Below are positions 1-64,000 of a DNA stretch of 64,000 nucleotides, one piece after another. The notes beneath the pieces are model-generated. The model searched no databases. It had not been told where the DNA came from and worked only from the letters and a program-made list of their open reading frames with translations. Position 1 is the stretch's first letter. Each line of letters opens with the position of its first letter. The stretch lies in the NCBI GenBank assembly GCA_012862495.1, contig BLSG01000172.1, positions 9,711-73,710 of the forward strand. The letters run 5' to 3'. The position numbers and the translations under genes were made by a program. Source of the stretch: Thraustochytrium aureum. Its lineage: Eukaryota.

Positions 1-134
1 CTGTCTGCGTGCGCGCCTCCATGGCGCGCCAAGATGCCCCAAACCGCCCTGCACCAGCCTGAGGCACGAGCCTGGACACGCCAGCGTCCCTGACGTAGCG
101 CGTCGGATAGCTTCAAAGGACAGTGCAACAAGGA

Positions 135-2057
135 CTACAAGGCCCCTGCCCGCGCCGCCAAGAGCACGTTGTGGAACAGGACCACGACCACCGTGATGTC
201 GTCCAGTTTGCGGTTGCGCGCGATGGCGTGCTCGAGCAACTTTTCAGACGCCCCCTCGGCAAGCTTGGCCAACAGCGACTGCTGCGCCTTTTCGCGAAGC
301 TCCTGCTCACGCCCAACCCCGCTCGCCGCCGCCGCCGCCTCGTGCCCCACAGACGACGCGCTCGAACCATGCTCCTCGTCCGCCATCGCTATCCCGCGCC
401 GGCAGTGCTCTCGCACCTGCGCGGTGACCTCCTCCTTGCCCAAGTTGTCCCAGAGCCCGTCCGAGGCGACCACGACGAAAAGAAAGTCGTTCTCGAACGC
501 AGGCTCGAAGATGTTGACATGCGGCCGGACAATAATCGGCGACTGGACCTCCACCAAAGCGCCGGACCCCTCGGCGAAAACCTTGTGCCCAAAGTTGCCG
601 AAAGCGCGCGTCATATTGAGCGAGTGCGCGCCTTCGAGGGCGACATAGTTGAACCGGTGCGAGGGACCGCGCCGGATGCCGTCGTTGCGGCTCGCCCTCG
701 TCTTGGAGGGCTTGCGCCGAATCCGCGACTGGGCAATGTGCTTGACCCTCAGGTAGTCCTCGTTGTCCAAGTCTGGGATTGGCGTGTCTGCAATCGTCAT
801 GGTCTCCACGTTCGAGCCATCCACGCCCGCCGCTGATGCGCTGTCGTTCGGATTGGGCATCGCGCTGGTGCCTGGCTCGACCCTGCGCATCAGGAACTCG
901 ACGTCCCCCCTGATCATCGTGTTGCGCGGAATCGGGTCCGCCACGACAGTGGCCACGACCTTTTCCACGATCGGTGCGGTGCCATCAGCCACGCTGCCTC
1001 CCGCTGGGCTAGTACTGGAGCTTCCCGCTTCCCCTGCATTCGACGACGGTTCCTCGTCACTCATGGGTTCCTTGGGCACTTGCTCGGGCATGCTCGGAGC
1101 GTCGACCTCGATCGCGAGCCCGCGGTCAATGGCGTCCGCTCCGTCCTCTTCGTCAACGACGTCTGTCATTCCATCGCAGCCCTCCGCGCCAGGATTTACC
1201 GACCCAGAGGCCAGAGCAGCAGCCGTTCCCGCGGTCGCTGCTGTGCCCGCACAGGGACCGGAGGAGGACGCCGAAGAAGAGGACGACGACGACGACGACG
1301 ATGCAGCAGACGCCGAACTCAAAGAGGAAAATTCTTCAGAGGGCATGAGCGACCCAGTCCTTTCCGCTCCAGCCCCAGCGCCAGTGCCCACACCGCCGCT
1401 GCCGTCGACGCCCTCCATCGCCTGCCTCGACGACCCGGAGCCGGCCACGTCGGCATCGGCGCCGCTTGCGAACGCTTCCTCTTGCGGCTGATGCGGCGGC
1501 AAGGCGGAGCGCGCGGAGGCGGTCCCAAACTCCCTGCACCCCGCCTCGCACGTGCTCTTTACATAGCCGCTCCGAGTGACGAGCACGGCTTCAGAGTCAC
1601 CCACGTTCGCGCAGTACAGTCTGTCGTTCGTGAACAGGATGACAGTGGCCGTGCTTCCCTCGTGCGCAGACCGCGGCGCTCGCAAACACCGGCACGGGGA
1701 CTCGCGGTAAAAGCTGCACTTGCACCGCTCGTCGCGAAACCTGGAAAACTCCTCGCCAAGCGTCACGACGTCTTGGTACAACGCTCGATCGCTCTTCAAA
1801 AAACTGTCATGGAGCACCTGCTCTAGCGCCGTGCCGTTCGCCCCTTTCAGCGACTCCTCCAAGCTCTCCAGGTAGTGCTCTACAAGGTAGGATGACGCGC
1901 CTGGCCCGCCGTGCCCGTCAAACACGCCAACGTACAGCGCCGCCTTGTCGTCTCCAACGCGCACCTGCGAGATCTGGAACCTGTCCTCGTTCAGGCCGCC
2001 ATTCTTGAACGTCGGCGCCTTGCTGCTCCCCGTGCAGCCTGCCGCAGCGTACTCCAT
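135..2057 (-). CDS. PP2C/PPM-family Ser/Thr phosphatase with a long low-complexity insertion
   Basis: Motifs NEDR, GVFDGHGG, GSTATV, CANVGDSEAVL, LNMTRAFGN, VVASDGLWD and DDITVVVV in the 640 aa ORF. Confidence 0.9.
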   Translation of the reverse strand: MEYAAAGCTGSSKAPTFKNGGLNEDRFQISQVRVGDDKAALYVGVFDGHGGPGASSYLVEHYLESLEESLKGANGTALEQVLHDSFLKSDRALYQDVVTLGEEFSRFRDERCKCSFYRESPCRCLRAPRSAHEGSTATVILFTNDRLYCANVGDSEAVLVTRSGYVKSTCEAGCREFGTASARSALPPHQPQEEAFASGADADVAGSGSSRQAMEGVDGSGGVGTGAGAGAERTGSLMPSEEFSSLSSASAASSSSSSSSSSASSSGPCAGTAATAGTAAALASGSVNPGAEGCDGMTDVVDEEDGADAIDRGLAIEVDAPSMPEQVPKEPMSDEEPSSNAGEAGSSSTSPAGGSVADGTAPIVEKVVATVVADPIPRNTMIRGDVEFLMRRVEPGTSAMPNPNDSASAAGVDGSNVETMTIADTPIPDLDNEDYLRVKHIAQSRIRRKPSKTRASRNDGIRRGPSHRFNYVALEGAHSLNMTRAFGNFGHKVFAEGSGALVEVQSPIIVRPHVNIFEPAFENDFLFVVVASDGLWDNLGKEEVTAQVREHCRRGIAMADEEHGSSASSVGHEAAAAASGVGREQELREKAQQSLLAKLAEGASEKLLEHAIARNRKLDDITVVVVLFHNVLLAARAGAL

Positions 2058-2474
2058 TGCACCCTGTGGCGCGTCGTCAGTGAACGGCGGCTCCTGATCC
2101 GCCGGCTGCGCGTAGTAGGTCCCTCAGTCGGGCCGCCCACTCCTTCCCTCGCCCTGTTGCCGCCGCGCCCGCCAATGACCACAACCGTATTCGATAGCGG
2201 CCTTCCCCTCGCCGTGCGCCGCCTCACGCCCGTCGCGCGACCGCGAGCCCTCGTGCGCGCCAGTGCTGCGACCTTGCCTTCCCCACCGTGACGCGGTCCG
2301 CCCACCAGCAACCTCAACCTCCGCCCAGTCGCCCAGCGCCCGCCCGATCGTCCGGCCCTGCCTGGCGCTCTCTCCTTGCTGCGCGTCCGCGGCCCGCCCG
2401 ACCACCGCAAGCAGCGTGCGCCGGCCTTGGCCCCGCGGCACCTCGACGAGGCCTCGTTTGTAACCGTGGGCCGC

Positions 2475-5400
2475 TCAGCGGCTGCCCGAGATCCCCGCGG
2501 CCGCACCACCCTTACGAGCAGCAGCGGCAGCAGGAGGGAGCAGCAGCAGCAGCAGNNNNNNNNNNNNNNNNNNNNNNNNNNNNNNNNNNNNNNNNNNNNN
2601 NNNNNNNNNNNNNNNNNNNNNNNNNNNNNNNNNNNNNNNNNNNNNNNNNNNNNNNNNNNNNNNNNNNNNNNNNNNNNNNNNNNNNNNNNNNNNNNNNNNN
2701 NNNNNNNNNNNNNNNNNNNNNNNNNNNNNNNNNNNNNNNNNNNNNNNNNNNNNNNNNNNNNNNNNNNNNNNNNNNNNNNNNNNNNNNNNNNNNNNNNNNN
2801 NNNNNNNNNNNNNNNNNNNNNNNNNNNNNNNNNNNNNNNNNNNNNNNNNNNNNNNNNNNNNNNNNNNNNNNNNNNNNNNNNNNNNNNNNNNNNNNNNNNN
2901 NNNNNNNNNNNNNNNNNNNNNNNNNNNNNNNNNNNNNNNNNNNNNNNNNNNNNNNNNNNNNNNNNNNNNNNNNNNNNNNNNNNNNNNNNNNNNNNNNNNN
3001 NNNNNNNNNNNNNNNNNNNNNNNNNNNNNNNNNNNNNNNNNNNNNNNNNNNNNNNNNNNNNNNNNNNNNNNNNNNNNNNNNNNNNNNNNNNNNNNNNNNN
3101 NNNNNNNNNNNNNNNNNNNNNNNNNNNNNNNNNNNNNNNNNNNNNNNNNNNNNNNNNNNNNNNNNNNNNNNNNNNNNNNNNNNNNNNNNNNNNNNNNNNN
3201 NNNNNNNNNNNNNNNNNNNNNNNNNNNNNNNNNNNNNNNNNNNNNNNNNNNNNNNNNNNNNNNNNNNNNNNNNNNNNNNNNNNNNNNNNNNNNNNNNNNN
3301 NNNNNNNNNNNNNNNNNNNNNNNNNNNNNNNNNNNNNNNNNNNNNNNNNNNNNNNNNNNNNNNNNNNNNNNNNNNNNNNNNNNNNNNNNNNNNNNNNNNN
3401 NNNNNNNNNNNNNNNNNNNNNGCAGCTGGTGCACCTCGGTTTCCAGCTGCGCGATCTCCACCTTGACGAGCTCCATGTCGAGCGACGCGAGCTTGTCCTC
3501 GCTCAGCAGCAGAGCGTCCGTCCCGCCTGGGGCCTCGGCCTCCTCGGCCTCGTCTTCATCTTCTGCGCCCTCGCTGTCCTCGGCGCCGGCCTCTTCACCG
3601 CTGCCCTCGTCTGCGTCAGCGGGCTGCGCAGCCGCACCTGCTGCGTCGGTTGCAGGGCCACCCGCAGGCTCGCCTGCGCCCTTCAACTTGCGCGCCGCGT
3701 TCGCCTGCCCAACGACCTCGTTGTAGCGATCCACCACCTCGCGCAAGCGGCCCTCCAGAGTGGTCACTTTCTTGGTCATCTTGGGCACGTCGTGCTCGTC
3801 GTACTCGGCCAGCTGGTTCGTCATCTCCATCAGGACTTTTTCGACCTTGTTCGCCTTGGCCTTGTACTCGCCGTACTGGAGCGAGATCTCGTCGAGGGCC
3901 GCCTTCTTGGCCCTTTCGCGCTCCTGAACCTCCTCGCAGGCTTGCATAACCGTCAAGGCGTCGTCTTCGATCGCCTTGAACTCGCCCTTCAGCTTTGCGA
4001 GACGCTCCTCGGTTTCCGTCGCCTCCTGGAGCGCCTCTGCGTGCGCCTTGGCGAGCTTGTCGCATTTCGCGGTCGCGTTCTTGATCTCGGCAAAGGCCTT
4101 CTGGTGCGCTTTCCGGTTCTTCTCCAGCTGCTTGTCGAGCGCGTCGAGCGCTTCCTTGAGTTTTGCCACCTTGGGCCCGCCGACGTCTGCAATGCGCTTG
4201 TGCAGCTCGCTTGTTTCCGACTCGAGCGCGCCAAGCTTGGCCTTGGCCTTGTCAAAGGCCTTTTGGCGCTTCTCGCGCTGGGCGCCGAGCTCCTTGAGAC
4301 GGCCCTCGTCTGCCGCAGACATGGCGCACTTGGGCCGCAGCGCCTCGATGTTGGCCTCCAACTGCAGGCGCTGCTTGCGCAGCTCGTCCATCTCCAACTG
4401 CAGCTTGGGGATCATCAGCTCGAGTCGGCCACGAGGCGCTCCAGCCGCGCCTTTTCCTTGCTCAGCGACTGGCGCTCGCTGCGCGCCTGTGCGAGGGCCT
4501 CGGTCGCCTCGGCGGCGTCGCGCTCCAACTCGGCGACCGACTCTTGCGACACGAGCCCGACGTCATCATCGTCCCCGCCGTCGCTCGCCTGCTTGGCGCT
4601 TTTCGCGCTAGAGGCGAGCTTCATCGCCCCGCGCTTGACGCGCTTGCCTCCGCCAGACATCGTTCCCGAGGTGTCGATCACCTGGCCGTCCAGCGTAACA
4701 ACGCGCCACACGCACTTGTTGCCCTTGTAGGCGATGCGGACGGCTTGCCCAGGTTGTCGGCAACCAAGGTGTCGCGCATCGCGTGGTATATGGCGACGCG
4801 GAACCGCGCGTCCTTCACTTGGACCAGGTCGAACAGGCGCGGGACCCCTTCGGGGGTCTCCAGCTCCCGATCCATCTTCCCGGCAAGGTGCTGCAGCTTG
4901 TCCAGGATGGCAAACGTGGCGCGCCCCAGCTGCTGGTCGCGCAGGTACCGCACGCATGTCTCGGCCCCCTTGGTCGAATCAGTCACCAAATANNNNNNNN
5001 NNNNNNNNNNNNNNNNNNNNNNNNNNNNNNNNNNNNNNNNNNNNNNNNNNNNNNNNNNNNNNNNNNNNNNNNNNNNNNNNNNNNNNNNNNNNNNNNNNNN
5101 NNNNNNNNNNNNNNNNNNNNNNNNNNNNNNNNNNNNNNNNNNNNNNNNNNNNNNNNNNNNNNNNNNNNNNNNNNNNNNNNNNNNNNNNNNNNNNNNNNNN
5201 NNNNNNNNNNNNNNNNNNNNNNNNNNNNNNNNNNNNNNNNNNNNNNNNNNNNNNNNNNNNNNNNNNNNNNNNNNNNNNNNNNNNNNNNNNNNNNNNNNNN
5301 NNNNNNNNNNNNNNNNNNNNNNNNNNNNNNNNNNNNNNNNNNNNNNNNNNNNNNNNNNNNNNNNNNNNNNNNNNNNNNNNNNNNNNNNNNNNNNNNNNNN

Positions 5401-6545
5401 NNNNNNNNNNNNNNNNNNNNNNNNNNNNNNNNNNNNNNNNNNNNNNNNNNNNNNNNNNNNNNNNNNNNNNNNNNNNNNNNNNNNNNNNNNNNNNNNNNNN
5501 NNNNNNNNNNNNNNNNNNNNNNNNNNNNNNNNNNNNNNNNNNNNNNNNNNNNNNNNNNNNNNNNNNNNNNNNNNNNNNNNNNNNNNNNNNNNNNNNNNNN
5601 NNNNNNNNNNNNNNNNNNNNNNNNNNNNNNNNNNNNNNNNNNNNNNNNNNNNNNNNNNNNNNNNNNNNNNNNNNNNNNNNNNNNNNNNNNNNNNNNNNNN
5701 NNNNNNNNNNNNNNNNNNNNNNNNNNNNNNNNNNNNNNNNNNNNNNNNNNNNNNNNNNNNNNNNNNNNNNNNNNNNNNNNNNNNNNNNCTCGCCGAGCTC
5801 CTCGACCCGCTTCGACGCAGCCTCGATGGCCTCGACGTACTTGTTTGACCCAACGATGTCTTCCAGGTACTCGAGCAAGCCGTCCTCGTGCTCGTTGGGC
5901 GCCTTGGGCTTCATCAGCGAGATTTGCTCCACTTCGCCCTGCAGGATCAGGAACCGGTTATTGTGCAGGTCGATCCCGCGGTCCATCAGCAGCTTGGCCA
6001 CTTCGCCGAACGACTGCTTTCGCCCGTCCACAAAGTACTCGGACTTGTTGTTCTGGTGAGCGGTGCGCGTCACCTCCAGCTCTGAGCCGGCCACCACATC
6101 GAAGGCGTCGTCGTCCTCGGGCGAGCGCGGAGCGCGGTCCACAATGTTCTGGAACCGCACGGTCACCCTTGCGGACTGGCAGTCCGGGTGCCCCGACGAG
6201 TTGTGGATCAGCTCGGACACCTTGTTGAGCCGCAGCTTCTTGGCGCGCTTGCCGAAAACGAACAGCATCGCGTCGATCACGTTGCTCTTCCCGGACCCGT
6301 TCGGGCCCACCACCGCGCTGAAGCACTTGTGGAAGGGTCCCAATCTTCTTGACGCCTGCGTACGACTTGAAGTTTTCCAGCACCAGCTCCTTTATCATCA
6401 ACCTCGAGCCAGGAAACGGGCTTTCGTGCACGGCCTGCTCCAAGCCGCCCTCTCTGCGGGCATCCTCCTCCATATCCTCCTCCACATCCTCCTCTTCCAC
6501 ATCCTCCTCCTCCGCGCGGTCCACGCGGTCGCCGCCGTCGTCCAT
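2475..6545 (-). CDS. SMC4: Condensin subunit SMC4 (gapped, about 3 apparent frameshifts; C-terminal ATPase half presumably in gap 2556-3421)
   Basis: LMIKELVLENFKSYAG / GPFHKCFSAVVGPNGSGKSNVIDAMLFVFG (Walker A), RFLILQGEVEQISLMKPK, hinge GRATFAILDKL and RVVTLDGQVIDTSGTMSGGG, coiled coil. ATG at 6545; the 3' end is uncertain. Confidence 0.93.
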
Positions 6546-7952
6546 CGTCGCTTTCGCGCCCGCAAACCCACCAAGAGTAATTATTATCCAACCAGTGCAG
6601 CCGCCACCCGAGCCTGGTGTGACCCAGTCGACGGTGCCGCGCAGCGCCGCCTGTGCTCGTGGCGGTACGCAGCACACTGCACGCTGCACGCCTGCGCGCG
6701 GTGCTCCTCCTCCTCCTCCGCCGCCGCCGCCGCCGCCGCCTCCTTGCCCTCGCTCCCTCGCGTTCGGTGTCTGCCGGGCGCTTCCTGTCGTGCTGGCTGG
6801 CAGCTCTGCCAGAGACTGCACATTTAGCGAGAGGGGAACGGCGATCCACAGTAGGGAACGCCTCCGTTTGCCTCACAGAATTTGAATTGCCGTTTGTTAG
6901 GGCAACTGCAGCTGTGAGGGATAACCGCTGAGGTGCCTCGCCAACAACCGCCGCGGCAGAGACGAACAAAGAACCGGCTCGTTCGGCTTTTGAATGCGTT
7001 CCGCAAGGGAACGCTTGGCTGTTCGTTTTCGGTCCGTTGCGGCTTTGGTGTTTTGTCGGTGCGCCACGGGGCTGCTGGCTTGCACAGCAGGCATCCTGCA
7101 GCGCGCGCCGGGGCGCCCCGGCCGGGGCCACCCGGAAGGCGCAGGGCCAGGCTTTTCTCTCGCGTTCCCCGCAAGGTTGGTCCTCGTTGGCTCGGGGCGC
7201 GAAAACAAAAAAGCAAACCTGAGACGCTCGCGAGTTCAGTCGCGAGCTGAGGTTTCCGGTTGTTGGAGTGCCTTACCGCTGCGCTTCTTTGCGTTGTTCG
7301 TCACGCGCTGGTATTGCCATCGCCACTGGCGCTGGCTGCCAGGAGTTTATTAAAACACGTTTGTCGGGATGGAATGTCCCCGGTCGATTTTGAAGTGGAG
7401 AAATGCCAGTGTCCTCGCCTTTCACGAGTCTGGCGAAAAGCTGAGGAGTGACTTGGAGAAGTAACAGNNNNNNNNNNNNNNNNNNNNNNNNNNNNNNNNN
7501 NNNNNNNNNNNNNNNNNNNNNNNNNNNNNNNNNNNNNNNNNNNNNNNNNNNNNNNNNNNNNNNNNNNNNNNNNNNNNNNNNNNNNNNNNNNNNNNNNNNN
7601 NNNNNNNNNNNNNNNNNNNNNNNNNNNNNNNNNNNNNNNNNNNNNNNNNNNNNNNNNNNNNNNNNNNNNNNNNNNNNNNNNNNNNNNNNNNNNNNNNNNN
7701 NNNNNNNNNNNNNNNNNNNNNNNNNNTGCACAGCCGCAACGCGGGGCGGTGTGCACTCGCATGCACGACTCTCGTCACAGGGAGGGTCCTGAAGACGTGC
7801 TCAGCGTTGTTCTCGTTCTCGCCAGCGGCGGAAGCCAGCCTGCTGGACGCGGCGGCGCCGAGCCGGGCATCCGCAGACCCCGAACGAATCCGTCGAGGCA
7901 GCTTGGCAAGTGCGAGTAAATTGGCGGGGATAACGACGAGGGCGGTGCGAGA

Positions 7953-10900
7953 ATGTCTTCAACGGTGAGCGGGTCCTGGGGCGGCGTGCCCCGCGAGCTG
8001 CGGCAGGGGTGGGCCGAGCGACTCGAGGCGGCCTCGCAACGCAGCAACGACGGCTTGCGCACGATGGAAAGGGCGCAGGTTGTCCGTGTCGCACGCGGCG
8101 GTCCTGCAGAGGAGAGCCAGGAGGCCCGACCCACGGTCCGCGTGTTTCTGTCCTCTACTTTTACCGACACCCGCGTCGAGCGCGACTTGCTGATTGCAGA
8201 CGCCTACCCGTACTTGAGGGCGCTCGGACGACGACTGGGCGTTGAGTTTCTGCAGCCCTCCGAGATGCGCTGGGGCATCCACTCGAGCGCGTCTGCCGAA
8301 CACCAGACGAGCGCAATCTGGTCCACGAGGTCCAACGCTGCTTGAATGAAAGCTCGGGCCTCGCCTTCGTGCTCTTGCTCGGAGACAAATTCGGATTTGC
8401 ACGTGTTCCCGCCAGCATCGAGTCGAGCGACTTTGCGCGTGTCGTTGCCGCGGCTCCAACCGAGGAGGAGCGTGCGGTGCTGAAAACCTGGTTCGTGCAG
8501 GACACGAACAGCATCCCGAACGTCCACGAGCTGCGCCGCGTCGCGGCACACGAAGATGCGGAGCAGTTCTGGGCGGTAACATATCCAAAGCTGCGCTCTT
8601 TGCTCCGCGCAGGGGCTGATGTGGCCTTCGCCGGCGACGCGAAGAAACGCGACATGTTTTACGAGTCGGTGACGGAGGAGGAGGTGCGCAATGGCATCCT
8701 GGAGCTTGCTGATGAAGAGCGCCCACGCCGAGCCTTTGTGTTTCACCGCGTCCTGACCGACCTGGAAGACCAACTTGAGACGCTTCCAATCGGCGAGCAA
8801 GAGCGGCTAGCCAACTACGTGGACATGGGCGGCCCGGGCGAGTGGCTCAACAGCGAAGCCCGCTTGCGTCTGACCTCGGTCGTTACGCAGCGCGTCGTCG
8901 ACGCGGTACCAGCGGCCAGCGTCGAGACGTTCCATGTGGAGCTCGGGCCAGGCCAGATCGACCAGGGCTCGCACGACGAATACCTTCATAGATTCGTGGA
9001 CGCATTCTGCTCCGTGCTGGCATCCTCCATCGAAGAGTGCGCTGCAAACCGCGTGGCACCGCCGTCCGCGCTGGAAGGGCGCATTTACAACGAGGCTGCC
9101 TCGCACAACGCCTACGTGCGGGCTCGCGCGAGCTCCTTTCTCAAGAACGCGTCCAACCAGGCCGCCTACGCCGCTGCGGAGAGCTACCTGGTCCCCAACG
9201 AGGAGCCGACCGCCGCATTTGTTGTCCACGCCGAGAGCGGGGCGGGCAAGACATCTTTCATGGCGAGCTTGGCCGCCAGCGTGCTCGCGACCCAAGCCGA
9301 AGCCGTCGTGATTTCGAGGTTCCTCGGCACGACCATCGCGTCGAGTACCGGGCGCGGCCTTCTAACCTCGCTCTGCAATCAGATCGCACTCGCATTTGGG
9401 ACTCTCGACGCGTCCGAGGCGGAGAACATGGCGAGCGAAGACCTGGAAGCCCTAGGCCGCCGCCTCACGACGGTTCTGCCTCTCGCGACGGCGCAACGGC
9501 CGCTCTACCTTTTCCTTGATGCACTGGATCAGCTATCGCCGGAAGATAACGCGCTCGCTCTGGAATGGCTCCCCGCCGTCGGCTCCCTCCACATGTGCGC
9601 CTCGTCGTCAGCGTCTTGCCCGACGAAGGCAGCGACAACGANNNNNNNNNNNNNNNNNNNNNNNNNNNNNNNNNNNNNNNNNNNNNNNNNNNNNNNNNNN
9701 NNNNNNNNNNNNNNNNNNNNNNNNNNNNNNNNNNNNNNNNNNNNNNNNNNNNNNNNNNNNNNNNNNNNNNNNNNNNNNNNNNNNNNNNNNNNNNNNNNNN
9801 NNNNNNNNNNNNNNNNNNNNNNNNNNNNNNNNNNNNNNNNNNNNNNNNNNNNNNNNNNNNNNNNNNCCTCAGAACGTGGCCTCCCTGGACAAAACCTCGC
9901 CTGACGACGGCTTGGTTCTCGTAAAGAGCTGGCTCCGCTTTGCCAACCGCTCTTTGACCCCAGAACAGGAGGCGCTCGTGGTTAAGGCCGCTCGCAAGAC
10001 GAGCTCGCCTACACCGCTCTACTTTAATCTCGTGTTCAACGCTGCCAGACTTTGGCGTTCGTACACCGCCCGTGACGAGACCCGCCTCTTCACGAGTGTG
10101 CATGAAGCCGTCAACGCGGTTTTCAACAACCTTCACAGGGGCCATGGCGAGACCTTTGTAAGAGTAGCCCTTGGCTTGCTGACTGCCGCCCCGCTCACCG
10201 AGAACGAGCTCATCGACATTCTTTCATTGAACGACGCAGTGCTCGATGCCGTATTCGAGTGGTGGACGCCCCCGATTCGTCGTCTCCCGCCGCTCGTCTG
10301 GACCCGCCTTGGGGACGGCCTTGCTGGCTACCTCACCAAGCGCAGCGGCGATGACGGGTCCGTTGTCCTGGCTTGGTTCCACCGGCAGTTCCTCGAGCAG
10401 GCGCGCAAGACCTATCTTGACAGCGCCGCGGCGCAGACCCATCAGGCCATCGCTGACTATTTTGACGACGCCGTCGACGCGGAGAAGAAGCTCGAGCGTT
10501 TCACCACGCCGCAGCCGCTCTACCTCCCCGGAAACGGCGACGTCAACGAACGCAAGGTGCGCATGCTCCCATTTCACCTGCGCCTTGCTGGCAACTTGGA
10601 CCGCCTCAAGGAGGTCCTCCTCGACCTCGACATGTTGGACGCGGCACTCAACCTCGACTCGGCAACGATGCTCCGCGTGCTCGAGTATTGGCGCGAGGCG
10701 CTGGGCGGCAACAATGCTGCTTCCCAGGCATACCTCGCGCAGGACTTTGCCGCGCTTCGGCACCGCCGAGCCGTAGGCAAGCTCATGCGGCTCATGGGCC
10801 GCTACCATGACGCTGTGTGCGTCCTTCGGCCGGCTCTGGGCGAAACGGTCGCGGGGGATGTCGATGCAAAGCAGATGCTGCTTCTCAAGACAGAGCTTGC

Positions 10901-11909
10901 CGACGCGCTCAACCTCAAGTCGGACTACGCTGAAGCAGAGGTACTCTACCTCGAGGTGCTGCAGGCGATTGGTGACTCGGACCCTGAACAGGTGGTCGAC
11001 ATCGGCATTCGCTTCGGGCAAATGCTGGTGCATCTTGGGCGCTATGCTCAAGCCAGGGAGCGGTTTGAGGTTGCGCTCGCCAACGCCGAGGCGCTGCATG
11101 GCCCGGACCACTTGCTGGTGGCGTCTGTGTGCGAAAAGTATGCAGACCTGTTGCGAACGCAGGTCCGGTTCGATCCGGAAGCCAGCAACACCGACAACCT
11201 CACCGAGGAGCTCTTCGCTCGCTCGGTCTCTATTCGCAAGCGCCTGCTCGGAGACGACCACCTTGACACAGCGCAAGCGTCGTTCGGGTTGGCCAGGTTT
11301 TTCCTTTACCTTCGCCGCTTCGACGAGGCTCGAGAGCTGCTCAACCAAGTTGCAGCTTGCAAGTTGAACCTGCTGGGGAAAGACCACCCTGACGTGACGC
11401 AAGTCGAGTACAACATTGGGGATCCTTGAGACGGAGAGCGGCAATTTTGCGCTTGCGGAGCAGATCTTCCGAATCGTCTTGACCACGTGGTGCAAGACGC
11501 TCGGCGACGACCACCCGTACGTGGCGACGGCATTGCAGGCCGAGTCCAAGCTCTTTGTCAAGATCGGTCGCGTTGAGGATGCAAAAGCTGCCTTGCGCCG
11601 CTGCCTCGAGATTCGCGAGCACCGCTTTTCGGTGTTGCACCCGAGGTACTTGGACGCGAAGAGGGAGCTTGACGCTATGCTCGAGCAGACTGGTCCTGCC
11701 CCCCCGGACGGCGCTGGCGCATCGACGACGAGACAAGCCGCCAACACCTCTCAGGCCAGGCCGCGCGGCGCTGCTAGCAACAGCCGAGAGGCGACAGGGC
11801 AAGTGGCAAGGCCCAGCGCTCGGGCTGTGCTGCAATGTAGGAGCGCAAGGTCGTCAACCAAGCTCGAACGAATGAGCAGAGACGCAGAGCAACTCGCGAG
11901 TAAACTCGA
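7953..11909 (+). CDS. DUF4062 - NACHT/STAND NTPase - TPR protein (NWD/NPHP3-like; frameshifted and gapped)
   Basis: VRVFLSSTFTDTRVERDLL...EMRWG (DUF4062), SVTEEEVRNG, Walker A HAESGAGKTS, Walker B LYLFLDALDQL, PPIRRLPPLVWTRL, WFHRQF, then kinesin-light-chain-type TPRs (LGDDHLDTA, LGKDHPDV, LGDDHPYVA). Split over ORFs 7953, 8342, 9516 and 11416. Confidence 0.85.
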
Positions 11910-12195
11910 NNNNNNNNNNNNNNNNNNNNNNNNNNNNNNNNNNNNNNNNNNNNNNNNNNNNNNNNNNNNNNNNNNNNNNNNNNNNNNNNNNNNNNNNNNN
12001 NNNNNNNNNNNNNNNNNNNNNNNNNNNNNNNNNNNNNNNNNNNNNNNNNNNNNNNNNNNNNNNNNNNNNNNNNNNNNNNNNNNNNNNNNNNNNNNNNNNN
12101 NNNNNNNNNNNNNNNNNNNNNNNNNNNNNNNNNNNNNNNNNNNNNNNNNNNNNNNNNNNNNNAGAGCCCTCCAGAGAACTAGCAAGGGTAGAAAA

Positions 12196-14674
12196 TCAAC
12201 AAATCCATGCATGGCCTTTCGTTGGACGGTGGGCCGTCTTCGGGCCGTGGCGCGCACCCCTTGAGAAGGAAATCATCAGAGCTAAAGCTGGCTGCCCCGG
12301 CCCGCTCGAGGTGGGCAAGGGCACGAGGCCCTCAAGCGTCGCGTCCACAGCGGCGCAAAGCGGCCCGTCGAACGCCGACGTGCAGGGCCCCACCTCCACC
12401 TCTCGGTCAGGGCGCACCCCGCCATTCTCGAGCTCCAAGCCGCGGTCGAGAGCATAGTAGGCCAACGTGGGGTGCGTCAGCGTGGTCGAGTCGACAAGGC
12501 GGGTTTCCACCGATATGCCAGTGACCCCACCCCAAGTCTGCGAGCCCACGACCGGGCCAAGCTTGAGGGTCTGAAAGGCGTGCGCAAGAACCTCGGCGTC
12601 GCTGGCCGAGGTGCCGTCCACGACGAGCGCGAGCCGTGATGGCGCAAGCGGGAACGACCAGGGCTTGCCGAAGCGCGGAAGGCAGAGCGCCACCGGGCGC
12701 TTGCAGAGCTTTTCCAGCAGCTGCTCTGACAAGTTGCCACCCGTGTTTCCGCGGACGTCAACGACGAGCGCGTCGTGCTGCCCCTCGCCGATAAACTGCT
12801 GCGAAAATATCGCAAAGCCACGCGTGTCCATGCTAGGGACGTGCACGTAGCCACACTGCCCGCGCGAGCGCTGGTGGACGAACGCCGCGCGCTTCGCAAT
12901 GGCGTCAAAGTACCGCGCGGCTTGTTCCGCTCGCTCGCTCATACACCGCACGCGCACGCGACCAACGTCTGTGCTGTCGCGCCCGAGCACGTCAAGTAGC
13001 ACGTCGCGACCAGCCATACCCACTAGCACCATCTCGAGCGTCCAGGCAGAGCTTACAGGCCGCCCATTCACCGCAGCGATCGTGTCGCCCTTGCGCAGCT
13101 GCGTCCAGCAGCCCCCCAGCGAGCCGCTCGTGACCTGCGACCAGTGCTGGCCGCGGACGACTCGCTCGACCTGGAAACCGCGCCCTGTGTAGCGACCATC
13201 GACTCCGAGCCTGCCCACCTCTTGGTCATACGACGGCGCTCGCCCTGCCACGTCAAAGTCGCCGAGACTGGCGTAGGCGTGCGACATCCCAAACTCGCTC
13301 AGCGCTTCGGATATCAGGTCCGCCAAGCAGAGTCGCGACCGCGCAGCACAGAGCCTGGCGCAGTAGCGGCCAAAGTCGGCGGCGCCAACGCGCGGCTGCT
13401 TCGCGCCGGGGAAAAGGTGGTGGCCCTCCTGGGCACACGCAGACCACACTTCTGCAAACATTTGCGCCCACTCGCGTTGCGGGTCTACCTCGAGCACAAT
13501 GCGGCGATCAAGCCGGACCTTGCCCTTGCTGCGAAGCTGGCCCATCCTGACGTCGAGGTCGCGCGGGTCCTGGTGCTCCACGCCTGCGTCCTCCTCTTCG
13601 TCGTCGCTGTCAGCAAAGCACTCGGCCTCCTCCTCGAACGAGGCGCTAAAGCAACGCAGCTCAGTTGCGCCGCCGCGGCCGCCAGAGCACCACACCAGGA
13701 TCGTTTGGCCGTCCATCGCCACGTCCACGTCGACGACGTCTGACCTCCGCAGCACAAGTTGGCGGCGTGTCTCGGTGTTGAACAGGACAAGGTCGCCTTG
13801 TTCGCTGTCTGCTCCGTCCTCCTCCTCGTCAAAGTCGGGGTGGTGCGGGTTGCGCATTCCCTCGACGCGCCGCCTCACGAACAGGACTCGGCCCTTGCTC
13901 AGTGCGACGAGGCTACTAGCGCTGTCCCGGGCCAGGTTTTCATGGGGACGGCCCGCAGCCTGCTTTGCTGCACGTCTCCAAAGATCAGCTCTGGCTCGTC
14001 GTACGCCTGTGGGTCTGCCTCGCGCCGGTATCCGCTACTTCCACTTTGGTGCGTTGCGGTGGGCGCAGGCGCTGGCGTTGCGCTTGGGCCGCCCCCGATC
14101 TTTTGCTTGCCAGAGGAGCCGCGGGCTCCTTGCTGGCCTCCGCGACCTTGCTCGCGCCGCCCCGGACTAGGTTCCTCTTCTTGCTCGCCGCCGTCCTCGT
14201 CATCGTATTCTCCGGCGTCGTCCGCCCCGTTCTTGTCGTTGTCGTCGTCGCCCTTTGGGGCGCGAGGCGCGTGAAGAAACGGGTCGCCAGGCACATCCTG
14301 CAGAGGCACCATCATGAGGCACTCGCTGGCCGAGAATCCAACCGAGCCGTACAAGTGATCCTCGATGCAGCGCAGGTTGCGGTTGGAGACAAACATGACG
14401 AAGCGCAGGTCGGGGTCCACGCAGGGCGAGTGGTCTGAAAACCCATCGTTCTCGCTAACAAAGTGCACCTTCGGGACCGGCCGACGCTTGTCCTCGACAG
14501 CGACGGCGCAAATGGTTCTGGCGCGTGGCGAGGTCGCCATGGAGAAAAACACGTACCGGCCGCAACTCGAGAACACGGTGTCGGAGATGCCCTCCTCGTG
14601 CGCAGAGCGAGCGAGCAGGTGGACCGAGCAAGAGACCGGGTCCTCCCTCTTCTTGTTCTTTTTCTTGCGGCTTG

Positions 14675-14706
<32 letters not shown>

Positions 14707-15127
14707 CGGCTGCGCTTCGGCCCGGCGCCTTTGGGTTTCCCACTTGCGGCGTTGTCCTCATGCTTGCCCGCCTTGGGGTCGGCGCGGCCCTGCTCGCCTT
14801 CCGCCGCGCCCGGTGGCGGGTCGAGCGCATCTAGGTTGTGAATTCGCACCAAAACCAGCTCGCCGCGCGTGTTGACGACCGCGACCGCGTCCTCTGTTGG
14901 GCTGGCCACAGCGTGCGTCGGCCGACCCAGCTTTTCCGCGTCCACCTTGGCCTTGAACCCCTGGAGGAGGGGGAGGACTTCGCTTGCCTCCTCGTATCCA
15001 GACTCGTTGGCCGCGAGCTGGGCTCCAGAGGCGAACCCTTCGAGCCAGATCTGGCCTGGCGTGTCGTCCAGCGCAAATGCGGCTAGTCGGCAGTCGCGCA
15101 AGTACACAAGCCCAACGTACCGCGTAG
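12196..15127 (-). CDS. Tricorn protease-like S41 peptidase (beta-propeller + PDZ + S41); 5' end in gap, one apparent frameshift near 13900
   Basis: EWAQMFAEVW, SEFGMSHAY, PDZ GDTIAAVNGRPV, GYVHVPSM, LVVDVRGNTGG, TSASDAEVLAHAFQTLKLGPVVGSQTWGG, LENGGVRPD; upstream propeller-like FSSCGRYVFF and DPDLRFVMFVSNR. Confidence 0.85.
14677..14704. repeat. (TTG)n trinucleotide run encoding poly-Asn in the tricorn-like gene
   Basis: ttgttgttg... seen directly. Confidence 0.85.
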
Positions 15128-16038
15128 NNNNNNNNNNNNNNNNNNNNNNNNNNNNNNNNNNNNNNNNNNNNNNNNNNNNNNNNNNNNNNNNNNNNNNNNN
15201 NNNNNNNNNNNNNNNNNNNNNNNNNNNNNNNNNNNNNNNNNNNNNNNNNNNNNNNNNNNNNNNNNNNNNNNNNNNNNNNNNNNNNNNNNNNNNNNNNNNN
15301 NNNNNNNNNNNNNNNNNNNNNNNNNNNNNNNNNNNNNNNNNNNNNNNNNNNNNNNNNNNNNNNNNNNNNNNNNNNNNNNNNNNNNNNNNNNNNNNNNNNN
15401 NNNNNNNNNNNNNNNNNNNNNNNNNNNNNNNNNNNNNNNNNNNNNNNNNNNNNNNNNNNNNNNNNNNNNNNNNNNNNNNNNNNNNNNNNNNNNNNNNNNN
15501 NNNNNNNNNNNNNNNNNNNNNNNNNNNNNNNNNNNNNNNNNNNNNNNNNNNNNNNNNNNNNNNNNNNNNNNNNNNNNNNNNNNNNNNNNNNNNNNNNNNN
15601 NNNNNNNNNNNNNNNNNNNNNNNNNNNNNNNNNNNNNNNNNNNNNNNNNNNNNNNNNNNNNNNNNNNNNNNNNNNNNNNNNNNNNNNNNNNNNNNNNNNN
15701 NNNNNNNNNNNNNNNNNNNNNNNNNNNNNNNNNNNNNNNNNNNNNNNNNNNNNNNNNNNNNNNNNNNNNNNNNNNNNNNNNNNNNNNNNNNNNNNNNNNN
15801 NNNNNNNNNNNNNNNNNNNNNNNNNNNNNNNNNNNNNNNNNNNNNNNNNNNNNNNNNNNNNNNNNNNNNNNNGTGCTGCGCCAGCTCGAGCAGATCCGAG
15901 TTGGCTGCTGCTCCTGCAGACGCTCCTGAATTCAATTCTGCTGCTGGGTGCTGGCGATGGACAGCGCGTCTGAGGAGGCGCGACCCGTGCCGTGGTGCGC
16001 AACGCTGGGCCCTCATGTCGGAGGTATAATCGCCGCGT

Positions 16039-17746
16039 TTGTTGGGGCCGTCGAGGTTAGGCTGCCTGAGGAGGCGTCAGAGTTTGTCAAGGTTCTCCCA
16101 GAGGTTTCCTGTGTTCTTCGCGCAAAGAAGGCCCTGTCGCTTCTGGCCGGCACAGGGACGAGGGGAGCGCGTGGAGATGCTGTGCTTGCGCGGAGGCAGT
16201 GCTCGCGGACTGACTCATGTCGATTTTAAGGGCGTGGTCCTTGGCTCCAACATCTCGGTTGCGGCGCTTCTTGCGCCAGAGTCCCGCGTCAGGAAGCTCA
16301 CGCTCGCAGGAAGCGCGATCCACGGTGCTGCGCTTGTTGAGACGTTCTCCGCTCTGGCTAATAACACTGCGCTTCAAAGTTTGGATGCTGGCAATCGCGG
16401 CATTCGAACAGCGCACCACCCCGTTCGAACGGTAGGGATGCACCAAAGCGCCGCTGTAGCGCTCGGCACCGCTTTGCGCGAGAACTCGACTTTAAAACAC
16501 CTTGGGTTCCACCGCACCAGTTTTACGGAGCAAAACCTAGCCGCAATCGCCGCTGGTGTCTCAACCAACACCGGGCTTTGCACCCTGGATCTGTCGGATT
16601 GCAACATCGGCGCTTGCGACACCCAAGAGACGTCGAATTGGATCGTGAGCTTGCACACGAGCCGGGTCAAAGTGCTCGAGCTTAGCTCCAACAGTCTCTC
16701 CGCTCCTAGCGTCCGCGCTCTTGTGCAATTGCTGAGATCCTCGTCGACCTTGACAGAGTTGGACATTGGATCGATCACGCTCCCGTGCGCCAGGGCACAG
16801 GAGGCTTTTGTGGGTCTTCTAGACAGCCTACGGGACAACCTGCGCATCAAGACCCTGCGAGTGGCGCATGCTAGCTTTGCTGATGCCAGCACTGCGCTTG
16901 CAGCTCAGCGCTTGCTCGCAGAAAACCGCATGCTCGAATTGATAGAGCTCAGCGGCACGCACGGCGGCGCTGCACCAGAAAGGCTTTTGCCAGTTCTCCG
17001 TGGCCTTGCAAGTAATGTGAGCTTGACCGCCCTCCAAGCGCCCAGAATCCTGGATCAGCAAGATCCCGGTAGCAGGCTGGAGCTTGCTGAGGTGCTTGGC
17101 CGCGTTGTGCAGCTTCACCCGACCTTGCGGGACATCAACCTCTCGCGCAACGCGCTTCTAGAAGCCTCTGTCGGCCTCGCGAACGGAATCCACTCAGCCA
17201 GTGCGCTGCAATCGCTCAATTTGAAGGGGTGTCTCCTGTGCCCGAATGCTGCGTTTGCTTTCTCCGGTGCACTACAGCGAGACTGCTCGCTCGTCAGCCT
17301 GGACCTAAGCTTCTGCGGACTGGGGGTCGAGGGGGTTACTGCGGTCATTCACGGCCTTCGCGAGAACACACGCCTTGCCACCCTCAACTTGAGTGGCAAC
17401 GTCCCCCAACAGGACCCGCCAGTGACGGCACGCAGGTTATCTGCGTCCTCGCGGAAACCTTGATGAAGAATACCTCACTGCGGGGCCTCAGCCTCCGACT
17501 CACTTTTGGCGCGCTGGGAGCGTCATGGGCAAGCTCATCTGGGCTGCCCGGCGCAATGTGTCTCTGCGGTACCTGCGAATGTCGCCCGTGCTTTGCATAA
17601 AAACCGAGCACCTCGCTGACCTCAGCGCGGCGATCGCGCACCGGCCCGGAGTCGGCAGAAAGGCAGCACCCGCCAGCGAACTCCTCGTCCCGGGGCACAC
17701 GGACGGCGCTCAAGGGGACGACCGCACCGGGATGCTGGCCGCCTAG
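16039..17746 (+). CDS. Ribonuclease-inhibitor-like (NLRC3-type) leucine-rich repeat protein; frameshifts near 17440-17520, start uncertain
   Basis: Repeated N-x-[TS]-L-x-x-L-x-L-x-x-N units (NTALQSLDAGN, NTGLCTLDLSDC, NTRLATLNLSGN, NTSLRGLSL, NVSLRYLRM). Confidence 0.75.
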
Positions 17747-18280
17747 CTAGCCGCTGGAGCGATAGGTACTCTACTTTGGCGCAGAACGAAGCGCACCTGG
17801 CCGGTCCCTATTTTGCGACACCTCTTCGTCCCACACGCCGGACCCTGAATGCTGCGCTCTCCATGCTGCGCTTTTGATAATCCATGTGGTTGGGGGTGTT
17901 ACTCTACGTAGCGCTTTTGATTGAATGCTGCGCTTCCAAGCCCAGCAGGGAAGTGGCCTCCCACAGGCCAGACGCCCGAAGCACAACAGGCTAGACGCTC
18001 ATAAAAAGGAATGATCGGTTTGTTCAGCTGTTCATTGCAGACAGAAGGAAGCCGAACAGCAGAGAAGCGGTGCAACCGCCTCGGCAGACCCGCAACAGAG
18101 ACCCCTGCGCGCGCGCCCCGGAGCGAGCGAGAGTGGCAAGCACCTGCCAACGCAGGGCCGTTGCGCGAGACTCGCGGAGGCGACTCGACCACCGTCGCGG
18201 CACCGCGCGGCGAGTTTGGGCTTTCTTTTTCGGCACCTCGAACCTGGGGAAAAGGGCAGCGGCGCGAAGCGGCGGGAGCG

Positions 18281-19758
18281 ATGGCGGCGGGGAAGAAGGA
18301 CACCGCGGAGGGGAAGAAGCGGGCGGGGGACGATGTGAAGGGCAAGGAGAAGAAGGAGAAGAAGGAGGACGAGGAGGAGAAGGAAGAAAAGGCCGTCGTC
18401 TCGCTCGACGCGGGGGACATCTTCCTCCTCAAGTCGTACGGGCTCGGCGCGTACACGCTGCCGCTGAAAAAGGTCGAGAAGGAGGTCGAAACGATCCTCA
18501 AGCGCGTGGATGAGCTCGCCGGCGTGCGCGAAAGCGATACCGGCCTGGCACCGCCATCCCTGTGGGACATGGTCGCCGACCGGCAGATGATGCAAGAGGA
18601 GCAGCCCCTGCAAGTCGCGCGGTGCACCAAGATCATCAACGCAGACACGGACGACGCCAAGTACTTGATCAACGTCAAGCAGATCGCCAAGTTTGTCGTC
18701 GCGCTCGGCGAGCGCGTCTCGCCCACCGACATCGAAGAGGGCATGCGCGTTGGCGTTGACCGGACAAAGTACAGCATCCAGATCCCGCTGCCGCCCAAGA
18801 TCGATCCCTCGGTGACCATGATGGTGAGTTTTGGCCCTCTCGCATTCCCCGCGCCTCTTGCTTGCGACACGTGCGCGCTGCGCGCTCGCGCCGCTCGAGG
18901 GCTTTGCTGCGCCGCAAGCATTGTGCACTGACACGCGCCTTTTCGCAGACCGTCGAGGAGAAGCCCAACGTAAGCTACAGCGACGTAGGCGGCGCCAAGG
19001 ACTCGCTCGAAAAGCTGCGCGAGGTGGTCGAGCTCCCCCTTCTACACCCCGAGCGCTTCGTAAACCTCGGGATCGACCCGCCCAAGGGCATCCTGCTCTA
19101 CGGACCTCCCGGCACAGGTAAGACACTCTCCGCTCGTGCATGCGCAAACGGAACAGACGCGACGTTCATTCGCGTTATCGGCTCGGAGCTTGTTCAAAAG
19201 TACGTCGGCGAGGGTGCGCGCATGGTCCGCGAGCTCTTCCAGATGGCACGGACCAAGAAGGCCTGCCTCATCTTTTTCGATGAGGTGGACGCCATCGGCG
19301 GCTCGCGCGAGGGCGGGGACGGCAACAACGACAACGAGGTCCAGCGCACGATGCTCGAGATCGTCAACCAGCTCGACGGGTTCGACTCGCGCGGCAACAT
19401 CAAGGTGCTGATGGCAACCAACAGGCCCGACACCCTCGACCCCGCGTTGATGCGGCCCGGCCGGCTCGACCGCAAAGTTGAATTCGGGCTGCCGGACCTG
19501 GAGGGCCGCGCCCATATTTTCAAGATCCACACCAAGAGCATGAACGTGGACAAAAACATCCGGTTCGAGCTTCTTGCTCGCCTCTGCCCCAACACGACCG
19601 GCGCAGAGCTGCGCTCTGTGTGCACAGAGGCGGGTATGTACGCGATCCGCGCGCGCCGAAAGCAGATCACGGAGAAGGACCTTCTCGAGGCCATCAACAA
19701 GGTCATCAAGGGCTACTCCAAGTTTAGCGCCACGCCAAAGTACATGGTGTACAACTGA
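18281..19758 (+). CDS. PSMC2: 26S proteasome AAA-ATPase subunit RPT1; exons 18281-18823 and 18949-19758
   Basis: [31 protein letters not shown] across a GT-AG intron (18824-18948, branch CACTGAC), [19 protein letters not shown]-terminal [11 protein letters not shown]. Confidence 0.97.
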
Positions 19759-20115
19759 GGCAGTGGCTTTTCGCGCGGGGGAGCCCCCGCTCCCGCCGCC
19801 GTTGCGCCCAACACCCAGGCAAATAACCAGCAAAGGATATACCAATTGAGTCCCTCCCCAGTGCTCGCTCCCACAGCCTGGCGGCCTGCGCCGAGGGCGT
19901 CGGTCTCAGCAGTGTGTCACCCGTTCAACGGAATCAACGGCTATTTTCTTGGTCCACCCACCCGCCCGCGCGCTTCCTGCCGCTGCAGGCAACGTCGAGC
20001 GGCAAGGAGGCGCGCTCGCAACACAGGCACTGAGCAGGCAGCAGGCAGGTGGGCAGCGAAGGCGACGTCGAGCGGCAAAGCGCGCCCTGCCTTCAAAACC
20101 AAGGCTGACAGCGAC

Positions 20116-21658
20116 ATGTCCTCAGTGCATCCGGCTCCTCGGAGCAGCACTCCTGAAGCGCTCGACCTGAGCGGGGACCAGGACCCCAAGGAGCGCGACG
20201 AAAACCGGCCGCCCGAGCGCGCTGCAGTGCTTTCAGCGATGTTCATAGGAGCGCCGAGGACATCACTGCCACCAGCGACGCCACAAACCAAGCGGGGGAG
20301 CACCGCAGTGCAGCATGGGTCAATGCCGGCCGCCAGCGACGACGACGACAGTAGCTTCAGAAATGCAGACGCCTGGGGCTCGGGCGGAGATCTTGACCCT
20401 CTGCCGTTGCTTGAGGACGATGAGATCAAGCGATTGAGCATGCGCGAGCGCGTGTGGCAGTTTTTTGAAGACCCCACTTCGAGCCGTGCTGCGCAGTACT
20501 ATTCTCTGGGCTTGATTACACTGATCGCCTTCTCGGTGGTGGTCTTTTGCCTCGAGTCGCTCCCAAGATTTTACGCCTCCAGCAATCACCCAGACATAGG
20601 CGTGTGGGACGAAATCGAGCTTTTCTGCATAGTCGTTTTCACGACCGAGTACGTGCTGCGGCTGGGGTCTTGCCCAAGCAAGTTCAAGTTCCTTTCGAGC
20701 CCTCTCAACGCGGTCGACCTCATTGCCATTGTTCCTTTTTATCTCGAACAATACATCGAGTTCATTTCGGGGGGCAACTCTGCTGTGTTTCGCGTCGTCC
20801 GCCTCGTGCGTGTGTTCCGCATGTTCAAGATCTCGCGGTACCTGAGCTGGATTCGAATTTTTGTGGAGGCCATGGTCCAGTCGGTGCAGCCGCTGACGAT
20901 GCTCTTGTTCGTCATTATGATTGGCTGCGTGTTCTTTAGCACTGGGATGTTTTTGCTTGAGCGCGGCGATTTTGACGAAGCAGAGCTCGTTTACCGTCGC
21001 GAGGACGGCTCGCCGAGCCCCTTCCAGAGCATCCCCGGGACTTTTTGGTGGTGTCTGGTTACCATGACTACGGTGGGCTACGGCGACGTGGTCCCGATCA
21101 CCCCCCTCGGCAAGCTTCTGGCGAGTATCACGAGCTTGACAGGCATCCTTGTTCTGGTAAGTAGGGGACCCTCTCCTCGCGTTGTGGGCAGGCTGTTGCA
21201 TTGATCGCGACCCGCGAGCTCGCCCAGCAAAGCACGAGCACCTTGCGCACTCACTAACGCCCTTGCATTACTCACGCTCGCAACTCGGCTCGCAGGCCAT
21301 TCCCATCACGATCATCAGTACCAACTTCAGCGTCGAGTACGAAAAACTGAAAAAGCACCGGAAGACTCTGCGCGCCCGCGTAAAGCTCCTAAAAAGCCAT
21401 TTCAAAGAGAAGAAAACCGGGCTGGAGGCCATGACCGATGAAATCGAGGACCTCGTCAAGCACGCCTCCGCCGACTTTCTTCGCGAGATCGAGGACCTCG
21501 TCGAGATCTCCAAAGAGGCGATGACGCTCGAGCTGCAGGAACTCGTCAAGATCGCGTATTGCAGCAGGCAGCGCGACCTCGAGCAGGTCCGCAAGGACGA
21601 TCGCACATCCACGGTTTCAAAGGCCGCGGCTGGCGCCACGGCCCAAGCCACGCCGTGA
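20116..21658 (+). CDS. Voltage-gated (Kv/Shaker-like, 6TM) potassium channel; exons 20116-21156 and 21296-21658
   Basis: WQFFEDPTSS, S4 RVVRLVRVFRMFKISR, pore TMTTVGYGD, GILVL|AIPITII across intron 21157-21295 (GTAAGT...CACTAAC...CAG). Confidence 0.93.
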
Positions 21659-23034
21659 CCCGCATTTACAAACCAGATGGCCGCTTCCACCGCAGAAGGG
21701 TCGCCAGCGGCTGAAGCACCGAGCGCGCTCTCCCTGGTCCCGATCAATCGCCAGCGTCGCCCTTGCAACACGATGTCGTCGATCAACATGCAGACAAGTG
21801 CCCGCATGGGCCAACGGTAGAGTACGTTCGCGCCCCTCTTCAGTACTCCCAACCCAGCCGACAGCATGTGCCCGGCGACCTCTGCAACCCGGCGGTCGGT
21901 CCCGGTCGGTCGCGTCCTCGACGGAGCCCAAACGCAACCATTGACTCGGAGGGCAGCCCACGTCGCACTTGGCGTGCCTCTCCGTTCCCTCCGAGGACAG
22001 CACAAGCCGCGTGCAGGCGCACACGCCGTGGACTCGATAGACGCGCGTACCGGGCCACGCCCGGGCTGTCCAATCAAGCTCCACTGCGCCGTGCGCTGCC
22101 TCGTGCGCTGCGCCTGGAGAGGAGCGGCTCCCCGAACTCTCGCCAGAATGGCGCCATGCTCGAGGTGGGCAACGNNNNNNNNNNNNNNNNNNNNNNNNNN
22201 NNNNNNNNNNNNNNNNNNNNNNNNNNNNNNNNNNNNNNNNNNNNNNNNNNNNNNNNNNNNNNNNNNNNNNNNNNNNNNNNNNNNNNNNNNNNNNNNNNNN
22301 NNNNNNNNNNNNNNNNNNNNNNNNNNNNNNNNNNNNNNNNNNNNNNNNNNNNNNNNNNNNNNNNNNNNNNNNNNNNNNNNNNNNNNNNNNNNNNNNNNNN
22401 NNNNNNNNNNNNNNNNNNNNNNNNNNNNNNNNNNNNNNNNNNNNNNNNNNNNNNNNNNNNNNNNNNNNNNNNNNNNNNNNNNNNNNNNNNNNNNNNNNNN
22501 NNNNNNNNNNNNNNNNNNNNNNNNNNNNNNNNNNNNNNNNNNNNNNNNNNNNNNNNNNNNNNNNNNNNNNNNNNNNNNNNNNNNNNNNNNNNNNNNNNNN
22601 NNNNNNNNNNNNNNNNNNNNNNNNNNNNNNNNNNNNNNNNNNNNNNNNNNNNNNNNNNNNNNNNNNNNNNNNNNNNNNNNNNNNNNNNNNNNNNNNNNNN
22701 NNNNNNNNNNNNNNNNNNNNNNNNNNNNNNNNNNNNNNNNNNNNNNNNNNNNNNNNNNNNNNNNNNNNNNNNNNNNNNNNNNNNNNNNNNNNNNNNNNNN
22801 NNNNNNNNNNNNNNNNNNNNNNNNNNNNNNNNNNNNNNNNNNNNNNNNNNNNNNNNNNNNNNNNNNNNNNNNNNNNNNNNNNNNNNNNNNNNNNNNNNNN
22901 NNNNNNNNNNNNNNNNNNNNNNNNNNNNNNNNNNTATCTTGTTATTACAAGACTCGGTAACGCAATGAAAAAACTGACATCGCTTCTTTCTTACAAACTA
23001 TCAACGACAAAACTGCGAAGCTTCCAGAAAAAAC

Positions 23035-23083
23035 TGCCAGGCTGGCAACTTGGGGTCTGCCTGCCGCGACTCCGGCAGACCCC
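23035..23083 (+). repeat. Tandem inverted repeats immediately upstream of the Fanzor ATG
   Basis: TGCCAG-G-CTGGCA (23035-23047) and a 10-bp stem GGGGTCTGCC (23052-23061) / GGCAGACCCC (23074-23083). Confidence 0.7.
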
Positions 23084-23091
23084 TAACGCCG

Positions 23092-24996
23092 ATGGGCAAG
23101 CGCAAAGCGAAGCGGGAAGGCGAGAGCCTTCCTCTGGACCAGCGTACCAGAGACAGCACTGTCGCAGTCCCTGCTTCGCAGAAGAAATGCAAGGTGCCGG
23201 GGCTTATGGATCTTATTCGGGAGGTCGTTCCTGAAGCCAACGCTGCAGCGTACTATGCTGTTCTACTGGCAAACATGTTTGTAACGATGCTTCTCGTTAA
23301 CGCGATTCCCGTCCCTGCGTTGGATAGGCCGTTTTTCGAGCTGTGCATTAGGCGCGTTTCTTCCAGCTGTACTGAACCTACCAAGCAGAGGTGCAGGGAT
23401 ACTGGTATAGAGCACGCTTACCGCTACATCTGGGGTGACCGGGAGAAGCTCGTTAAAACTATATATCACGGGAACATCGTCGGCAACGCTGCAACAGAGA
23501 TGGCGACTGCTGCTGAACTGTACAACACCAGAGCGCTGTACCATCATATGGTCCAGTATGTCAGGTCAAAGTACAATGTATCAAAGGGTCACGCCAAGTT
23601 CATTTGCGGACAAATTCGCAAAAAGGAAGACCAGGACCCGCTCGACTACGAAAGCATACCCGACAAGCTTGACATTCAGGAGTCAGACCTGCACGACATC
23701 ATACTGTCGGAAAGGGACATTTATCTGGAAGCCGTGGCAAACGAGCGGATCGTGGAATATCGTTTCATGCTCATGACTGAAATCCAAGCTCTGAGTACAC
23801 CCGAAAAACGTCTCAAGTCGTTCACAATCATCCCCGAACGTCACCCTGGAAACCAGTTCATGACTCTCGATCAGGAAACGCTATCTCGTCTCTGGAAACG
23901 TCGTCAGCCTAGTCGGTCAGACGCGGAGGCGTGGACACGGTGGAACGACGTTCTTGAAACCTACAAGTCGATCGGTGACTGGTTTAAACTGCCTAAACGC
24001 GGGTCGTCATGGGACAACGGAGCATCACTGAAGACAAACGGATTCGAGTTTCACTTCACGTTCGACAAGAACAAGACCAGACACCCGGTTACCAAGCGAG
24101 CCAAGAAACCCAAGTCGGCCATGACGATCGAGGAAGATGACTGGAACCCCGAGCGCGTGTTCACAAACAAGGCTGGTGTCGATATCCGCGACCCGACCAA
24201 TTTCGTAGCTGCAGACGTCGGGAACTACAACATCCTCACATGCGTTAGCCCGACCCGTGAGACCCACCCCACCGGCTCTCCGAAAATGGACGTACGCAAC
24301 TACAGGAAAATCCGGTACAACCACGAGTCCAAGCGTACGAAGGTCAACGATAAGGTTCGGCTCCTGCAAAAGGACGTCGGCATACGGGCTTACCAGAACG
24401 TACTCTCCCAGCACAGCATGAAGACGACGAATCTGGAATCGCTGAAAGACGCTGTGCTTGCGCGTTGCAAGGTGTATCACGTCCTGTATGCTCACTACAG
24501 CAATCGTCAGTTCCTCAAACTGAAGATGGAGGCTCGGATGGCCGAAAGACGAGCCATTGACAAGATGCTCAACTGGGTCACCTACGGGAAGACCAAGCCT
24601 CTCGGCATAGGCGACTGCTCAAGGACGACGGGGATCAAGGGGACCTCTCCGGGAGGCCCGACGAAAAAAATCAAACGACATGCCATAAAGTCCGGCTACG
24701 AGCTGGTCTTGGTGAACGAGTCGTACACGTCTAAACGCTCAGCGTGTTGCCAAGGTCACGACCTGGTACCAGCGCAGAGACGGGACGCGGACGGGCGTCT
24801 TGAGGACATCCACGGACTACGCATTTGCTCAAAATGTGGTAATACGTGGGACCGGGACGTCAGCGCGGCTATCAACATCTTTGACGTGTTTTACAATTCG
24901 GTGGTGCTAGGGGGGCCACGCCCTCCTCACCTCCTTAAAAAGTGCGATACCGGGCTTCTGGGAAGGACATGGCATTCGCACCTAATCCGTGGTTGA
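23092..24996 (+). CDS. Fanzor (Fanzor1-like, TnpB-derived RuvC RNA-guided endonuclease), ~634 aa
   Basis: RuvC-I FVAADVGNYNILT, IGDCS...KG.SPGGP, RuvC-II VLVNESYTSK, Zn-finger SACC...CSKC, RuvC-III WDRDVSAAINI, tail RPPHL; upstream FTIIP and KTNG motifs resemble Fanzor1 F.l.P and TDG; basic NLS-like MGKRKAKR. Confidence 0.9.
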   Translation: MGKRKAKREGESLPLDQRTRDSTVAVPASQKKCKVPGLMDLIREVVPEANAAAYYAVLLANMFVTMLLVNAIPVPALDRPFFELCIRRVSSSCTEPTKQRCRDTGIEHAYRYIWGDREKLVKTIYHGNIVGNAATEMATAAELYNTRALYHHMVQYVRSKYNVSKGHAKFICGQIRKKEDQDPLDYESIPDKLDIQESDLHDIILSERDIYLEAVANERIVEYRFMLMTEIQALSTPEKRLKSFTIIPERHPGNQFMTLDQETLSRLWKRRQPSRSDAEAWTRWNDVLETYKSIGDWFKLPKRGSSWDNGASLKTNGFEFHFTFDKNKTRHPVTKRAKKPKSAMTIEEDDWNPERVFTNKAGVDIRDPTNFVAADVGNYNILTCVSPTRETHPTGSPKMDVRNYRKIRYNHESKRTKVNDKVRLLQKDVGIRAYQNVLSQHSMKTTNLESLKDAVLARCKVYHVLYAHYSNRQFLKLKMEARMAERRAIDKMLNWVTYGKTKPLGIGDCSRTTGIKGTSPGGPTKKIKRHAIKSGYELVLVNESYTSKRSACCQGHDLVPAQRRDADGRLEDIHGLRICSKCGNTWDRDVSAAINIFDVFYNSVVLGGPRPPHLLKKCDTGLLGRTWHSHLIRG

Positions 24997-25110
24997 GCCT
25001 CCAGCTCCCTCGGGTTAGATAGTTGAACCTGTTCGTTTAACATGCTTTACCCTTGACTGGGTAGTCGCATGACGTGGCTTCCTATCCATTAGTTACGCGA
25101 ACTCTCAACT
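24960..25110 (+). ncRNA. Putative omegaRNA scaffold of the Fanzor (guide predicted in the downstream gap; 5' boundary approximate)
   Basis: Hairpin 24982-25018 spanning the stop codon, hairpin 25041-25071, enclosing stem 25021-25041 / 25092-25110; position matches TnpB/Fanzor omegaRNAs. Confidence 0.65.
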
Positions 25111-26419
25111 NNNNNNNNNNNNNNNNNNNNNNNNNNNNNNNNNNNNNNNNNNNNNNNNNNNNNNNNNNNNNNNNNNNNNNNNNNNNNNNNNNNNNNNNNN
25201 NNNNNNNNNNNNNNNNNNNNNNNNNNNNNNNNNNNNNNNNNNNNNNNNNNNNNNNNNNNNNNNNNNNNNNNNNNNNNNNNNNNNNNNNNNNNNNNNNNNN
25301 NNNNNNNNNNNNNNNNNNNNNNNNNNNNNNNNNNNNNNNNNNNNNNNNNNNNNNNNNNNNNNNNNNNNNNNNNNNNNNNNNNNNNNNNNNNNNNNNNNNN
25401 NNNNNNNNNNNNNNNNNNNNNNNNNNNNNNNNNNNNNNNNNNNNNNNNNNNNNNNNNNNNNNNNNNNNNNNNNNNNNNNNNNNNNNNNNNNNNNNNNNNN
25501 NNNNNNNNNNNNNNNNNNNNNNNNNNNNNNNNNNNNNNNNNNNNNNNNNNNNNNNNNNNNNNNNNNNNNNNNNNNNNNNNNNNNNNNNNNNNNNNNNNNN
25601 NNNNNNNNNNNNNNNNNNNNNNNNNNNNNNNNNNNNNNNNNNNNNNNNNNNNNNNNNNNNNNNNNNNNNNNNNNNNNNNNNNNNNNNNNNNNNNNNNNNN
25701 NNNNNNNNNNNNNNNNNNNNNNNNNNNNNNNNNNNNNNNNNNNNNNNNNNNNNNNNNNNNNNNNNNNNNNNNNNNNNNNNNNNNNNNNNNNNNNNNNNNN
25801 CAAAGAGTTGGCCCAAGCAACTTGCTCACAAAGCAGTGTCCTGGATCAAGTGAACGAACGCGGACCTTGCGAAAGAATCACGAACCAAGGCCGAAGTTGT
25901 TTGAGCACCTTGCCATGCAAAACCGTCGCTTGGTGGATAGATAGATCGGTTGGCGCAACGCTGTATGGTCGCGCCGCCGCAATTCCAATGCGTCTTGGTC
26001 TTGTTTCACGTTCGTCATTCTGCCTCTCCTACAAGATGCTCCCCGCTGCTTTTGCTTTCTACACCGGCCTAGAAGAGACTGCAATCGGATTGATGTGCAT
26101 ACGCTTTGCTCAACTGCGCACGGCTTTGGCGCGACGGTCGTTGTGGCACTATCGCTCACGCTGCATTCGTACACGCCCGTGCTTGGTATTCGCACAAAGA
26201 CTTGGCCGCGCGGTCCGACCACTGCTCGACGCTGCAACGACCCTGCCAAAGAGAACGCGACGCAGCTGCAGCGTCTCGCACTCACACCATAGCCCGTGGA
26301 GCTGTCGCCTCCTTCACCTTTGAGATGCATTTGGCTTCCTCAAGGCCTCGACTCGGGCAATTGCATCCAGTGTACTGGTGTAGAAGGAGACAGAGGACGT
26401 ACCTGAGCTGGATTGTGTG

Positions 26420-28641
26420 TTAATGCTCACAGAGGTTTACGTTACGCAGGTTCCAGTTGCCCTTGTAGCGGCTGCGCTCCTGCATGAGCGCCAATCGATG
26501 CGCTTGAGCTTGTTCGAGCGTCATCGTGCTGCGCTGGTCCGGCACCTCCTGCGTTGAAACGATACGCTGCGACGGGTCCACCACAAAGAAGGCAACTACG
26601 CGCCGGCGGGCGGGGCTTGCGCCCCGGTTCACCATCTTGCTGATCCGGTGGATGTGGGAGTTCGGAAAGACAACCAAGCGGCCTGCTGGCGTGGCCACTC
26701 GCCCCAACGGCACAACCCCTGACCCTATAATGTCAAGCCTCACATCGCAGTCCAAGCTCTCCCGTTCCTCCCCACGGCGAACGAAATGCCGCGCGTAATT
26801 ATGGTCGCTTTCCGTGAAAGCCCGTTTGAACATGATGTCTCCGCCCTCGATAATCTCGTCGCGGTCCAGGACGAAAAGGCAGGTTGCTGCAATCTTCTCG
26901 TGGCTCATGCCCTCGACATGCCAAACGCCCTCGTACTCATCACCCGGCTTGAGCTCATAGTCGACGATCTTCACCATCGCTTGGAGGGCCGTGCTGCGCA
27001 GAGAGAAACGCGTCTTGGCGCAGTGGGTCTCCCACTGGTGCTTCTCACCAGGGTTCAGAGGATCGAAGTTGCGTCCATACCACAACACCGCCTCGAGCCG
27101 CGGTAGCGCGATTTCTAGCAGGCCAGCAAGCTGCGCGTACAGCTTGAAGTGGTCCCGTGCCGGCCGCAGGCCGTTGATGTCGCCTCGGACAGATGCAGCG
27201 CCGTTTGGGCTGATGTCAAAGTACGTCGCGAGCCACTGGTACCTAGAAAACTCAAACGTGCGGCCCCACAAGTCATGCCCGACCGTTGGGGGTATCGCGC
27301 CAAGGTCGTCGGAAGGCTCAAAAGGGGACTCGCCTCTCACATATGGGTACATGGAAGGGTGCNNNNNNNNNNNNNNNNNNNNNNNNNNNNNNNNNNNNNN
27401 NNNNNNNNNNNNNNNNNNNNNNNNNNNNNNNNNNNNNNNNNNNNNNNNNNNNNNNNNNNNNNNNNNNNNNNNNNNNNNNNNNNNNNNNNNNNNNNNNNNN
27501 NNNNNNNNNNNNNNNNNNNNNNNNNNNNNNNNNNNNNNNNNNNNNNNNNNNNNNNNNNNNNNNNNNNNNNNNNNNNNNNNNNNNNNNNNNNNNNNNNNNN
27601 NNNNNNNNNNNNNNNNNNNNNNNNNNNNNNNNNNNNNNNNNNNNNNNNNNNNNNNNNNNNNNNNNNNNNNNNNNNGACCTTGCCGTCGCTGCCCGGGTGG
27701 TAATCGGGCCCCGAGAGGCTTGCCAGAGCATCAACCTCGTCGTTCAGGCTGACGATCGACGCGGCCGGGACCACGCCGTCGGCCCACAGCACCCCCTCTT
27801 TGACGACTTGCTGTTCGTGCCGCCGGACGACTGCCTCCATGGCCCTGAAGCCAACCATTCGCAACCGCTCTGGCCGCGGAAAGCCAAAGGAGAGCGGCAC
27901 GCTGAGCGTGACCTCGAGCGGGTCCTGAGATACGCGGAAAACCTCGCCGACGCTCCCTTCGACGGCTTCGTCCGGGCCGTCTGGGCGATGGCGCCGCATA
28001 CAATCCTTGCTGAAACGGTAGCGGTGCGGTGCTACGCGAAGCCTTGTCACGTCAACAGTGTCGCCCACGGCAACTTGCTCGGCTATTCCGGCGTCGTTCA
28101 ACTGCGCCTGATTCAGGGTGACCTTGGCCAGGCCAAAAGCCATCATAGTGCGCTCCCGCTGCCGATCGATGAGGCCTCGGCGGGGGCGCAGAAGCTCTCC
28201 TCTGAATGGCGGCGCTACTTCTACGATGCTCGTCAAGACGACCTGGACCAGGCGGGCGTTTTCGAACACGGCAACTAGGGGACCTCCGTCGCGCCCGCCA
28301 TCAACGTCTTGGTCTCCACCCTCCTCGCCCTCATCGATATCTTCGTGCGCGGCCGCAAAGGTCGCCCCAATGAACGGGCTTGTGTCGCCGAACTCGGCTC
28401 CGTCGATCAACTCCTTGAACGCTGCAGAATTGTTAGTGGAGTTGACTTGGCTGACAAATTCGGACACGTACTTGGCCTGGTCGCCCCACCACACCTCCGC
28501 AGCTTGGTTTGCCGCATGGTGTAGCGCGCGACAAGCCAGCAGAGCTCCACGCCGGACCTCATGTTGCGCTAGCCACGACAGCACATGCTCCGCAACCCAC
28601 GCGTGCCTCACCAGCACGGGCGCGTCGACCCTTCGCCTCAT
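26420..28641 (-). CDS. F-box-like N-terminus + DUF4246 (2OG-Fe(II) oxygenase-like) protein; gap 27363-27675
   Basis: DYHPGSDGKV...HPSMYPYV, YQWLATYF, VKIVDYELKPGDEYEGVWHVEGMSHEKIAAT, GRLVVFPNSHIHRI, RRVVAFFVVDP, HRLALMQER; N-terminal EHVLSWL...LLACRALH. Confidence 0.8.
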
Positions 28642-28850
28642 CAAGCCAACCAAGCCACCGCGACGCAAGCTCTGCCTCCTGGAACCTCGGGTTTGATCCC
28701 ACCGCAGACCGAGCCCGGCCCCTCCTTCCTCGTGGCCAGCGCCACCAAGGCCAACGCCCCGAACCGTTCGCTCGTCCTTCTCTGTCCGCGCCGAACGAAC
28801 ATGAGCGAGCATCTGAATTCTGTGAACTGGCTTGTGCAGGTCTCAGAGTC

Positions 28851-29499
28851 ATGCTCGCGAGCACGTCGGCGCGGGTCGGCGCGGCCAGGCTAGGGGCCGC
28901 CGGCGCCATGGCGAGGCGCGCGGCTGCGACACAGAGCGCGCTGTTCAAAACCGGGGCGGACGACTGCGCACCGGCAGACTCCAAGTCCCTTGTCTTCGCG
29001 TACATGGGGCTTGGCTTCGTGTCGACGTCGTCGATGGCCGTCCACAACGAGCTACGCCATCGCCGCCAGCCAGCGGGATCTGGGCCCTCTCCAGCAAGCC
29101 GCCTTCGTGGCGCAGCGAGACGTCCCTGTTGGTTCTGCGTTGTTTCTTTCACCTTTTCTTTCACTTTGCTTTGAGGTCGCACCGCCCGTCTTTTAGCGTC
29201 GCGTAGAGTAACAACCCAACCAATTGGAGTAGGTACTTACATCAAGGCGCCCTTACCAACACTTCTTTCCTCAAGCGGCACGCTCTCTCAAACATGGTCG
29301 GTCCACCACGGCCAGAGCGGTGTTCGAGGTCCTAAAGGCGTTTCACCTCAAGGACAGCCGCATCACGGCGTTCAACCCCTGGGAGAACGCGAAGCGCATG
29401 CGCAAGAGCGCTCTGCGCCTCAGCATGCCCATTGTTCCGGATCTCGAGGCGATTGCCCGCGTCGTCGAAGTTATCCTCGACTACGTCCCGCCGTTCTGA
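28851..29499 (+). pseudogene. Degraded/truncated branched-chain amino acid aminotransferase (IlvE/BCAT-like) with transit-peptide-like start
   Basis: Manual translation of 29307-29499 gives HGQS(fs)VFEVLKAFHLKDSRITAFNPWENAKRMRKSALRLSMPIVPDLEAIARVVEVILDYVPPF*, matching BCAT YGQ.vFEGLKA...RP..NA.RM..SA.RL.MP...dyVPP. Confidence 0.7.
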
Positions 29500-30514
29500 G
29501 CTAAGTACGGATCAGACGACTCGTTCAACTTGCGGNNNNNNNNNNNNNNNNNNNNNNNNNNNNNNNNNNNNNNNNNNNNNNNNNNNNNNNNNNNNNNNNN
29601 NNNNNNNNNNNNNNNNNNNNNNNNNNNNNNNNNNNNNNNNNNNNNNNNNNNNNNNNNNNNNNNNNNNNNNNNNNNNNNNNNNNNNNNNNNNNNNNNNNNN
29701 NNNNNNNNNNNNNNNNNNNNNNNNNNNNNNNNNNNNNNNNNNNNNNNNNNNNNNNNNNNNNNNNNNNNNNNNNNNNNNNNNNNNNNNNNNNNNNNNNNNN
29801 NNNNNNNNNNNNNNNNNNNNNNNNNNNNNNNNNNNNNNNNNNNNNNNNNNNNNNNNNNNNNNNNNNNNNNNNNNNNNNNNNNNNNNNNNNNNNNNNNNNN
29901 NNNNNNNNNNNNNNNNNNNNNNNNNNNNNNNNNNNNNNNNNNNNNNNNNNNNNNNNNNNNNNNNNNNNNNNNNNNNNNNNNNNNNNNNNNNNNNNNNNNN
30001 NNNNNNNNNNNNNNNNNNNNNNNNNNNNNNNNNNNNNNNNNNNNNNNNNNNNNNNNNNNNNNNNNNNNNNNNNNNNNNNNNNNNNNNNNNNNNNNNNNNN
30101 NNNNNNNNNNNNNNNNNNNNNNNNNNNNNNNNNNNNNNNNNNNNNNNNNNNNNNNNNNNNNNNNNNNNNNNNNNNNNNNNNNNNNNNNNNNNNNNNNNNN
30201 NNNNNNNNNNNNNNNNNNNNNNNNNNNNNNNNNNNNNNNNNNNNNNNNNNNNNNNNNNNNNNNNNNNNNNNNNNNNNNNNNNNNNNNNNNNNNNNNNNNN
30301 NNNNNNNNNNNNNNNNNNNNNNNNNNNNNNNNNNNNNNNNNNNNNNNNNNNNNNNNNNNNNNNNNNNNNNNNNNNNNNNNNNNNNNNNNNNNNNNNNNNN
30401 NNNNNNNNNNNNNNNNNNNNNNNNNNNNNNNNNNNNNNNNNNNNNNNNNNNNNNNNNNNNNNNNNNNNNNNNNNNNNNNNNNNNNNNNNNNNNNNNNNNN
30501 NNNNNNNNNNNNNN

Positions 30515-31048
30515 TCTTTAAGCCTCGGGTACTTGACTGTTTTTGTGATTCCCGTGTATCGAATCATGCGCAATGCGAAGAAAATTGTGCAGAGCTCCGA
30601 CTCCACTGCGATGGAGTCGCTCGTGCGGCGAAATTTGCGCGCTTCTGCGACCGCCATCTTCAGCACGTTTATTGTTATGCTTCTCATTAGCATCGGCATG
30701 GCTGGGTTGCAGAGCCCTGGGGGGCCGCGGCTTGTGTACTGGACCTGGACGTACCCGCTTGTTTCGATAGACGTCGCTGTCAACATTATCACGGTGGTCT
30801 CGGTCACGAACGTATGGATGCCCCAGAGGTGGCAACGCTACTTGCGCTTGGCGAGCGGCGCGACATCTTCGCAGACCAGCAGCAATCTGCCCCGCAAGGT
30901 TACTGGCGACACCTCGTCCCGACTTTCGCCTACCGGGCGAATCGAGAGCTCGGCATGCGAAGGTTCGCGGGCGACGTCCTTCCTCAATTTCCCGGAACAT
31001 GAAGGCGGCTTGCCACAGAGCTGCGGCGACGAAGACGAGTATGTGTAA
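30515..31048 (+). CDS. C-terminal part of a multi-pass membrane protein (possibly 7TM-like); 5' end in gap
   Basis: Three hydrophobic helices followed by a Ser-rich cytosolic tail. Confidence 0.55.
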   Translation, partial: SLSLGYLTVFVIPVYRIMRNAKKIVQSSDSTAMESLVRRNLRASATAIFSTFIVMLLISIGMAGLQSPGGPRLVYWTWTYPLVSIDVAVNIITVVSVTNVWMPQRWQRYLRLASGATSSQTSSNLPRKVTGDTSSRLSPTGRIESSACEGSRATSFLNFPEHEGGLPQSCGDEDEYV

Positions 31049-31635
31049 GGCTTGCCCAAGGCTCCAAGGCGCACCCTAGCGCGCGGAAGGCGTGCGTATT
31101 TGACAACATGTCTTGATTAATTTACTCTACCTACTCTACTTCACCTTTTGATTTCACGCGCAAAGGCAAAGTTGTCCCGCCGACATCGAAGGACGCAACA
31201 CACGCTACGCGACTCTCTTTCTCACTCTGCACGTTTGTACTAGTCACCTCTGCGCGCGACGGTGGCCGCCTGCTGAATAGTCCCCAGACTGGTCCTGTGG
31301 AGACCGGACTGCAACAACCCAAAAAAAAGAAAAGAAAAAGAGTGGAGATGGTTGACGGATGATGGCCTTGCGATGTTGACTCGAATCGTCCGTCACAGAC
31401 TTGTTGACGATCTCCCGGGGATCGAAATCGCTGTTGCATCAAGCGCCCTCTTGATGGAGCAGTCGGAGAGAACCAGACGAAGCCTGCGTGCTACAGCCCC
31501 CAGTACGAGTTGCCTCGATCAACAAGTGTCGGAAGGTCTTGCTGGAGAGCGACACGTTCGTGCGACACATTTATAAAAAATAAAGGCATGCAGCGCAGCA
31601 GGTCGGCGTTGCAAGAACAGCTGGGCAGCCGCGAG

Positions 31636-32301
31636 CTAGGCCTCCAAGCTCCGGTCGACGGTTTGAGCGGCTTGCGACACAGCAAGACGCGTGTCCATGT
31701 ACTCGGCAACCGAGACATGATGCGCACCGCCGTAAAAGTCGAGCAAGAAGATCTTGCTCACGTTGAGCCGAGCGGCCCGAAAGCCGTGATCTTTCGGCCA
31801 CGACGCCATCTCCGGGTGCTTGCTGTAGAGGTACCCGAGCGCCCGAACTGACTCGCCGCCTTCCAGGTTCTGCACTTGGCCTGTCAACGTCACGCGCCAA
31901 CAGGTAGGATCCTCAGGGTCTCGCTTGCACGGTTTGGACATTCGTTCCGAAATCGTCAGCGAGGCCCACGGGTTCTTGGAGAGATCCTGCGCGGTAGGGT
32001 CGAGCGCAGTCAAGAGCATGAACGGCGTCCCTGTCGAATTCCACTCTGCCTCGGCAGCAGGGTACAGTCCGTCCGAGTACGACACGACATTACCAAACGG
32101 AACGCTTCTGTTCCGGCCGCCGTCAAGCGCAGCGTTCGAGACCTCACCGGAAGTTGCGAGTACGCCCCAAGACCCTTGCGCGACAACCCACCTCGCCGCC
32201 TGGGCAAAATGGTCGTAAGGGGGGCGCGCGGGCCCGCCGCCCCTGACGCAGCCAACGAGCCCCGCTGCCGCCGCCACAACGACTCCAACGCACAGCCTCA
32301 T
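31636..32301 (-). CDS. CREG: CREG-family secreted protein (split-barrel, pyridoxamine oxidase-like)
   Basis: Signal peptide, ARWVV...WGVLATS, PFGNVVSYSDG, DPEDPTCWRVTLTG, HPEMASWPKDHGF, LDFYGG. Confidence 0.88.
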   Translation of the reverse strand: MRLCVGVVVAAAAGLVGCVRGGGPARPPYDHFAQAARWVVAQGSWGVLATSGEVSNAALDGGRNRSVPFGNVVSYSDGLYPAAEAEWNSTGTPFMLLTALDPTAQDLSKNPWASLTISERMSKPCKRDPEDPTCWRVTLTGQVQNLEGGESVRALGYLYSKHPEMASWPKDHGFRAARLNVSKIFLLDFYGGAHHVSVAEYMDTRLAVSQAAQTVDRSLEA

Positions 32302-32617
32302 GATCTTCCTGCAGCCTCCTCCCGGTCCGAGCCGATCGGGGTCTGTCCTTCCCTGCGCAGATGCATGCAGGCAGTTCTCCGATCCTCTTGAGCGTCTTGA
32401 ACGTCAAGAACAGTGCAGAACCCGTGCCAAACGATCTTGATTGTTGCACTGATTCTTGATTGATTTCAAGAAAAACAACAACTTGAAGAACTGAACTGGT
32501 TTTCCTACTCAAAGTACTCACAGTACTCTACCACTCTACCTAGCTCTACTAGTAGAGAGTACTTCCCCTGCCGGTGCCAGAGCCGCAACAGCTGAGTGTC
32601 GCCTTTCGTCCGGAGCG

Positions 32618-33805
32618 ATGGGCAAGGCCGCACTCGCGAACCGGATCTCAACCTCCGCAGCGGGCGCGGAGCTACTCGCAAACCCCAGCGAGACCGCAGC
32701 GCCATCTTGGAGCGCGAAACAGCCGCGCTCGCGCTGTGTGCTCGTGGCGCTCACTTTGGTCTGGCTTGGCCTCCTCGTTGCCCTCCCGCGGTCCAGTTGG
32801 GTGGTGCCAACGCAGCGCGACGTCGTCGTGGCAGACAGGGGCTGGGACCTCGCCGCGCGGTCCGGGTTCTTTCACTGGTTCACGGCAGGCGTATACGGGT
32901 TCAATCAGGGCATCAGCTGCGCAGGGCGCGAGCCCCTCGTGTACTTCTCCGGCAATAACCACATCACACGCGTTGCTGCAAGCCCTGGCCTCGCCAAGGT
33001 CGAGCAAAGGTTTGTGGTTCTTCCGTTTGACGATCACACCGACCAAGGGTGCCACTACAACCATGTGGGCGATATCGTGGTCGACGCTCCCAAAGCCCGT
33101 ATCCTCGCCCCAATCGAAGGCCCGAATTGCAACGGCAGCATAGCCGAGTTCGACCTTGCAGCTGGGATGGGCCTCCGTCGGCTTGTTGGCACGCCACAGG
33201 ACGTCGCACTGCCCTGGTTGGCGCTTGACGAGGCAAGAGACATAGTCTATTCTAGCGAGTTCAGCGGTGTAACGCACATCCTCGCGTACGACGCCTCGCT
33301 TCTCACGCGAGTCCCTGCCGAGGACTTGTTGCTCGATCGCCACATCGAGAGCGTACAAGGGGGCGCTGTTTCTGCCGGCGTACTCTACCTCAGCCTGGGC
33401 AAGTATGGCGACGAGCTCACTTACGTGGTTAGTCTCAACTTGACCGAGGCTGCACTTGCAAACGGCCGGGCGACTGTGCGTCCAGAGCTTACTCTCAGCG
33501 CCAGAGCCGAGATGGAAGGGATCGCGATTTGCTCCATACCAAGCGTTCCAGGTGAAATGCACGTGCAGTTCGCCTGGGGCTATGGGGCGGTCAAAACGTC
33601 AATAGCGGCGGTCGTTGCTTTGCTGGGGATCTCTTGCGCGGCGGCGACCATTTGCTTTGCCACAGCGGGCCGAGGTCTGTTTGGCTGGCGCCGCACGGTG
33701 GCCATTGTTGTCGTCGCCCTTGTGTGCTTGTGGAGTAGCATCTTGGGCGGCCTCTATGCGGGCGCCCCCTTCCACTTGACGCATCACTTTGCGCGCATCG
33801 TGTAA
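32618..33805 (+). CDS. Hypothetical membrane protein with a beta-propeller-like luminal domain
   Basis: N-terminal TM, beta-rich core (NQGI, HVGDIVV, VQGG, EMEGIA), two C-terminal TMs; intact 395 aa ORF. Confidence 0.6.
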   Translation: MGKAALANRISTSAAGAELLANPSETAAPSWSAKQPRSRCVLVALTLVWLGLLVALPRSSWVVPTQRDVVVADRGWDLAARSGFFHWFTAGVYGFNQGISCAGREPLVYFSGNNHITRVAASPGLAKVEQRFVVLPFDDHTDQGCHYNHVGDIVVDAPKARILAPIEGPNCNGSIAEFDLAAGMGLRRLVGTPQDVALPWLALDEARDIVYSSEFSGVTHILAYDASLLTRVPAEDLLLDRHIESVQGGAVSAGVLYLSLGKYGDELTYVVSLNLTEAALANGRATVRPELTLSARAEMEGIAICSIPSVPGEMHVQFAWGYGAVKTSIAAVVALLGISCAAATICFATAGRGLFGWRRTVAIVVVALVCLWSSILGGLYAGAPFHLTHHFARIV

Positions 33806-33943
33806 AGTCGAGTGAGTAGCGACCAGACGGGCACTGCCCAACCAAACGTGTTTTCCGTGCTTTGTATCTGCCTAACAACTCCCTCAACCTTTCGCGAGTG
33901 CATGACTTGAGGCTGCTCAGCTTCTTCCTCCAATTTTTTCTCC

Positions 33944-35692
33944 TCAGCAAATGTCAACGGCGCCGTTCGGCCGCCCTGGCGCGCTTGCTTGGTCAGATTC
34001 GGCATCGCTCGATGCGTGCCTCGAGGACGAGGGACTCGCTAGAGCGCGTGGCACCCGGCCCCGAGGCGTTCGCGCCCGTGGGGACGGCGGGATCAGCCAC
34101 GAGCCCACCGAGTCAACGAAAAGCTCAATCTCCTGCCCCAAGCTAAACTGGTTGTTCCGTGGCAGCGCTCTGTGCTGCTTTGCGGCAAGGTACTTGGGGA
34201 AAAGGCATTCTCGCATCACCGTGTACAACTCTGCTCGGACCCGGCGAAACGCGGTTGATGGCACACGGACTAGCGAGCCGTCAGAGCCCCTCAGCCGCAT
34301 GAGCTCCGAGCGCGCCGCCGCAGAAACCTTCAAGGGGCTCTTCCCAGAGAAGAAGCGTTCGACGATGCTAGCGCCACACTTTTGCGCTGCTTCCGTACGC
34401 CCAGCTCGGGCCTTTGACTCGAAATCCTCGATCGCATCAAAGCAGACGCAGTGCTCCTGGCCAAGGACAGACGTGCAATATTTAAAGAATGCGAGCCGTT
34501 TGCGCTTGTCCTGGAGGGTAGAGTTGATGTCGTTCACGTCTACGCTGTCGAAGCTCGATGGCCCCTCCACAACTGGCGAGCTGGTTTCAATCATCAAGCG
34601 AGCCCCCTCAGAGCGGCGGCTCAAAGACCCACCCTGCTCCTGGGGAGCAGCCGCGCCGCGCGCGACTGAGTCCGTCAGACTCCAAGTTGATTCAGGAGTC
34701 GATGTCGACTCCGTGCGCGAGCCAGCGTGTTTTTTGCTTTCCGGCCAGGACGCTCGAGCCGTCTCGCGCTTGGACTTGGTGAGCCTTGAAACCGCCAAGA
34801 GGAGCGCCACGCTGAAAAGAATCGCCATATCAGGGCCGATAAGCTCGGGCCCGAGTGACGAGTCCAGCTCGATCACCCATGCCTCGCCACGCTTTGATGT
34901 GGCAACCCAGACTCCGACGCCAACGAGCGCGGCCCCAGCGGTTGCGAGAACGAGCAGGCTGTGGCCAAGTCGGCGTCGAATCCGCCTTAGGAGCAGCGGG
35001 TCTGCGGTTGCGGCTCCTCGTGCTTGGGCCGTGGGACAAAGCCTTCCGGGGTTCGAAGCGTTCTCTGCAGCCAGAGCGATAGCATGTGCGATGCAGCGCT
35101 CAACCGACAGACCTTGGACAACGACCAGCCCTATGAAGGCGCCCAAGCCGACATAGCCGACTCCGACCCAGCGCCAGTGCGTTTGGGGCTGCGCAAAGAG
35201 CACTGCAAGGGTCGGTCCTAGGCCGACGCCAGCCGCTGCGAGGACCCAGACCGCGAGATGTATAGTTTGCCGCCTCCGGCTTGGCGGCGCCGCGCTCGGC
35301 CAACGCGTACAAGCGCGCCACCATTTCACCAGCGCCAGCGTCATGAACATGACGAGAGTTCCCGATACGGCTCGCGCCAGAATGTAGCCCTGAACAGGCA
35401 GGAGCGCCCGCATGCCCATTGGATCGACATTGGCGACGAGCTGGACGGTGCAGACTGCAACTGCGAGTTTCTCCAACAGACCCCGTTCCGACAAGTGGCC
35501 ATGCGTTCGCGATCGTCGCACGGCGCCTGGCAGGAGGGCTATTCCAACGACCATGGCAAGCCACGCGTACGCCGAACAAACCACAAACTGGTAAGTGATT
35601 AGCTCGATGCCGAGCGCTCTCCCGTACGTCAGGCTACAACCGGGTCCAGCGAATGGGAACGGGCATGGCGTTCCTGTCCCAGGCTCGTTCAT
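33944..35692 (-). CDS. 7TM receptor-like protein fused to a C-terminal RGS domain
   Basis: EGF-like CPFPFAGPGC start, about 7 hydrophobic segments, then INSTLQDKRKRLAFFKYCTSVLGQEHCVCFDAIEDF...IVERFFSGKSPLKVS...VMRECLFPKYL (RGS pattern). Confidence 0.75.
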   Translation of the reverse strand: MNEPGTGTPCPFPFAGPGCSLTYGRALGIELITYQFVVCSAYAWLAMVVGIALLPGAVRRSRTHGHLSERGLLEKLAVAVCTVQLVANVDPMGMRALLPVQGYILARAVSGTLVMFMTLALVKWWRACTRWPSAAPPSRRRQTIHLAVWVLAAAGVGLGPTLAVLFAQPQTHWRWVGVGYVGLGAFIGLVVVQGLSVERCIAHAIALAAENASNPGRLCPTAQARGAATADPLLLRRIRRRLGHSLLVLATAGAALVGVGVWVATSKRGEAWVIELDSSLGPELIGPDMAILFSVALLLAVSRLTKSKRETARASWPESKKHAGSRTESTSTPESTWSLTDSVARGAAAPQEQGGSLSRRSEGARLMIETSSPVVEGPSSFDSVDVNDINSTLQDKRKRLAFFKYCTSVLGQEHCVCFDAIEDFESKARAGRTEAAQKCGASIVERFFSGKSPLKVSAAARSELMRLRGSDGSLVRVPSTAFRRVRAELYTVMRECLFPKYLAAKQHRALPRNNQFSLGQEIELFVDSVGSWLIPPSPRARTPRGRVPRALASPSSSRHASSDAESDQASAPGRPNGAVDIC

Positions 35693-36604
35693 CTTCTCCC
35701 CAAGACAGCCTCGTACAGCTCGCGCGACAAACCGCACAGCCCAGCGGCACGGTTTTTAAAAGCGGTTGGGGGACTGCGCTCGTCTTCGCCAGTTGCAAGT
35801 GACAGGGCTGATCCATGCCTCCATGTCCATGCTCCATGCGTAGAGGTTATTTTCACTGCGTAAGTACCGGGACAGTAGGNNNNNNNNNNNNNNNNNNNNN
35901 NNNNNNNNNNNNNNNNNNNNNNNNNNNNNNNNNNNNNNNNNNNNNNNNNNNNNNNNNNNNNNNNNNNNNNNNNNNNNNNNNNNNNNNNNNNNNNNNNNNN
36001 NNNNNNNNNNNNNNNNNNNNNNNNNNNNNNNNNNNNNNNNNNNNNNNNNNNNNNNNNNNNNNNNNNNNNNNNNNNNNNNNNNNNNNNNNNNNNNNNNNNN
36101 NNNNNNNNNNNNNNNNNNNNNNNNNNNNNNNNNNNNNNNNNNNNNNNNNNNNNNNNNNNNNNNNNNNNNNNNNNNNNNNNNNNNNNNNNNNNNNNNNNNN
36201 NNNNNNNNNNNNNNNNNNNNNNNNNNNNNNNNNNNNNNNNNNNNNNNNNNNNNNNNNNNNNNNNNNNNNNNNNNNNNNNNNNNNNNNNNNNNNNNNNNNN
36301 NNNNNNNNNNNNNNNNNNNNNNNNNNNNNNNNNNNNNNNNNNNNNNNNNNNNNNNNNNNNNNNNNNNNNNNNNNNNNNNNNNNNNNNNNNNNNNNNNNNN
36401 NNNNNNNNNNNNNNNNNNNNNNNNNNNNNNNNNNNNNNNNNNNNNNNNNNNNNNNNNNNNNNNNNNNNNNNNNNNNNNNNNNNNNNNNNNNNNNNNNNNN
36501 NNNNNNNNNNNNNNNNNNNNNNNNNNNNNNNNNNNNNNNNNNNNNNNNNNNNNNNNNNNNNNNNNNNNNNNNNNNNNNNNNNNNNNNNNNNNNNNNNNNN
36601 NNNN

Positions 36605-37146
36605 GTTGGTCATCTTTTCTGGTGTAGGGGCCTTTCTTGCGTTCTCCCTTGCCGGTCGCCTCTCCGACCGGCACGGCCGCAAGCGGTTTTTGATTGTGTT
36701 TGGGGTTGCCTCCACTCTCGGCGTGGTCGGGTTCTACCAAGCCCCTGGGAACCTATTCGTCGTGTTCTTCTTCATGCAGTTGTTGGCAGGCTTTGTGCTC
36801 AGCGTTGTGAGCAACGCATACTTTGGTGAATGCTTCCCGACCAGTTCGAGGACAACAGCACAGGCTGTGCTCAAGATAGTCTACGTCCTGGCCGGGATTG
36901 TCTCAATTGCCCTCGAGTCGGTGGCCTACAGGACCGTGCAAAACCACTGGACCCTGGTCACATGGTTTGCGCTTGCTTCGCTCCCAGTGCCATGCTTATT
37001 GCATGCCTTTTTGCCAGAAACCCTCCGGACGCAGCCTGGATGAGGTTTCCCCTGAGCAGCAGCCGGGAGCCAGTCGCGGCGTCTACGAGAGCGAGCTCGT
37101 CAGACTAACGGGCGCCGCACCGTCCGTCACTAGCTCATCACTTTAG
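36605..37146 (+). CDS. MFS transporter, C-terminal part (5' in gap; apparent extra C at 37021-37023)
   Basis: GRLSDRHGRKR motif A, ECFPTSSRTTA, PET/SGRSLDE terminal motif split by the frameshift. Confidence 0.85.
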
Positions 37147-37625
37147 AGCCATCCGCTCTGCGTGGGCTAGACCGCAACGTACTTCATCAGCGCGCTGTCA
37201 CTCGCGCGGCCCTGTGCTGGGACGAGTCTTTCTCAAACGTGGCAAGGTGACGTTACAGTGGACGACTGACAGCTCTGGGGTTTCGGCAGGCCCCAAACGT
37301 CCGCAGCAGCCTGCTTGCCGCCAGGGGTCTCAAATTGACCCTCGATCACGAACGGGAAGGAATTCTTGCCGTTTTGTAAGCGCTGCCACGCGACCAGCAG
37401 CCCTTGGAGGATCGCGACCTATGGGTGACTTTTCAGAGACCGGGCTACCTCCAGGGGGCCAATTCGCAGGTCATCGTGACGTCACCGGAAAGGAAAGGCC
37501 GTCGTCATTTGTCAAGCGCTCGAGCGGGCCGAAGCTGCAGTGTGACGAGACGTTCTTCCCAAGGCTCTGCCAAAAAGGCGGCCCAATCTTTTTTACCTTC
37601 ATAAGTATCATTTTCGTTTTGTTTA

Positions 37626-39440
37626 TTACGCGGATGGCGGCTGTACACCGGCCAACAGAGCCTCGCGCTGCACTTGGACGCTCACGTTTGTGATTCGGCC
37701 ATCGACGCGCGGCGCGATCGCGCCAAACGCAGGATTCTCACGATCAACCAGAGCATTGAATCGACGGACGGCCTTCACAAACGTCGAGCTGTACTTGGAG
37801 CGCACCGGGTTCATCCCGCTCACCACAGATAGAGCAACAAAGTGGTTCCGGACAAGCGTGGGCAGGTTGGTGCACCTCTCATCGTCCACGAGCACGTTGC
37901 ACTCATCAAACGCGTAGCCGTCTTTGCCCTTGGCCAGGTAGGCCTTTGTGGCGAGACTGTAGGTGCGCCCAAGGTCGACGGGTATGCCACCCACCTCCAC
38001 CGAGCCACGATCTACACGCGCGCCTGGGAGCTTGCTCCCATCGAAAGCAAACCGAACCCCACTCACACACGGGAAGCGACCTTCCAGCTGTTCGTACTTG
38101 GATACACCGTTTTCCAACGCAGCGACGAGCTGCTCCCCTGTTATCTCGAGGACAACAATGCCATCCACCATCGGCAGCAGCGTCCGTAAGAGCCCAAGCG
38201 TAATCGGGCCCCGTGGAACAACACTATCCAGGCGTAGCGTCCCCGAGTTGAGCAGCGCCACGTCGACGCGCACTCCGTTCTCCCCAGCCCGTGTCGCGAA
38301 ACGAATAATGTCCGCTACAAAGTTTCCCACGTTGGTCTCCTCGCTGCGAATGTGCGAGAACCGCGCTTCAAGGTCGACTGCGGTCTCACCAATGACGCGC
38401 CCTAGGTCGGCGTCCTCCTTGGACAGAAACGAGGCAACAATGTCGGCCACAAGCGGGTCTTCGGGCATATCGGCGCTGACTTCGACCCGCTCGACGGACT
38501 CCACGGAGGCGCCACCCAGCTTCTCAAACGCCACCCGAATTACGCTCAACTCGCGAAAGTCCGTTCCAGACTTGACAATGTGGACCCCGTTGATCTCCTT
38601 GCAGCCGTAGTCGTGGTCGTGGCCGCCGAGGATGAGGTCCACCATGTCTCCTGCCTCGCGGGCGAGGCGCTCGTCGTTTGGCCAACGCATGTGCGTGAGC
38701 GCGATGACCACGTCCGCCTCCTCGCGGAGCTCGCGACCCAGCCTTCTCGCGCACGAAACAAAGTCCTCGTACTCAAGATCGTCCTCGTCGATGGCTGACA
38801 GGGTTGCCATCCAGGCCCACTCGACGAGGCCCATGATCCCGACGCGGAGGCCGTCGGGACGGCGAATCACCAACTTGGTCTGCCCGCCCGCCATGGGTCG
38901 CCCACCGTCTGGGCGAAATCGCACGTTGGACAAGAGCCAAGGGAAGCTGCACTTGCCTGCCACCTGCGCAAGCTGGTCAATCCCAAAGTCAAAGTCGTGG
39001 TTGCCGAACAGGGCGGCGTCGACGCCCGTCGCGTTCAGGACTGGGACCATGTGGGCTCCGCGCGTTGTCACCGACAAGAGCGAGGGATTGAGGGCGTCGC
39101 CGGAGAAGAGGACAAGCGGGTCGCTGCCGTCCGCACACCGCTTGCCGCCTACGCGAAAATCGTTTACCAGCTGTACAAACCGTGCCGCGCCGCCGCCTTG
39201 GCCGAGCGGCATGATGTTGTACACGTCGTTGAAGTGGACAATGCGCAGCTCTGCGCGGGGCGGCGTCTTCCTCTCTTCTTCCGCCGCGCACTTGGCGAGC
39301 AGCGCACAATCCGCCAGCACTTGCGCGAGCTCCTCCGGCGACGCCGCGCGGCTCACGCGCTGGACCACCTCGACCTGCAGCTCCGCGAGCGACCTGGCCG
39401 CGGCACGCTCATACGAGGTCGGGCATTTGTGCAGCAGCAT
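37626..39440 (-). CDS. 5'-nucleotidase / calcineurin-like metallophosphoesterase
   Basis: HFNDVYN, FSGDALNPS, GNHDFDFG, LTHMR, GGHDH, ETNVGNFVAD, NSGTLR, GRFPCVSG, YLAKGKDGY. Confidence 0.92.
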   Translation of the reverse strand: MLLHKCPTSYERAAARSLAELQVEVVQRVSRAASPEELAQVLADCALLAKCAAEEERKTPPRAELRIVHFNDVYNIMPLGQGGGAARFVQLVNDFRVGGKRCADGSDPLVLFSGDALNPSLLSVTTRGAHMVPVLNATGVDAALFGNHDFDFGIDQLAQVAGKCSFPWLLSNVRFRPDGGRPMAGGQTKLVIRRPDGLRVGIMGLVEWAWMATLSAIDEDDLEYEDFVSCARRLGRELREEADVVIALTHMRWPNDERLAREAGDMVDLILGGHDHDYGCKEINGVHIVKSGTDFRELSVIRVAFEKLGGASVESVERVEVSADMPEDPLVADIVASFLSKEDADLGRVIGETAVDLEARFSHIRSEETNVGNFVADIIRFATRAGENGVRVDVALLNSGTLRLDSVVPRGPITLGLLRTLLPMVDGIVVLEITGEQLVAALENGVSKYEQLEGRFPCVSGVRFAFDGSKLPGARVDRGSVEVGGIPVDLGRTYSLATKAYLAKGKDGYAFDECNVLVDDERCTNLPTLVRNHFVALSVVSGMNPVRSKYSSTFVKAVRRFNALVDRENPAFGAIAPRVDGRITNVSVQVQREALLAGVQPPSA

Positions 39441-39531
39441 CGCCCCGGCGCCGCCCGCGCGCTATACCCAGCAGGGGCACTCGCGCAGCGTGACGAGGAC
39501 GTTTTGCAGCAGCTCGGGCACGCAGCGCGCG

Positions 39532-39532
39532 G

Positions 39533-39583
<51 letters not shown>
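39532..39583. repeat. (GCCT)n tetranucleotide microsatellite in the divergent intergenic region
   Basis: About 13 perfect GCCT units. Confidence 0.9.
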
Positions 39584-39584
<1 letters not shown>

Positions 39585-39815
39585 GGCGGGCGGAGACGCG
39601 CCGAGTGGCTGATGAGGCACCGCCAGTTTTTTTTCCTTCGCGTCGCGTTTCACGATCATGAACAAGAGAAGGGCTCCTCGGTGCGAGGCCAGCAGCGAGG
39701 TGGTTGCAGACGCTGCTGGCGCACGGGTGACGTTGGGTGCCGGCTTCGGCAGCAAAGACAGGCGCGGCGGAGCCCGGCAGAGCCCGGCGGAGCGCGGCGC
39801 GAGCCGGCAAGCCTG

Positions 39816-42001
39816 ATGGCTGAGAGCGAGGGCGCTGTGGAGAACACCGTCGAAGCTACGTTTCATGGGTAAGTTTTTGACCGGGTTTCGTCTTTTGTTG
39901 TGTTTGCTGCTCGAGTCCCGCGCCTCGCCTCGCGGGCCGCGGCAAGATGTGCCGGCTCGCACGTGCAGCTGACCCGTGCGCACTCGGGGGCCTGGCTAGG
40001 GTGGAATATGTCCTCTCGTGGACCGTCTCAGAGGCGCAAGGCCTCGTCGTCGACCTGGAGGACGACGTTGGCGGAGGCCGGTGGTTAGGCGAGTTCCAAG
40101 CTGCATACGTGGAGGAGATTACGCGAAAGACCGGCAACTTCAAGAGATTCGGCGTGTTTTGCGATATGCTGCGCGCCGGTGTCACAGCGCCGGACGACAC
40201 CGTGTTCGCCGACGTGCTGACTTCCCAGGACCTCGAGCTACTCAAGCACCGAAACGGGGCAGGCCCCGGCCGCGCCGCGGAAGCCCCGGCAAACCGCGCC
40301 CCAGGGGGCAAGCGCTACCTCATCGTCACGTTCGTGACAGCCTACGATCGCGTGCACTACCCGCTGCCCCTGCCAGTCTGCGCGCAGCCCTCCCCAGACA
40401 TGCTCCTGCGAACTATCGATCGACTGCGCAGCAAGGTTCTTGGCCGCTCCGCTGGGGGGCTGCCTGCAAATAGCGCGCTCACAACCTCTGTACGCTCCCT
40501 CCGCACAAAGGCGAGCGCCGCTGGTCCGTTGTCAAACGCAGCGCACGACCCCCGGCTCCACCACCGCATTCACGAGCTCGAGCAGGAAAACGACCGCCTC
40601 AAAGAGCTCCTGCGCAAAAACAAAGCGCTCAAGAAAAAATCGCGCGCTGTATCCGAAATGAGCCTCGAGCTGCAGCACAAGCTCGAAGGCGAGCGGGCCG
40701 CCTGGCTCGCAGAGAGGGAGGCCATGGAAGACGAGCTCCTCGAGCTGCGCCAGCACCTCGAGCAAGGGCACGCCGCCTCGCGCGAGTCCTCGCGTGATCT
40801 AGAGGGCCGAGCTGCGCGGGCAGAAAAGCAGGTCGTGCTCCTTCGTGAAAAGGTAGCAGCGCTAGAATCCTCACTCGCGGGGGCCACCGAGTCACACCGC
40901 CGAATCCAGGAGCGCCGGAAGCGCGAGTTAGAGAACGCTCTGCACGAGCTGGAGAGGGTGCGCTCTTCTAACCGCCAACTGCGGGCTAGCCTCCGAGGCC
41001 CCGGCGCGCGCGCAGCAGTCCCTGGGCTCTCGCGCGCGCGCTCTACCGAGCGCAAGCCGGGCAGAGGCAGCGCTGCAAATAGCCAAGAGCGCGCAGCCAC
41101 GAGCAGGGGCCGCCCGTCGCGCGCCCCTGCACGGCGGCCCGCATCACTCAACACATCAGCGTCCTCCTTGCCAAGGCGCAAGCGATCCGACAGCCCTCGG
41201 TTCGACCCTACCGCGTACCAGCGCGAAAAGGAGGAGCGCCAACGCAGATCGCTGGCGGGGCGTCGCGCTCAGCGGCCTGCCTCTCGTTCGAGGCGCGTGA
41301 GCGCCAAGGACACGTCCATGGGTGGTTACCTTTCCGCCGACTCGTCTGCGTCACGGCTTTCAACCACATCTCGGCACTCTCGAACCAGCAAAGCATCGGC
41401 GGCCTCGCGCCTCTCGAAAGGCTCGCGTGCCTCAAAGTCCTCAGCGTTGTCCAAGGGTTCCCGGGCATCGCGCGGCTCTGCGATTTCAGCGGGTTCGCGG
41501 GGTCAGCCGGGGTCGCGCCCTGGCAGGCGTCTCGCTGGCCTCGCAAGAGACGCGCGCCAGACGCGTGACCCAGCAAGCAAAGCCTTGCAGCGTGGCAGTT
41601 CAAGTACCACCTCGAGCGGGCCTGAGCGCGCAGGCTCTTTCGCAGGGAGATCTGCGGCGCTTGGTGAGGGAACGCAGCGAGCAGCGGCGGCGCGGGGCGT
41701 GCTGCCGCGCTCGCAACCGTTTGCCTCGCACGCTGGCGCTGGCGCTCCGGCCGCGGCGCCTGCGTCGCCGCCATTGCCACATGGCGCAACGTCCTCGCGA
41801 GCTATCGAAAGGCCTGCCCGTGGCTCCTCTGAGCTGGATGCCACGCGAGCCTCGCATGGGAGCGAGGAGGCGGGTCCTGATGCCAGCGAGCTCGCGCAAG
41901 CCGGCGGGGTGGCGATCGATGACATCGACCGACGCCTCGCGCAGCTGCAGAGCTTCCTCAAGCAAGAAAAAGCAAAGTCCTCTAGCGTGGGGAGCCACTG
42001 A
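39816..42001 (+). CDS. CCDC61: Centriolar coiled-coil protein CCDC61/VFL3; exons 39816-39868 and 40000-42001
   Basis: FHG|VEY across intron 39869-39999 (GTAAGT...GCTGAC...TAG); W.GEF.AAYVEEITRKTGNFKRF, DVLTSQDLELLK, KRYLIVTF..YDRVHYPLPL, RFDPTAY, DIDRRLAQLQSFL. Confidence 0.9.
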
Positions 42002-42522
42002 GCACGCCTCGGGACATGTAAACGAACGCATCCGAGCTCGCCCATCGCCGCGCTCTGCGCTGTGAGGACTCCTCGGAGAGCGCTTGGACGGCCAAGATGC
42101 CAAGTCAAAGGCGCACAGAAAGGTGACGTGATTCTTTCCTTTCGGCCATCTTCAACGCGAAATTTTGTTTTTGATTTTGAAAGAAAAGTTGCACGGCACT
42201 TGCGCGCCAGCCATTCGCATTCGCAGCCGCCAGAGCGGCCAGACTCCTCACTGACGAAACAAAAGCAATGCAATTCTTGAGACCTGCTCCGGCAACGCGC
42301 CGAGATCCGATCCAGATGGGCTATTACTGCGGCGCTTGCACGTGCCCCTGCATCGCAGCGTCGTTCGGGGTCGCCCCAGGATTGCTGGAGCAACCAAAGG
42401 CGAAGAGGAGGCGAGTCGCGTCAGCCAGAGCAAACTCGCAAGCAAGCAATAAACAAACCAAACCCGCAGGAAAAAAAGCTCCAGCCCGCACCATCGATCA
42501 GTCTTTCAAGATCAAGCAAGAC

Positions 42523-43513
42523 TCACTTCATCAAGTAATCAAGCTGACTCAGCCAGCGCTGCGTCATCATGTCGTCGCGCAGCGTCGCCTCAAACGTCCC
42601 GTCGCGAAGCGTCGCAGGCAGCACATCCCGCAACGCGTCGCGCACGCGCACGTTCTCCGCCAGTCGGAGGTAGCAGCGCACAATGTGCTTCAGCAAGCGT
42701 GCCGAAGGCGCTTCCACTAACGAAGCCACCATGTTGCCGAGCACAGTGCAGACCGCGTAGAAGCGGTCTGGCGTCGCGCAAATGTAGTTGAGGCCCATGT
42801 CGTCGAGCAGGATTTTCTGTACAATAAACGTTGCAACCGTCTTGCTCAACTCGCTCCCCGTTTCCATGATGCGCAAGCACAGCGGGATTATCTCCGTTGA
42901 GAGCAAAAAGTTGATCACGTCAGGGTCGTCCATCTTCACGAGGGCGCCAATCACGCCGAGACTCGTCAAGCGCAAGTATTCAAAAGGCCTGTTCTTGCTG
43001 ACCGTGTTCAGAAACGGGTACAAGTACAACGGGATTTGCGCTGCGCCGGTACAAACATGCATGGAACCGTCGCCGACGCGCCTCTGTTAGCCCAAGGGCC
43101 TTATTTCGCCGGTGCAAAGCGCGCGCGGTTTGTCGGATCTTGAAAACACGAGCAATGCAAAAACAAACTCACCGTTCAAGAACAAGGTCCTCGTTTCTGG
43201 GTGTGATGCAACGCACTGCAAGAGCGCCAGGGCGTTGCAAACCCGGTTCGAGGCGTGCGCAGTCAGCTGTGGCGGGGAAAGGGACGGGTAGATTGCCACG
43301 ATCTCCTGCAGAAGAGCCGAGATGGTCCCAAACGAGTGCCACAAGATCGGCGCAAGGTCCGGGAACGCCTCGCGCTTCTTGCTGAGCTCCAGTAGAGCGC
43401 TTTCGCGCTGGTCCGGGTTGATCAGCTCAACTACCAGCTGGTACTTTGCATTCGCCCCGGCGCGTCCATCGCGCCGCCCTGCTGCTGCTGCTGCTGCTGC
43501 TGCTGCATCAACN

Positions 43514-43569
<56 letters not shown>

Positions 43570-44071
43570 NNNNNNNNNNNNNNNNNNNNNNNNNNNNNNN
43601 NNNNNNNNNNNNNNNNNNNNNNNNNNNNNNNNNNNNNNNNNNNNNNNNNNNNNNNNNNNNNNNNNNNNNNNNNNNNNNNNNNNNNNNNNNNNNNNNNNNN
43701 NNNNNNNNNNNNNNNNNNNNNNNNNNNNNNNNNNNNNNNNNNNNNNNNNNNNNNNNNNNNNNNNNNNNNNNNNNNNNNNNNNNNNNNNNNNNNNNNNNNN
43801 NNNNNNNNNNNNNNNNNNNNNNNNNNNNNNNNNNNNNNNNNNNNNNNNNNNNNNNNNNNNNNNNNNNNNNNNNNNNNNNNNNNNNNNNNNNNCACCAGCG
43901 CCACCAGCGCCACCAGCGCCACCAGCGCCACCAGCGCCACCAGCACCACCAGCAACAGCAACTGCGTTGGCAGCGGGCGTAGCGGTGGCCGTGGTGGCCG
44001 TGGAGGCTGTGGGAGAGAGTCGTGCTGCGAAGCTGTGCGCGTCGGGAGGGACCTGGCAAAGCCGGGACCAT
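42523..44071 (-). CDS. CNOT9: CCR4-NOT subunit 9 (RCD1) with low-complexity/poly-Q N-terminus; intron 43041-43172; start uncertain (gap, frameshift)
   Basis: [93 protein letters not shown]. Confidence 0.95.
43479..43950. repeat. (CTG)n run and (CACCAGCGC)n 9-mer tandem repeat flanking gap 43570-43892
   Basis: Seen directly; probably the cause of the assembly gap. Confidence 0.85.
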
Positions 44072-44347
44072 CTCGAGGAGCGCACAGGCGAGCGAGCGAG
44101 CGAGTGAGCGTCAAGGTTGAGTCAGCACCCGGCTGTGTCGAGGCGAGGCGAGGCGTCGAACAGGCTGGCGAATCACGCCAAGAGCTACAGGTTCTGCTTT
44201 CCTGGTCTCGAGCAAAAAGAATCAAGGTATCAATCAAGTGGCCAAGGATCAGCCAAAGGACCGGCTCCTCTCGAGGGCCCCTGAGGCGACAGAGTTGGCT
44301 TGTTTGCACTCGCACACGCTCTTCAGGCCGGCCCCTCGTTGGCGGCG

Positions 44348-47300
44348 ATGGAGAACGACAACCGTCAGAGGCGAGGGTTGGTGCCACTCGTCGAGCCGGC
44401 GTGTGATGCGGACCCGTCCGTCGTCCTCGTTTGTACGACGGAGGACATGCAAATTCGCGATGCTGTCACCGGCGAGATGCTCCGGACAGCGCCTGGGGCT
44501 GCGAGATGCGCAATGGTGGCCTCCACCAAACAAGTTTTTGTGGCACGACGAGACCAAATCGTGCCGCTGCCGGTCTCGCGCCCCTCAGAAGCTCCAATCA
44601 GCTTTGACGCGACCCACCTTGCCTTGTTCGGCCCTGACAAGGCTGCGTCGGACGCATTCAACGCAGGAAGGGATCTTGCGGCATCCAACGGGAACGAGGT
44701 GAAGGCCGTCTTCTTGGACATTCCAGGCGCCCGATCCCTATACGAGTGCCTGATGGCCCAGCTGGCGACCGAGGAGACACCCGTGTCGTACAGGGCGCGC
44801 GTGCGCAAGTGCCGCCTCACCGAGCAACTAAGGGCCGCAATCGTGCGTTTTGACCAGACGCAGGCCGAGTCCAGTATGGGCCACAAAGCTGCTCACTGGA
44901 ACTCAGTCGTCACTTTGCACGTGCCTCAGGTCTCAATGCTGCTGGTTTGCCGTGTCCTTCTCGGCGTCCTCGATGAAACCCACTCAACAGCACTGCCAAC
45001 CGTGGTTTCGCTCGTCGAGCAGCTCCATGAGGAGCTCGGGTTGGGCGAAGTGGCCGCCTCGGCAGCCCTGGTTTCTAGCATGTCGCAGAGCCAGTCGAGC
45101 GGCATGCACCTCGAGCGCGTTCGTCTTGCCAGCTTGCACGGCATGCACGAGGATGACGCGCGCCTCTTGGGCCTTCGCGTCGACGGGACAGACCCGAGGC
45201 TCTCTCGCCTCGCGGGGGCCGGGTTTTTCTACTCCCGCCAGAGCAACGACCGCGTCGGCAAGCTGGTACACTTCGAGTCTGGCGTCACAGCGTCATTATA
45301 CTCGCTTGTTGCGCGCAAACTCGTTCAAAACCCGACCCTAGAGCACAGCTTCCTGGCTCCCTGGTCGCGCTTTGTGCAGCACAAAGTTACTGCCAACGTT
45401 CCCCTCGCAATCTCCATGGCGGCGTCTGCACGGCGATCGCCTGGCCTGGCCACGCGCCGCTTCGACGAGGCGAGCCACGACGCTGCCGTCTCCGATCCAG
45501 GTGCCGAAATCAACCTCCTGCGGGGCTGCGAATGCGAGAAAACGCCGCTCCTCGTCTCCGCAACACGTGACGGGGTCGTTACTGTGTGGGATTGCCAGGA
45601 AGGCGCTGCCAACCACGCCTCTAAAGCCTTCGCCTTTGCTGCGCTTCCCCCGCCGCTGGACCCGTCTGTGTTTCAGAGCCCACCCTTTTCTGCGGGGACG
45701 TCTACACCGCCCTTCTCAGCCACGTCGCAATCCCCAGTCACGCCGGGCGCCGCAGGCACGGTCGATACTTATCCTGAGGGGCAAGCGCAAGGAGCGCACA
45801 CGGTGGGGCCTGGGCCAGGCGGCTCTGGCGCGTTGCTGGCAACGTTTCTTCCAGTTGAGGACGAGATGGCCCCCAACGCGCGGGCGGCGCTTCTGGCCAC
45901 GCTCGACACCCGCGTACTTGGCCCAGACGCAGTTTTCGACATCTGCGTGCTTGCCAAACCCAAGCGCAGCAAGAGGTCGCGCAAAGCGAGNNNNNNNNNN
46001 NNNNNNNNNNNNNNNNNNNNNNNNNNNNNNNNNNNNNNNNNNNNNNGGTCGCGCAAAGCGAGCGGAGACGAGCTTCAAAACCCTTTGCTTGCTGGAAAGG
46101 GGCCCTACGTTGACCCAGCTCTATTCGGCCGCCACGGGGCGTCACAATCCCATGGCCAACAAGTCAACGACGCGCTTGGAGCTATGCCGGACGCCGTGGC
46201 GACCCCTGCGCCAGCAGAGCCCTCAAGCGCGACCGGCGTGGACGGTGCACAAAGCGCCGCGAGACGATCAAGTACAAGTTCACGCATTGTCGCCTGGTGG
46301 CAGCAAGGAATCGAGGTAAAAATCAAGGGCGGGCTCTACAGCGGCGCAACTGGGTACATCCTCGACGCATCGCGAATTACCGCAGACGGCTCTGGGGGCA
46401 AGCTCAGCATTTGGCACAACGGATTGCAGGACAAGCTCGACATTGACATCGCCGACGTCGTTCCCGCGAGGCCAGCGAAAAACGACACGATCATGGTCAT
46501 CTCAGCAAGCAGCGGAGTGAAAAGCATTGGCACATTTGTCTCCGCTAAGGACGGCGTTGCCTTTGTTAAGCTGCGGCGGCGCGGGCGCTCGCAACGTGCC
46601 AACATCAAAGGTCGCCACGGCATTGCCCACGTGAACGAAGCAGACGATCGGAGCATGGTGACGAACAGAAAGTGCGCCCTCGAAAAGATTTTCAAGTTAT
46701 CCGAGGACGCCGAGTCTGCTCTGGAGATCCGGGCCTCGGCTGCAGAGAACGAAGGGCCCGCCTCGCATTGCTTTGTTGTCGTACTTTTTCGTGGCCCAGA
46801 CGCCGCTCCCGGAGGGAACGTGGATAGGCCGGCCTCTTCTGTCGTTTGCGTTTACAGGCGAAACAACGGGAAGACAGAGTGCATCCAGGCACTGCCTGTG
46901 GAGGGCTATCCCCAATCTCTCCACTACTGCACCAAGTCGAGTGCGCTCGTGGTGGCGGCCGGCGGATCGTTCTCCACGTTCTCACTCGTCAGCTACGAGC
47001 GCGGCTTTTTCTATCACCCAACCAACAAGGTGCCCGCGCGACAAGGGCCCCAGCCCGTGGCCGTGCGTCTCATCCGCACCGACGCGCTTTTTGCTGCTGC
47101 AGCAGTCGCCGGGGCTTTGGGGTCAACAAGCTTGAGCGCCTCGTCGCACAACGCGGAGGGCCCGACCCAGGCGAGCGGGGCCGCGCCTGCCAAATCTGGC
47201 GTTTCGCCTCCTGATGCTCCTGGAACCCCCATACCGAGCGCGGTCGCGCCGGGCGAACAAACTGCCGGCTTAGAGCAGGTTGATGCGCAGGCCGCTGTAG

Positions 47301-47365
47301 GGCAAGATGACCACGCGGAGGCAGAGGGGGAAGACGAAGAGGAGGAAGACGAAGAGGAGGAAGAC

Positions 47366-47400
<35 letters not shown>

Positions 47401-50400
47401 GGGCGAGGAATATGAAACGACCGACAAGGGCCCCGCTCAATCGAAATCGACCAGCAAACCACATGCCGTTGCATTTGCTTCAGACAACGCAGGTGACGCA
47501 GCCAAGCCGCCATCAACGCCAGCGATGGCGGGGCTCGACCGCTCTCGCGCGACCGGTCCGCGCGAGTCGCCTCGCTCTGGCTCCGGTGGACCCAAGGCTC
47601 AAAGCCAAGGCTCTCGCAAAGCAAGCCTGGCTGGAACGATGTGCGTAGCAATCATGTACGCAGACGGCGTCGTGCGGTTTCTGCTCGCCTATTCTCTCCT
47701 TCCGGTGCCAGTTAACGCAATCCGTATCCAAGAGGCCGATGTCTCAGGCTCGAGCGCCTTTGTGGACCTTGCTATCCTGAATATGGACAACGCTGCATAC
47801 CTTTACGCCTTGCGCGCAGACGGGTCAGTGGCGACAGTGCACCTCCCTTTACAAGCTTGCTCGCACCTGACGTCGTTTCCGTTCGACCTGAGCGACCAAG
47901 ACGAGCGCAGCGCGTTGGCGGGGGAGCGGGAGCCGACGCTCAACGAGCTCGACGCGCTACGCCAGCAACTCGAGTGGGAAGTTCTTGCGTTTCGCTCGTT
48001 CGTGCCCGCTAGAGGGCGCCAACGCGTTTTCACAACGGGAAAGAGTGGGACCGTCCTGCGATGGCGCATGCAGGGCCGAATTGGAGCCGATGGCACAGAA
48101 CTGGACAACGATCCGGACGACGCCAGCGAAGGCATCAAAGCTCCTGGCACCGATTCGACCGGGCGGCGGAGCTCGCCAGGTGACGGCACACTCGGTGGTG
48201 GAGGTGGCGACCATGCAGTTTCGAGGCGGGTGGGCTCATCGAGCCCCATGCGGATCTACAGCGTCGACATTCCAAACGACGCCTTGACTGGGAGCTTGAG
48301 CTCGTTGAGCCGTGTGCGCTTGGACGGCTGTTTGTGCATATCGATCTCCAGATGCGGCAAACCACTACGCCCCAACCGGCGCTCGAGTTTGCAGGGACGC
48401 GGGGCGCGTGCGCGTCTGTGAGCCTTCGCCCGCTCTTCACTGATGAGCGGGCAACGTATCTGACGGTTGAGGCTTGGGTGAAGCCGAGCTGGGGCGCCGA
48501 GAAGAGTGGCTACCAAAGTGGTGATTCGGATCACCCAACTGGCGTCGAAGATCCTGACATAGTTGAAGTGCCGGTGATTCGAAAGACCACCAAGGGCCCA
48601 GACGGTGAGGTCCCCCAGTACGAGCTCAGCATTACCCGGTCCGGTCGAGCCTGCTTTCGAGTGTGGAAGGACGACGACAACGTGTACACCACCTCCGTAC
48701 TCCGAGGGCTTGGGTCTGAGGAGCGCGTTCTCCGACCTGGCGAATGGCATCATTTGGCCGCCGTTGTCGGTGGCTCGGGACTAGAACTTTTCGTGGACGG
48801 CGACTTGTACGCCGCAAGCGAGCTTGTCCGGGTCACGATGCGCCCCGACTTGGAGACCTCTCGGAGCCCCACATCGGCTATAAGGGTGCAAGGGACGAGC
48901 AAACCGCAGCCTGCCACCGAGGTTGGCCTCGCAGAGGGGGCCGTGGAGACGGCGATCAACGAGGAGTCCGCCAACCAGGAGGGCAAAGCCACCACCGGCG
49001 GCCCAAGCCGCGCAGCTGAAGGCTGTACGGCCCGCTTCGTATCGGAGGCGACGGCGCTGATCGGTCGTTCCGCGGGTGTGTTAGGCACGTTCNNNNNNNN
49101 NNNNNNNNNNNNNNNNNNNNNNNNNNNNNNNNNNNNNNNNNNNNNNNNNNNNNNNNNNNNNNNNNNNNNNNNNNNNNNNNNNNNNNNNNNNNNNNNNNNN
49201 NNNNNNNNNNNNNNNNNNNNNNNNNNNNNNNNNNNNNNNNNNNNNGTGTTAGGCAACGTTTCGCTTGTGGGCCATGTCGCGATCGCAGCAACAGGTCCGC
49301 GACTGGATGCACCACAGCGTCTCCTCGGCCAGGCCGGGACGGCGCTGGCGCCGTGCCCAAGGATTCAGCTCGTCGGCCCTCGAGGAGCAGCAGTAGCAGC
49401 AGCAGCAGCAGCAGCGGCGGCGGCGGCGCGGATAGCGAGCCTGATGGCGGCGAGGGCAGGGACCGGCGACCGCCTTGCTGGGGGCGGCGGTGACGACGAC
49501 TCCTCTACTGACAACGAAACGGGTGGACTCAAGTCTCGCCGTAACGTCAAGCGCCCACTGAGACTCGACACGGCGGCCCTGGCAGCCGGCCAGGACGCCG
49601 CAGCACTGTCTTTTGGGGAGGCTGCCAACCTCGTAGGCGCCTGGCCGCTAGACCGTCCTCCGCCCCGCTCTCATGACGGAAGGGCGTCCATCCGTCTTCC
49701 TGTCCAGGCAGGTGGGATAGAGGGCGTTCCCGGGGCCAACTTGTCGAGCCCGGCTGCTGCCCATTGGGTCTACGCAAACGTACCGCTGATGGACTACACG
49801 CCTGATCTGTCGATATCTGCAACGGTTCACTCGTACGAGTCTCCGAAGGGTCAGCGTGTTCTCGACGACGAAGCCCTCGAAGGCTGCGAGGTTTCCTTTG
49901 ACCTGGGGGCTGTCATGGGGAACCGCCTGGTCATCTCGCTCCACCAGTCGCCCAGCGAGCATCTAGCGACTGTGACAGGGGTTTCGTTTCACGTGACCGG
50001 CCGGGCGTTGAGCACGACCCTCAAGCTCCGCGAAAGGCTCCCGCTCATCTCCAAGCACTACCTCCCATGGGTGCCTCTCCAGGGCCTGGCGGCTGCTTGG
50101 CGCACGTTTTTGAGCAAAGCCTTTGGGCGCGCGCTGCTCGGCATGTTGCTCCATGGTGGCTCTAACGACGAGGTTGAGTCATGCTCCCCAGCAAAGCGGC
50201 TGGTTGCAGTTAAGCTACTCCAGTACCAGCTCCTTGCCGGTAGCACCTGGCTTCCGTCGGCACTTGACGCTCGGTCGATCGAGATGCTCTTGAGCGCCTT
50301 GCTCATCGATCTCGAAAGCTGCGCCCTTGCGCCGGAGATTTGCGAGGCGGCCTGCGCCCTTGTTCTTCAAATCGTCAGAGCAAGCGAGCGCCAGGAAGGC

Positions 50401-53400
50401 GCCGTGGGACTACGCGAGCAAGTCTTCAACGCGGCGCTGAACGTCCTCCCAGATGCCACAGACCGCGCTGAGACCGTTGAAGGCGTCACGCAGCTCCTGG
50501 AGATCGTCGCGAGGTGCTGGCCAATTAAGGGCAGTCGAGCCTACACGATGGCGTTTACCAACATTATGGAGCAGCTTTGCGCGATCGGAGACCGCCTCGA
50601 CTCACACCGGTCGGTTTATCACAACATGCTCCGCACTTTCTTTGCGGACTACACGCGGCCGTTNNNNNNNNNNNNNNNNNNNNNNNNNNNNNNNNNNNNN
50701 NNNNNNNNNNNNNNNNNNNNNNNNNNNNNNNNNNNNNNNNNNNNNNNNNNNNNNNNNNNNNNNNNNNNNNNNNNNNNNNNNNNNNNNNNNNNNNNNNNNN
50801 NNNNNNNNNNNNNNNNNNNNNNNNNNNNNNNNNNNNNNNNNNNNNNNNNNNNNNNNNNNNNNNNNNNNNNNNNNNNNNNNNNNNNNNNNNNNNNNNNNNN
50901 NNNNNNNNNNNNNNNNNNNNNNNNNNNNNNNNNNNNNNNNNNNNNNNNNNNNNNNNNNNNNNNNNNNNNNNNNNNNNNNNNNNNNNNNNNNNNNGCCGGC
51001 AACCATGACACAAGCACTGCGGGTGGGCTTGACACCGCTGCTGGGTCAGCGGGGGGCGCCACAGGGTCTGCGCTGCTTTCGTCCACCGATGCGGCCGCCG
51101 GCGCAAGCAAGAACAGCAGCCTCGGCGCTGTGAGCGTGTTGACCGTGCACTCCAAAACGCCGAACGCGAGTGTGGAGGGCATCTTGTCTCAAAGCAGCGG
51201 TAGCAGTGGCAGCAAGCTGACGCCGAAATCGCGCCCCGGGAGCAAACCCAAGCAACGCGGGTGCACAGGCCTCCCTCCAGGCCGGCTCGTGGTCAAGTTT
51301 TCCAACGTCCTGCAGTCTTCCAAAGACTCGGTGTGCGTAATCGACCTCGGTCACTACTGCAGCATTGGAGCACTGAGCGCGGTGCCGACGCTCGAGCCGC
51401 CCGCGTCAACCGCGGGTGCCGCCGCAGCGGCGACCATTTCGGGGATACTGACCGTCGAGGCGTGGAAGTCGCGCCCCCCTTACGCCGGGGAGCGGTCGCT
51501 CATCAAGGCGCATGGCGTGGAGCTCGAGCTGCACGCGTTCAGTGGAAGCTTTACGTATGACCGTGATGGCACGATCGGCGTCAAGAGCCACTTTCCAACC
51601 GTTGTTCCCCGCAACGTGCTCTTGAGTTCCGGCAAGTGGTACTATGAAGTGACGCTGGTTAAGACTGGCGACGGGGTTGCGCAAATCGGCTGGGCGGACT
51701 CTGCGTTCCAAGGAAGCGACGACGAAGCGACGGGCACCGGAGACGATGATCACAGCTGGGCGTATGACGGGCACCGGCAAAAAAAGTGGAACAGCGGCTG
51801 CACGAGCTGGGGCAGCCGCTGGACTGACTCCAAAGTGGTTGGCTGTGCTGCCGACATCGACAACCGTGTGTTGAGTTTCTCGCTAAACGGGTCCTGGTAT
51901 CCACCGATGGGAGTCGCCTTTAAGGACATCGTCATCTCTGGCGGGCTCTTTCCCTCCATCACAGGCGAGCGAAACTTCAAATGCCAGGTCAATTTTGGGC
52001 AAAAACCTTTCCACCACTCGCCACCCGAAGGACATCGCGCAGTATTTGATTGGGTGCGTGAGAACCAACACACGGTCGAGTCGACAGGATCTGGTGCGCC
52101 TGTGAGCGCCGCAGAGTCTTTTGTGAGCGCGCTGCCCACCCCGATCGGGGACATCAGCGGCATGGGGAGCGCGACCGCTGCGAAAGGTGGCGGTGCCCCA
52201 TTTGCGGCCCCATTGCTGTCCAAGGCGAGGTTTGACCAGATTGCCTCGGTGTCTCGTGGGACCAGCAGCAGCCGGGAATCAAGCACTGCGGGCGGCAGCG
52301 GCAGGTCGGGGATTGTGCTTGTCCGGTGCGCCCTACGCAACGGGCAGACGCGCGTATTGGACTCGAAAGATACCCGATTTATGGGTGAGTGCGAGGCAAG
52401 GTATCTCCGCGTTGTTTTCAGCTGTCACGACAACGCAGAGATGCAGCCCTGCTCGCAGTTCTACAACGCAATTGCCGTCCCGAGTTCCGCCGCTCAGATG
52501 CAGGACGATGATGCTGGGAGCGCAGCAGCGGGCCCAAAGAGCCGTGGATCAAGTTCTCTGGTCGGCAGTGACAGGGTGCCGCCCAGCATTGCGATCTGCA
52601 CGACAGACTACGCGCAGGACTTGACTGAAAGCGAGCTGAAAGAGGCGTCCGACGAGTCGCTGGCGGTGGCGAAGGGCGGCGACGCAAGCCAATCGCCCTC
52701 TACCGATGCAGCCGAAGCAAGCATGGAAGACTCCGTCCGCGCGTGCCGAACCGCACCCGGGCCCCGTCGCGGGTCTTCAGTCTGGGCCCACCATTCTAGC
52801 CAAAAGCCACCTGCGCCGTCGACGAAAGGCAATGATCAATCGTCAGATGCTGTGGAGGAGAAGGGCATTCTCGACGAATTTGAGGTCGAGAGCCCTGGTG
52901 AGGTCGGCGAGTCGGGCAAATGGGCAGGCAAGACGGCGGCCTCCAACTTTGTGTCTTACTTCAATGCGCTGAAAGAAAGCGTGAAATCCGGTGCGTCCGC
53001 AGAGGTCACGGGGCTCGCGACAAAGGCGTTGGCCTCGACGTTCGCCGGGTCACTACATGCCGACAGTCTCTCGCACCTCTCGGCCCTCTCAAAGCCGAGC
53101 AAGTCAAAGGCGCTCGTTGGGTCCGCCCTTAGCGCGGCGAACGGGACCTCCTCCGCCTTGTCCTCCGTGCGTAAGAGGTCCCGCACTGCGCCCAACATCA
53201 AGGTGTCAGTCGAGCTGACCGCAGAAGGGATCTTGGATTGCGTGCCGCTCGCCGACGTTCTTCCGTCCAAGCTGCGTTCCTCCTTCCTCGTCGAGAGCAA
53301 GGCTGTCGCGGAGACCGCGTTCGTATCCAGCCTCGCGCGCGTGGCAGAGTGCCGCCAAAATCTCGAGCTCGCCCTTGAGCGCTTCAGTGGGTCGATTGGA

Positions 53401-56400
53401 ACGGCCTCTGCTGGGACGTGGGAGGGCATGGATACGAGCGCGAGCGGCTGGGACGAGGCATTTGCCGAGATGGAGGATTCCCATCCCCTCTTTTCAGCTG
53501 TCCAGTCAGTCAAAGTCGCGCTCGTCGACGGGGTGGCTTGCGCCCTCGCGGACGCCGAGGTGGCCCGGGAACGATTGGACTATTTGCACAAGGTGGTTGA
53601 CCTCGAGGCCGAGCACGAGGCGGACGACATCGCGCTCAAGGCGGAGAGCTCCCCTATGCTCGCCATGCTCAATGCGCGCGTCGGGAGCATGCCGTCGAGC
53701 GAGGGAGGGGCCTACTTTGACACTGTGCCCGTGATTCGGCCTGGCCGCGCAGAGTCGATGCGAGTTAGCAGGTGGTACCGCATGGTGGAGATGCTCACCA
53801 ACCTGCTGGTGCGTAAGTTCCCAGACGACGACCCGGCGACGAGCACGAGCCGGCCACTGCCAGTTCGGCCGCCCTAGTCGTGTCTGAGCCCAAGCCGTTT
53901 GTTTCCGTCGTTCTCCTGCACAAGGTCTTCTCGCACTTTTGCGTGCAGCACACGTGCTCTGCGGAGCAAATCCGCGTCACTGGCAAGCTGGTTCGGCGGG
54001 GCTTGCGAAGCATCAGCAACCTCTTTGCGGACGCCTCCGCCGAGTTCGCCTGCGACGTTTTGCGGAATCACTTTGCCACTCCTAGCGTCTTTCTCGGCCC
54101 AGCCTTGGCTTTTCCTGAGCAACCCGTTTTTGCGCTCCTGAAGGCTATTGTGGAGGGGCCCAACGCCACGTTGGCAGTACAAAGGATCTTGGCAATGATC
54201 CAAGGTCTCGTCCAAGCCAACGCGGACGAGGCGGCGCTGTCCGCCAACATCCCTCTCATCAGCTGGGCTCTGGTCCTCCTGTCCCATGCGCTTGAGAGTG
54301 AGGCGCAGAGCGAATCCGCCCTGGCTGTCCGCGGAGACTCCTCAACGGAGACTGCGACTCGTGCCGTTCACCCGAACTGCATTTGCGCCGTCTGCGGGAC
54401 TAGTCCAATCGTTGGATGCCGGTTCCGCTCTGTCAACCTCGCTGATTACGACCTCTGCGAGATTTGCGAAGGTGCTGGGCGCTACCCAGACCCAACCCAC
54501 GTATTCCTCAAGATCCCGCGCCCTTTGCCTCTTCCGCCGGCAGCCGATCAGCCCCATCTTCTTCCGCTTGGACCTCTCCTGCCGGATTTGCGCACCGTGG
54601 ACGAACGCGTAGGCAGCGGAGAGCACATGAGCCCTATGGTAACCGTGGCGAGCGCAGCGAAAACAGCATCGTACCACGCGCATGCCGGGAAGAGCACAAC
54701 CGCAAAGCTTGCTGCTGTCTCGGCAGACGCCGCTGCCACCGCCGCCGCTTCCACGTCCACTAGTAGCGCATTGTCGAGCGGCGTTGGTGCGGTCGCTTCG
54801 CCATTCCTGGACGAGTTGCCGGGTGATGCTTTGCTGCAGGGATACTCGGCGACCGGCTCGCTGAAAATCTCCTCAAAGCAAAAAGTCGGTCCAATGGCGG
54901 GGCCAAGGCTGGGGCTTTCGGCACCACCCCCAACAGCGCAAATCACTCGAATTACCTCGCTACTGAGGCAGCATCGACCGATTTGCACACTAGCTCGTCG
55001 GGCCCGGGCGTGTCGTACTTTGACATTGACAGCGACTCTGATGGCTCCATCACCTATTCCTCGGGCGCAGCGGGGGGTGTCGAAGCTCCGAAACCTGGGA
55101 GTGCGAGCGCCGGCGGGGGCGCCAAGCAAGATGGTGTGAGCAAAGCCCAAGGCTCAAGCCAGCTCCTTTCAGACCCGAAATCTGCGGCAGTCGCTGCGGC
55201 CGCTGCAGCCGGTATTGGCCCTGTACACCTTGGGGTTGCCTGCGACGGGTGCGGCATGAACCCAATCGTCGGCGTTCGGTTCAAGTGCGTAAATTGCGAC
55301 GAGTTCAACCTCTGCACGAGATGCGAAACCTACACCGAGTCGACGCGGGGCCACTTTGCGATGCACGTCTTCGCCAAGCTCCGCCGCCCGCTGCCTTTCG
55401 TTCAAGACACGAATCCCACCGCTTTGGTAGCCGATCAGGCCCTTATTCCGGTCCTTCTCCACCCGAGCTTTTTTGGCAGAGTGATGCGGGGCTCGGAGCA
55501 AGAGCTCGAGTCGCAGGGGCGATCGGTGGGCTCCGGGAGGCTGCACATTGGGGCTAGTGCAAAGCCGCTTGGGAATGAAGCCCTGGGAGCGTCTCTGATT
55601 CTGGAGAGCTTGGCGATGCACGGCTCGATCGAGGACCAATCGGGCGCCCCAAGTGGCATGGTCAAGATCAACCGCCGCCACAGTCATATCTTGAGCTCCA
55701 CGGGACGATTTGGAAAGCCGACCTCTGTGCTGAGCGGCTATGCCGGGTCCTCGATTGCCACGCGCGAATCAAGCGTCTTGGACTCGCCACCATCGAGGAG
55801 GGCAGGGTTCAGGTCGTTTTCCTTCTCCGAAGAGGACGAGCTGGCCGCTGCGGCCTCCGCGGCCGCAGGCGAGAGCGCCGAAGACGCTGCCGAGCGCGCA
55901 AGATCTGCAGCGGACGCGCGCGCCCTCGAGGTGGTCTTTGCTCTTTTGAGCTCGCCGGTGATCCTGTCCCCGCTGCAAATTGAGCTCTTCTTGATGATCG
56001 CTCGGGTGCTCGAGCAGCTCGTTCTTCGGTCCTCCACTGACGCCATTGTCAAGGGTGCTCTAGAGTTGGATGGCTTTGTTGCGTTTCTTCGACAGATCGC
56101 CGGGTGCTCCGAACCGTTTGTGCACGGTGCCGTTGTTCGTGTGTGCGAGGCGATGTGTGCGCGGACGGCGTCGCAGGGGATTCGGCGACTCCTTCGCGCC
56201 AAGGTGGTGGACGCTCTTGAGCCACCCCCCCTGGAACCGGCGTTCGTGTTGGAGCTTTTGCTGGTCACGCTTGGGCCTGTTCCGATGCCCGTCATGCCCG
56301 TTGGCGAAGACGGCAGCTTGATGGCAGTGGTCCCGCTCCACGCAAGTCGAACTAGCTCCGTCCGGGGCCTGGCGCAAGCTGGCCTGACCGCGCACGGCGC

Positions 56401-59400
56401 TTCAGCGCCCGGCACCGCAAGGGCTTCAACTTCTGGCAAGTCGGACAGCCGGGCCCAGGCAGCATCGCTAGGCACAAAGGCGATTGACGGCAGTGAGCCG
56501 CGGAGCCGGGAAGCGCAGCCTGTGCAGCCCGACAAATTGGACTCAAATCGGCTAACAAGGTGCTCGGGCTCTTTCAGGCAGCCCCGTTGCGGTCCGCAGC
56601 AATCGCTCGCGCCTGGGCCTTTGCCTTTCGCCTGCTGAGGATGCACTGCGACCCGGAGGCGATGCTACGAGGTGAGGGTAAAGCTCGCTTGGATGCCGCG
56701 ATGAACTCTGTTCTGACGGCTGGCGCTGCGATGGTTGCCCTTCTTGAGACGGACATGGTCGTTCTCGTTAAAGCTCTACTGCGCAGCAGCGAGGGCGACT
56801 CTCACCTCGTCTTCCACCAAGGCCTCTTGGACATGCTTGTCCGGGCGTTTTTGGTTGCCAGCCCGGTGAACCCGCGCTTGTACAGGCGACTCGTGCTTGC
56901 GCTCACAGAGTCGTTTCAGTCGGACGCGGAGCCCGCTGCGGGCCTACGACCAGAGTCGCTCATCACCCTCGTCGAGGCCGTGTCGACGGCCATCGCCACC
57001 GAGGCGCATGTAGCAAGCGAAGTCCTTGGCAAAGCAGATCTCGATCTCCTGCGTGAGGTCCTGGTCATGATTTGCGAGCCAGTTCGTAAAGACGGCGCTG
57101 AGGACAGCGACGCGGCCTCTGCGCTGCGGCGTGCGCTTCTCTCTTCGCTAACCACCTCGCGGGTAGGCATGCCAGCGCCCGTCCACTCGCTCCTGGAGTG
57201 GCTCTCCGATCCGCCGCCAGCGAAAGACGCGACGCGCCAAGCACGCCAGCAACTGGGCGAAATCATCGTGCTCCTGCTGAGCGACGTTCTCGGCCGCGAG
57301 GACGAGGCGGCCACGCCGCTTGTTGACATCTGTGTTTCCGCCTTGAGAGACCCACATGCTGGCCACCCGGAGCCGGTCGCTGCAGTCATTTTCGCGCTCA
57401 TCAAGCGCGAGGCGCTGGCTCAGCACCTCGTTCTCTCGCGCGCCGGCCTCGAGTTTGGTGTGGACGCTGACGATGGCGCTGCCACAAACGGCCTCGTTTC
57501 TTCGGGAAAACGTCGGACGGCCTGGCTCTGCGCACCTCGCGCACCCACGCCCACCTCTTAGCCTCCGTCTCGGTATCGATCTGCAACGCGCTGGGAACCT
57601 CGCTTCCGCGCACAGTCCAGTCAGCACACTCGCGCGCCCCGCTCCCAGACGCATTGGTCAAGCGCTGCGCCGGCCTCGACAGCTTGCCCATCGACCTGAC
57701 GCACTTTTGCAAGCTCGTGTTGCCTGCGACCCTTGCGGACCGCTCGCGTCTCGGAGATGACGTCTTCGTGTTCAACACAGAGAACGACGCCAAGGTGGCC
57801 CAATTGCTCTCCGGAAAGCGCTCGTCGACGACAACATTGACCATGCTCACAATGACAGGCGACGAAGGGGTTGCAGCTGACGGCGCTGTGGCGGGGAGCG
57901 CCACCGACAACGCGTCGGGCGTCGGCGCGCAAGCAGCAGGAGGCTCGGCCACGATCTCGACCAAGACGCAATCGCTGCTTTCATCGGAGGCTGCGCTTGC
58001 CTCTATCGCAGCTGCAATAAACACGTTTTCTGGGGCTGTTGGCGGCAACCAAGCAGATGTGAACGCCGGCACCTTCAGCGAGGGTGGCAAGACCGGCAAA
58101 GGGCTTGGTACGGCTGCTCCCGGTGGCGGGGCGGGACTCGTACACCATGTATTTTCGGGCCGCCCGAGCGACAAGTGGGAGTTTACCATTGAGCTGCCGT
58201 GCGACGCGATCCTGTATGCGGTGACCCTTTCTTTCGTTAACGAGCTTGCTCTGAGCGGGCCAGCGTTCGGGGGCAAGTCCAAGTCGACGCTTCCGGCGCG
58301 CGTTTCGATCGAGACGGGCAACTCGGTTGCCCGCATGTCACCGTCTGGCGTCACAGCAACTTTTGAGCAGCGCTCGGTGCACGACTTGACCCATGGCGTG
58401 GCCACCGTGTACCTCTCTGCGCCGGTTGCGACTCGTTATGTTCGTGCCGTCGTCCACGCTCCCTCCGAATCTGAGGTGAGCTCGACGTTTCATCATGGCT
58501 CCAGCTTGTTCTCCCTTGGCGGCTCAGGCAGTGGTGGGTATCCTCGCTGGCCAGGAACAGGGCAAGGGGGTTTAGCACAAGGCGCCGCGAGCTCCTCGGC
58601 GCAGAATGAGGCGCGTCCCAAGGTTGGCGACCAAGTGGTTCGCGGGCCAGACTGGAAGTGGGGAGTGCAAGACGGCGGCATCGGGTCGATCGGCAAGGTT
58701 GTGGGGATTACGTCCTGGGGCGGTGTCCGCGGCCAAGGCGTCCGCGTTCAGTGGGCAAGTGGGCGGACCAATTCGTACCGCTGGAACGTGCTCGAGTCTG
58801 GATCGCGCGCCTTTGATGTTGTTGTAGCTCCGAGCGACGAGAGCAGGAAGCGGCCGGTGGTTGTACTAGCCAAGATTGCTGTACATGCAGCGACCCTCCA
58901 ACCGCGCCAGTTGACGACCTCGCCGCTTGGCGCGAACCAGCGCTCCCTCGCTCTATTCCTGGAGCTCTGCTCCGCGGCCTGCAGAAACTACTCCTCCGTG
59001 CAGCTTGCACTGGCAAACTCGGCTTCGGCACCAGCCATTGCGACGTCGCTCGTAAACTTTCTTCCGGGCGCTCAGACAAGCCGGCACGCGCGGGCGATCG
59101 TCGTCTTGCTTTCGCACCATAACGTGTCGCTGGCCTCTTCACTGTTGGGGAAGATGCTGGGCCCAGTGCATACCTTGACGCCTGCGCACGCGGCCCTCGC
59201 GGCTGAGCTATGCACTATGCAAGACGGTGGGACGAAGGATAGACTTGGCGTTCTCTGGGAGTTCGTGGCAGACTGCCTGCGACGGGGCGAGCAGTCGCCT
59301 CTCGTGCTGCCCTTTCTGCACGCCTTGGCAATCTCGATCGAGCAATTCGCACTCTGTGACGGCAGCGACTTTTCTGAGAGCCACCAAGACCGGCTCGCGT

Positions 59401-62400
59401 TTGTGCGCAGCTCGAAAACGCCACCCGAGCGGCTTGTGGACGATCTGTTTCGGCTTGCGCGGAATGCGACCGAGAGCTCCCCTGCGGAGCAAGCCACTCT
59501 GACGCTGCTATGCACTTTAGTTCGGGCAGACGCCGCTCTGCGGCGCAGTGCGTTGCGCAACCTCGAAGCGCTGCTGGCTGAGGTTCTTGGTGTCGTCGAA
59601 ACAAGCCTGCGTATCGTCACAAACGCGCCGGTTCTCTTTGGCGATTCGGCTGCTACGGACGACCCTGTCGACAAGCAGGCGGCGGCGGAGCTTCCCACAG
59701 CGGAGCCGGACACGGACAAAGCGAGAGCGTACATTGGGCCAAGCTCCGTCTCGCTGCCGGGGGAGAGGCGTACAACTACGTCCGCAGCGCTTTCAGCGCT
59801 AAAGATGATAGGGGCTGTGACATGCTGCCATGCCGAGCTCGTTGAATTGGCGAGGGGTTCCATCCAAGTTCTCGGGGCACAGATCCTGCCCATCATTCGG
59901 ACCGTCCACGCAGTCGAGCGCAATGACATCGAGCAAATGATTAGCTCGCTGTCCAGCACGACTAGCTCTCTGCGTCCGTGCGAGCGTCGGCGTCGCAGGC
60001 GCTGCTCGCCCTGGCACTGGACAGGGAGTAGTCACCCCCTCACACTCCTCGAGCAATGCCACGACGGCAGCAGGCGCAAGTGTGGTGGGCCTCGGGGCGG
60101 CTGTCCCTCGCGGCCTCACGCCCCCCGTGACGCCGAGCGGATCCGCCAGTATGCGCGACATTGATAACCTGATCCGGACCAGCGCGAGAGCAAGCGTCTT
60201 GGCCGCGCAAATGGCCGCCCAGACGCCACCGACAACGCCAGGGTGGTTCAATATCACTCCGACGCGTGCAGGGGCTTCGAGGAGCCGCTGCAAACAGCTT
60301 TGGCATCCGGAAGACGGTTTGCGAGGACTTCGTGTCTTGGCGCTGGCAGTCGTGTCTGCCCTTGGCGACGTGGCCCACGCCCGCTCAATCAAGGGCTGGT
60401 TGGGGGAGTCGGGCCTTCTCGAGTCTGTCGTGGAGGAGCTATCAAACTTGGACAAAGCTAGGAACTCGGCGAGGGACGACCGGATCCGGCTTGACGAGGA
60501 GCTCGAATTTACCAGGGTTGCGCGCGTCGGTCGTAAAGCAAACGCCCAAGTCGTGGCTTCTTCCGAGGAGGGCTCCGGTCCTGCAGTCGCGGTTGCGGCT
60601 GGCTCCGATGGAGCTGAGCAGGGGTCGGACGATGGCGCAGCCGACGAGCCGAGCGCGAAGGCGCAACAGGCAGTGTCGTCGAGTTGGAATAGCGAACATC
60701 TAACCGGAGCGACGAGCCAGCTGAGGGGTGCCCTGGCTGTAGATACTGAGGTCGACGTGGGCCTGACAACTTCTGCGGCGGCAGGGAGCGGCAGGAGCAC
60801 CAGCACCACAGAGCGTCATGGCGGAGAGGCCACAGCGCTGGCAGCGCAGAGGCTGCTGCGTTGGTGAGAGTCTGCGAATCGTGGTCAAGGATGCACGACG
60901 GCGTGTTGGGCCTGGTGCGCACTGCGCTCAACCTCCACGAAGACAACCAGAAGCGTATCGCTGCGCTTTTAGTGTCCAAAATGGCAGCGCCTGACTCTGT
61001 GGACGGCTTCCTCGTCAAGCTCTTGTCTGAGATGGTTATCCTCACCCCCAACGTGTCGGTGTCTGTCTGGCGCCCAAGCGAGGTTATCGAGGAGATCGTG
61101 AATGGGGCCATTATGGGCGGACCGGCGGCGCAAGGCGTTGCTCTGTCCGCTGAGGCGGAGGAGAAGGTATTTTGCCTCGACCCGCAAAGCTGCGGATCAA
61201 CGATCACTATCAGCGACGATGGCTTGAGCGGGACGCAGGCCTCGTTCGAGAAATGGGGCATGGTTCGAGCCGACACGGAGCTGCCGCCCTCCGGGGTGAG
61301 CTCGTGGGACGTGACGATTGAACAGAGCCCAAAGGGCCACATCTTCGTCGGCGTGGCCACGAAGAACTCGAACCTCAACTCTTATCTGGGGAACGACAAG
61401 TACGGTTGGGGTTACATTGGCAACCGGGGAGCGTGGCACAACAAGCACAAGGTTAAGACCTACGGGAAGGACTTTCGCTCAAATTGTGTTGTCACGGTTA
61501 CAATTGACATGGACGAGGGTGTCCTGTCATTCGCAGTGAACGGCGAGGACATGGGCGTTGCCTTCGACTCTGGTCTCAAAGGGAAGCAGCTCTTCCCTGC
61601 GTTTGCGCTGTACCAAAAGGGCGATCGTTTCTCCATCTCGCGGTTTGCGCTAGCCAAGGCAGGCGCTAGCCCAAGCGAGGGCTCCGGCCACCGCTCCAGT
61701 GTTGAGGGTGACGGTGGCCTGCTGCCTGCGCTTCTTGGCAGAGAGACCATCCCTCGGCTGCGCTTCCATCGGCCCGGCCCAATTTTCACCTTGCCGGGGG
61801 AGGCCACGCCGTTCGAGGCGCTTCAGATGGTCGGCATCGCTCAGGTAGGGGACGTTCAGAGTCGTGGAGTCGCGCTCGGTGGAGACATCTCTGTTGGGCC
61901 CAGTTCGCCTGCTAGCACGGGGGCCACGAGCGACGGATGGGACGACAACAAGCCCCCCGAAGAGGCGCTGGTCCCGCTGGAGAAGGAGTGGGCCGTTCTC
62001 CAGAGCGACGGGGCTGTCACCGTGGAGCAGCTTGGACGCGCCAGTGTGAAAGACCTTGTCCTTGAGACCGAGGTGCTCGACATCGTGAATGTGCCCCGTA
62101 GCAGGCTCGAGGGCCGGCTTTCAAACCCGCGGGCTGGCCTGGGCGCCGTTGACCACCTGGTTGCGTTGCGTGGTGACCGAACGTCGCCTGTCTTTGCCCA
62201 GATCGCCGACATGGGCGGCCTGCCCCGTCTTGTCAACCTTGTTCGCGCCAAGCTGGGGCTCCCGATGAGCGGACTTGTGGGCAGTAGCGTGATCGCCCGA
62301 GGCCCTGCGCCGCCTTGGTCCAGGCTCGTCACAATCAGGACAAGTCAAGCAACCACGGAGCGGAACCTAGGCGAGTGGGCCGCCTGGCTGGACGCTGTGG

Positions 62401-64000
62401 AGACCAACTTTAAACTTGCGGGGTACCCAAGCTGTTTCGTCAATGACCGCGACTGCGTGGGCCTCCTCTTCGCGCTTGTCGAGGCCGACTTGCAGCACTG
62501 GGCCGAGGAGCGTCGAGCATGCATTCAGCCCTCCGCTTCAGCGCTTAGCGACCCCGTGGGAGCGCTCGTCCTTTCGCTGACGCGGCTCTTTTCCACTGGC
62601 GCGGAGCCAGTCAGCTGCCGCGAGAGCGCAGCGCGGTGCGGCGTACTAGACCGCGTCTTGCTGCGCCTCGGCCAAGTTCAGTCCGAGGAGCCGCGGCGGC
62701 CTGAGCGCACTCGGCGTTTCGATGACTCGCACCAGCACCGCCGGGCCGAGGAGGACATCCAAGAGGAGCTCAACGCCAAGAGCGCGTTGGCTGCAACAAG
62801 CAGCGCTCAAGGGGAAGATAGCGGCGAAGGCGCGGCGCACGCAGGCGAGGCTGGCGGCTCAAGCCAGGGCGGCGACGCCGATGCCGCGTCAGAGTCGGGC
62901 AAAACGCTCTGGGCTCCAGGCTACGGCTATGGCAGTGTCGACACGGCACAATCGGACCGCAAGCGCGAGCAGCAGCAGCGCGGAAACTGGAGCGAACGCT
63001 TGTAACGCTCGAGTGCATGTGCGCTTTCCTCAACATGGATAGCGTCGTTGCCTCGCAGATTAGCCCTGCCGTGTGGGCCGAGATCCTCGACGCGCTCGAC
63101 GCCTCGTGCCTTTTGCGCGTGATGATGTCGTCCTTTTTCGGCAACACGTTCAAGGTTGTCATGGACAATGCAGTGCTGTACCGGTCGCTCCTGCGTGTCG
63201 TGTACTCTATCGCCAGCTTCCCGGCCCTTCGACCGGTTCTCCTTCCGGTTGATGGCGTGTACCGCTCCTTGGAGCAGCTTATGCAAGAGCTCGAAGACCT
63301 GCTCGAAGACATGAGCGAGGAGGACGTCGAGGAGCGTGAGGACGACGAAGACGTAGAGGAGGATGAGCAGGGGGGCGGCATTGCGGCTTCGAACGCCGTG
63401 AAGAAGCGGGCGGCGGCTGCGTCAGCTACTGCTGCGAGTGCTGCTGCCACAAAGGAGGGCGCGTCTGCGCCGCTGGTCGACGTGGATGCGCTCCAATCGC
63501 GATTTCTCGCCGGAGACGCCAGGGTCCTGGACCCGCTTGCGGACCTCTCTCTGAAGCAGCTCATTGAGGCAACAGCGAGCCTTGTGAAAAAGCAGGCCAA
63601 AGCATATCGGGAAGAGGAGCGCCAGCGCCTTGTCGAGGAGGCGAGATTGCGCATCCTTTCGGAAGAAGAGTCCCCCACGCATGACGATGCTGCGGTTGAC
63701 GACCAGGTTGGTGCGTCGGAGGCTTCTCCCGGCGCGAAAGCTCTCGAGGGTGACGGGGACGCAGAAGCCACATTTCTCCGCGAGCTGCACACTATTTATG
63801 AGGACGCGCTGCGACCAGAACTGTTCGGCAACCGCGCGATGTGCGTTGAAGGCCGATATGCACACCACTACCACACTCAGATCGAAGATGACATCAAGGG
63901 CAAGGTGAGCAAGACGCGCATGCGCCGGCTCAACCGGGAGCTCAAGGCACTGCGCAAGTCTCTGCCGCTGCACTACAACTCCTCTGTTGCGCTGCGCGTC
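44348..64000 (+). CDS. BIRC6: Giant BIRC6/BRUCE-like E2/E3 ubiquitin-conjugating protein with extra KOW-like, LamG, 2x SPRY, 2x ZZ and MIB/HERC2 domains (multiple frameshifts, runs off window)
   Basis: Degenerate BIR LAGAGFFY...PTLEHSFLAPWSRFVQHKVTANVPL (~45110-45420); LWAPGYGYGS (~62908-62940, cf. BIRC6 YWAKGTGFG); window ends in HHY...RMRRLNRELKALRKSLPLHYNSSVALRV (start of a BIRC6-type UBC). Confidence 0.75.

Follow-up and report, generated by a model that had tools for sequence, protein, structure and literature searches.

Fanzor proteins follow the general pattern D-X(125-275)-[TS][TS]-X-X-zinc finger-X(5-50)-RD (PMC3627910), in which the RuvC-II glutamate lies six residues ahead of the zinc finger (PMC10711439). 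In Fanzors the RuvC-I motif is described as DPG nearly without exception, and TDG, located in the WED domain, is a Fanzor1 motif (PMC10711439). One survey tree holds 649 eukaryotic and 80 viral Fanzor proteins (PMC10432273); few Fanzor1 proteins have been characterised, and three are represented by solved structures among the PDB entries searched. The SPu-1 element, which encodes SpuFz1, is about 2.1 kb in size and carries a single ORF without a transposase (PMC3627910). In the characterised Fanzor1 loci the RNA derives from the right end and reaches 14-15 bases into the flank, and that of GtFz1 overlaps the end of the ORF (PMC10432273). Fanzor1 RNAs are described with a terminal stem (PMC10711439).

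In the 64-kb window (the whole stretch of DNA analysed here), we found a gene of this type on the + strand at 23092-24996. An earlier note, made from the sequence alone, had claimed an intact and intronless ORF of about 634 aa, and its coordinates and length hold: the 634-aa reading frame runs from ATG 23092 to TGA 24996 in a single exon, with no internal stop or frameshift. The stop-free frame comprises 672 codons, far above chance, as 1000 base shuffles of the surrounding island gave at most 363. All motifs named beforehand were located, i.e., AADVG (D375), VNESYTSK (E543), CSKC (579-582), RDVSAAINI (D589) and the basic N-terminus MGKRKAKR. The KRKAKR stretch of the latter (23098-23115, +), picked by eye, is a candidate nuclear localisation signal; 11 of the 12 proteins compared, also judged by eye, possess a basic cluster in their first 25 residues.

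By its sequence and predicted fold, the 634-aa protein is a Fanzor1 with a complete D-E-D triad. Pfam recognised the Cas12f1-like_TNB domain alone (residues 525-596, E 3.5e-11, above the cut-off), and the NCBIfam TnpB model scored 46.9, below its cut-off of 100. A word-indexed protein search retrieved five relatives of 38-63% identity and a HMMER search 657 at E <=0.001. From these, an alignment of 103 rows was composed of the query, the five word-search relatives and 97 of the best 150 of the 657 HMMER matches, picked for being long or near full length. Compared with PDB chains, the profile of this alignment matched most strongly the three Fanzor1 proteins SpuFz1 (1.9e-76), PpFz1 (1.6e-65) and GtFz1 (1.5e-63), followed far behind by Fanzor2 (5.5e-12) and then by Cas12f or TnpB chains. 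As the 103-row set includes distant rows, a second profile was made of the 19 closest rows, and it matched solely the three Fanzor1 chains (E 3.1e-15 to 4.6e-8).

The AlphaFold2 model (pLDDT 94.7, pTM 0.90) leads to the same family. The first seven Foldseek rows are all Fanzor1, with SpuFz1, PpFz1 and GtFz1 as the best folds (E 8.5e-19 to 6.5e-16, TM 0.52-0.66), while the Fanzor2 chain 9b0l is matched at E 2.2e-4 and TM 0.22. VIA-align superposed 487-531 residues of the model on Fanzor1 chains at Z 18.7-23.8 and rmsd 3.7-5.5; for SpuFz1 itself, TM is 0.63-0.66 and Z 18.7-21.6. Among the 1000 chains realigned, those other than Fanzor1 do not exceed Z 12.5, and Fanzor2 reaches Z 10.7 over 337 residues. 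The structural alignment also recovers the enlarged REC and WED architecture of Fanzor1 (about 600-800 aa), unlike that of Fanzor2 and TnpB. The D, E and D of the 103-row profile align to positions 777, 935 and 1000 in the fusion chain of SpuFz1, which a single offset of 394 converts to D383, E541 and D606, the catalytic residues of SpuFz1 (PMC11423790). Their counterparts here, all encoded on the + strand, are the RuvC-I D375 in DVG (24214-24216), the RuvC-II E543 in its rearranged position (24718-24720) and the RuvC-III D589 in RD (24856-24858). In the 103 rows, the RuvC-I D column is nearly invariant, the RuvC-II glutamate is present in 99 and the RuvC-III RD in 93. The general Fanzor pattern is likewise retained, with D375, T546-S547, a zinc site at 550-582 starting with Ser, and R588-D589, and six residues separate E543 from position 550, at which the zinc site begins, as described for Fanzors. 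The proposed Fanzor1 membership is thus borne out by profile, fold and alignment of catalytic residues.

Three motifs depart from the common form. The RuvC-I motif is DVG where DPG is expected; across the 103 rows we counted DPG in 76, DVG in 9, DKG in 6, DPN in 5, other motifs in 4 and a gap in 3. The TDG-like motif of the earlier note proved to be TNG (residues 315-317, 24034-24042, +), which the profile alignment places on the WED-domain TDG of SpuFz1 and PpFz1; it is a conservative variant common in relatives. As for the putative TNB zinc site S550-x-C552-C553...C579-x-x-C582 (24739-24837, +), read from the alignment columns, its first half is S-A-C-C (550-553) instead of C-x-x-C. There are still four cysteines, arranged SxCC...CxxC rather than CxxC...CxxC, and C552, C553, C579 and C582 are invariant in the 19 closest rows.

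The xxCC arrangement characterises a supported clade. A FastTree tree was computed from the 86 rows that reach 520 aa, leaving aside 17 shorter ones. In it, the query and 36 other xxCC rows share one branch with support 99, and three further xxCC rows lie elsewhere; the label changes twice on the tree, against a mean of 28.7 for shuffled labels. DVG rows are nested among DPG and DPN rows. This tree consists of search matches alone, has neither a named reference nor a true root, and contains some long-branch joins. Of 30 relatives checked, a single one carries a eukaryote name, P0027 (CAK9034974.1), which originates from a Durusdinium trenchii assembly, and the P0014 cluster contains two short fragments that bear the label Xanthomonas citri and come from contigs of just 517 and 248 bp. 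No other members of the xxCC clade among those checked have a species name, and contamination may explain either label. A separate relative, P0077 (1740 aa, on a contig of 12,315 bp), a protein without Pfam matches, has a Fanzor1-like region at 1231-1641 and is a possible fusion. In the tables of two surveys (PMC10432273; PMC10711439), the motifs of the clade occur in scattered single-motif rows, with no close relative among the matches listed, which suggests that the xxCC clade is absent from their sampling. We tentatively raise the possibility of an uncatalogued Fanzor1 subclade (xxCC, TNG, partly DVG) in labyrinthulomycetes and comparable microbial eukaryotes, or in the giant viruses of such hosts, whose element would lack terminal inverted repeats and would have a 130-nt branched omegaRNA and its own TAM; this larger picture is the less probable part of our interpretation.

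Directly at the 3' end of the gene, RNA folding predicts a branched structure at 24982-25110 (+) that is likely the omegaRNA scaffold. It consists of a stem-loop at 24982-25018, which covers the stop and the four codons before it, and a branched domain that a stem of 25021-25026 with 25105-25110 closes; the final base of this stem directly adjoins the downstream N run. The fold (-47.8 kcal/mol, z -5.14) was equalled in stability by none of 200 shuffles and ranks first of 66 equal-length windows on both strands of the island, the runner-up having z -3.2; with z -2.0 on the minus strand, it is strand-specific. We read it as a scaffold because it overlaps the ORF end and stop like the GtFz1 RNA and has a terminal stem like Fanzor1 RNAs. 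Rfam contained no match for it up to E 1. A 17-base pattern taken from the fold matched two viral contigs with no Fanzor nearby, and we regard these matches as chance. A possible pseudoknot of 25104-25109 with 24992-24997 is a 6-base match that competes with two of the predicted stems.

The gene fills most of an island of 2,176 bp (22935-25110), which, judging from its composition, is probably the body of a non-autonomous Fanzor-only element. It is bordered by N runs of 760 bases upstream (22175-22934), which would contain the left junction and the TAM, and of 690 bases downstream (25111-25800), which would contain the guide and the right junction. Both are read as assembly gaps, and since N runs are common in the window, which has 15 of them, the flanking pair counts as weak evidence. 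The GC content of the island (0.529) is the lowest of the segments above 500 bp, the others ranging from 0.58 to 0.66, and its tetranucleotide fit is the worst among the 16 segments of that size; GC3 of the gene is 0.65 vs 0.72-0.89 in three host exons. No terminal inverted repeats above chance were detected in the island, the likeness of its ends being matched by 215 of 500 shuffles; such repeats may be hidden inside the N runs. No target-site duplication, TAM or element ends were seen in the island, whose ends adjoin the N runs, and the parts of the window compared gave no second copy of it. Upstream of the gene, a perfect 10-bp hairpin (23054-23085, +) has its 3' end 6 bases before the ATG; the fold of 22945-23091 has z -2.33 and was matched in stability by 2 of 200 shuffles. 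A 6-bp hairpin occupies the far left of the island (22937-22952). Each hairpin may serve as a signal, be it for the left end or for translation. Helitron2-type ends, considered on account of the leftmost hairpin, were dismissed, as no matching subterminal repeat was seen.

Nine public sequencing runs share words with the island, and three of them from one study (X1-X3) contain 66-74% of its words. We guess X1-X3 to be RNA; none of the nine is on record as such. Four runs, X1-X3 and one from another study (X4), were compared with the island. In X1-X3 the stretch 23991-24147 is present in two versions, with 0-1 and 10 differences, at a depth of about 1:1, and the two may be alleles of the same locus. 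Contigs with 10-15 differences per 70-110 bases, together with homologous-looking loose ends, point to diverged Fanzor paralogues in the same runs, as far as the sequences tell. The runs thus contain some paralogues in addition to two or more nearly identical versions. At 24487-24618, X1-X4 also contain contigs about 85% alike that appear to be further Fanzor families of the clade, one of them at high depth in X3. Forty of 46 variants were listed and 27 of these used, leaving out 12 rows of diverged contigs and one from a contig in which a part was skipped; the 27 fall in 25 codons, of which 13 are changed synonymously, 12 nonsynonymously and none to a stop. This is an excess of synonymous changes at p 0.0009 if 22% are expected and at p 0.017 if 30% are expected. 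In none of the four runs do the contigs that span the predicted scaffold show a change in it.

The contigs of X1-X3 continue unbroken past 25110 for 1,426, 278 and 1,417 bases, so that neither a right terminus at 25110 nor a large number of copies follows from these data. The X4 contig stops 2 bases beyond 25110 at a depth below 6, which weakly fits an end there. The fall in depth of X1 and X3 at the 3' end is a per-contig mean and was not used as a measure of copy number. X1-X3 have no cover over 22935-23080, which would fit a transcript start near the ATG, though absent cover proves nothing.

We determined that the neighbours of the island are ordinary eukaryotic genes, as had been claimed: they encode a 26S proteasome AAA subunit, a potassium channel, SMC and Rcd1, and the upstream proteasome gene carries a GT-AG intron. 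Of 42 other stretches of the window compared with Pfam, 20 matched ordinary cellular families and none a transposase, resolvase or viral family, the N runs hiding 1,450 flanking bases. The claim that the gene is embedded in a protist chromosome stands in part: the surroundings are eukaryotic, yet, as the island lies between two N runs, its link to them is by scaffolding alone. The same window contains further genes worth noting. One encodes a tricorn-type protease (Peptidase S41 with a tricorn PDZ, ~12199-15125, -) and lies among the eukaryotic genes. Such proteases are better known from archaea and bacteria, and an old horizontal transfer is possible. Another (~8246-11426, +) encodes an NTPase with winged-helix and TPR parts (NPHP3/NWD1-like) that recalls STAND immune receptors, and a series of large frames (~48184-63005, +), whose domains include laminin-G, SPRY, ZZ and MIB_HERC2, is likely one huge ubiquitin-ligase-like gene.

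With regard to the host, the 5'-nucleotidase encoded 12.5 kb downstream is nearest to that of Mucochytrium (56% identity) and falls into a branch of seven rows (SH-aLRT 99) that also includes Mucochytrium and Hondaea. This was a quick tree of 38 rows, i.e., the query, the best 36 and one more of the 120 matches listed. From this one gene, the sequence suggests a labyrinthulomycete host. None of six labyrinthulomycete names occurs in the searchable supplements of the two surveys (PMC10432273; PMC10711439), in which control names are present. Among the papers searched, none pairing Fanzor with thraustochytrids was found beyond one passing mention, and a term search of a preprint on thraustochytrid viruses (10.64898/2026.07.28.741200) gave no TnpB or Fanzor term. 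The description of the lineage as under-sampled is thus plausible, as no labyrinthulomycete genus occurs in the two survey tables, but the lineage itself is assigned from one gene.

Taken together, the locus is probably an intact Fanzor1 gene carried by a small, non-autonomous mobile element, and its host is probably a labyrinthulomycete; the protein is predicted to cut DNA by means of an RNA guide from the right end of the element. The mobile-element reading draws on the SPu-1-like size and single ORF, the GC content below that of the host and the diverged paralogues. From the sequence, it is reasonable to regard the nuclease as potentially active. By analogy with SpuFz1 and GtFz1, the RNA would comprise the scaffold from about 24982 through 25110 followed by some 15 flanking bases as the guide, the protein would enter the nucleus through its basic N-terminus, and the ribonucleoprotein would read a short TAM and cleave double-stranded DNA matching the guide. 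In TnpB biology, the empty insertion site is cut, and repair from the occupied copy restores the element. The natural target here could likewise be an empty copy of the insertion site, with repair from the occupied copy keeping or spreading the element, and the transposase would be supplied from elsewhere in the genome.

It is unlikely, in our opinion, that the gene is a Fanzor1 of a giant virus or of another eukaryote in the sample, with the island either mis-scaffolded or a recent viral arrival. Such an origin would agree with an island that is a compositional outlier joined across N runs only, with the nearest Atlas clusters, which are mostly Nucleocytoviricota, and with viral models whose match is about equal to that of cellular models (TM about 0.7, identity 14-17%); an endogenous giant virus and the alga that hosts it are also described to exchange Fanzor1 elements (10.1101/2024.09.03.611062). 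Yet, the viral matches are no nearer than SpuFz1, none of the 42 window stretches scanned shows a viral family, scans of IMG/VR proteins, sensitive to close relatives only, contained no relative, and the N runs vary in length, as sized scaffold gaps do. Scans of JGI metagenomes, equally sensitive to close relatives only, detected no related locus.

A resident Fanzor1 could still be immobile or a poor cutter, that is, one locus with two alleles, acting as an RNA-guided DNA binder or persisting as a recent relic. The two versions at about 1:1 in three runs, the contigs unbranched past the 3' end, the lack of terminal repeats and the DVG and SxCC departures all suit this account, which we nevertheless hold to be rather improbable: the three catalytic residues are retained across the clade, SpuFz1 is active despite having DPN and not DPG, the xxCC site keeps four cysteines, and the GC content below the host together with diverged paralogues suits a mobile family. 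Least credible of all is the reading as a Fanzor2, or as a contaminating bacterial TnpB, which we consider extremely improbable. Pfam and NCBIfam do give generic TnpB-type profiles only, DVG suits the D-hydrophobic-G pattern of TnpB, and a related cluster includes the two short Xanthomonas citri-labelled fragments; fold and profile, however, prefer Fanzor1 by wide margins, the NCBIfam TnpB score is below the cut-off, scans of prokaryotic genomes and phages, sensitive to close relatives only, detected no relative, and the DVG rows lie among DPG and DPN rows in the tree.

The Fanzor1 family is already well described and knowledge of it as such is unchanged by this gene; what is new is this orthologue with its scaffold prediction, on a branch that looks unstudied. 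An intact, intron-free orthologue of 634 aa with a predicted scaffold is a candidate for a TAM screen and may widen the TAM range of the editing toolbox. Labyrinthulomycetes are culturable, have genetic tools and harbour resident giant viruses and, if they are the host, would offer a setting to study the roles of Fanzors in their own cells.

Among known systems, SpuFz1 of Spizellomyces punctatus (8gkh, 9ceu-9cez) resembles this protein in size, fold and catalytic positions, and has an RNA at the 3' end as predicted here, but shares 13-15% identity with it. SPu-1 has terminal inverted repeats of 30-33 bp and none were seen in the island; SpuFz1 possesses DPN, TDG and CxxC instead of DVG, TNG and SxCC, and its scaffold of about 75 nt lies behind the stop, whereas that predicted here is about 130 nt and overlaps it. 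Fanzor2 (ApmFz2, 9b0l) and TnpB/Cas12f have the RuvC and TNB core in common with this protein, and Fanzor2 also the rearranged glutamate, but they match it at TM 0.22-0.30 and Z <=11.7, and no IS607 or IS200 transposase, such as the serine-recombinase TnpA that adjoins Fanzor2 or IS607 TnpB genes, was found near this gene in the stretches scanned. Models of giant-virus Fanzor1 proteins (Tetraselmis virus 1, Yasminevirus, Hyperionvirus, Homavirus) match the fold over the whole length (TM 0.65-0.72) at 14-17% identity, and this window lacks viral context. PpFz1 of Parasitella parasitica (9cf0-9cf3) gives the top structural score (Z 23.8, rmsd 4.6, 514 residues aligned) and is the sole solved chain matched by the single-sequence search (E 0.045); it is described with a RuvC insertion (FRI) and a 75-nt RNA, while the shorter protein studied here aligns in this region without such an insert. 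In turn, GtFz1 of Guillardia theta (9cer-9cet) is, like this protein, a protist Fanzor1 (Z 21.2), and its RNA, which overlaps the ORF end and is described as having several stem-loops, is similar to the one predicted here. The third catalytic place of GtFz1 is reported as N, in contrast to the canonical D of the protein described here.

Follow-up and report, generated by a model that had tools for sequence, protein, structure and literature searches.

The window analysed here, 64,000 nucleotides of Thraustochytrium aureum contig BLSG01000172.1, is a high-GC eukaryotic region with 16 assembly gaps, one break every few kb. A scaftig of 2176 bp (22935–25110, forward strand), with an assembly gap on either side, carries the entire visible Fanzor element. 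Its GC content is 52.9%, compared to 58–66% in the other scaftigs of the window, and no second copy of it was found within the window. An intron-less ORF of 634 amino acids occupies 23092–24996 on the forward strand and ends in a TGA at 24994–24996. The neighbourhood contains an AAA ATPase host gene (18011–19758), which we take from its translation to resemble a proteasome subunit, a presumably potassium-channel-like host gene (19846–21658, likewise labelled from its translation) and, past the gap at 25111–25800, a DUF4246 host gene (26420–27352); the DUF4246 gene is convergent with the Fanzor gene. Because assembly breaks are so frequent, the right edge at 25110 is not necessarily the end of the element.

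The 634-aa protein contains a Cas12f1-like_TNB domain (Pfam, E 3.5e-11), and the only solved relative recovered by sequence is PpFz1 (E 0.045 with the single sequence, 1.4e-6 as a profile). A fold search using a low-confidence model (mean pLDDT 50.9, with the C-terminal half low) placed Fanzor1 chains at ranks 1–7 (E 1.4e-3 to 1.3e-2), followed by unrelated folds from rank 8 (E 1.1). Its atlas look-alikes are TNB/DUF8286 clusters from both giant viruses and eukaryotes. The RuvC triad (D375, E543, D589) is present and intact, the zinc ligands are C552, C553, C579 and C582, the N-terminus is basic, and the length falls in the Fanzor1 size range of 600–700 aa. The Fanzor1 motif, D-X(125,275)-[TS][TS]-X-X-C4 zinc finger-X(5,50)-RD (PMC3627910), is found as D375, T546-S547, cysteines 552/553/579/582 and R588-D589. 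The RuvC glutamate of Fanzor1 is described as lying six residues ahead of the zinc finger (PMC10711439); E543 lies six residues ahead of S550, which occupies the first zinc-finger cysteine position. Judged by its sequence and predicted fold, the ORF product is a Fanzor1-type nuclease, divergent but with its D-E-D triad intact, and RNA-guided, motif-dependent DNA cutting is predicted for it by analogy.

We call the protein divergent because DPG (RuvC-I) and TDG (WED), which are typical but non-strict Fanzor1 signatures (PMC10711439), are replaced by DVG and TNG; in addition, SxCC stands in place of the first CxxC. Of 49 subfamily proteins, 29 have TNG, 4 have TDG and 16 match neither; in the viral set, 52 of the 55 full-length rows carry TDG. 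DPG is present in 19/49 subfamily proteins and DVG in 8/49, while the SxCC first cysteine pair characterizes 33/49 subfamily proteins versus none of the 55 viral rows. The nearest homologs (P0001–P0005) are 38–63% identical to the window protein, and a wider profile search with a cut-off of E 1e-30 brought in 76 proteins. In a FastTree phylogeny of 56 rows (the window protein, its relative L001, 37 database proteins and 17 viral loci), the subfamily forms its own branch apart from the 17 viral Fanzor1 rows; identity to solved Fanzor1 proteins is 11–16%. The C-terminal tails of the homologs vary in length and sequence, with a G-T-W-like motif in some, and therefore lend no indirect support to RNA conservation. 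Several subfamily members (among P0001–P0050) end in a G-T-W-x-x-x-W tail. Two members of the cluster of P0012, itself a Fanzor of this subfamily, are P0161 and P0162, short partial proteins from 248–517-nt contigs under a bacterial species name, a label that likely reflects contamination.

A highly structured stretch sits at the 3′ end of the ORF and overlaps the stop codon. A preliminary description of the locus had paired 24960–25110 by hand and proposed it as a candidate omegaRNA scaffold; the sequence and coordinates are as described there, including the TGA. In the overall predicted fold, a hairpin is joined by a 2-nt linker to a three-way junction (25021–25110). Hairpin 1 (24982–25018) spans the stop codon, carries UCC at 24986–24988 and is the candidate first stem-loop of the omegaRNA; all 14 of its pairs (8+2+4) have probabilities of 0.98–1.0, and alone it folds with z −4.4 (0/300 shuffles). 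Hairpin 2 (25041–25071) is the first arm of the junction and has 11 pairs with probabilities of 0.80–0.96; its core, 25042–25071, gives z −4.0 (1/300 shuffles). Both hairpins had been drawn correctly by hand. The enclosing stem survives in its two outer segments, 25021–25026/25105–25110 and 25031–25035/25098–25102 (probability 0.59–0.76), which form a closing helix (25021–25035/25098–25110) reaching exactly to the last sequenced base. The TAAC/GTTA segment proposed inside it (25038–25041/25092–25095) drops to 0.05–0.08, since those 3′ bases instead form a fourth helix that had been overlooked. This helix (25073–25097, pairing 25073–25079 with 25091–25097 at probability 0.54–0.77) lies flush on the closing helix, and it is what turns the proposed multi-way junction into a three-way one. 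Its 11-nt loop contains a second CUAUCC motif (25082–25087). A further predicted 6-bp stem within the ORF (24942–24981, forward strand), seen in both the MFE and centroid structures, adjoins hairpin 1 and may or may not belong to the guide RNA. A pseudoknot between 25018–25022 and 25082–25086 was discarded: it is a single GAUAG/CUAUC 5-bp complement at chance level and clashes with two helices. Rfam yielded no match (best E 7.5).

The stretch folds better than shuffled sequence, as the preliminary description had anticipated. For the interval it delimited, 24960–25110, z is −2.68 (3/200 shuffles), and for the 129 nt of 24982–25110 on the forward strand it is −5.1 to −5.4 (0/300 shuffles), versus −2.5 on the reverse strand. 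As this trimming was made after viewing the fold, we computed sliding-window controls. The trimmed interval has the lowest z of 103 sliding 129-nt windows in the element, five of which reach −3. Among 374 host windows (N-free, forward strand, bases 1–59728), none reaches −4 and the minimum is −3.83. The same junction layout ending at the last base arose in 13 of 1000 shuffles. A second structured zone surrounds the start codon (23022–23210, z −3.4 to −3.9 in 129-nt windows), with a perfect 10-bp inverted repeat (23052–23061/23074–23083) just 5′ of the ATG.

Published Fanzor1 RNAs are 75–150 nt long; their first stem-loop, of 7 bp, is constant, and the structure that follows it varies (PMC11423790). 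The seven base pairs stand behind a UC/UCC start (PMC11423790; PMC10432273), and by eye the omegaRNAs of three species in supplementary file 5 of PMC10432273 start with a short W-W-U-C-C-like motif. The scaffolds are followed by 14–15 variable bases (PMC10432273), conservation at Fanzor extends into the ORF (Jiang 2023, PMC10530073), and the transposon ends are included in the RNAs (PMC10711439). In the window, 125 nt separate the start of the UCC from the last base (24986–25110).

As a reference, we collected 88 giant-virus loci (L002–L089) via the zinc-finger motif, which gave 77 non-redundant 3′ regions. These loci are distant from the window protein, at 17–86 bits versus 347 for L001. A first stem-loop that fits a strict descriptor (UC, 7 bp, CG at the end of the loop) is found in 60/77 regions, one of them at an implausible place. 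A common 3′ end is shared by 62 of the 77, and past it the commonest base drops from 94–100% to 35%. We aligned 31 of these 62, picked for spread. Their consensus comprises the first stem-loop, a closing helix that runs to the last conserved base, an inner hairpin and a flush helix; this structure is 92.7% paired over the 31 rows, and covariation exceeds that of 500/500 shuffles, in a test inflated by the relatedness of the sequences, and that of all slid controls. The viral scaffolds are 94–141 nt long and 47 of 50 begin inside the ORF. All 31 rows of this alignment (A3, from L003–L089) also have an invariant C-G contact from the 5′ UC to the first loop. One giant-virus record holds four longer Fanzor copies (L006, L013, L016 and L035; ~940 aa stop to stop) with a different 3′ end that lacks the canonical first stem-loop.

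Searched with the viral covariance model, the window yields no hit up to E 10, and the strict first-stem-loop descriptor also misses. A relaxed match at 24986 has one mismatch in seven positions, costs 4.9 kcal/mol and has a probability below 0.001; matches of this kind are frequent by chance (3.5 per kb). Because the canonical first stem-loop is missing, the 5′ start of the candidate RNA is uncertain, and we do not consider the candidate a canonical omegaRNA, only one that would work like it. The scaffold proposal of the preliminary description is partly supported: the ORF is of Fanzor1 type, and the candidate agrees in its position, its length and its junction layout with Fanzor1 omegaRNAs, both those published (PMC10432273, PMC11423790, PMC10711439) and those inferred from the viral loci.

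Conservation and covariation among homologous loci, to which the preliminary description had also looked, could be compared with distant loci only, and there covariance models and local alignment were negative. The nearest relative with DNA, L001, is the only subfamily locus found, with a protein 33% identical to that of the window. No loci of further relatives appeared in the viral, metagenome and prokaryote collections, and other motif scans found two unrelated loci. A covariance model of the window searched against 18 loci (L001 and 17 viral loci) matched none of them (best E among the 18, 0.21). The 3′ region of L001 aligns locally no better than chance (548/2000 shuffles score as high) and shows no significant structure (best z −1.8 of 24 windows). 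The only relaxed first-stem-loop match in L001 lies 165 nt past the stop and is preceded by GUGGC..CUAUCC, a motif that resembles window 25074–25087. About 70 nt past the L001 Fanzor stop lies a 5-bp hairpin with a 7-nt loop (1407–1423, reverse strand), presumably similar to a tRNA T-arm or polymerase III B-box; ARAGORN reported no tRNA in L001.

Nine sequencing runs contain part of the element, and three of them, which we can only guess to be RNA, contain at least two thirds of it. We compared contigs from four of the nine (X1–X4, of which X4 is the sole DNA-type run) with the scaftig. Over the candidate RNA, the four contigs differ by 0–1 letters and are therefore uninformative on covariation. 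Contigs X1, X2 and X3 run on unbroken for 1426, 278 and 1417 nt past 25110, thereby presenting a single continuation and displaying no variable flank. The X4 contig, with a depth of 5.8, extends 2 nt beyond 25110 and no further, a weak hint of a boundary near there. The X1–X3 contigs do not cover 22935–23080, which proves nothing. The four runs also contain the ORF in two or more versions of comparable depth, with 0–1 versus 10 letters differing in 23991–24147, as well as a more distant paralogous Fanzor family whose 3′ end is unmatched at 80% likeness.

The visible ends of the scaftig share no terminal inverted repeat, as 478 of 2000 shuffles score as high, and a TIR between these ends was rejected. 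Two bases inside the left edge is a perfect 6-bp hairpin (22937–22952, forward strand), which may be a left-end signal. Such a stem is present at one of 30 scaftig edges, against a background of 127/14122 positions (0.9%). No convincing asymmetric inverted repeat of this hairpin was found in the visible 3′ region, both ends bordering gaps. Together, the left-edge hairpin and the closing helix that finishes on the right edge suggest, without proving, that the scaftig is a near-complete element of a non-TIR type.

We give a probability of roughly 65% to the reading that 24982–25110 is the omegaRNA scaffold of a divergent Fanzor1, with a guide starting within ~3 bases of 25110. This prediction draws on the Fanzor1 ORF and its catalytic residues, on a predicted fold stronger than in shuffled sequence and on a layout that distant Fanzor1 loci share. 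By analogy with the viral loci and PMC10432273, the unsequenced positions 25111–25130 would then hold the last 0–3 bases of the scaffold and a guide of ~15 nt. By analogy with characterised Fanzor1 systems we infer expression as a small RNA: a transcript would read through the right end and be trimmed to about 140–150 nt starting near 24980. The protein would bind at the first hairpin and at the foot of the closing helix, and the guide would be supplied by the following ~15 bases, transcribed from host DNA next to the insertion. Matching DNA beside a short motif, that is, alleles without the element, could then receive a guided double-strand cut, and cutting of these alleles would favour retention or homing of the element.

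A different start would shift this picture. If the omegaRNA began at CUAUCC 25082–25087, most of the scaffold and the guide would lie deeper in the gap, and the upstream folds would represent either an extension of the precursor or an element of the 3′ UTR. The motif resembles the W-W-U-C-C-like start seen by eye in three Fanzor1 species (PMC10432273), the loop of the site ends in CG, and homolog contigs of 2337–2386 nt exceed, in their non-coding DNA, the 271 nt that can be seen in the window; the L001 candidate 165 nt past its stop, after a similar motif, also keeps the idea alive. We nevertheless consider such a start unlikely. The window site has three mismatches in seven pairs, a class of match that occurs 6.5 times per kb, and imposing it would cost 8.5 kcal/mol and disrupt the junction (pair probability 0.04). 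The resemblance to L001 was noticed post hoc and lacks significance, and the downstream region of L001 folds no better than shuffles.

Quite unlikely, too, is a role without a guide, with the folds marking, as single-stranded DNA, the ends of a mobile element that is TIR-less, rolling-circle or Helitron2-like, or serving as an mRNA 3′ UTR or processing structure. Fanzor1 elements carried by Helitron2 and bearing a hairpin at each end are known (PMC3627910), which would fit the lack of a TIR and the rare hairpin at the left edge, and the X1–X3 contigs extend far past 25110. Yet the fold is far stronger on the sense strand and depends on G-U pairs, and the left hairpin has no convincing asymmetric counterpart in the 3′ region. 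An end signal and a scaffold are moreover compatible, given that Fanzor1 RNAs include transposon ends (PMC10711439), and an intact nuclease needs a guide RNA, for which the 3′ end offers the only strongly structured non-coding stretch in view. That the folding is a chance feature of a single sequence beside a contig edge strikes us as very improbable. Such a view can point to one sequence without covariation, to an interval trimmed after viewing, and to the z of only −2.68 for 24960–25110 when elsewhere in the element z falls to −3.4 to −3.9. Against it stand the host windows, none of which reaches −4, the four separate helices, with each sub-region significant by itself, and a location exactly as for Fanzor1 RNAs.

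If the scaffold reading is right, the locus would add one more intact, apparently expressed Fanzor1 system of published design, on a branch far from the compared giant-virus proteins and 11–16% identical to the solved ones. It would also probe how fixed the 7-bp first stem-loop is, and the known picture of Fanzor action would be unchanged. It is tempting to speculate further that a distinct Fanzor1 subfamily (about 50 representatives at 50% clustering, with TNG, DVG/DPG and an SxCC zinc knuckle) replaces the 7-bp stem-loop with a longer hairpin that buries UCC, and travels in a TIR-less element with a hairpin at its left end. We hold this extension to be doubtful. Were it true, it would mean a new RNA–protein interface among eukaryotic programmable nucleases.

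Among named systems, the Helitron2-borne CRe-1, 2 and 3 (Bao and Jurka 2013, PMC3627910) resemble the window element in having a 5′-end hairpin, no TIR and Fanzor as their only gene; the window element differs in its intron-less gene and in lacking an asymmetric terminal repeat in the visible sequence. SpuFz1 and PpFz1 (PDB 8gkh, 9cf0) share the Fanzor1 fold and a final stem that ends at the guide. However, their omegaRNAs are shorter (75–90 nt, with one stem past the first), and Spu-1 elements have 30-nt inverted repeats, of which none is visible here.

GtFz1 from Guillardia theta (PDB 9cer) is the top fold match, by a hair over PpFz1 and SpuFz1, although its protein is only 11% identical to that of the window by structural alignment. 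Its RNA is 150 nt long with extra stem-loops past the first (PMC11423790) and overlaps 17 codons of its ORF (PMC10432273), and the window candidate would likewise be about that long, overlaps the ORF end and has further predicted stem-loops. By eye, in the GtFz1 entry of supplementary file 5, the RNA start resembles window 24979–24989, with UCC inside the first stem, and an 8-mer of window 25011–25018 recurs at a similar offset, though an 8-mer alone is not significant between 150-nt sequences. In GtFz1, this 8-mer appears to open the second stem, whereas the window equivalent (25012–25016/25026–25030) has a probability of ~0 and would cost 14 kcal/mol, and is ruled out on energy. The first stems also differ, with 8+2+4 pairs in the window and 7 in GtFz1.

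The giant-virus Fanzor1 RNAs keep the UC/7-bp/loop-CG stem-loop, and their proteins TDG and CxxC, all of which the window lacks. Nevertheless, like the window candidate, they start inside the ORF, have a similar length and possess a three-way junction, with the scaffold finishing at the closing helix. Their published counterpart is the three-stem reRNA of SfAV Fanzor1 (Yoon 2023, PMC10711439).
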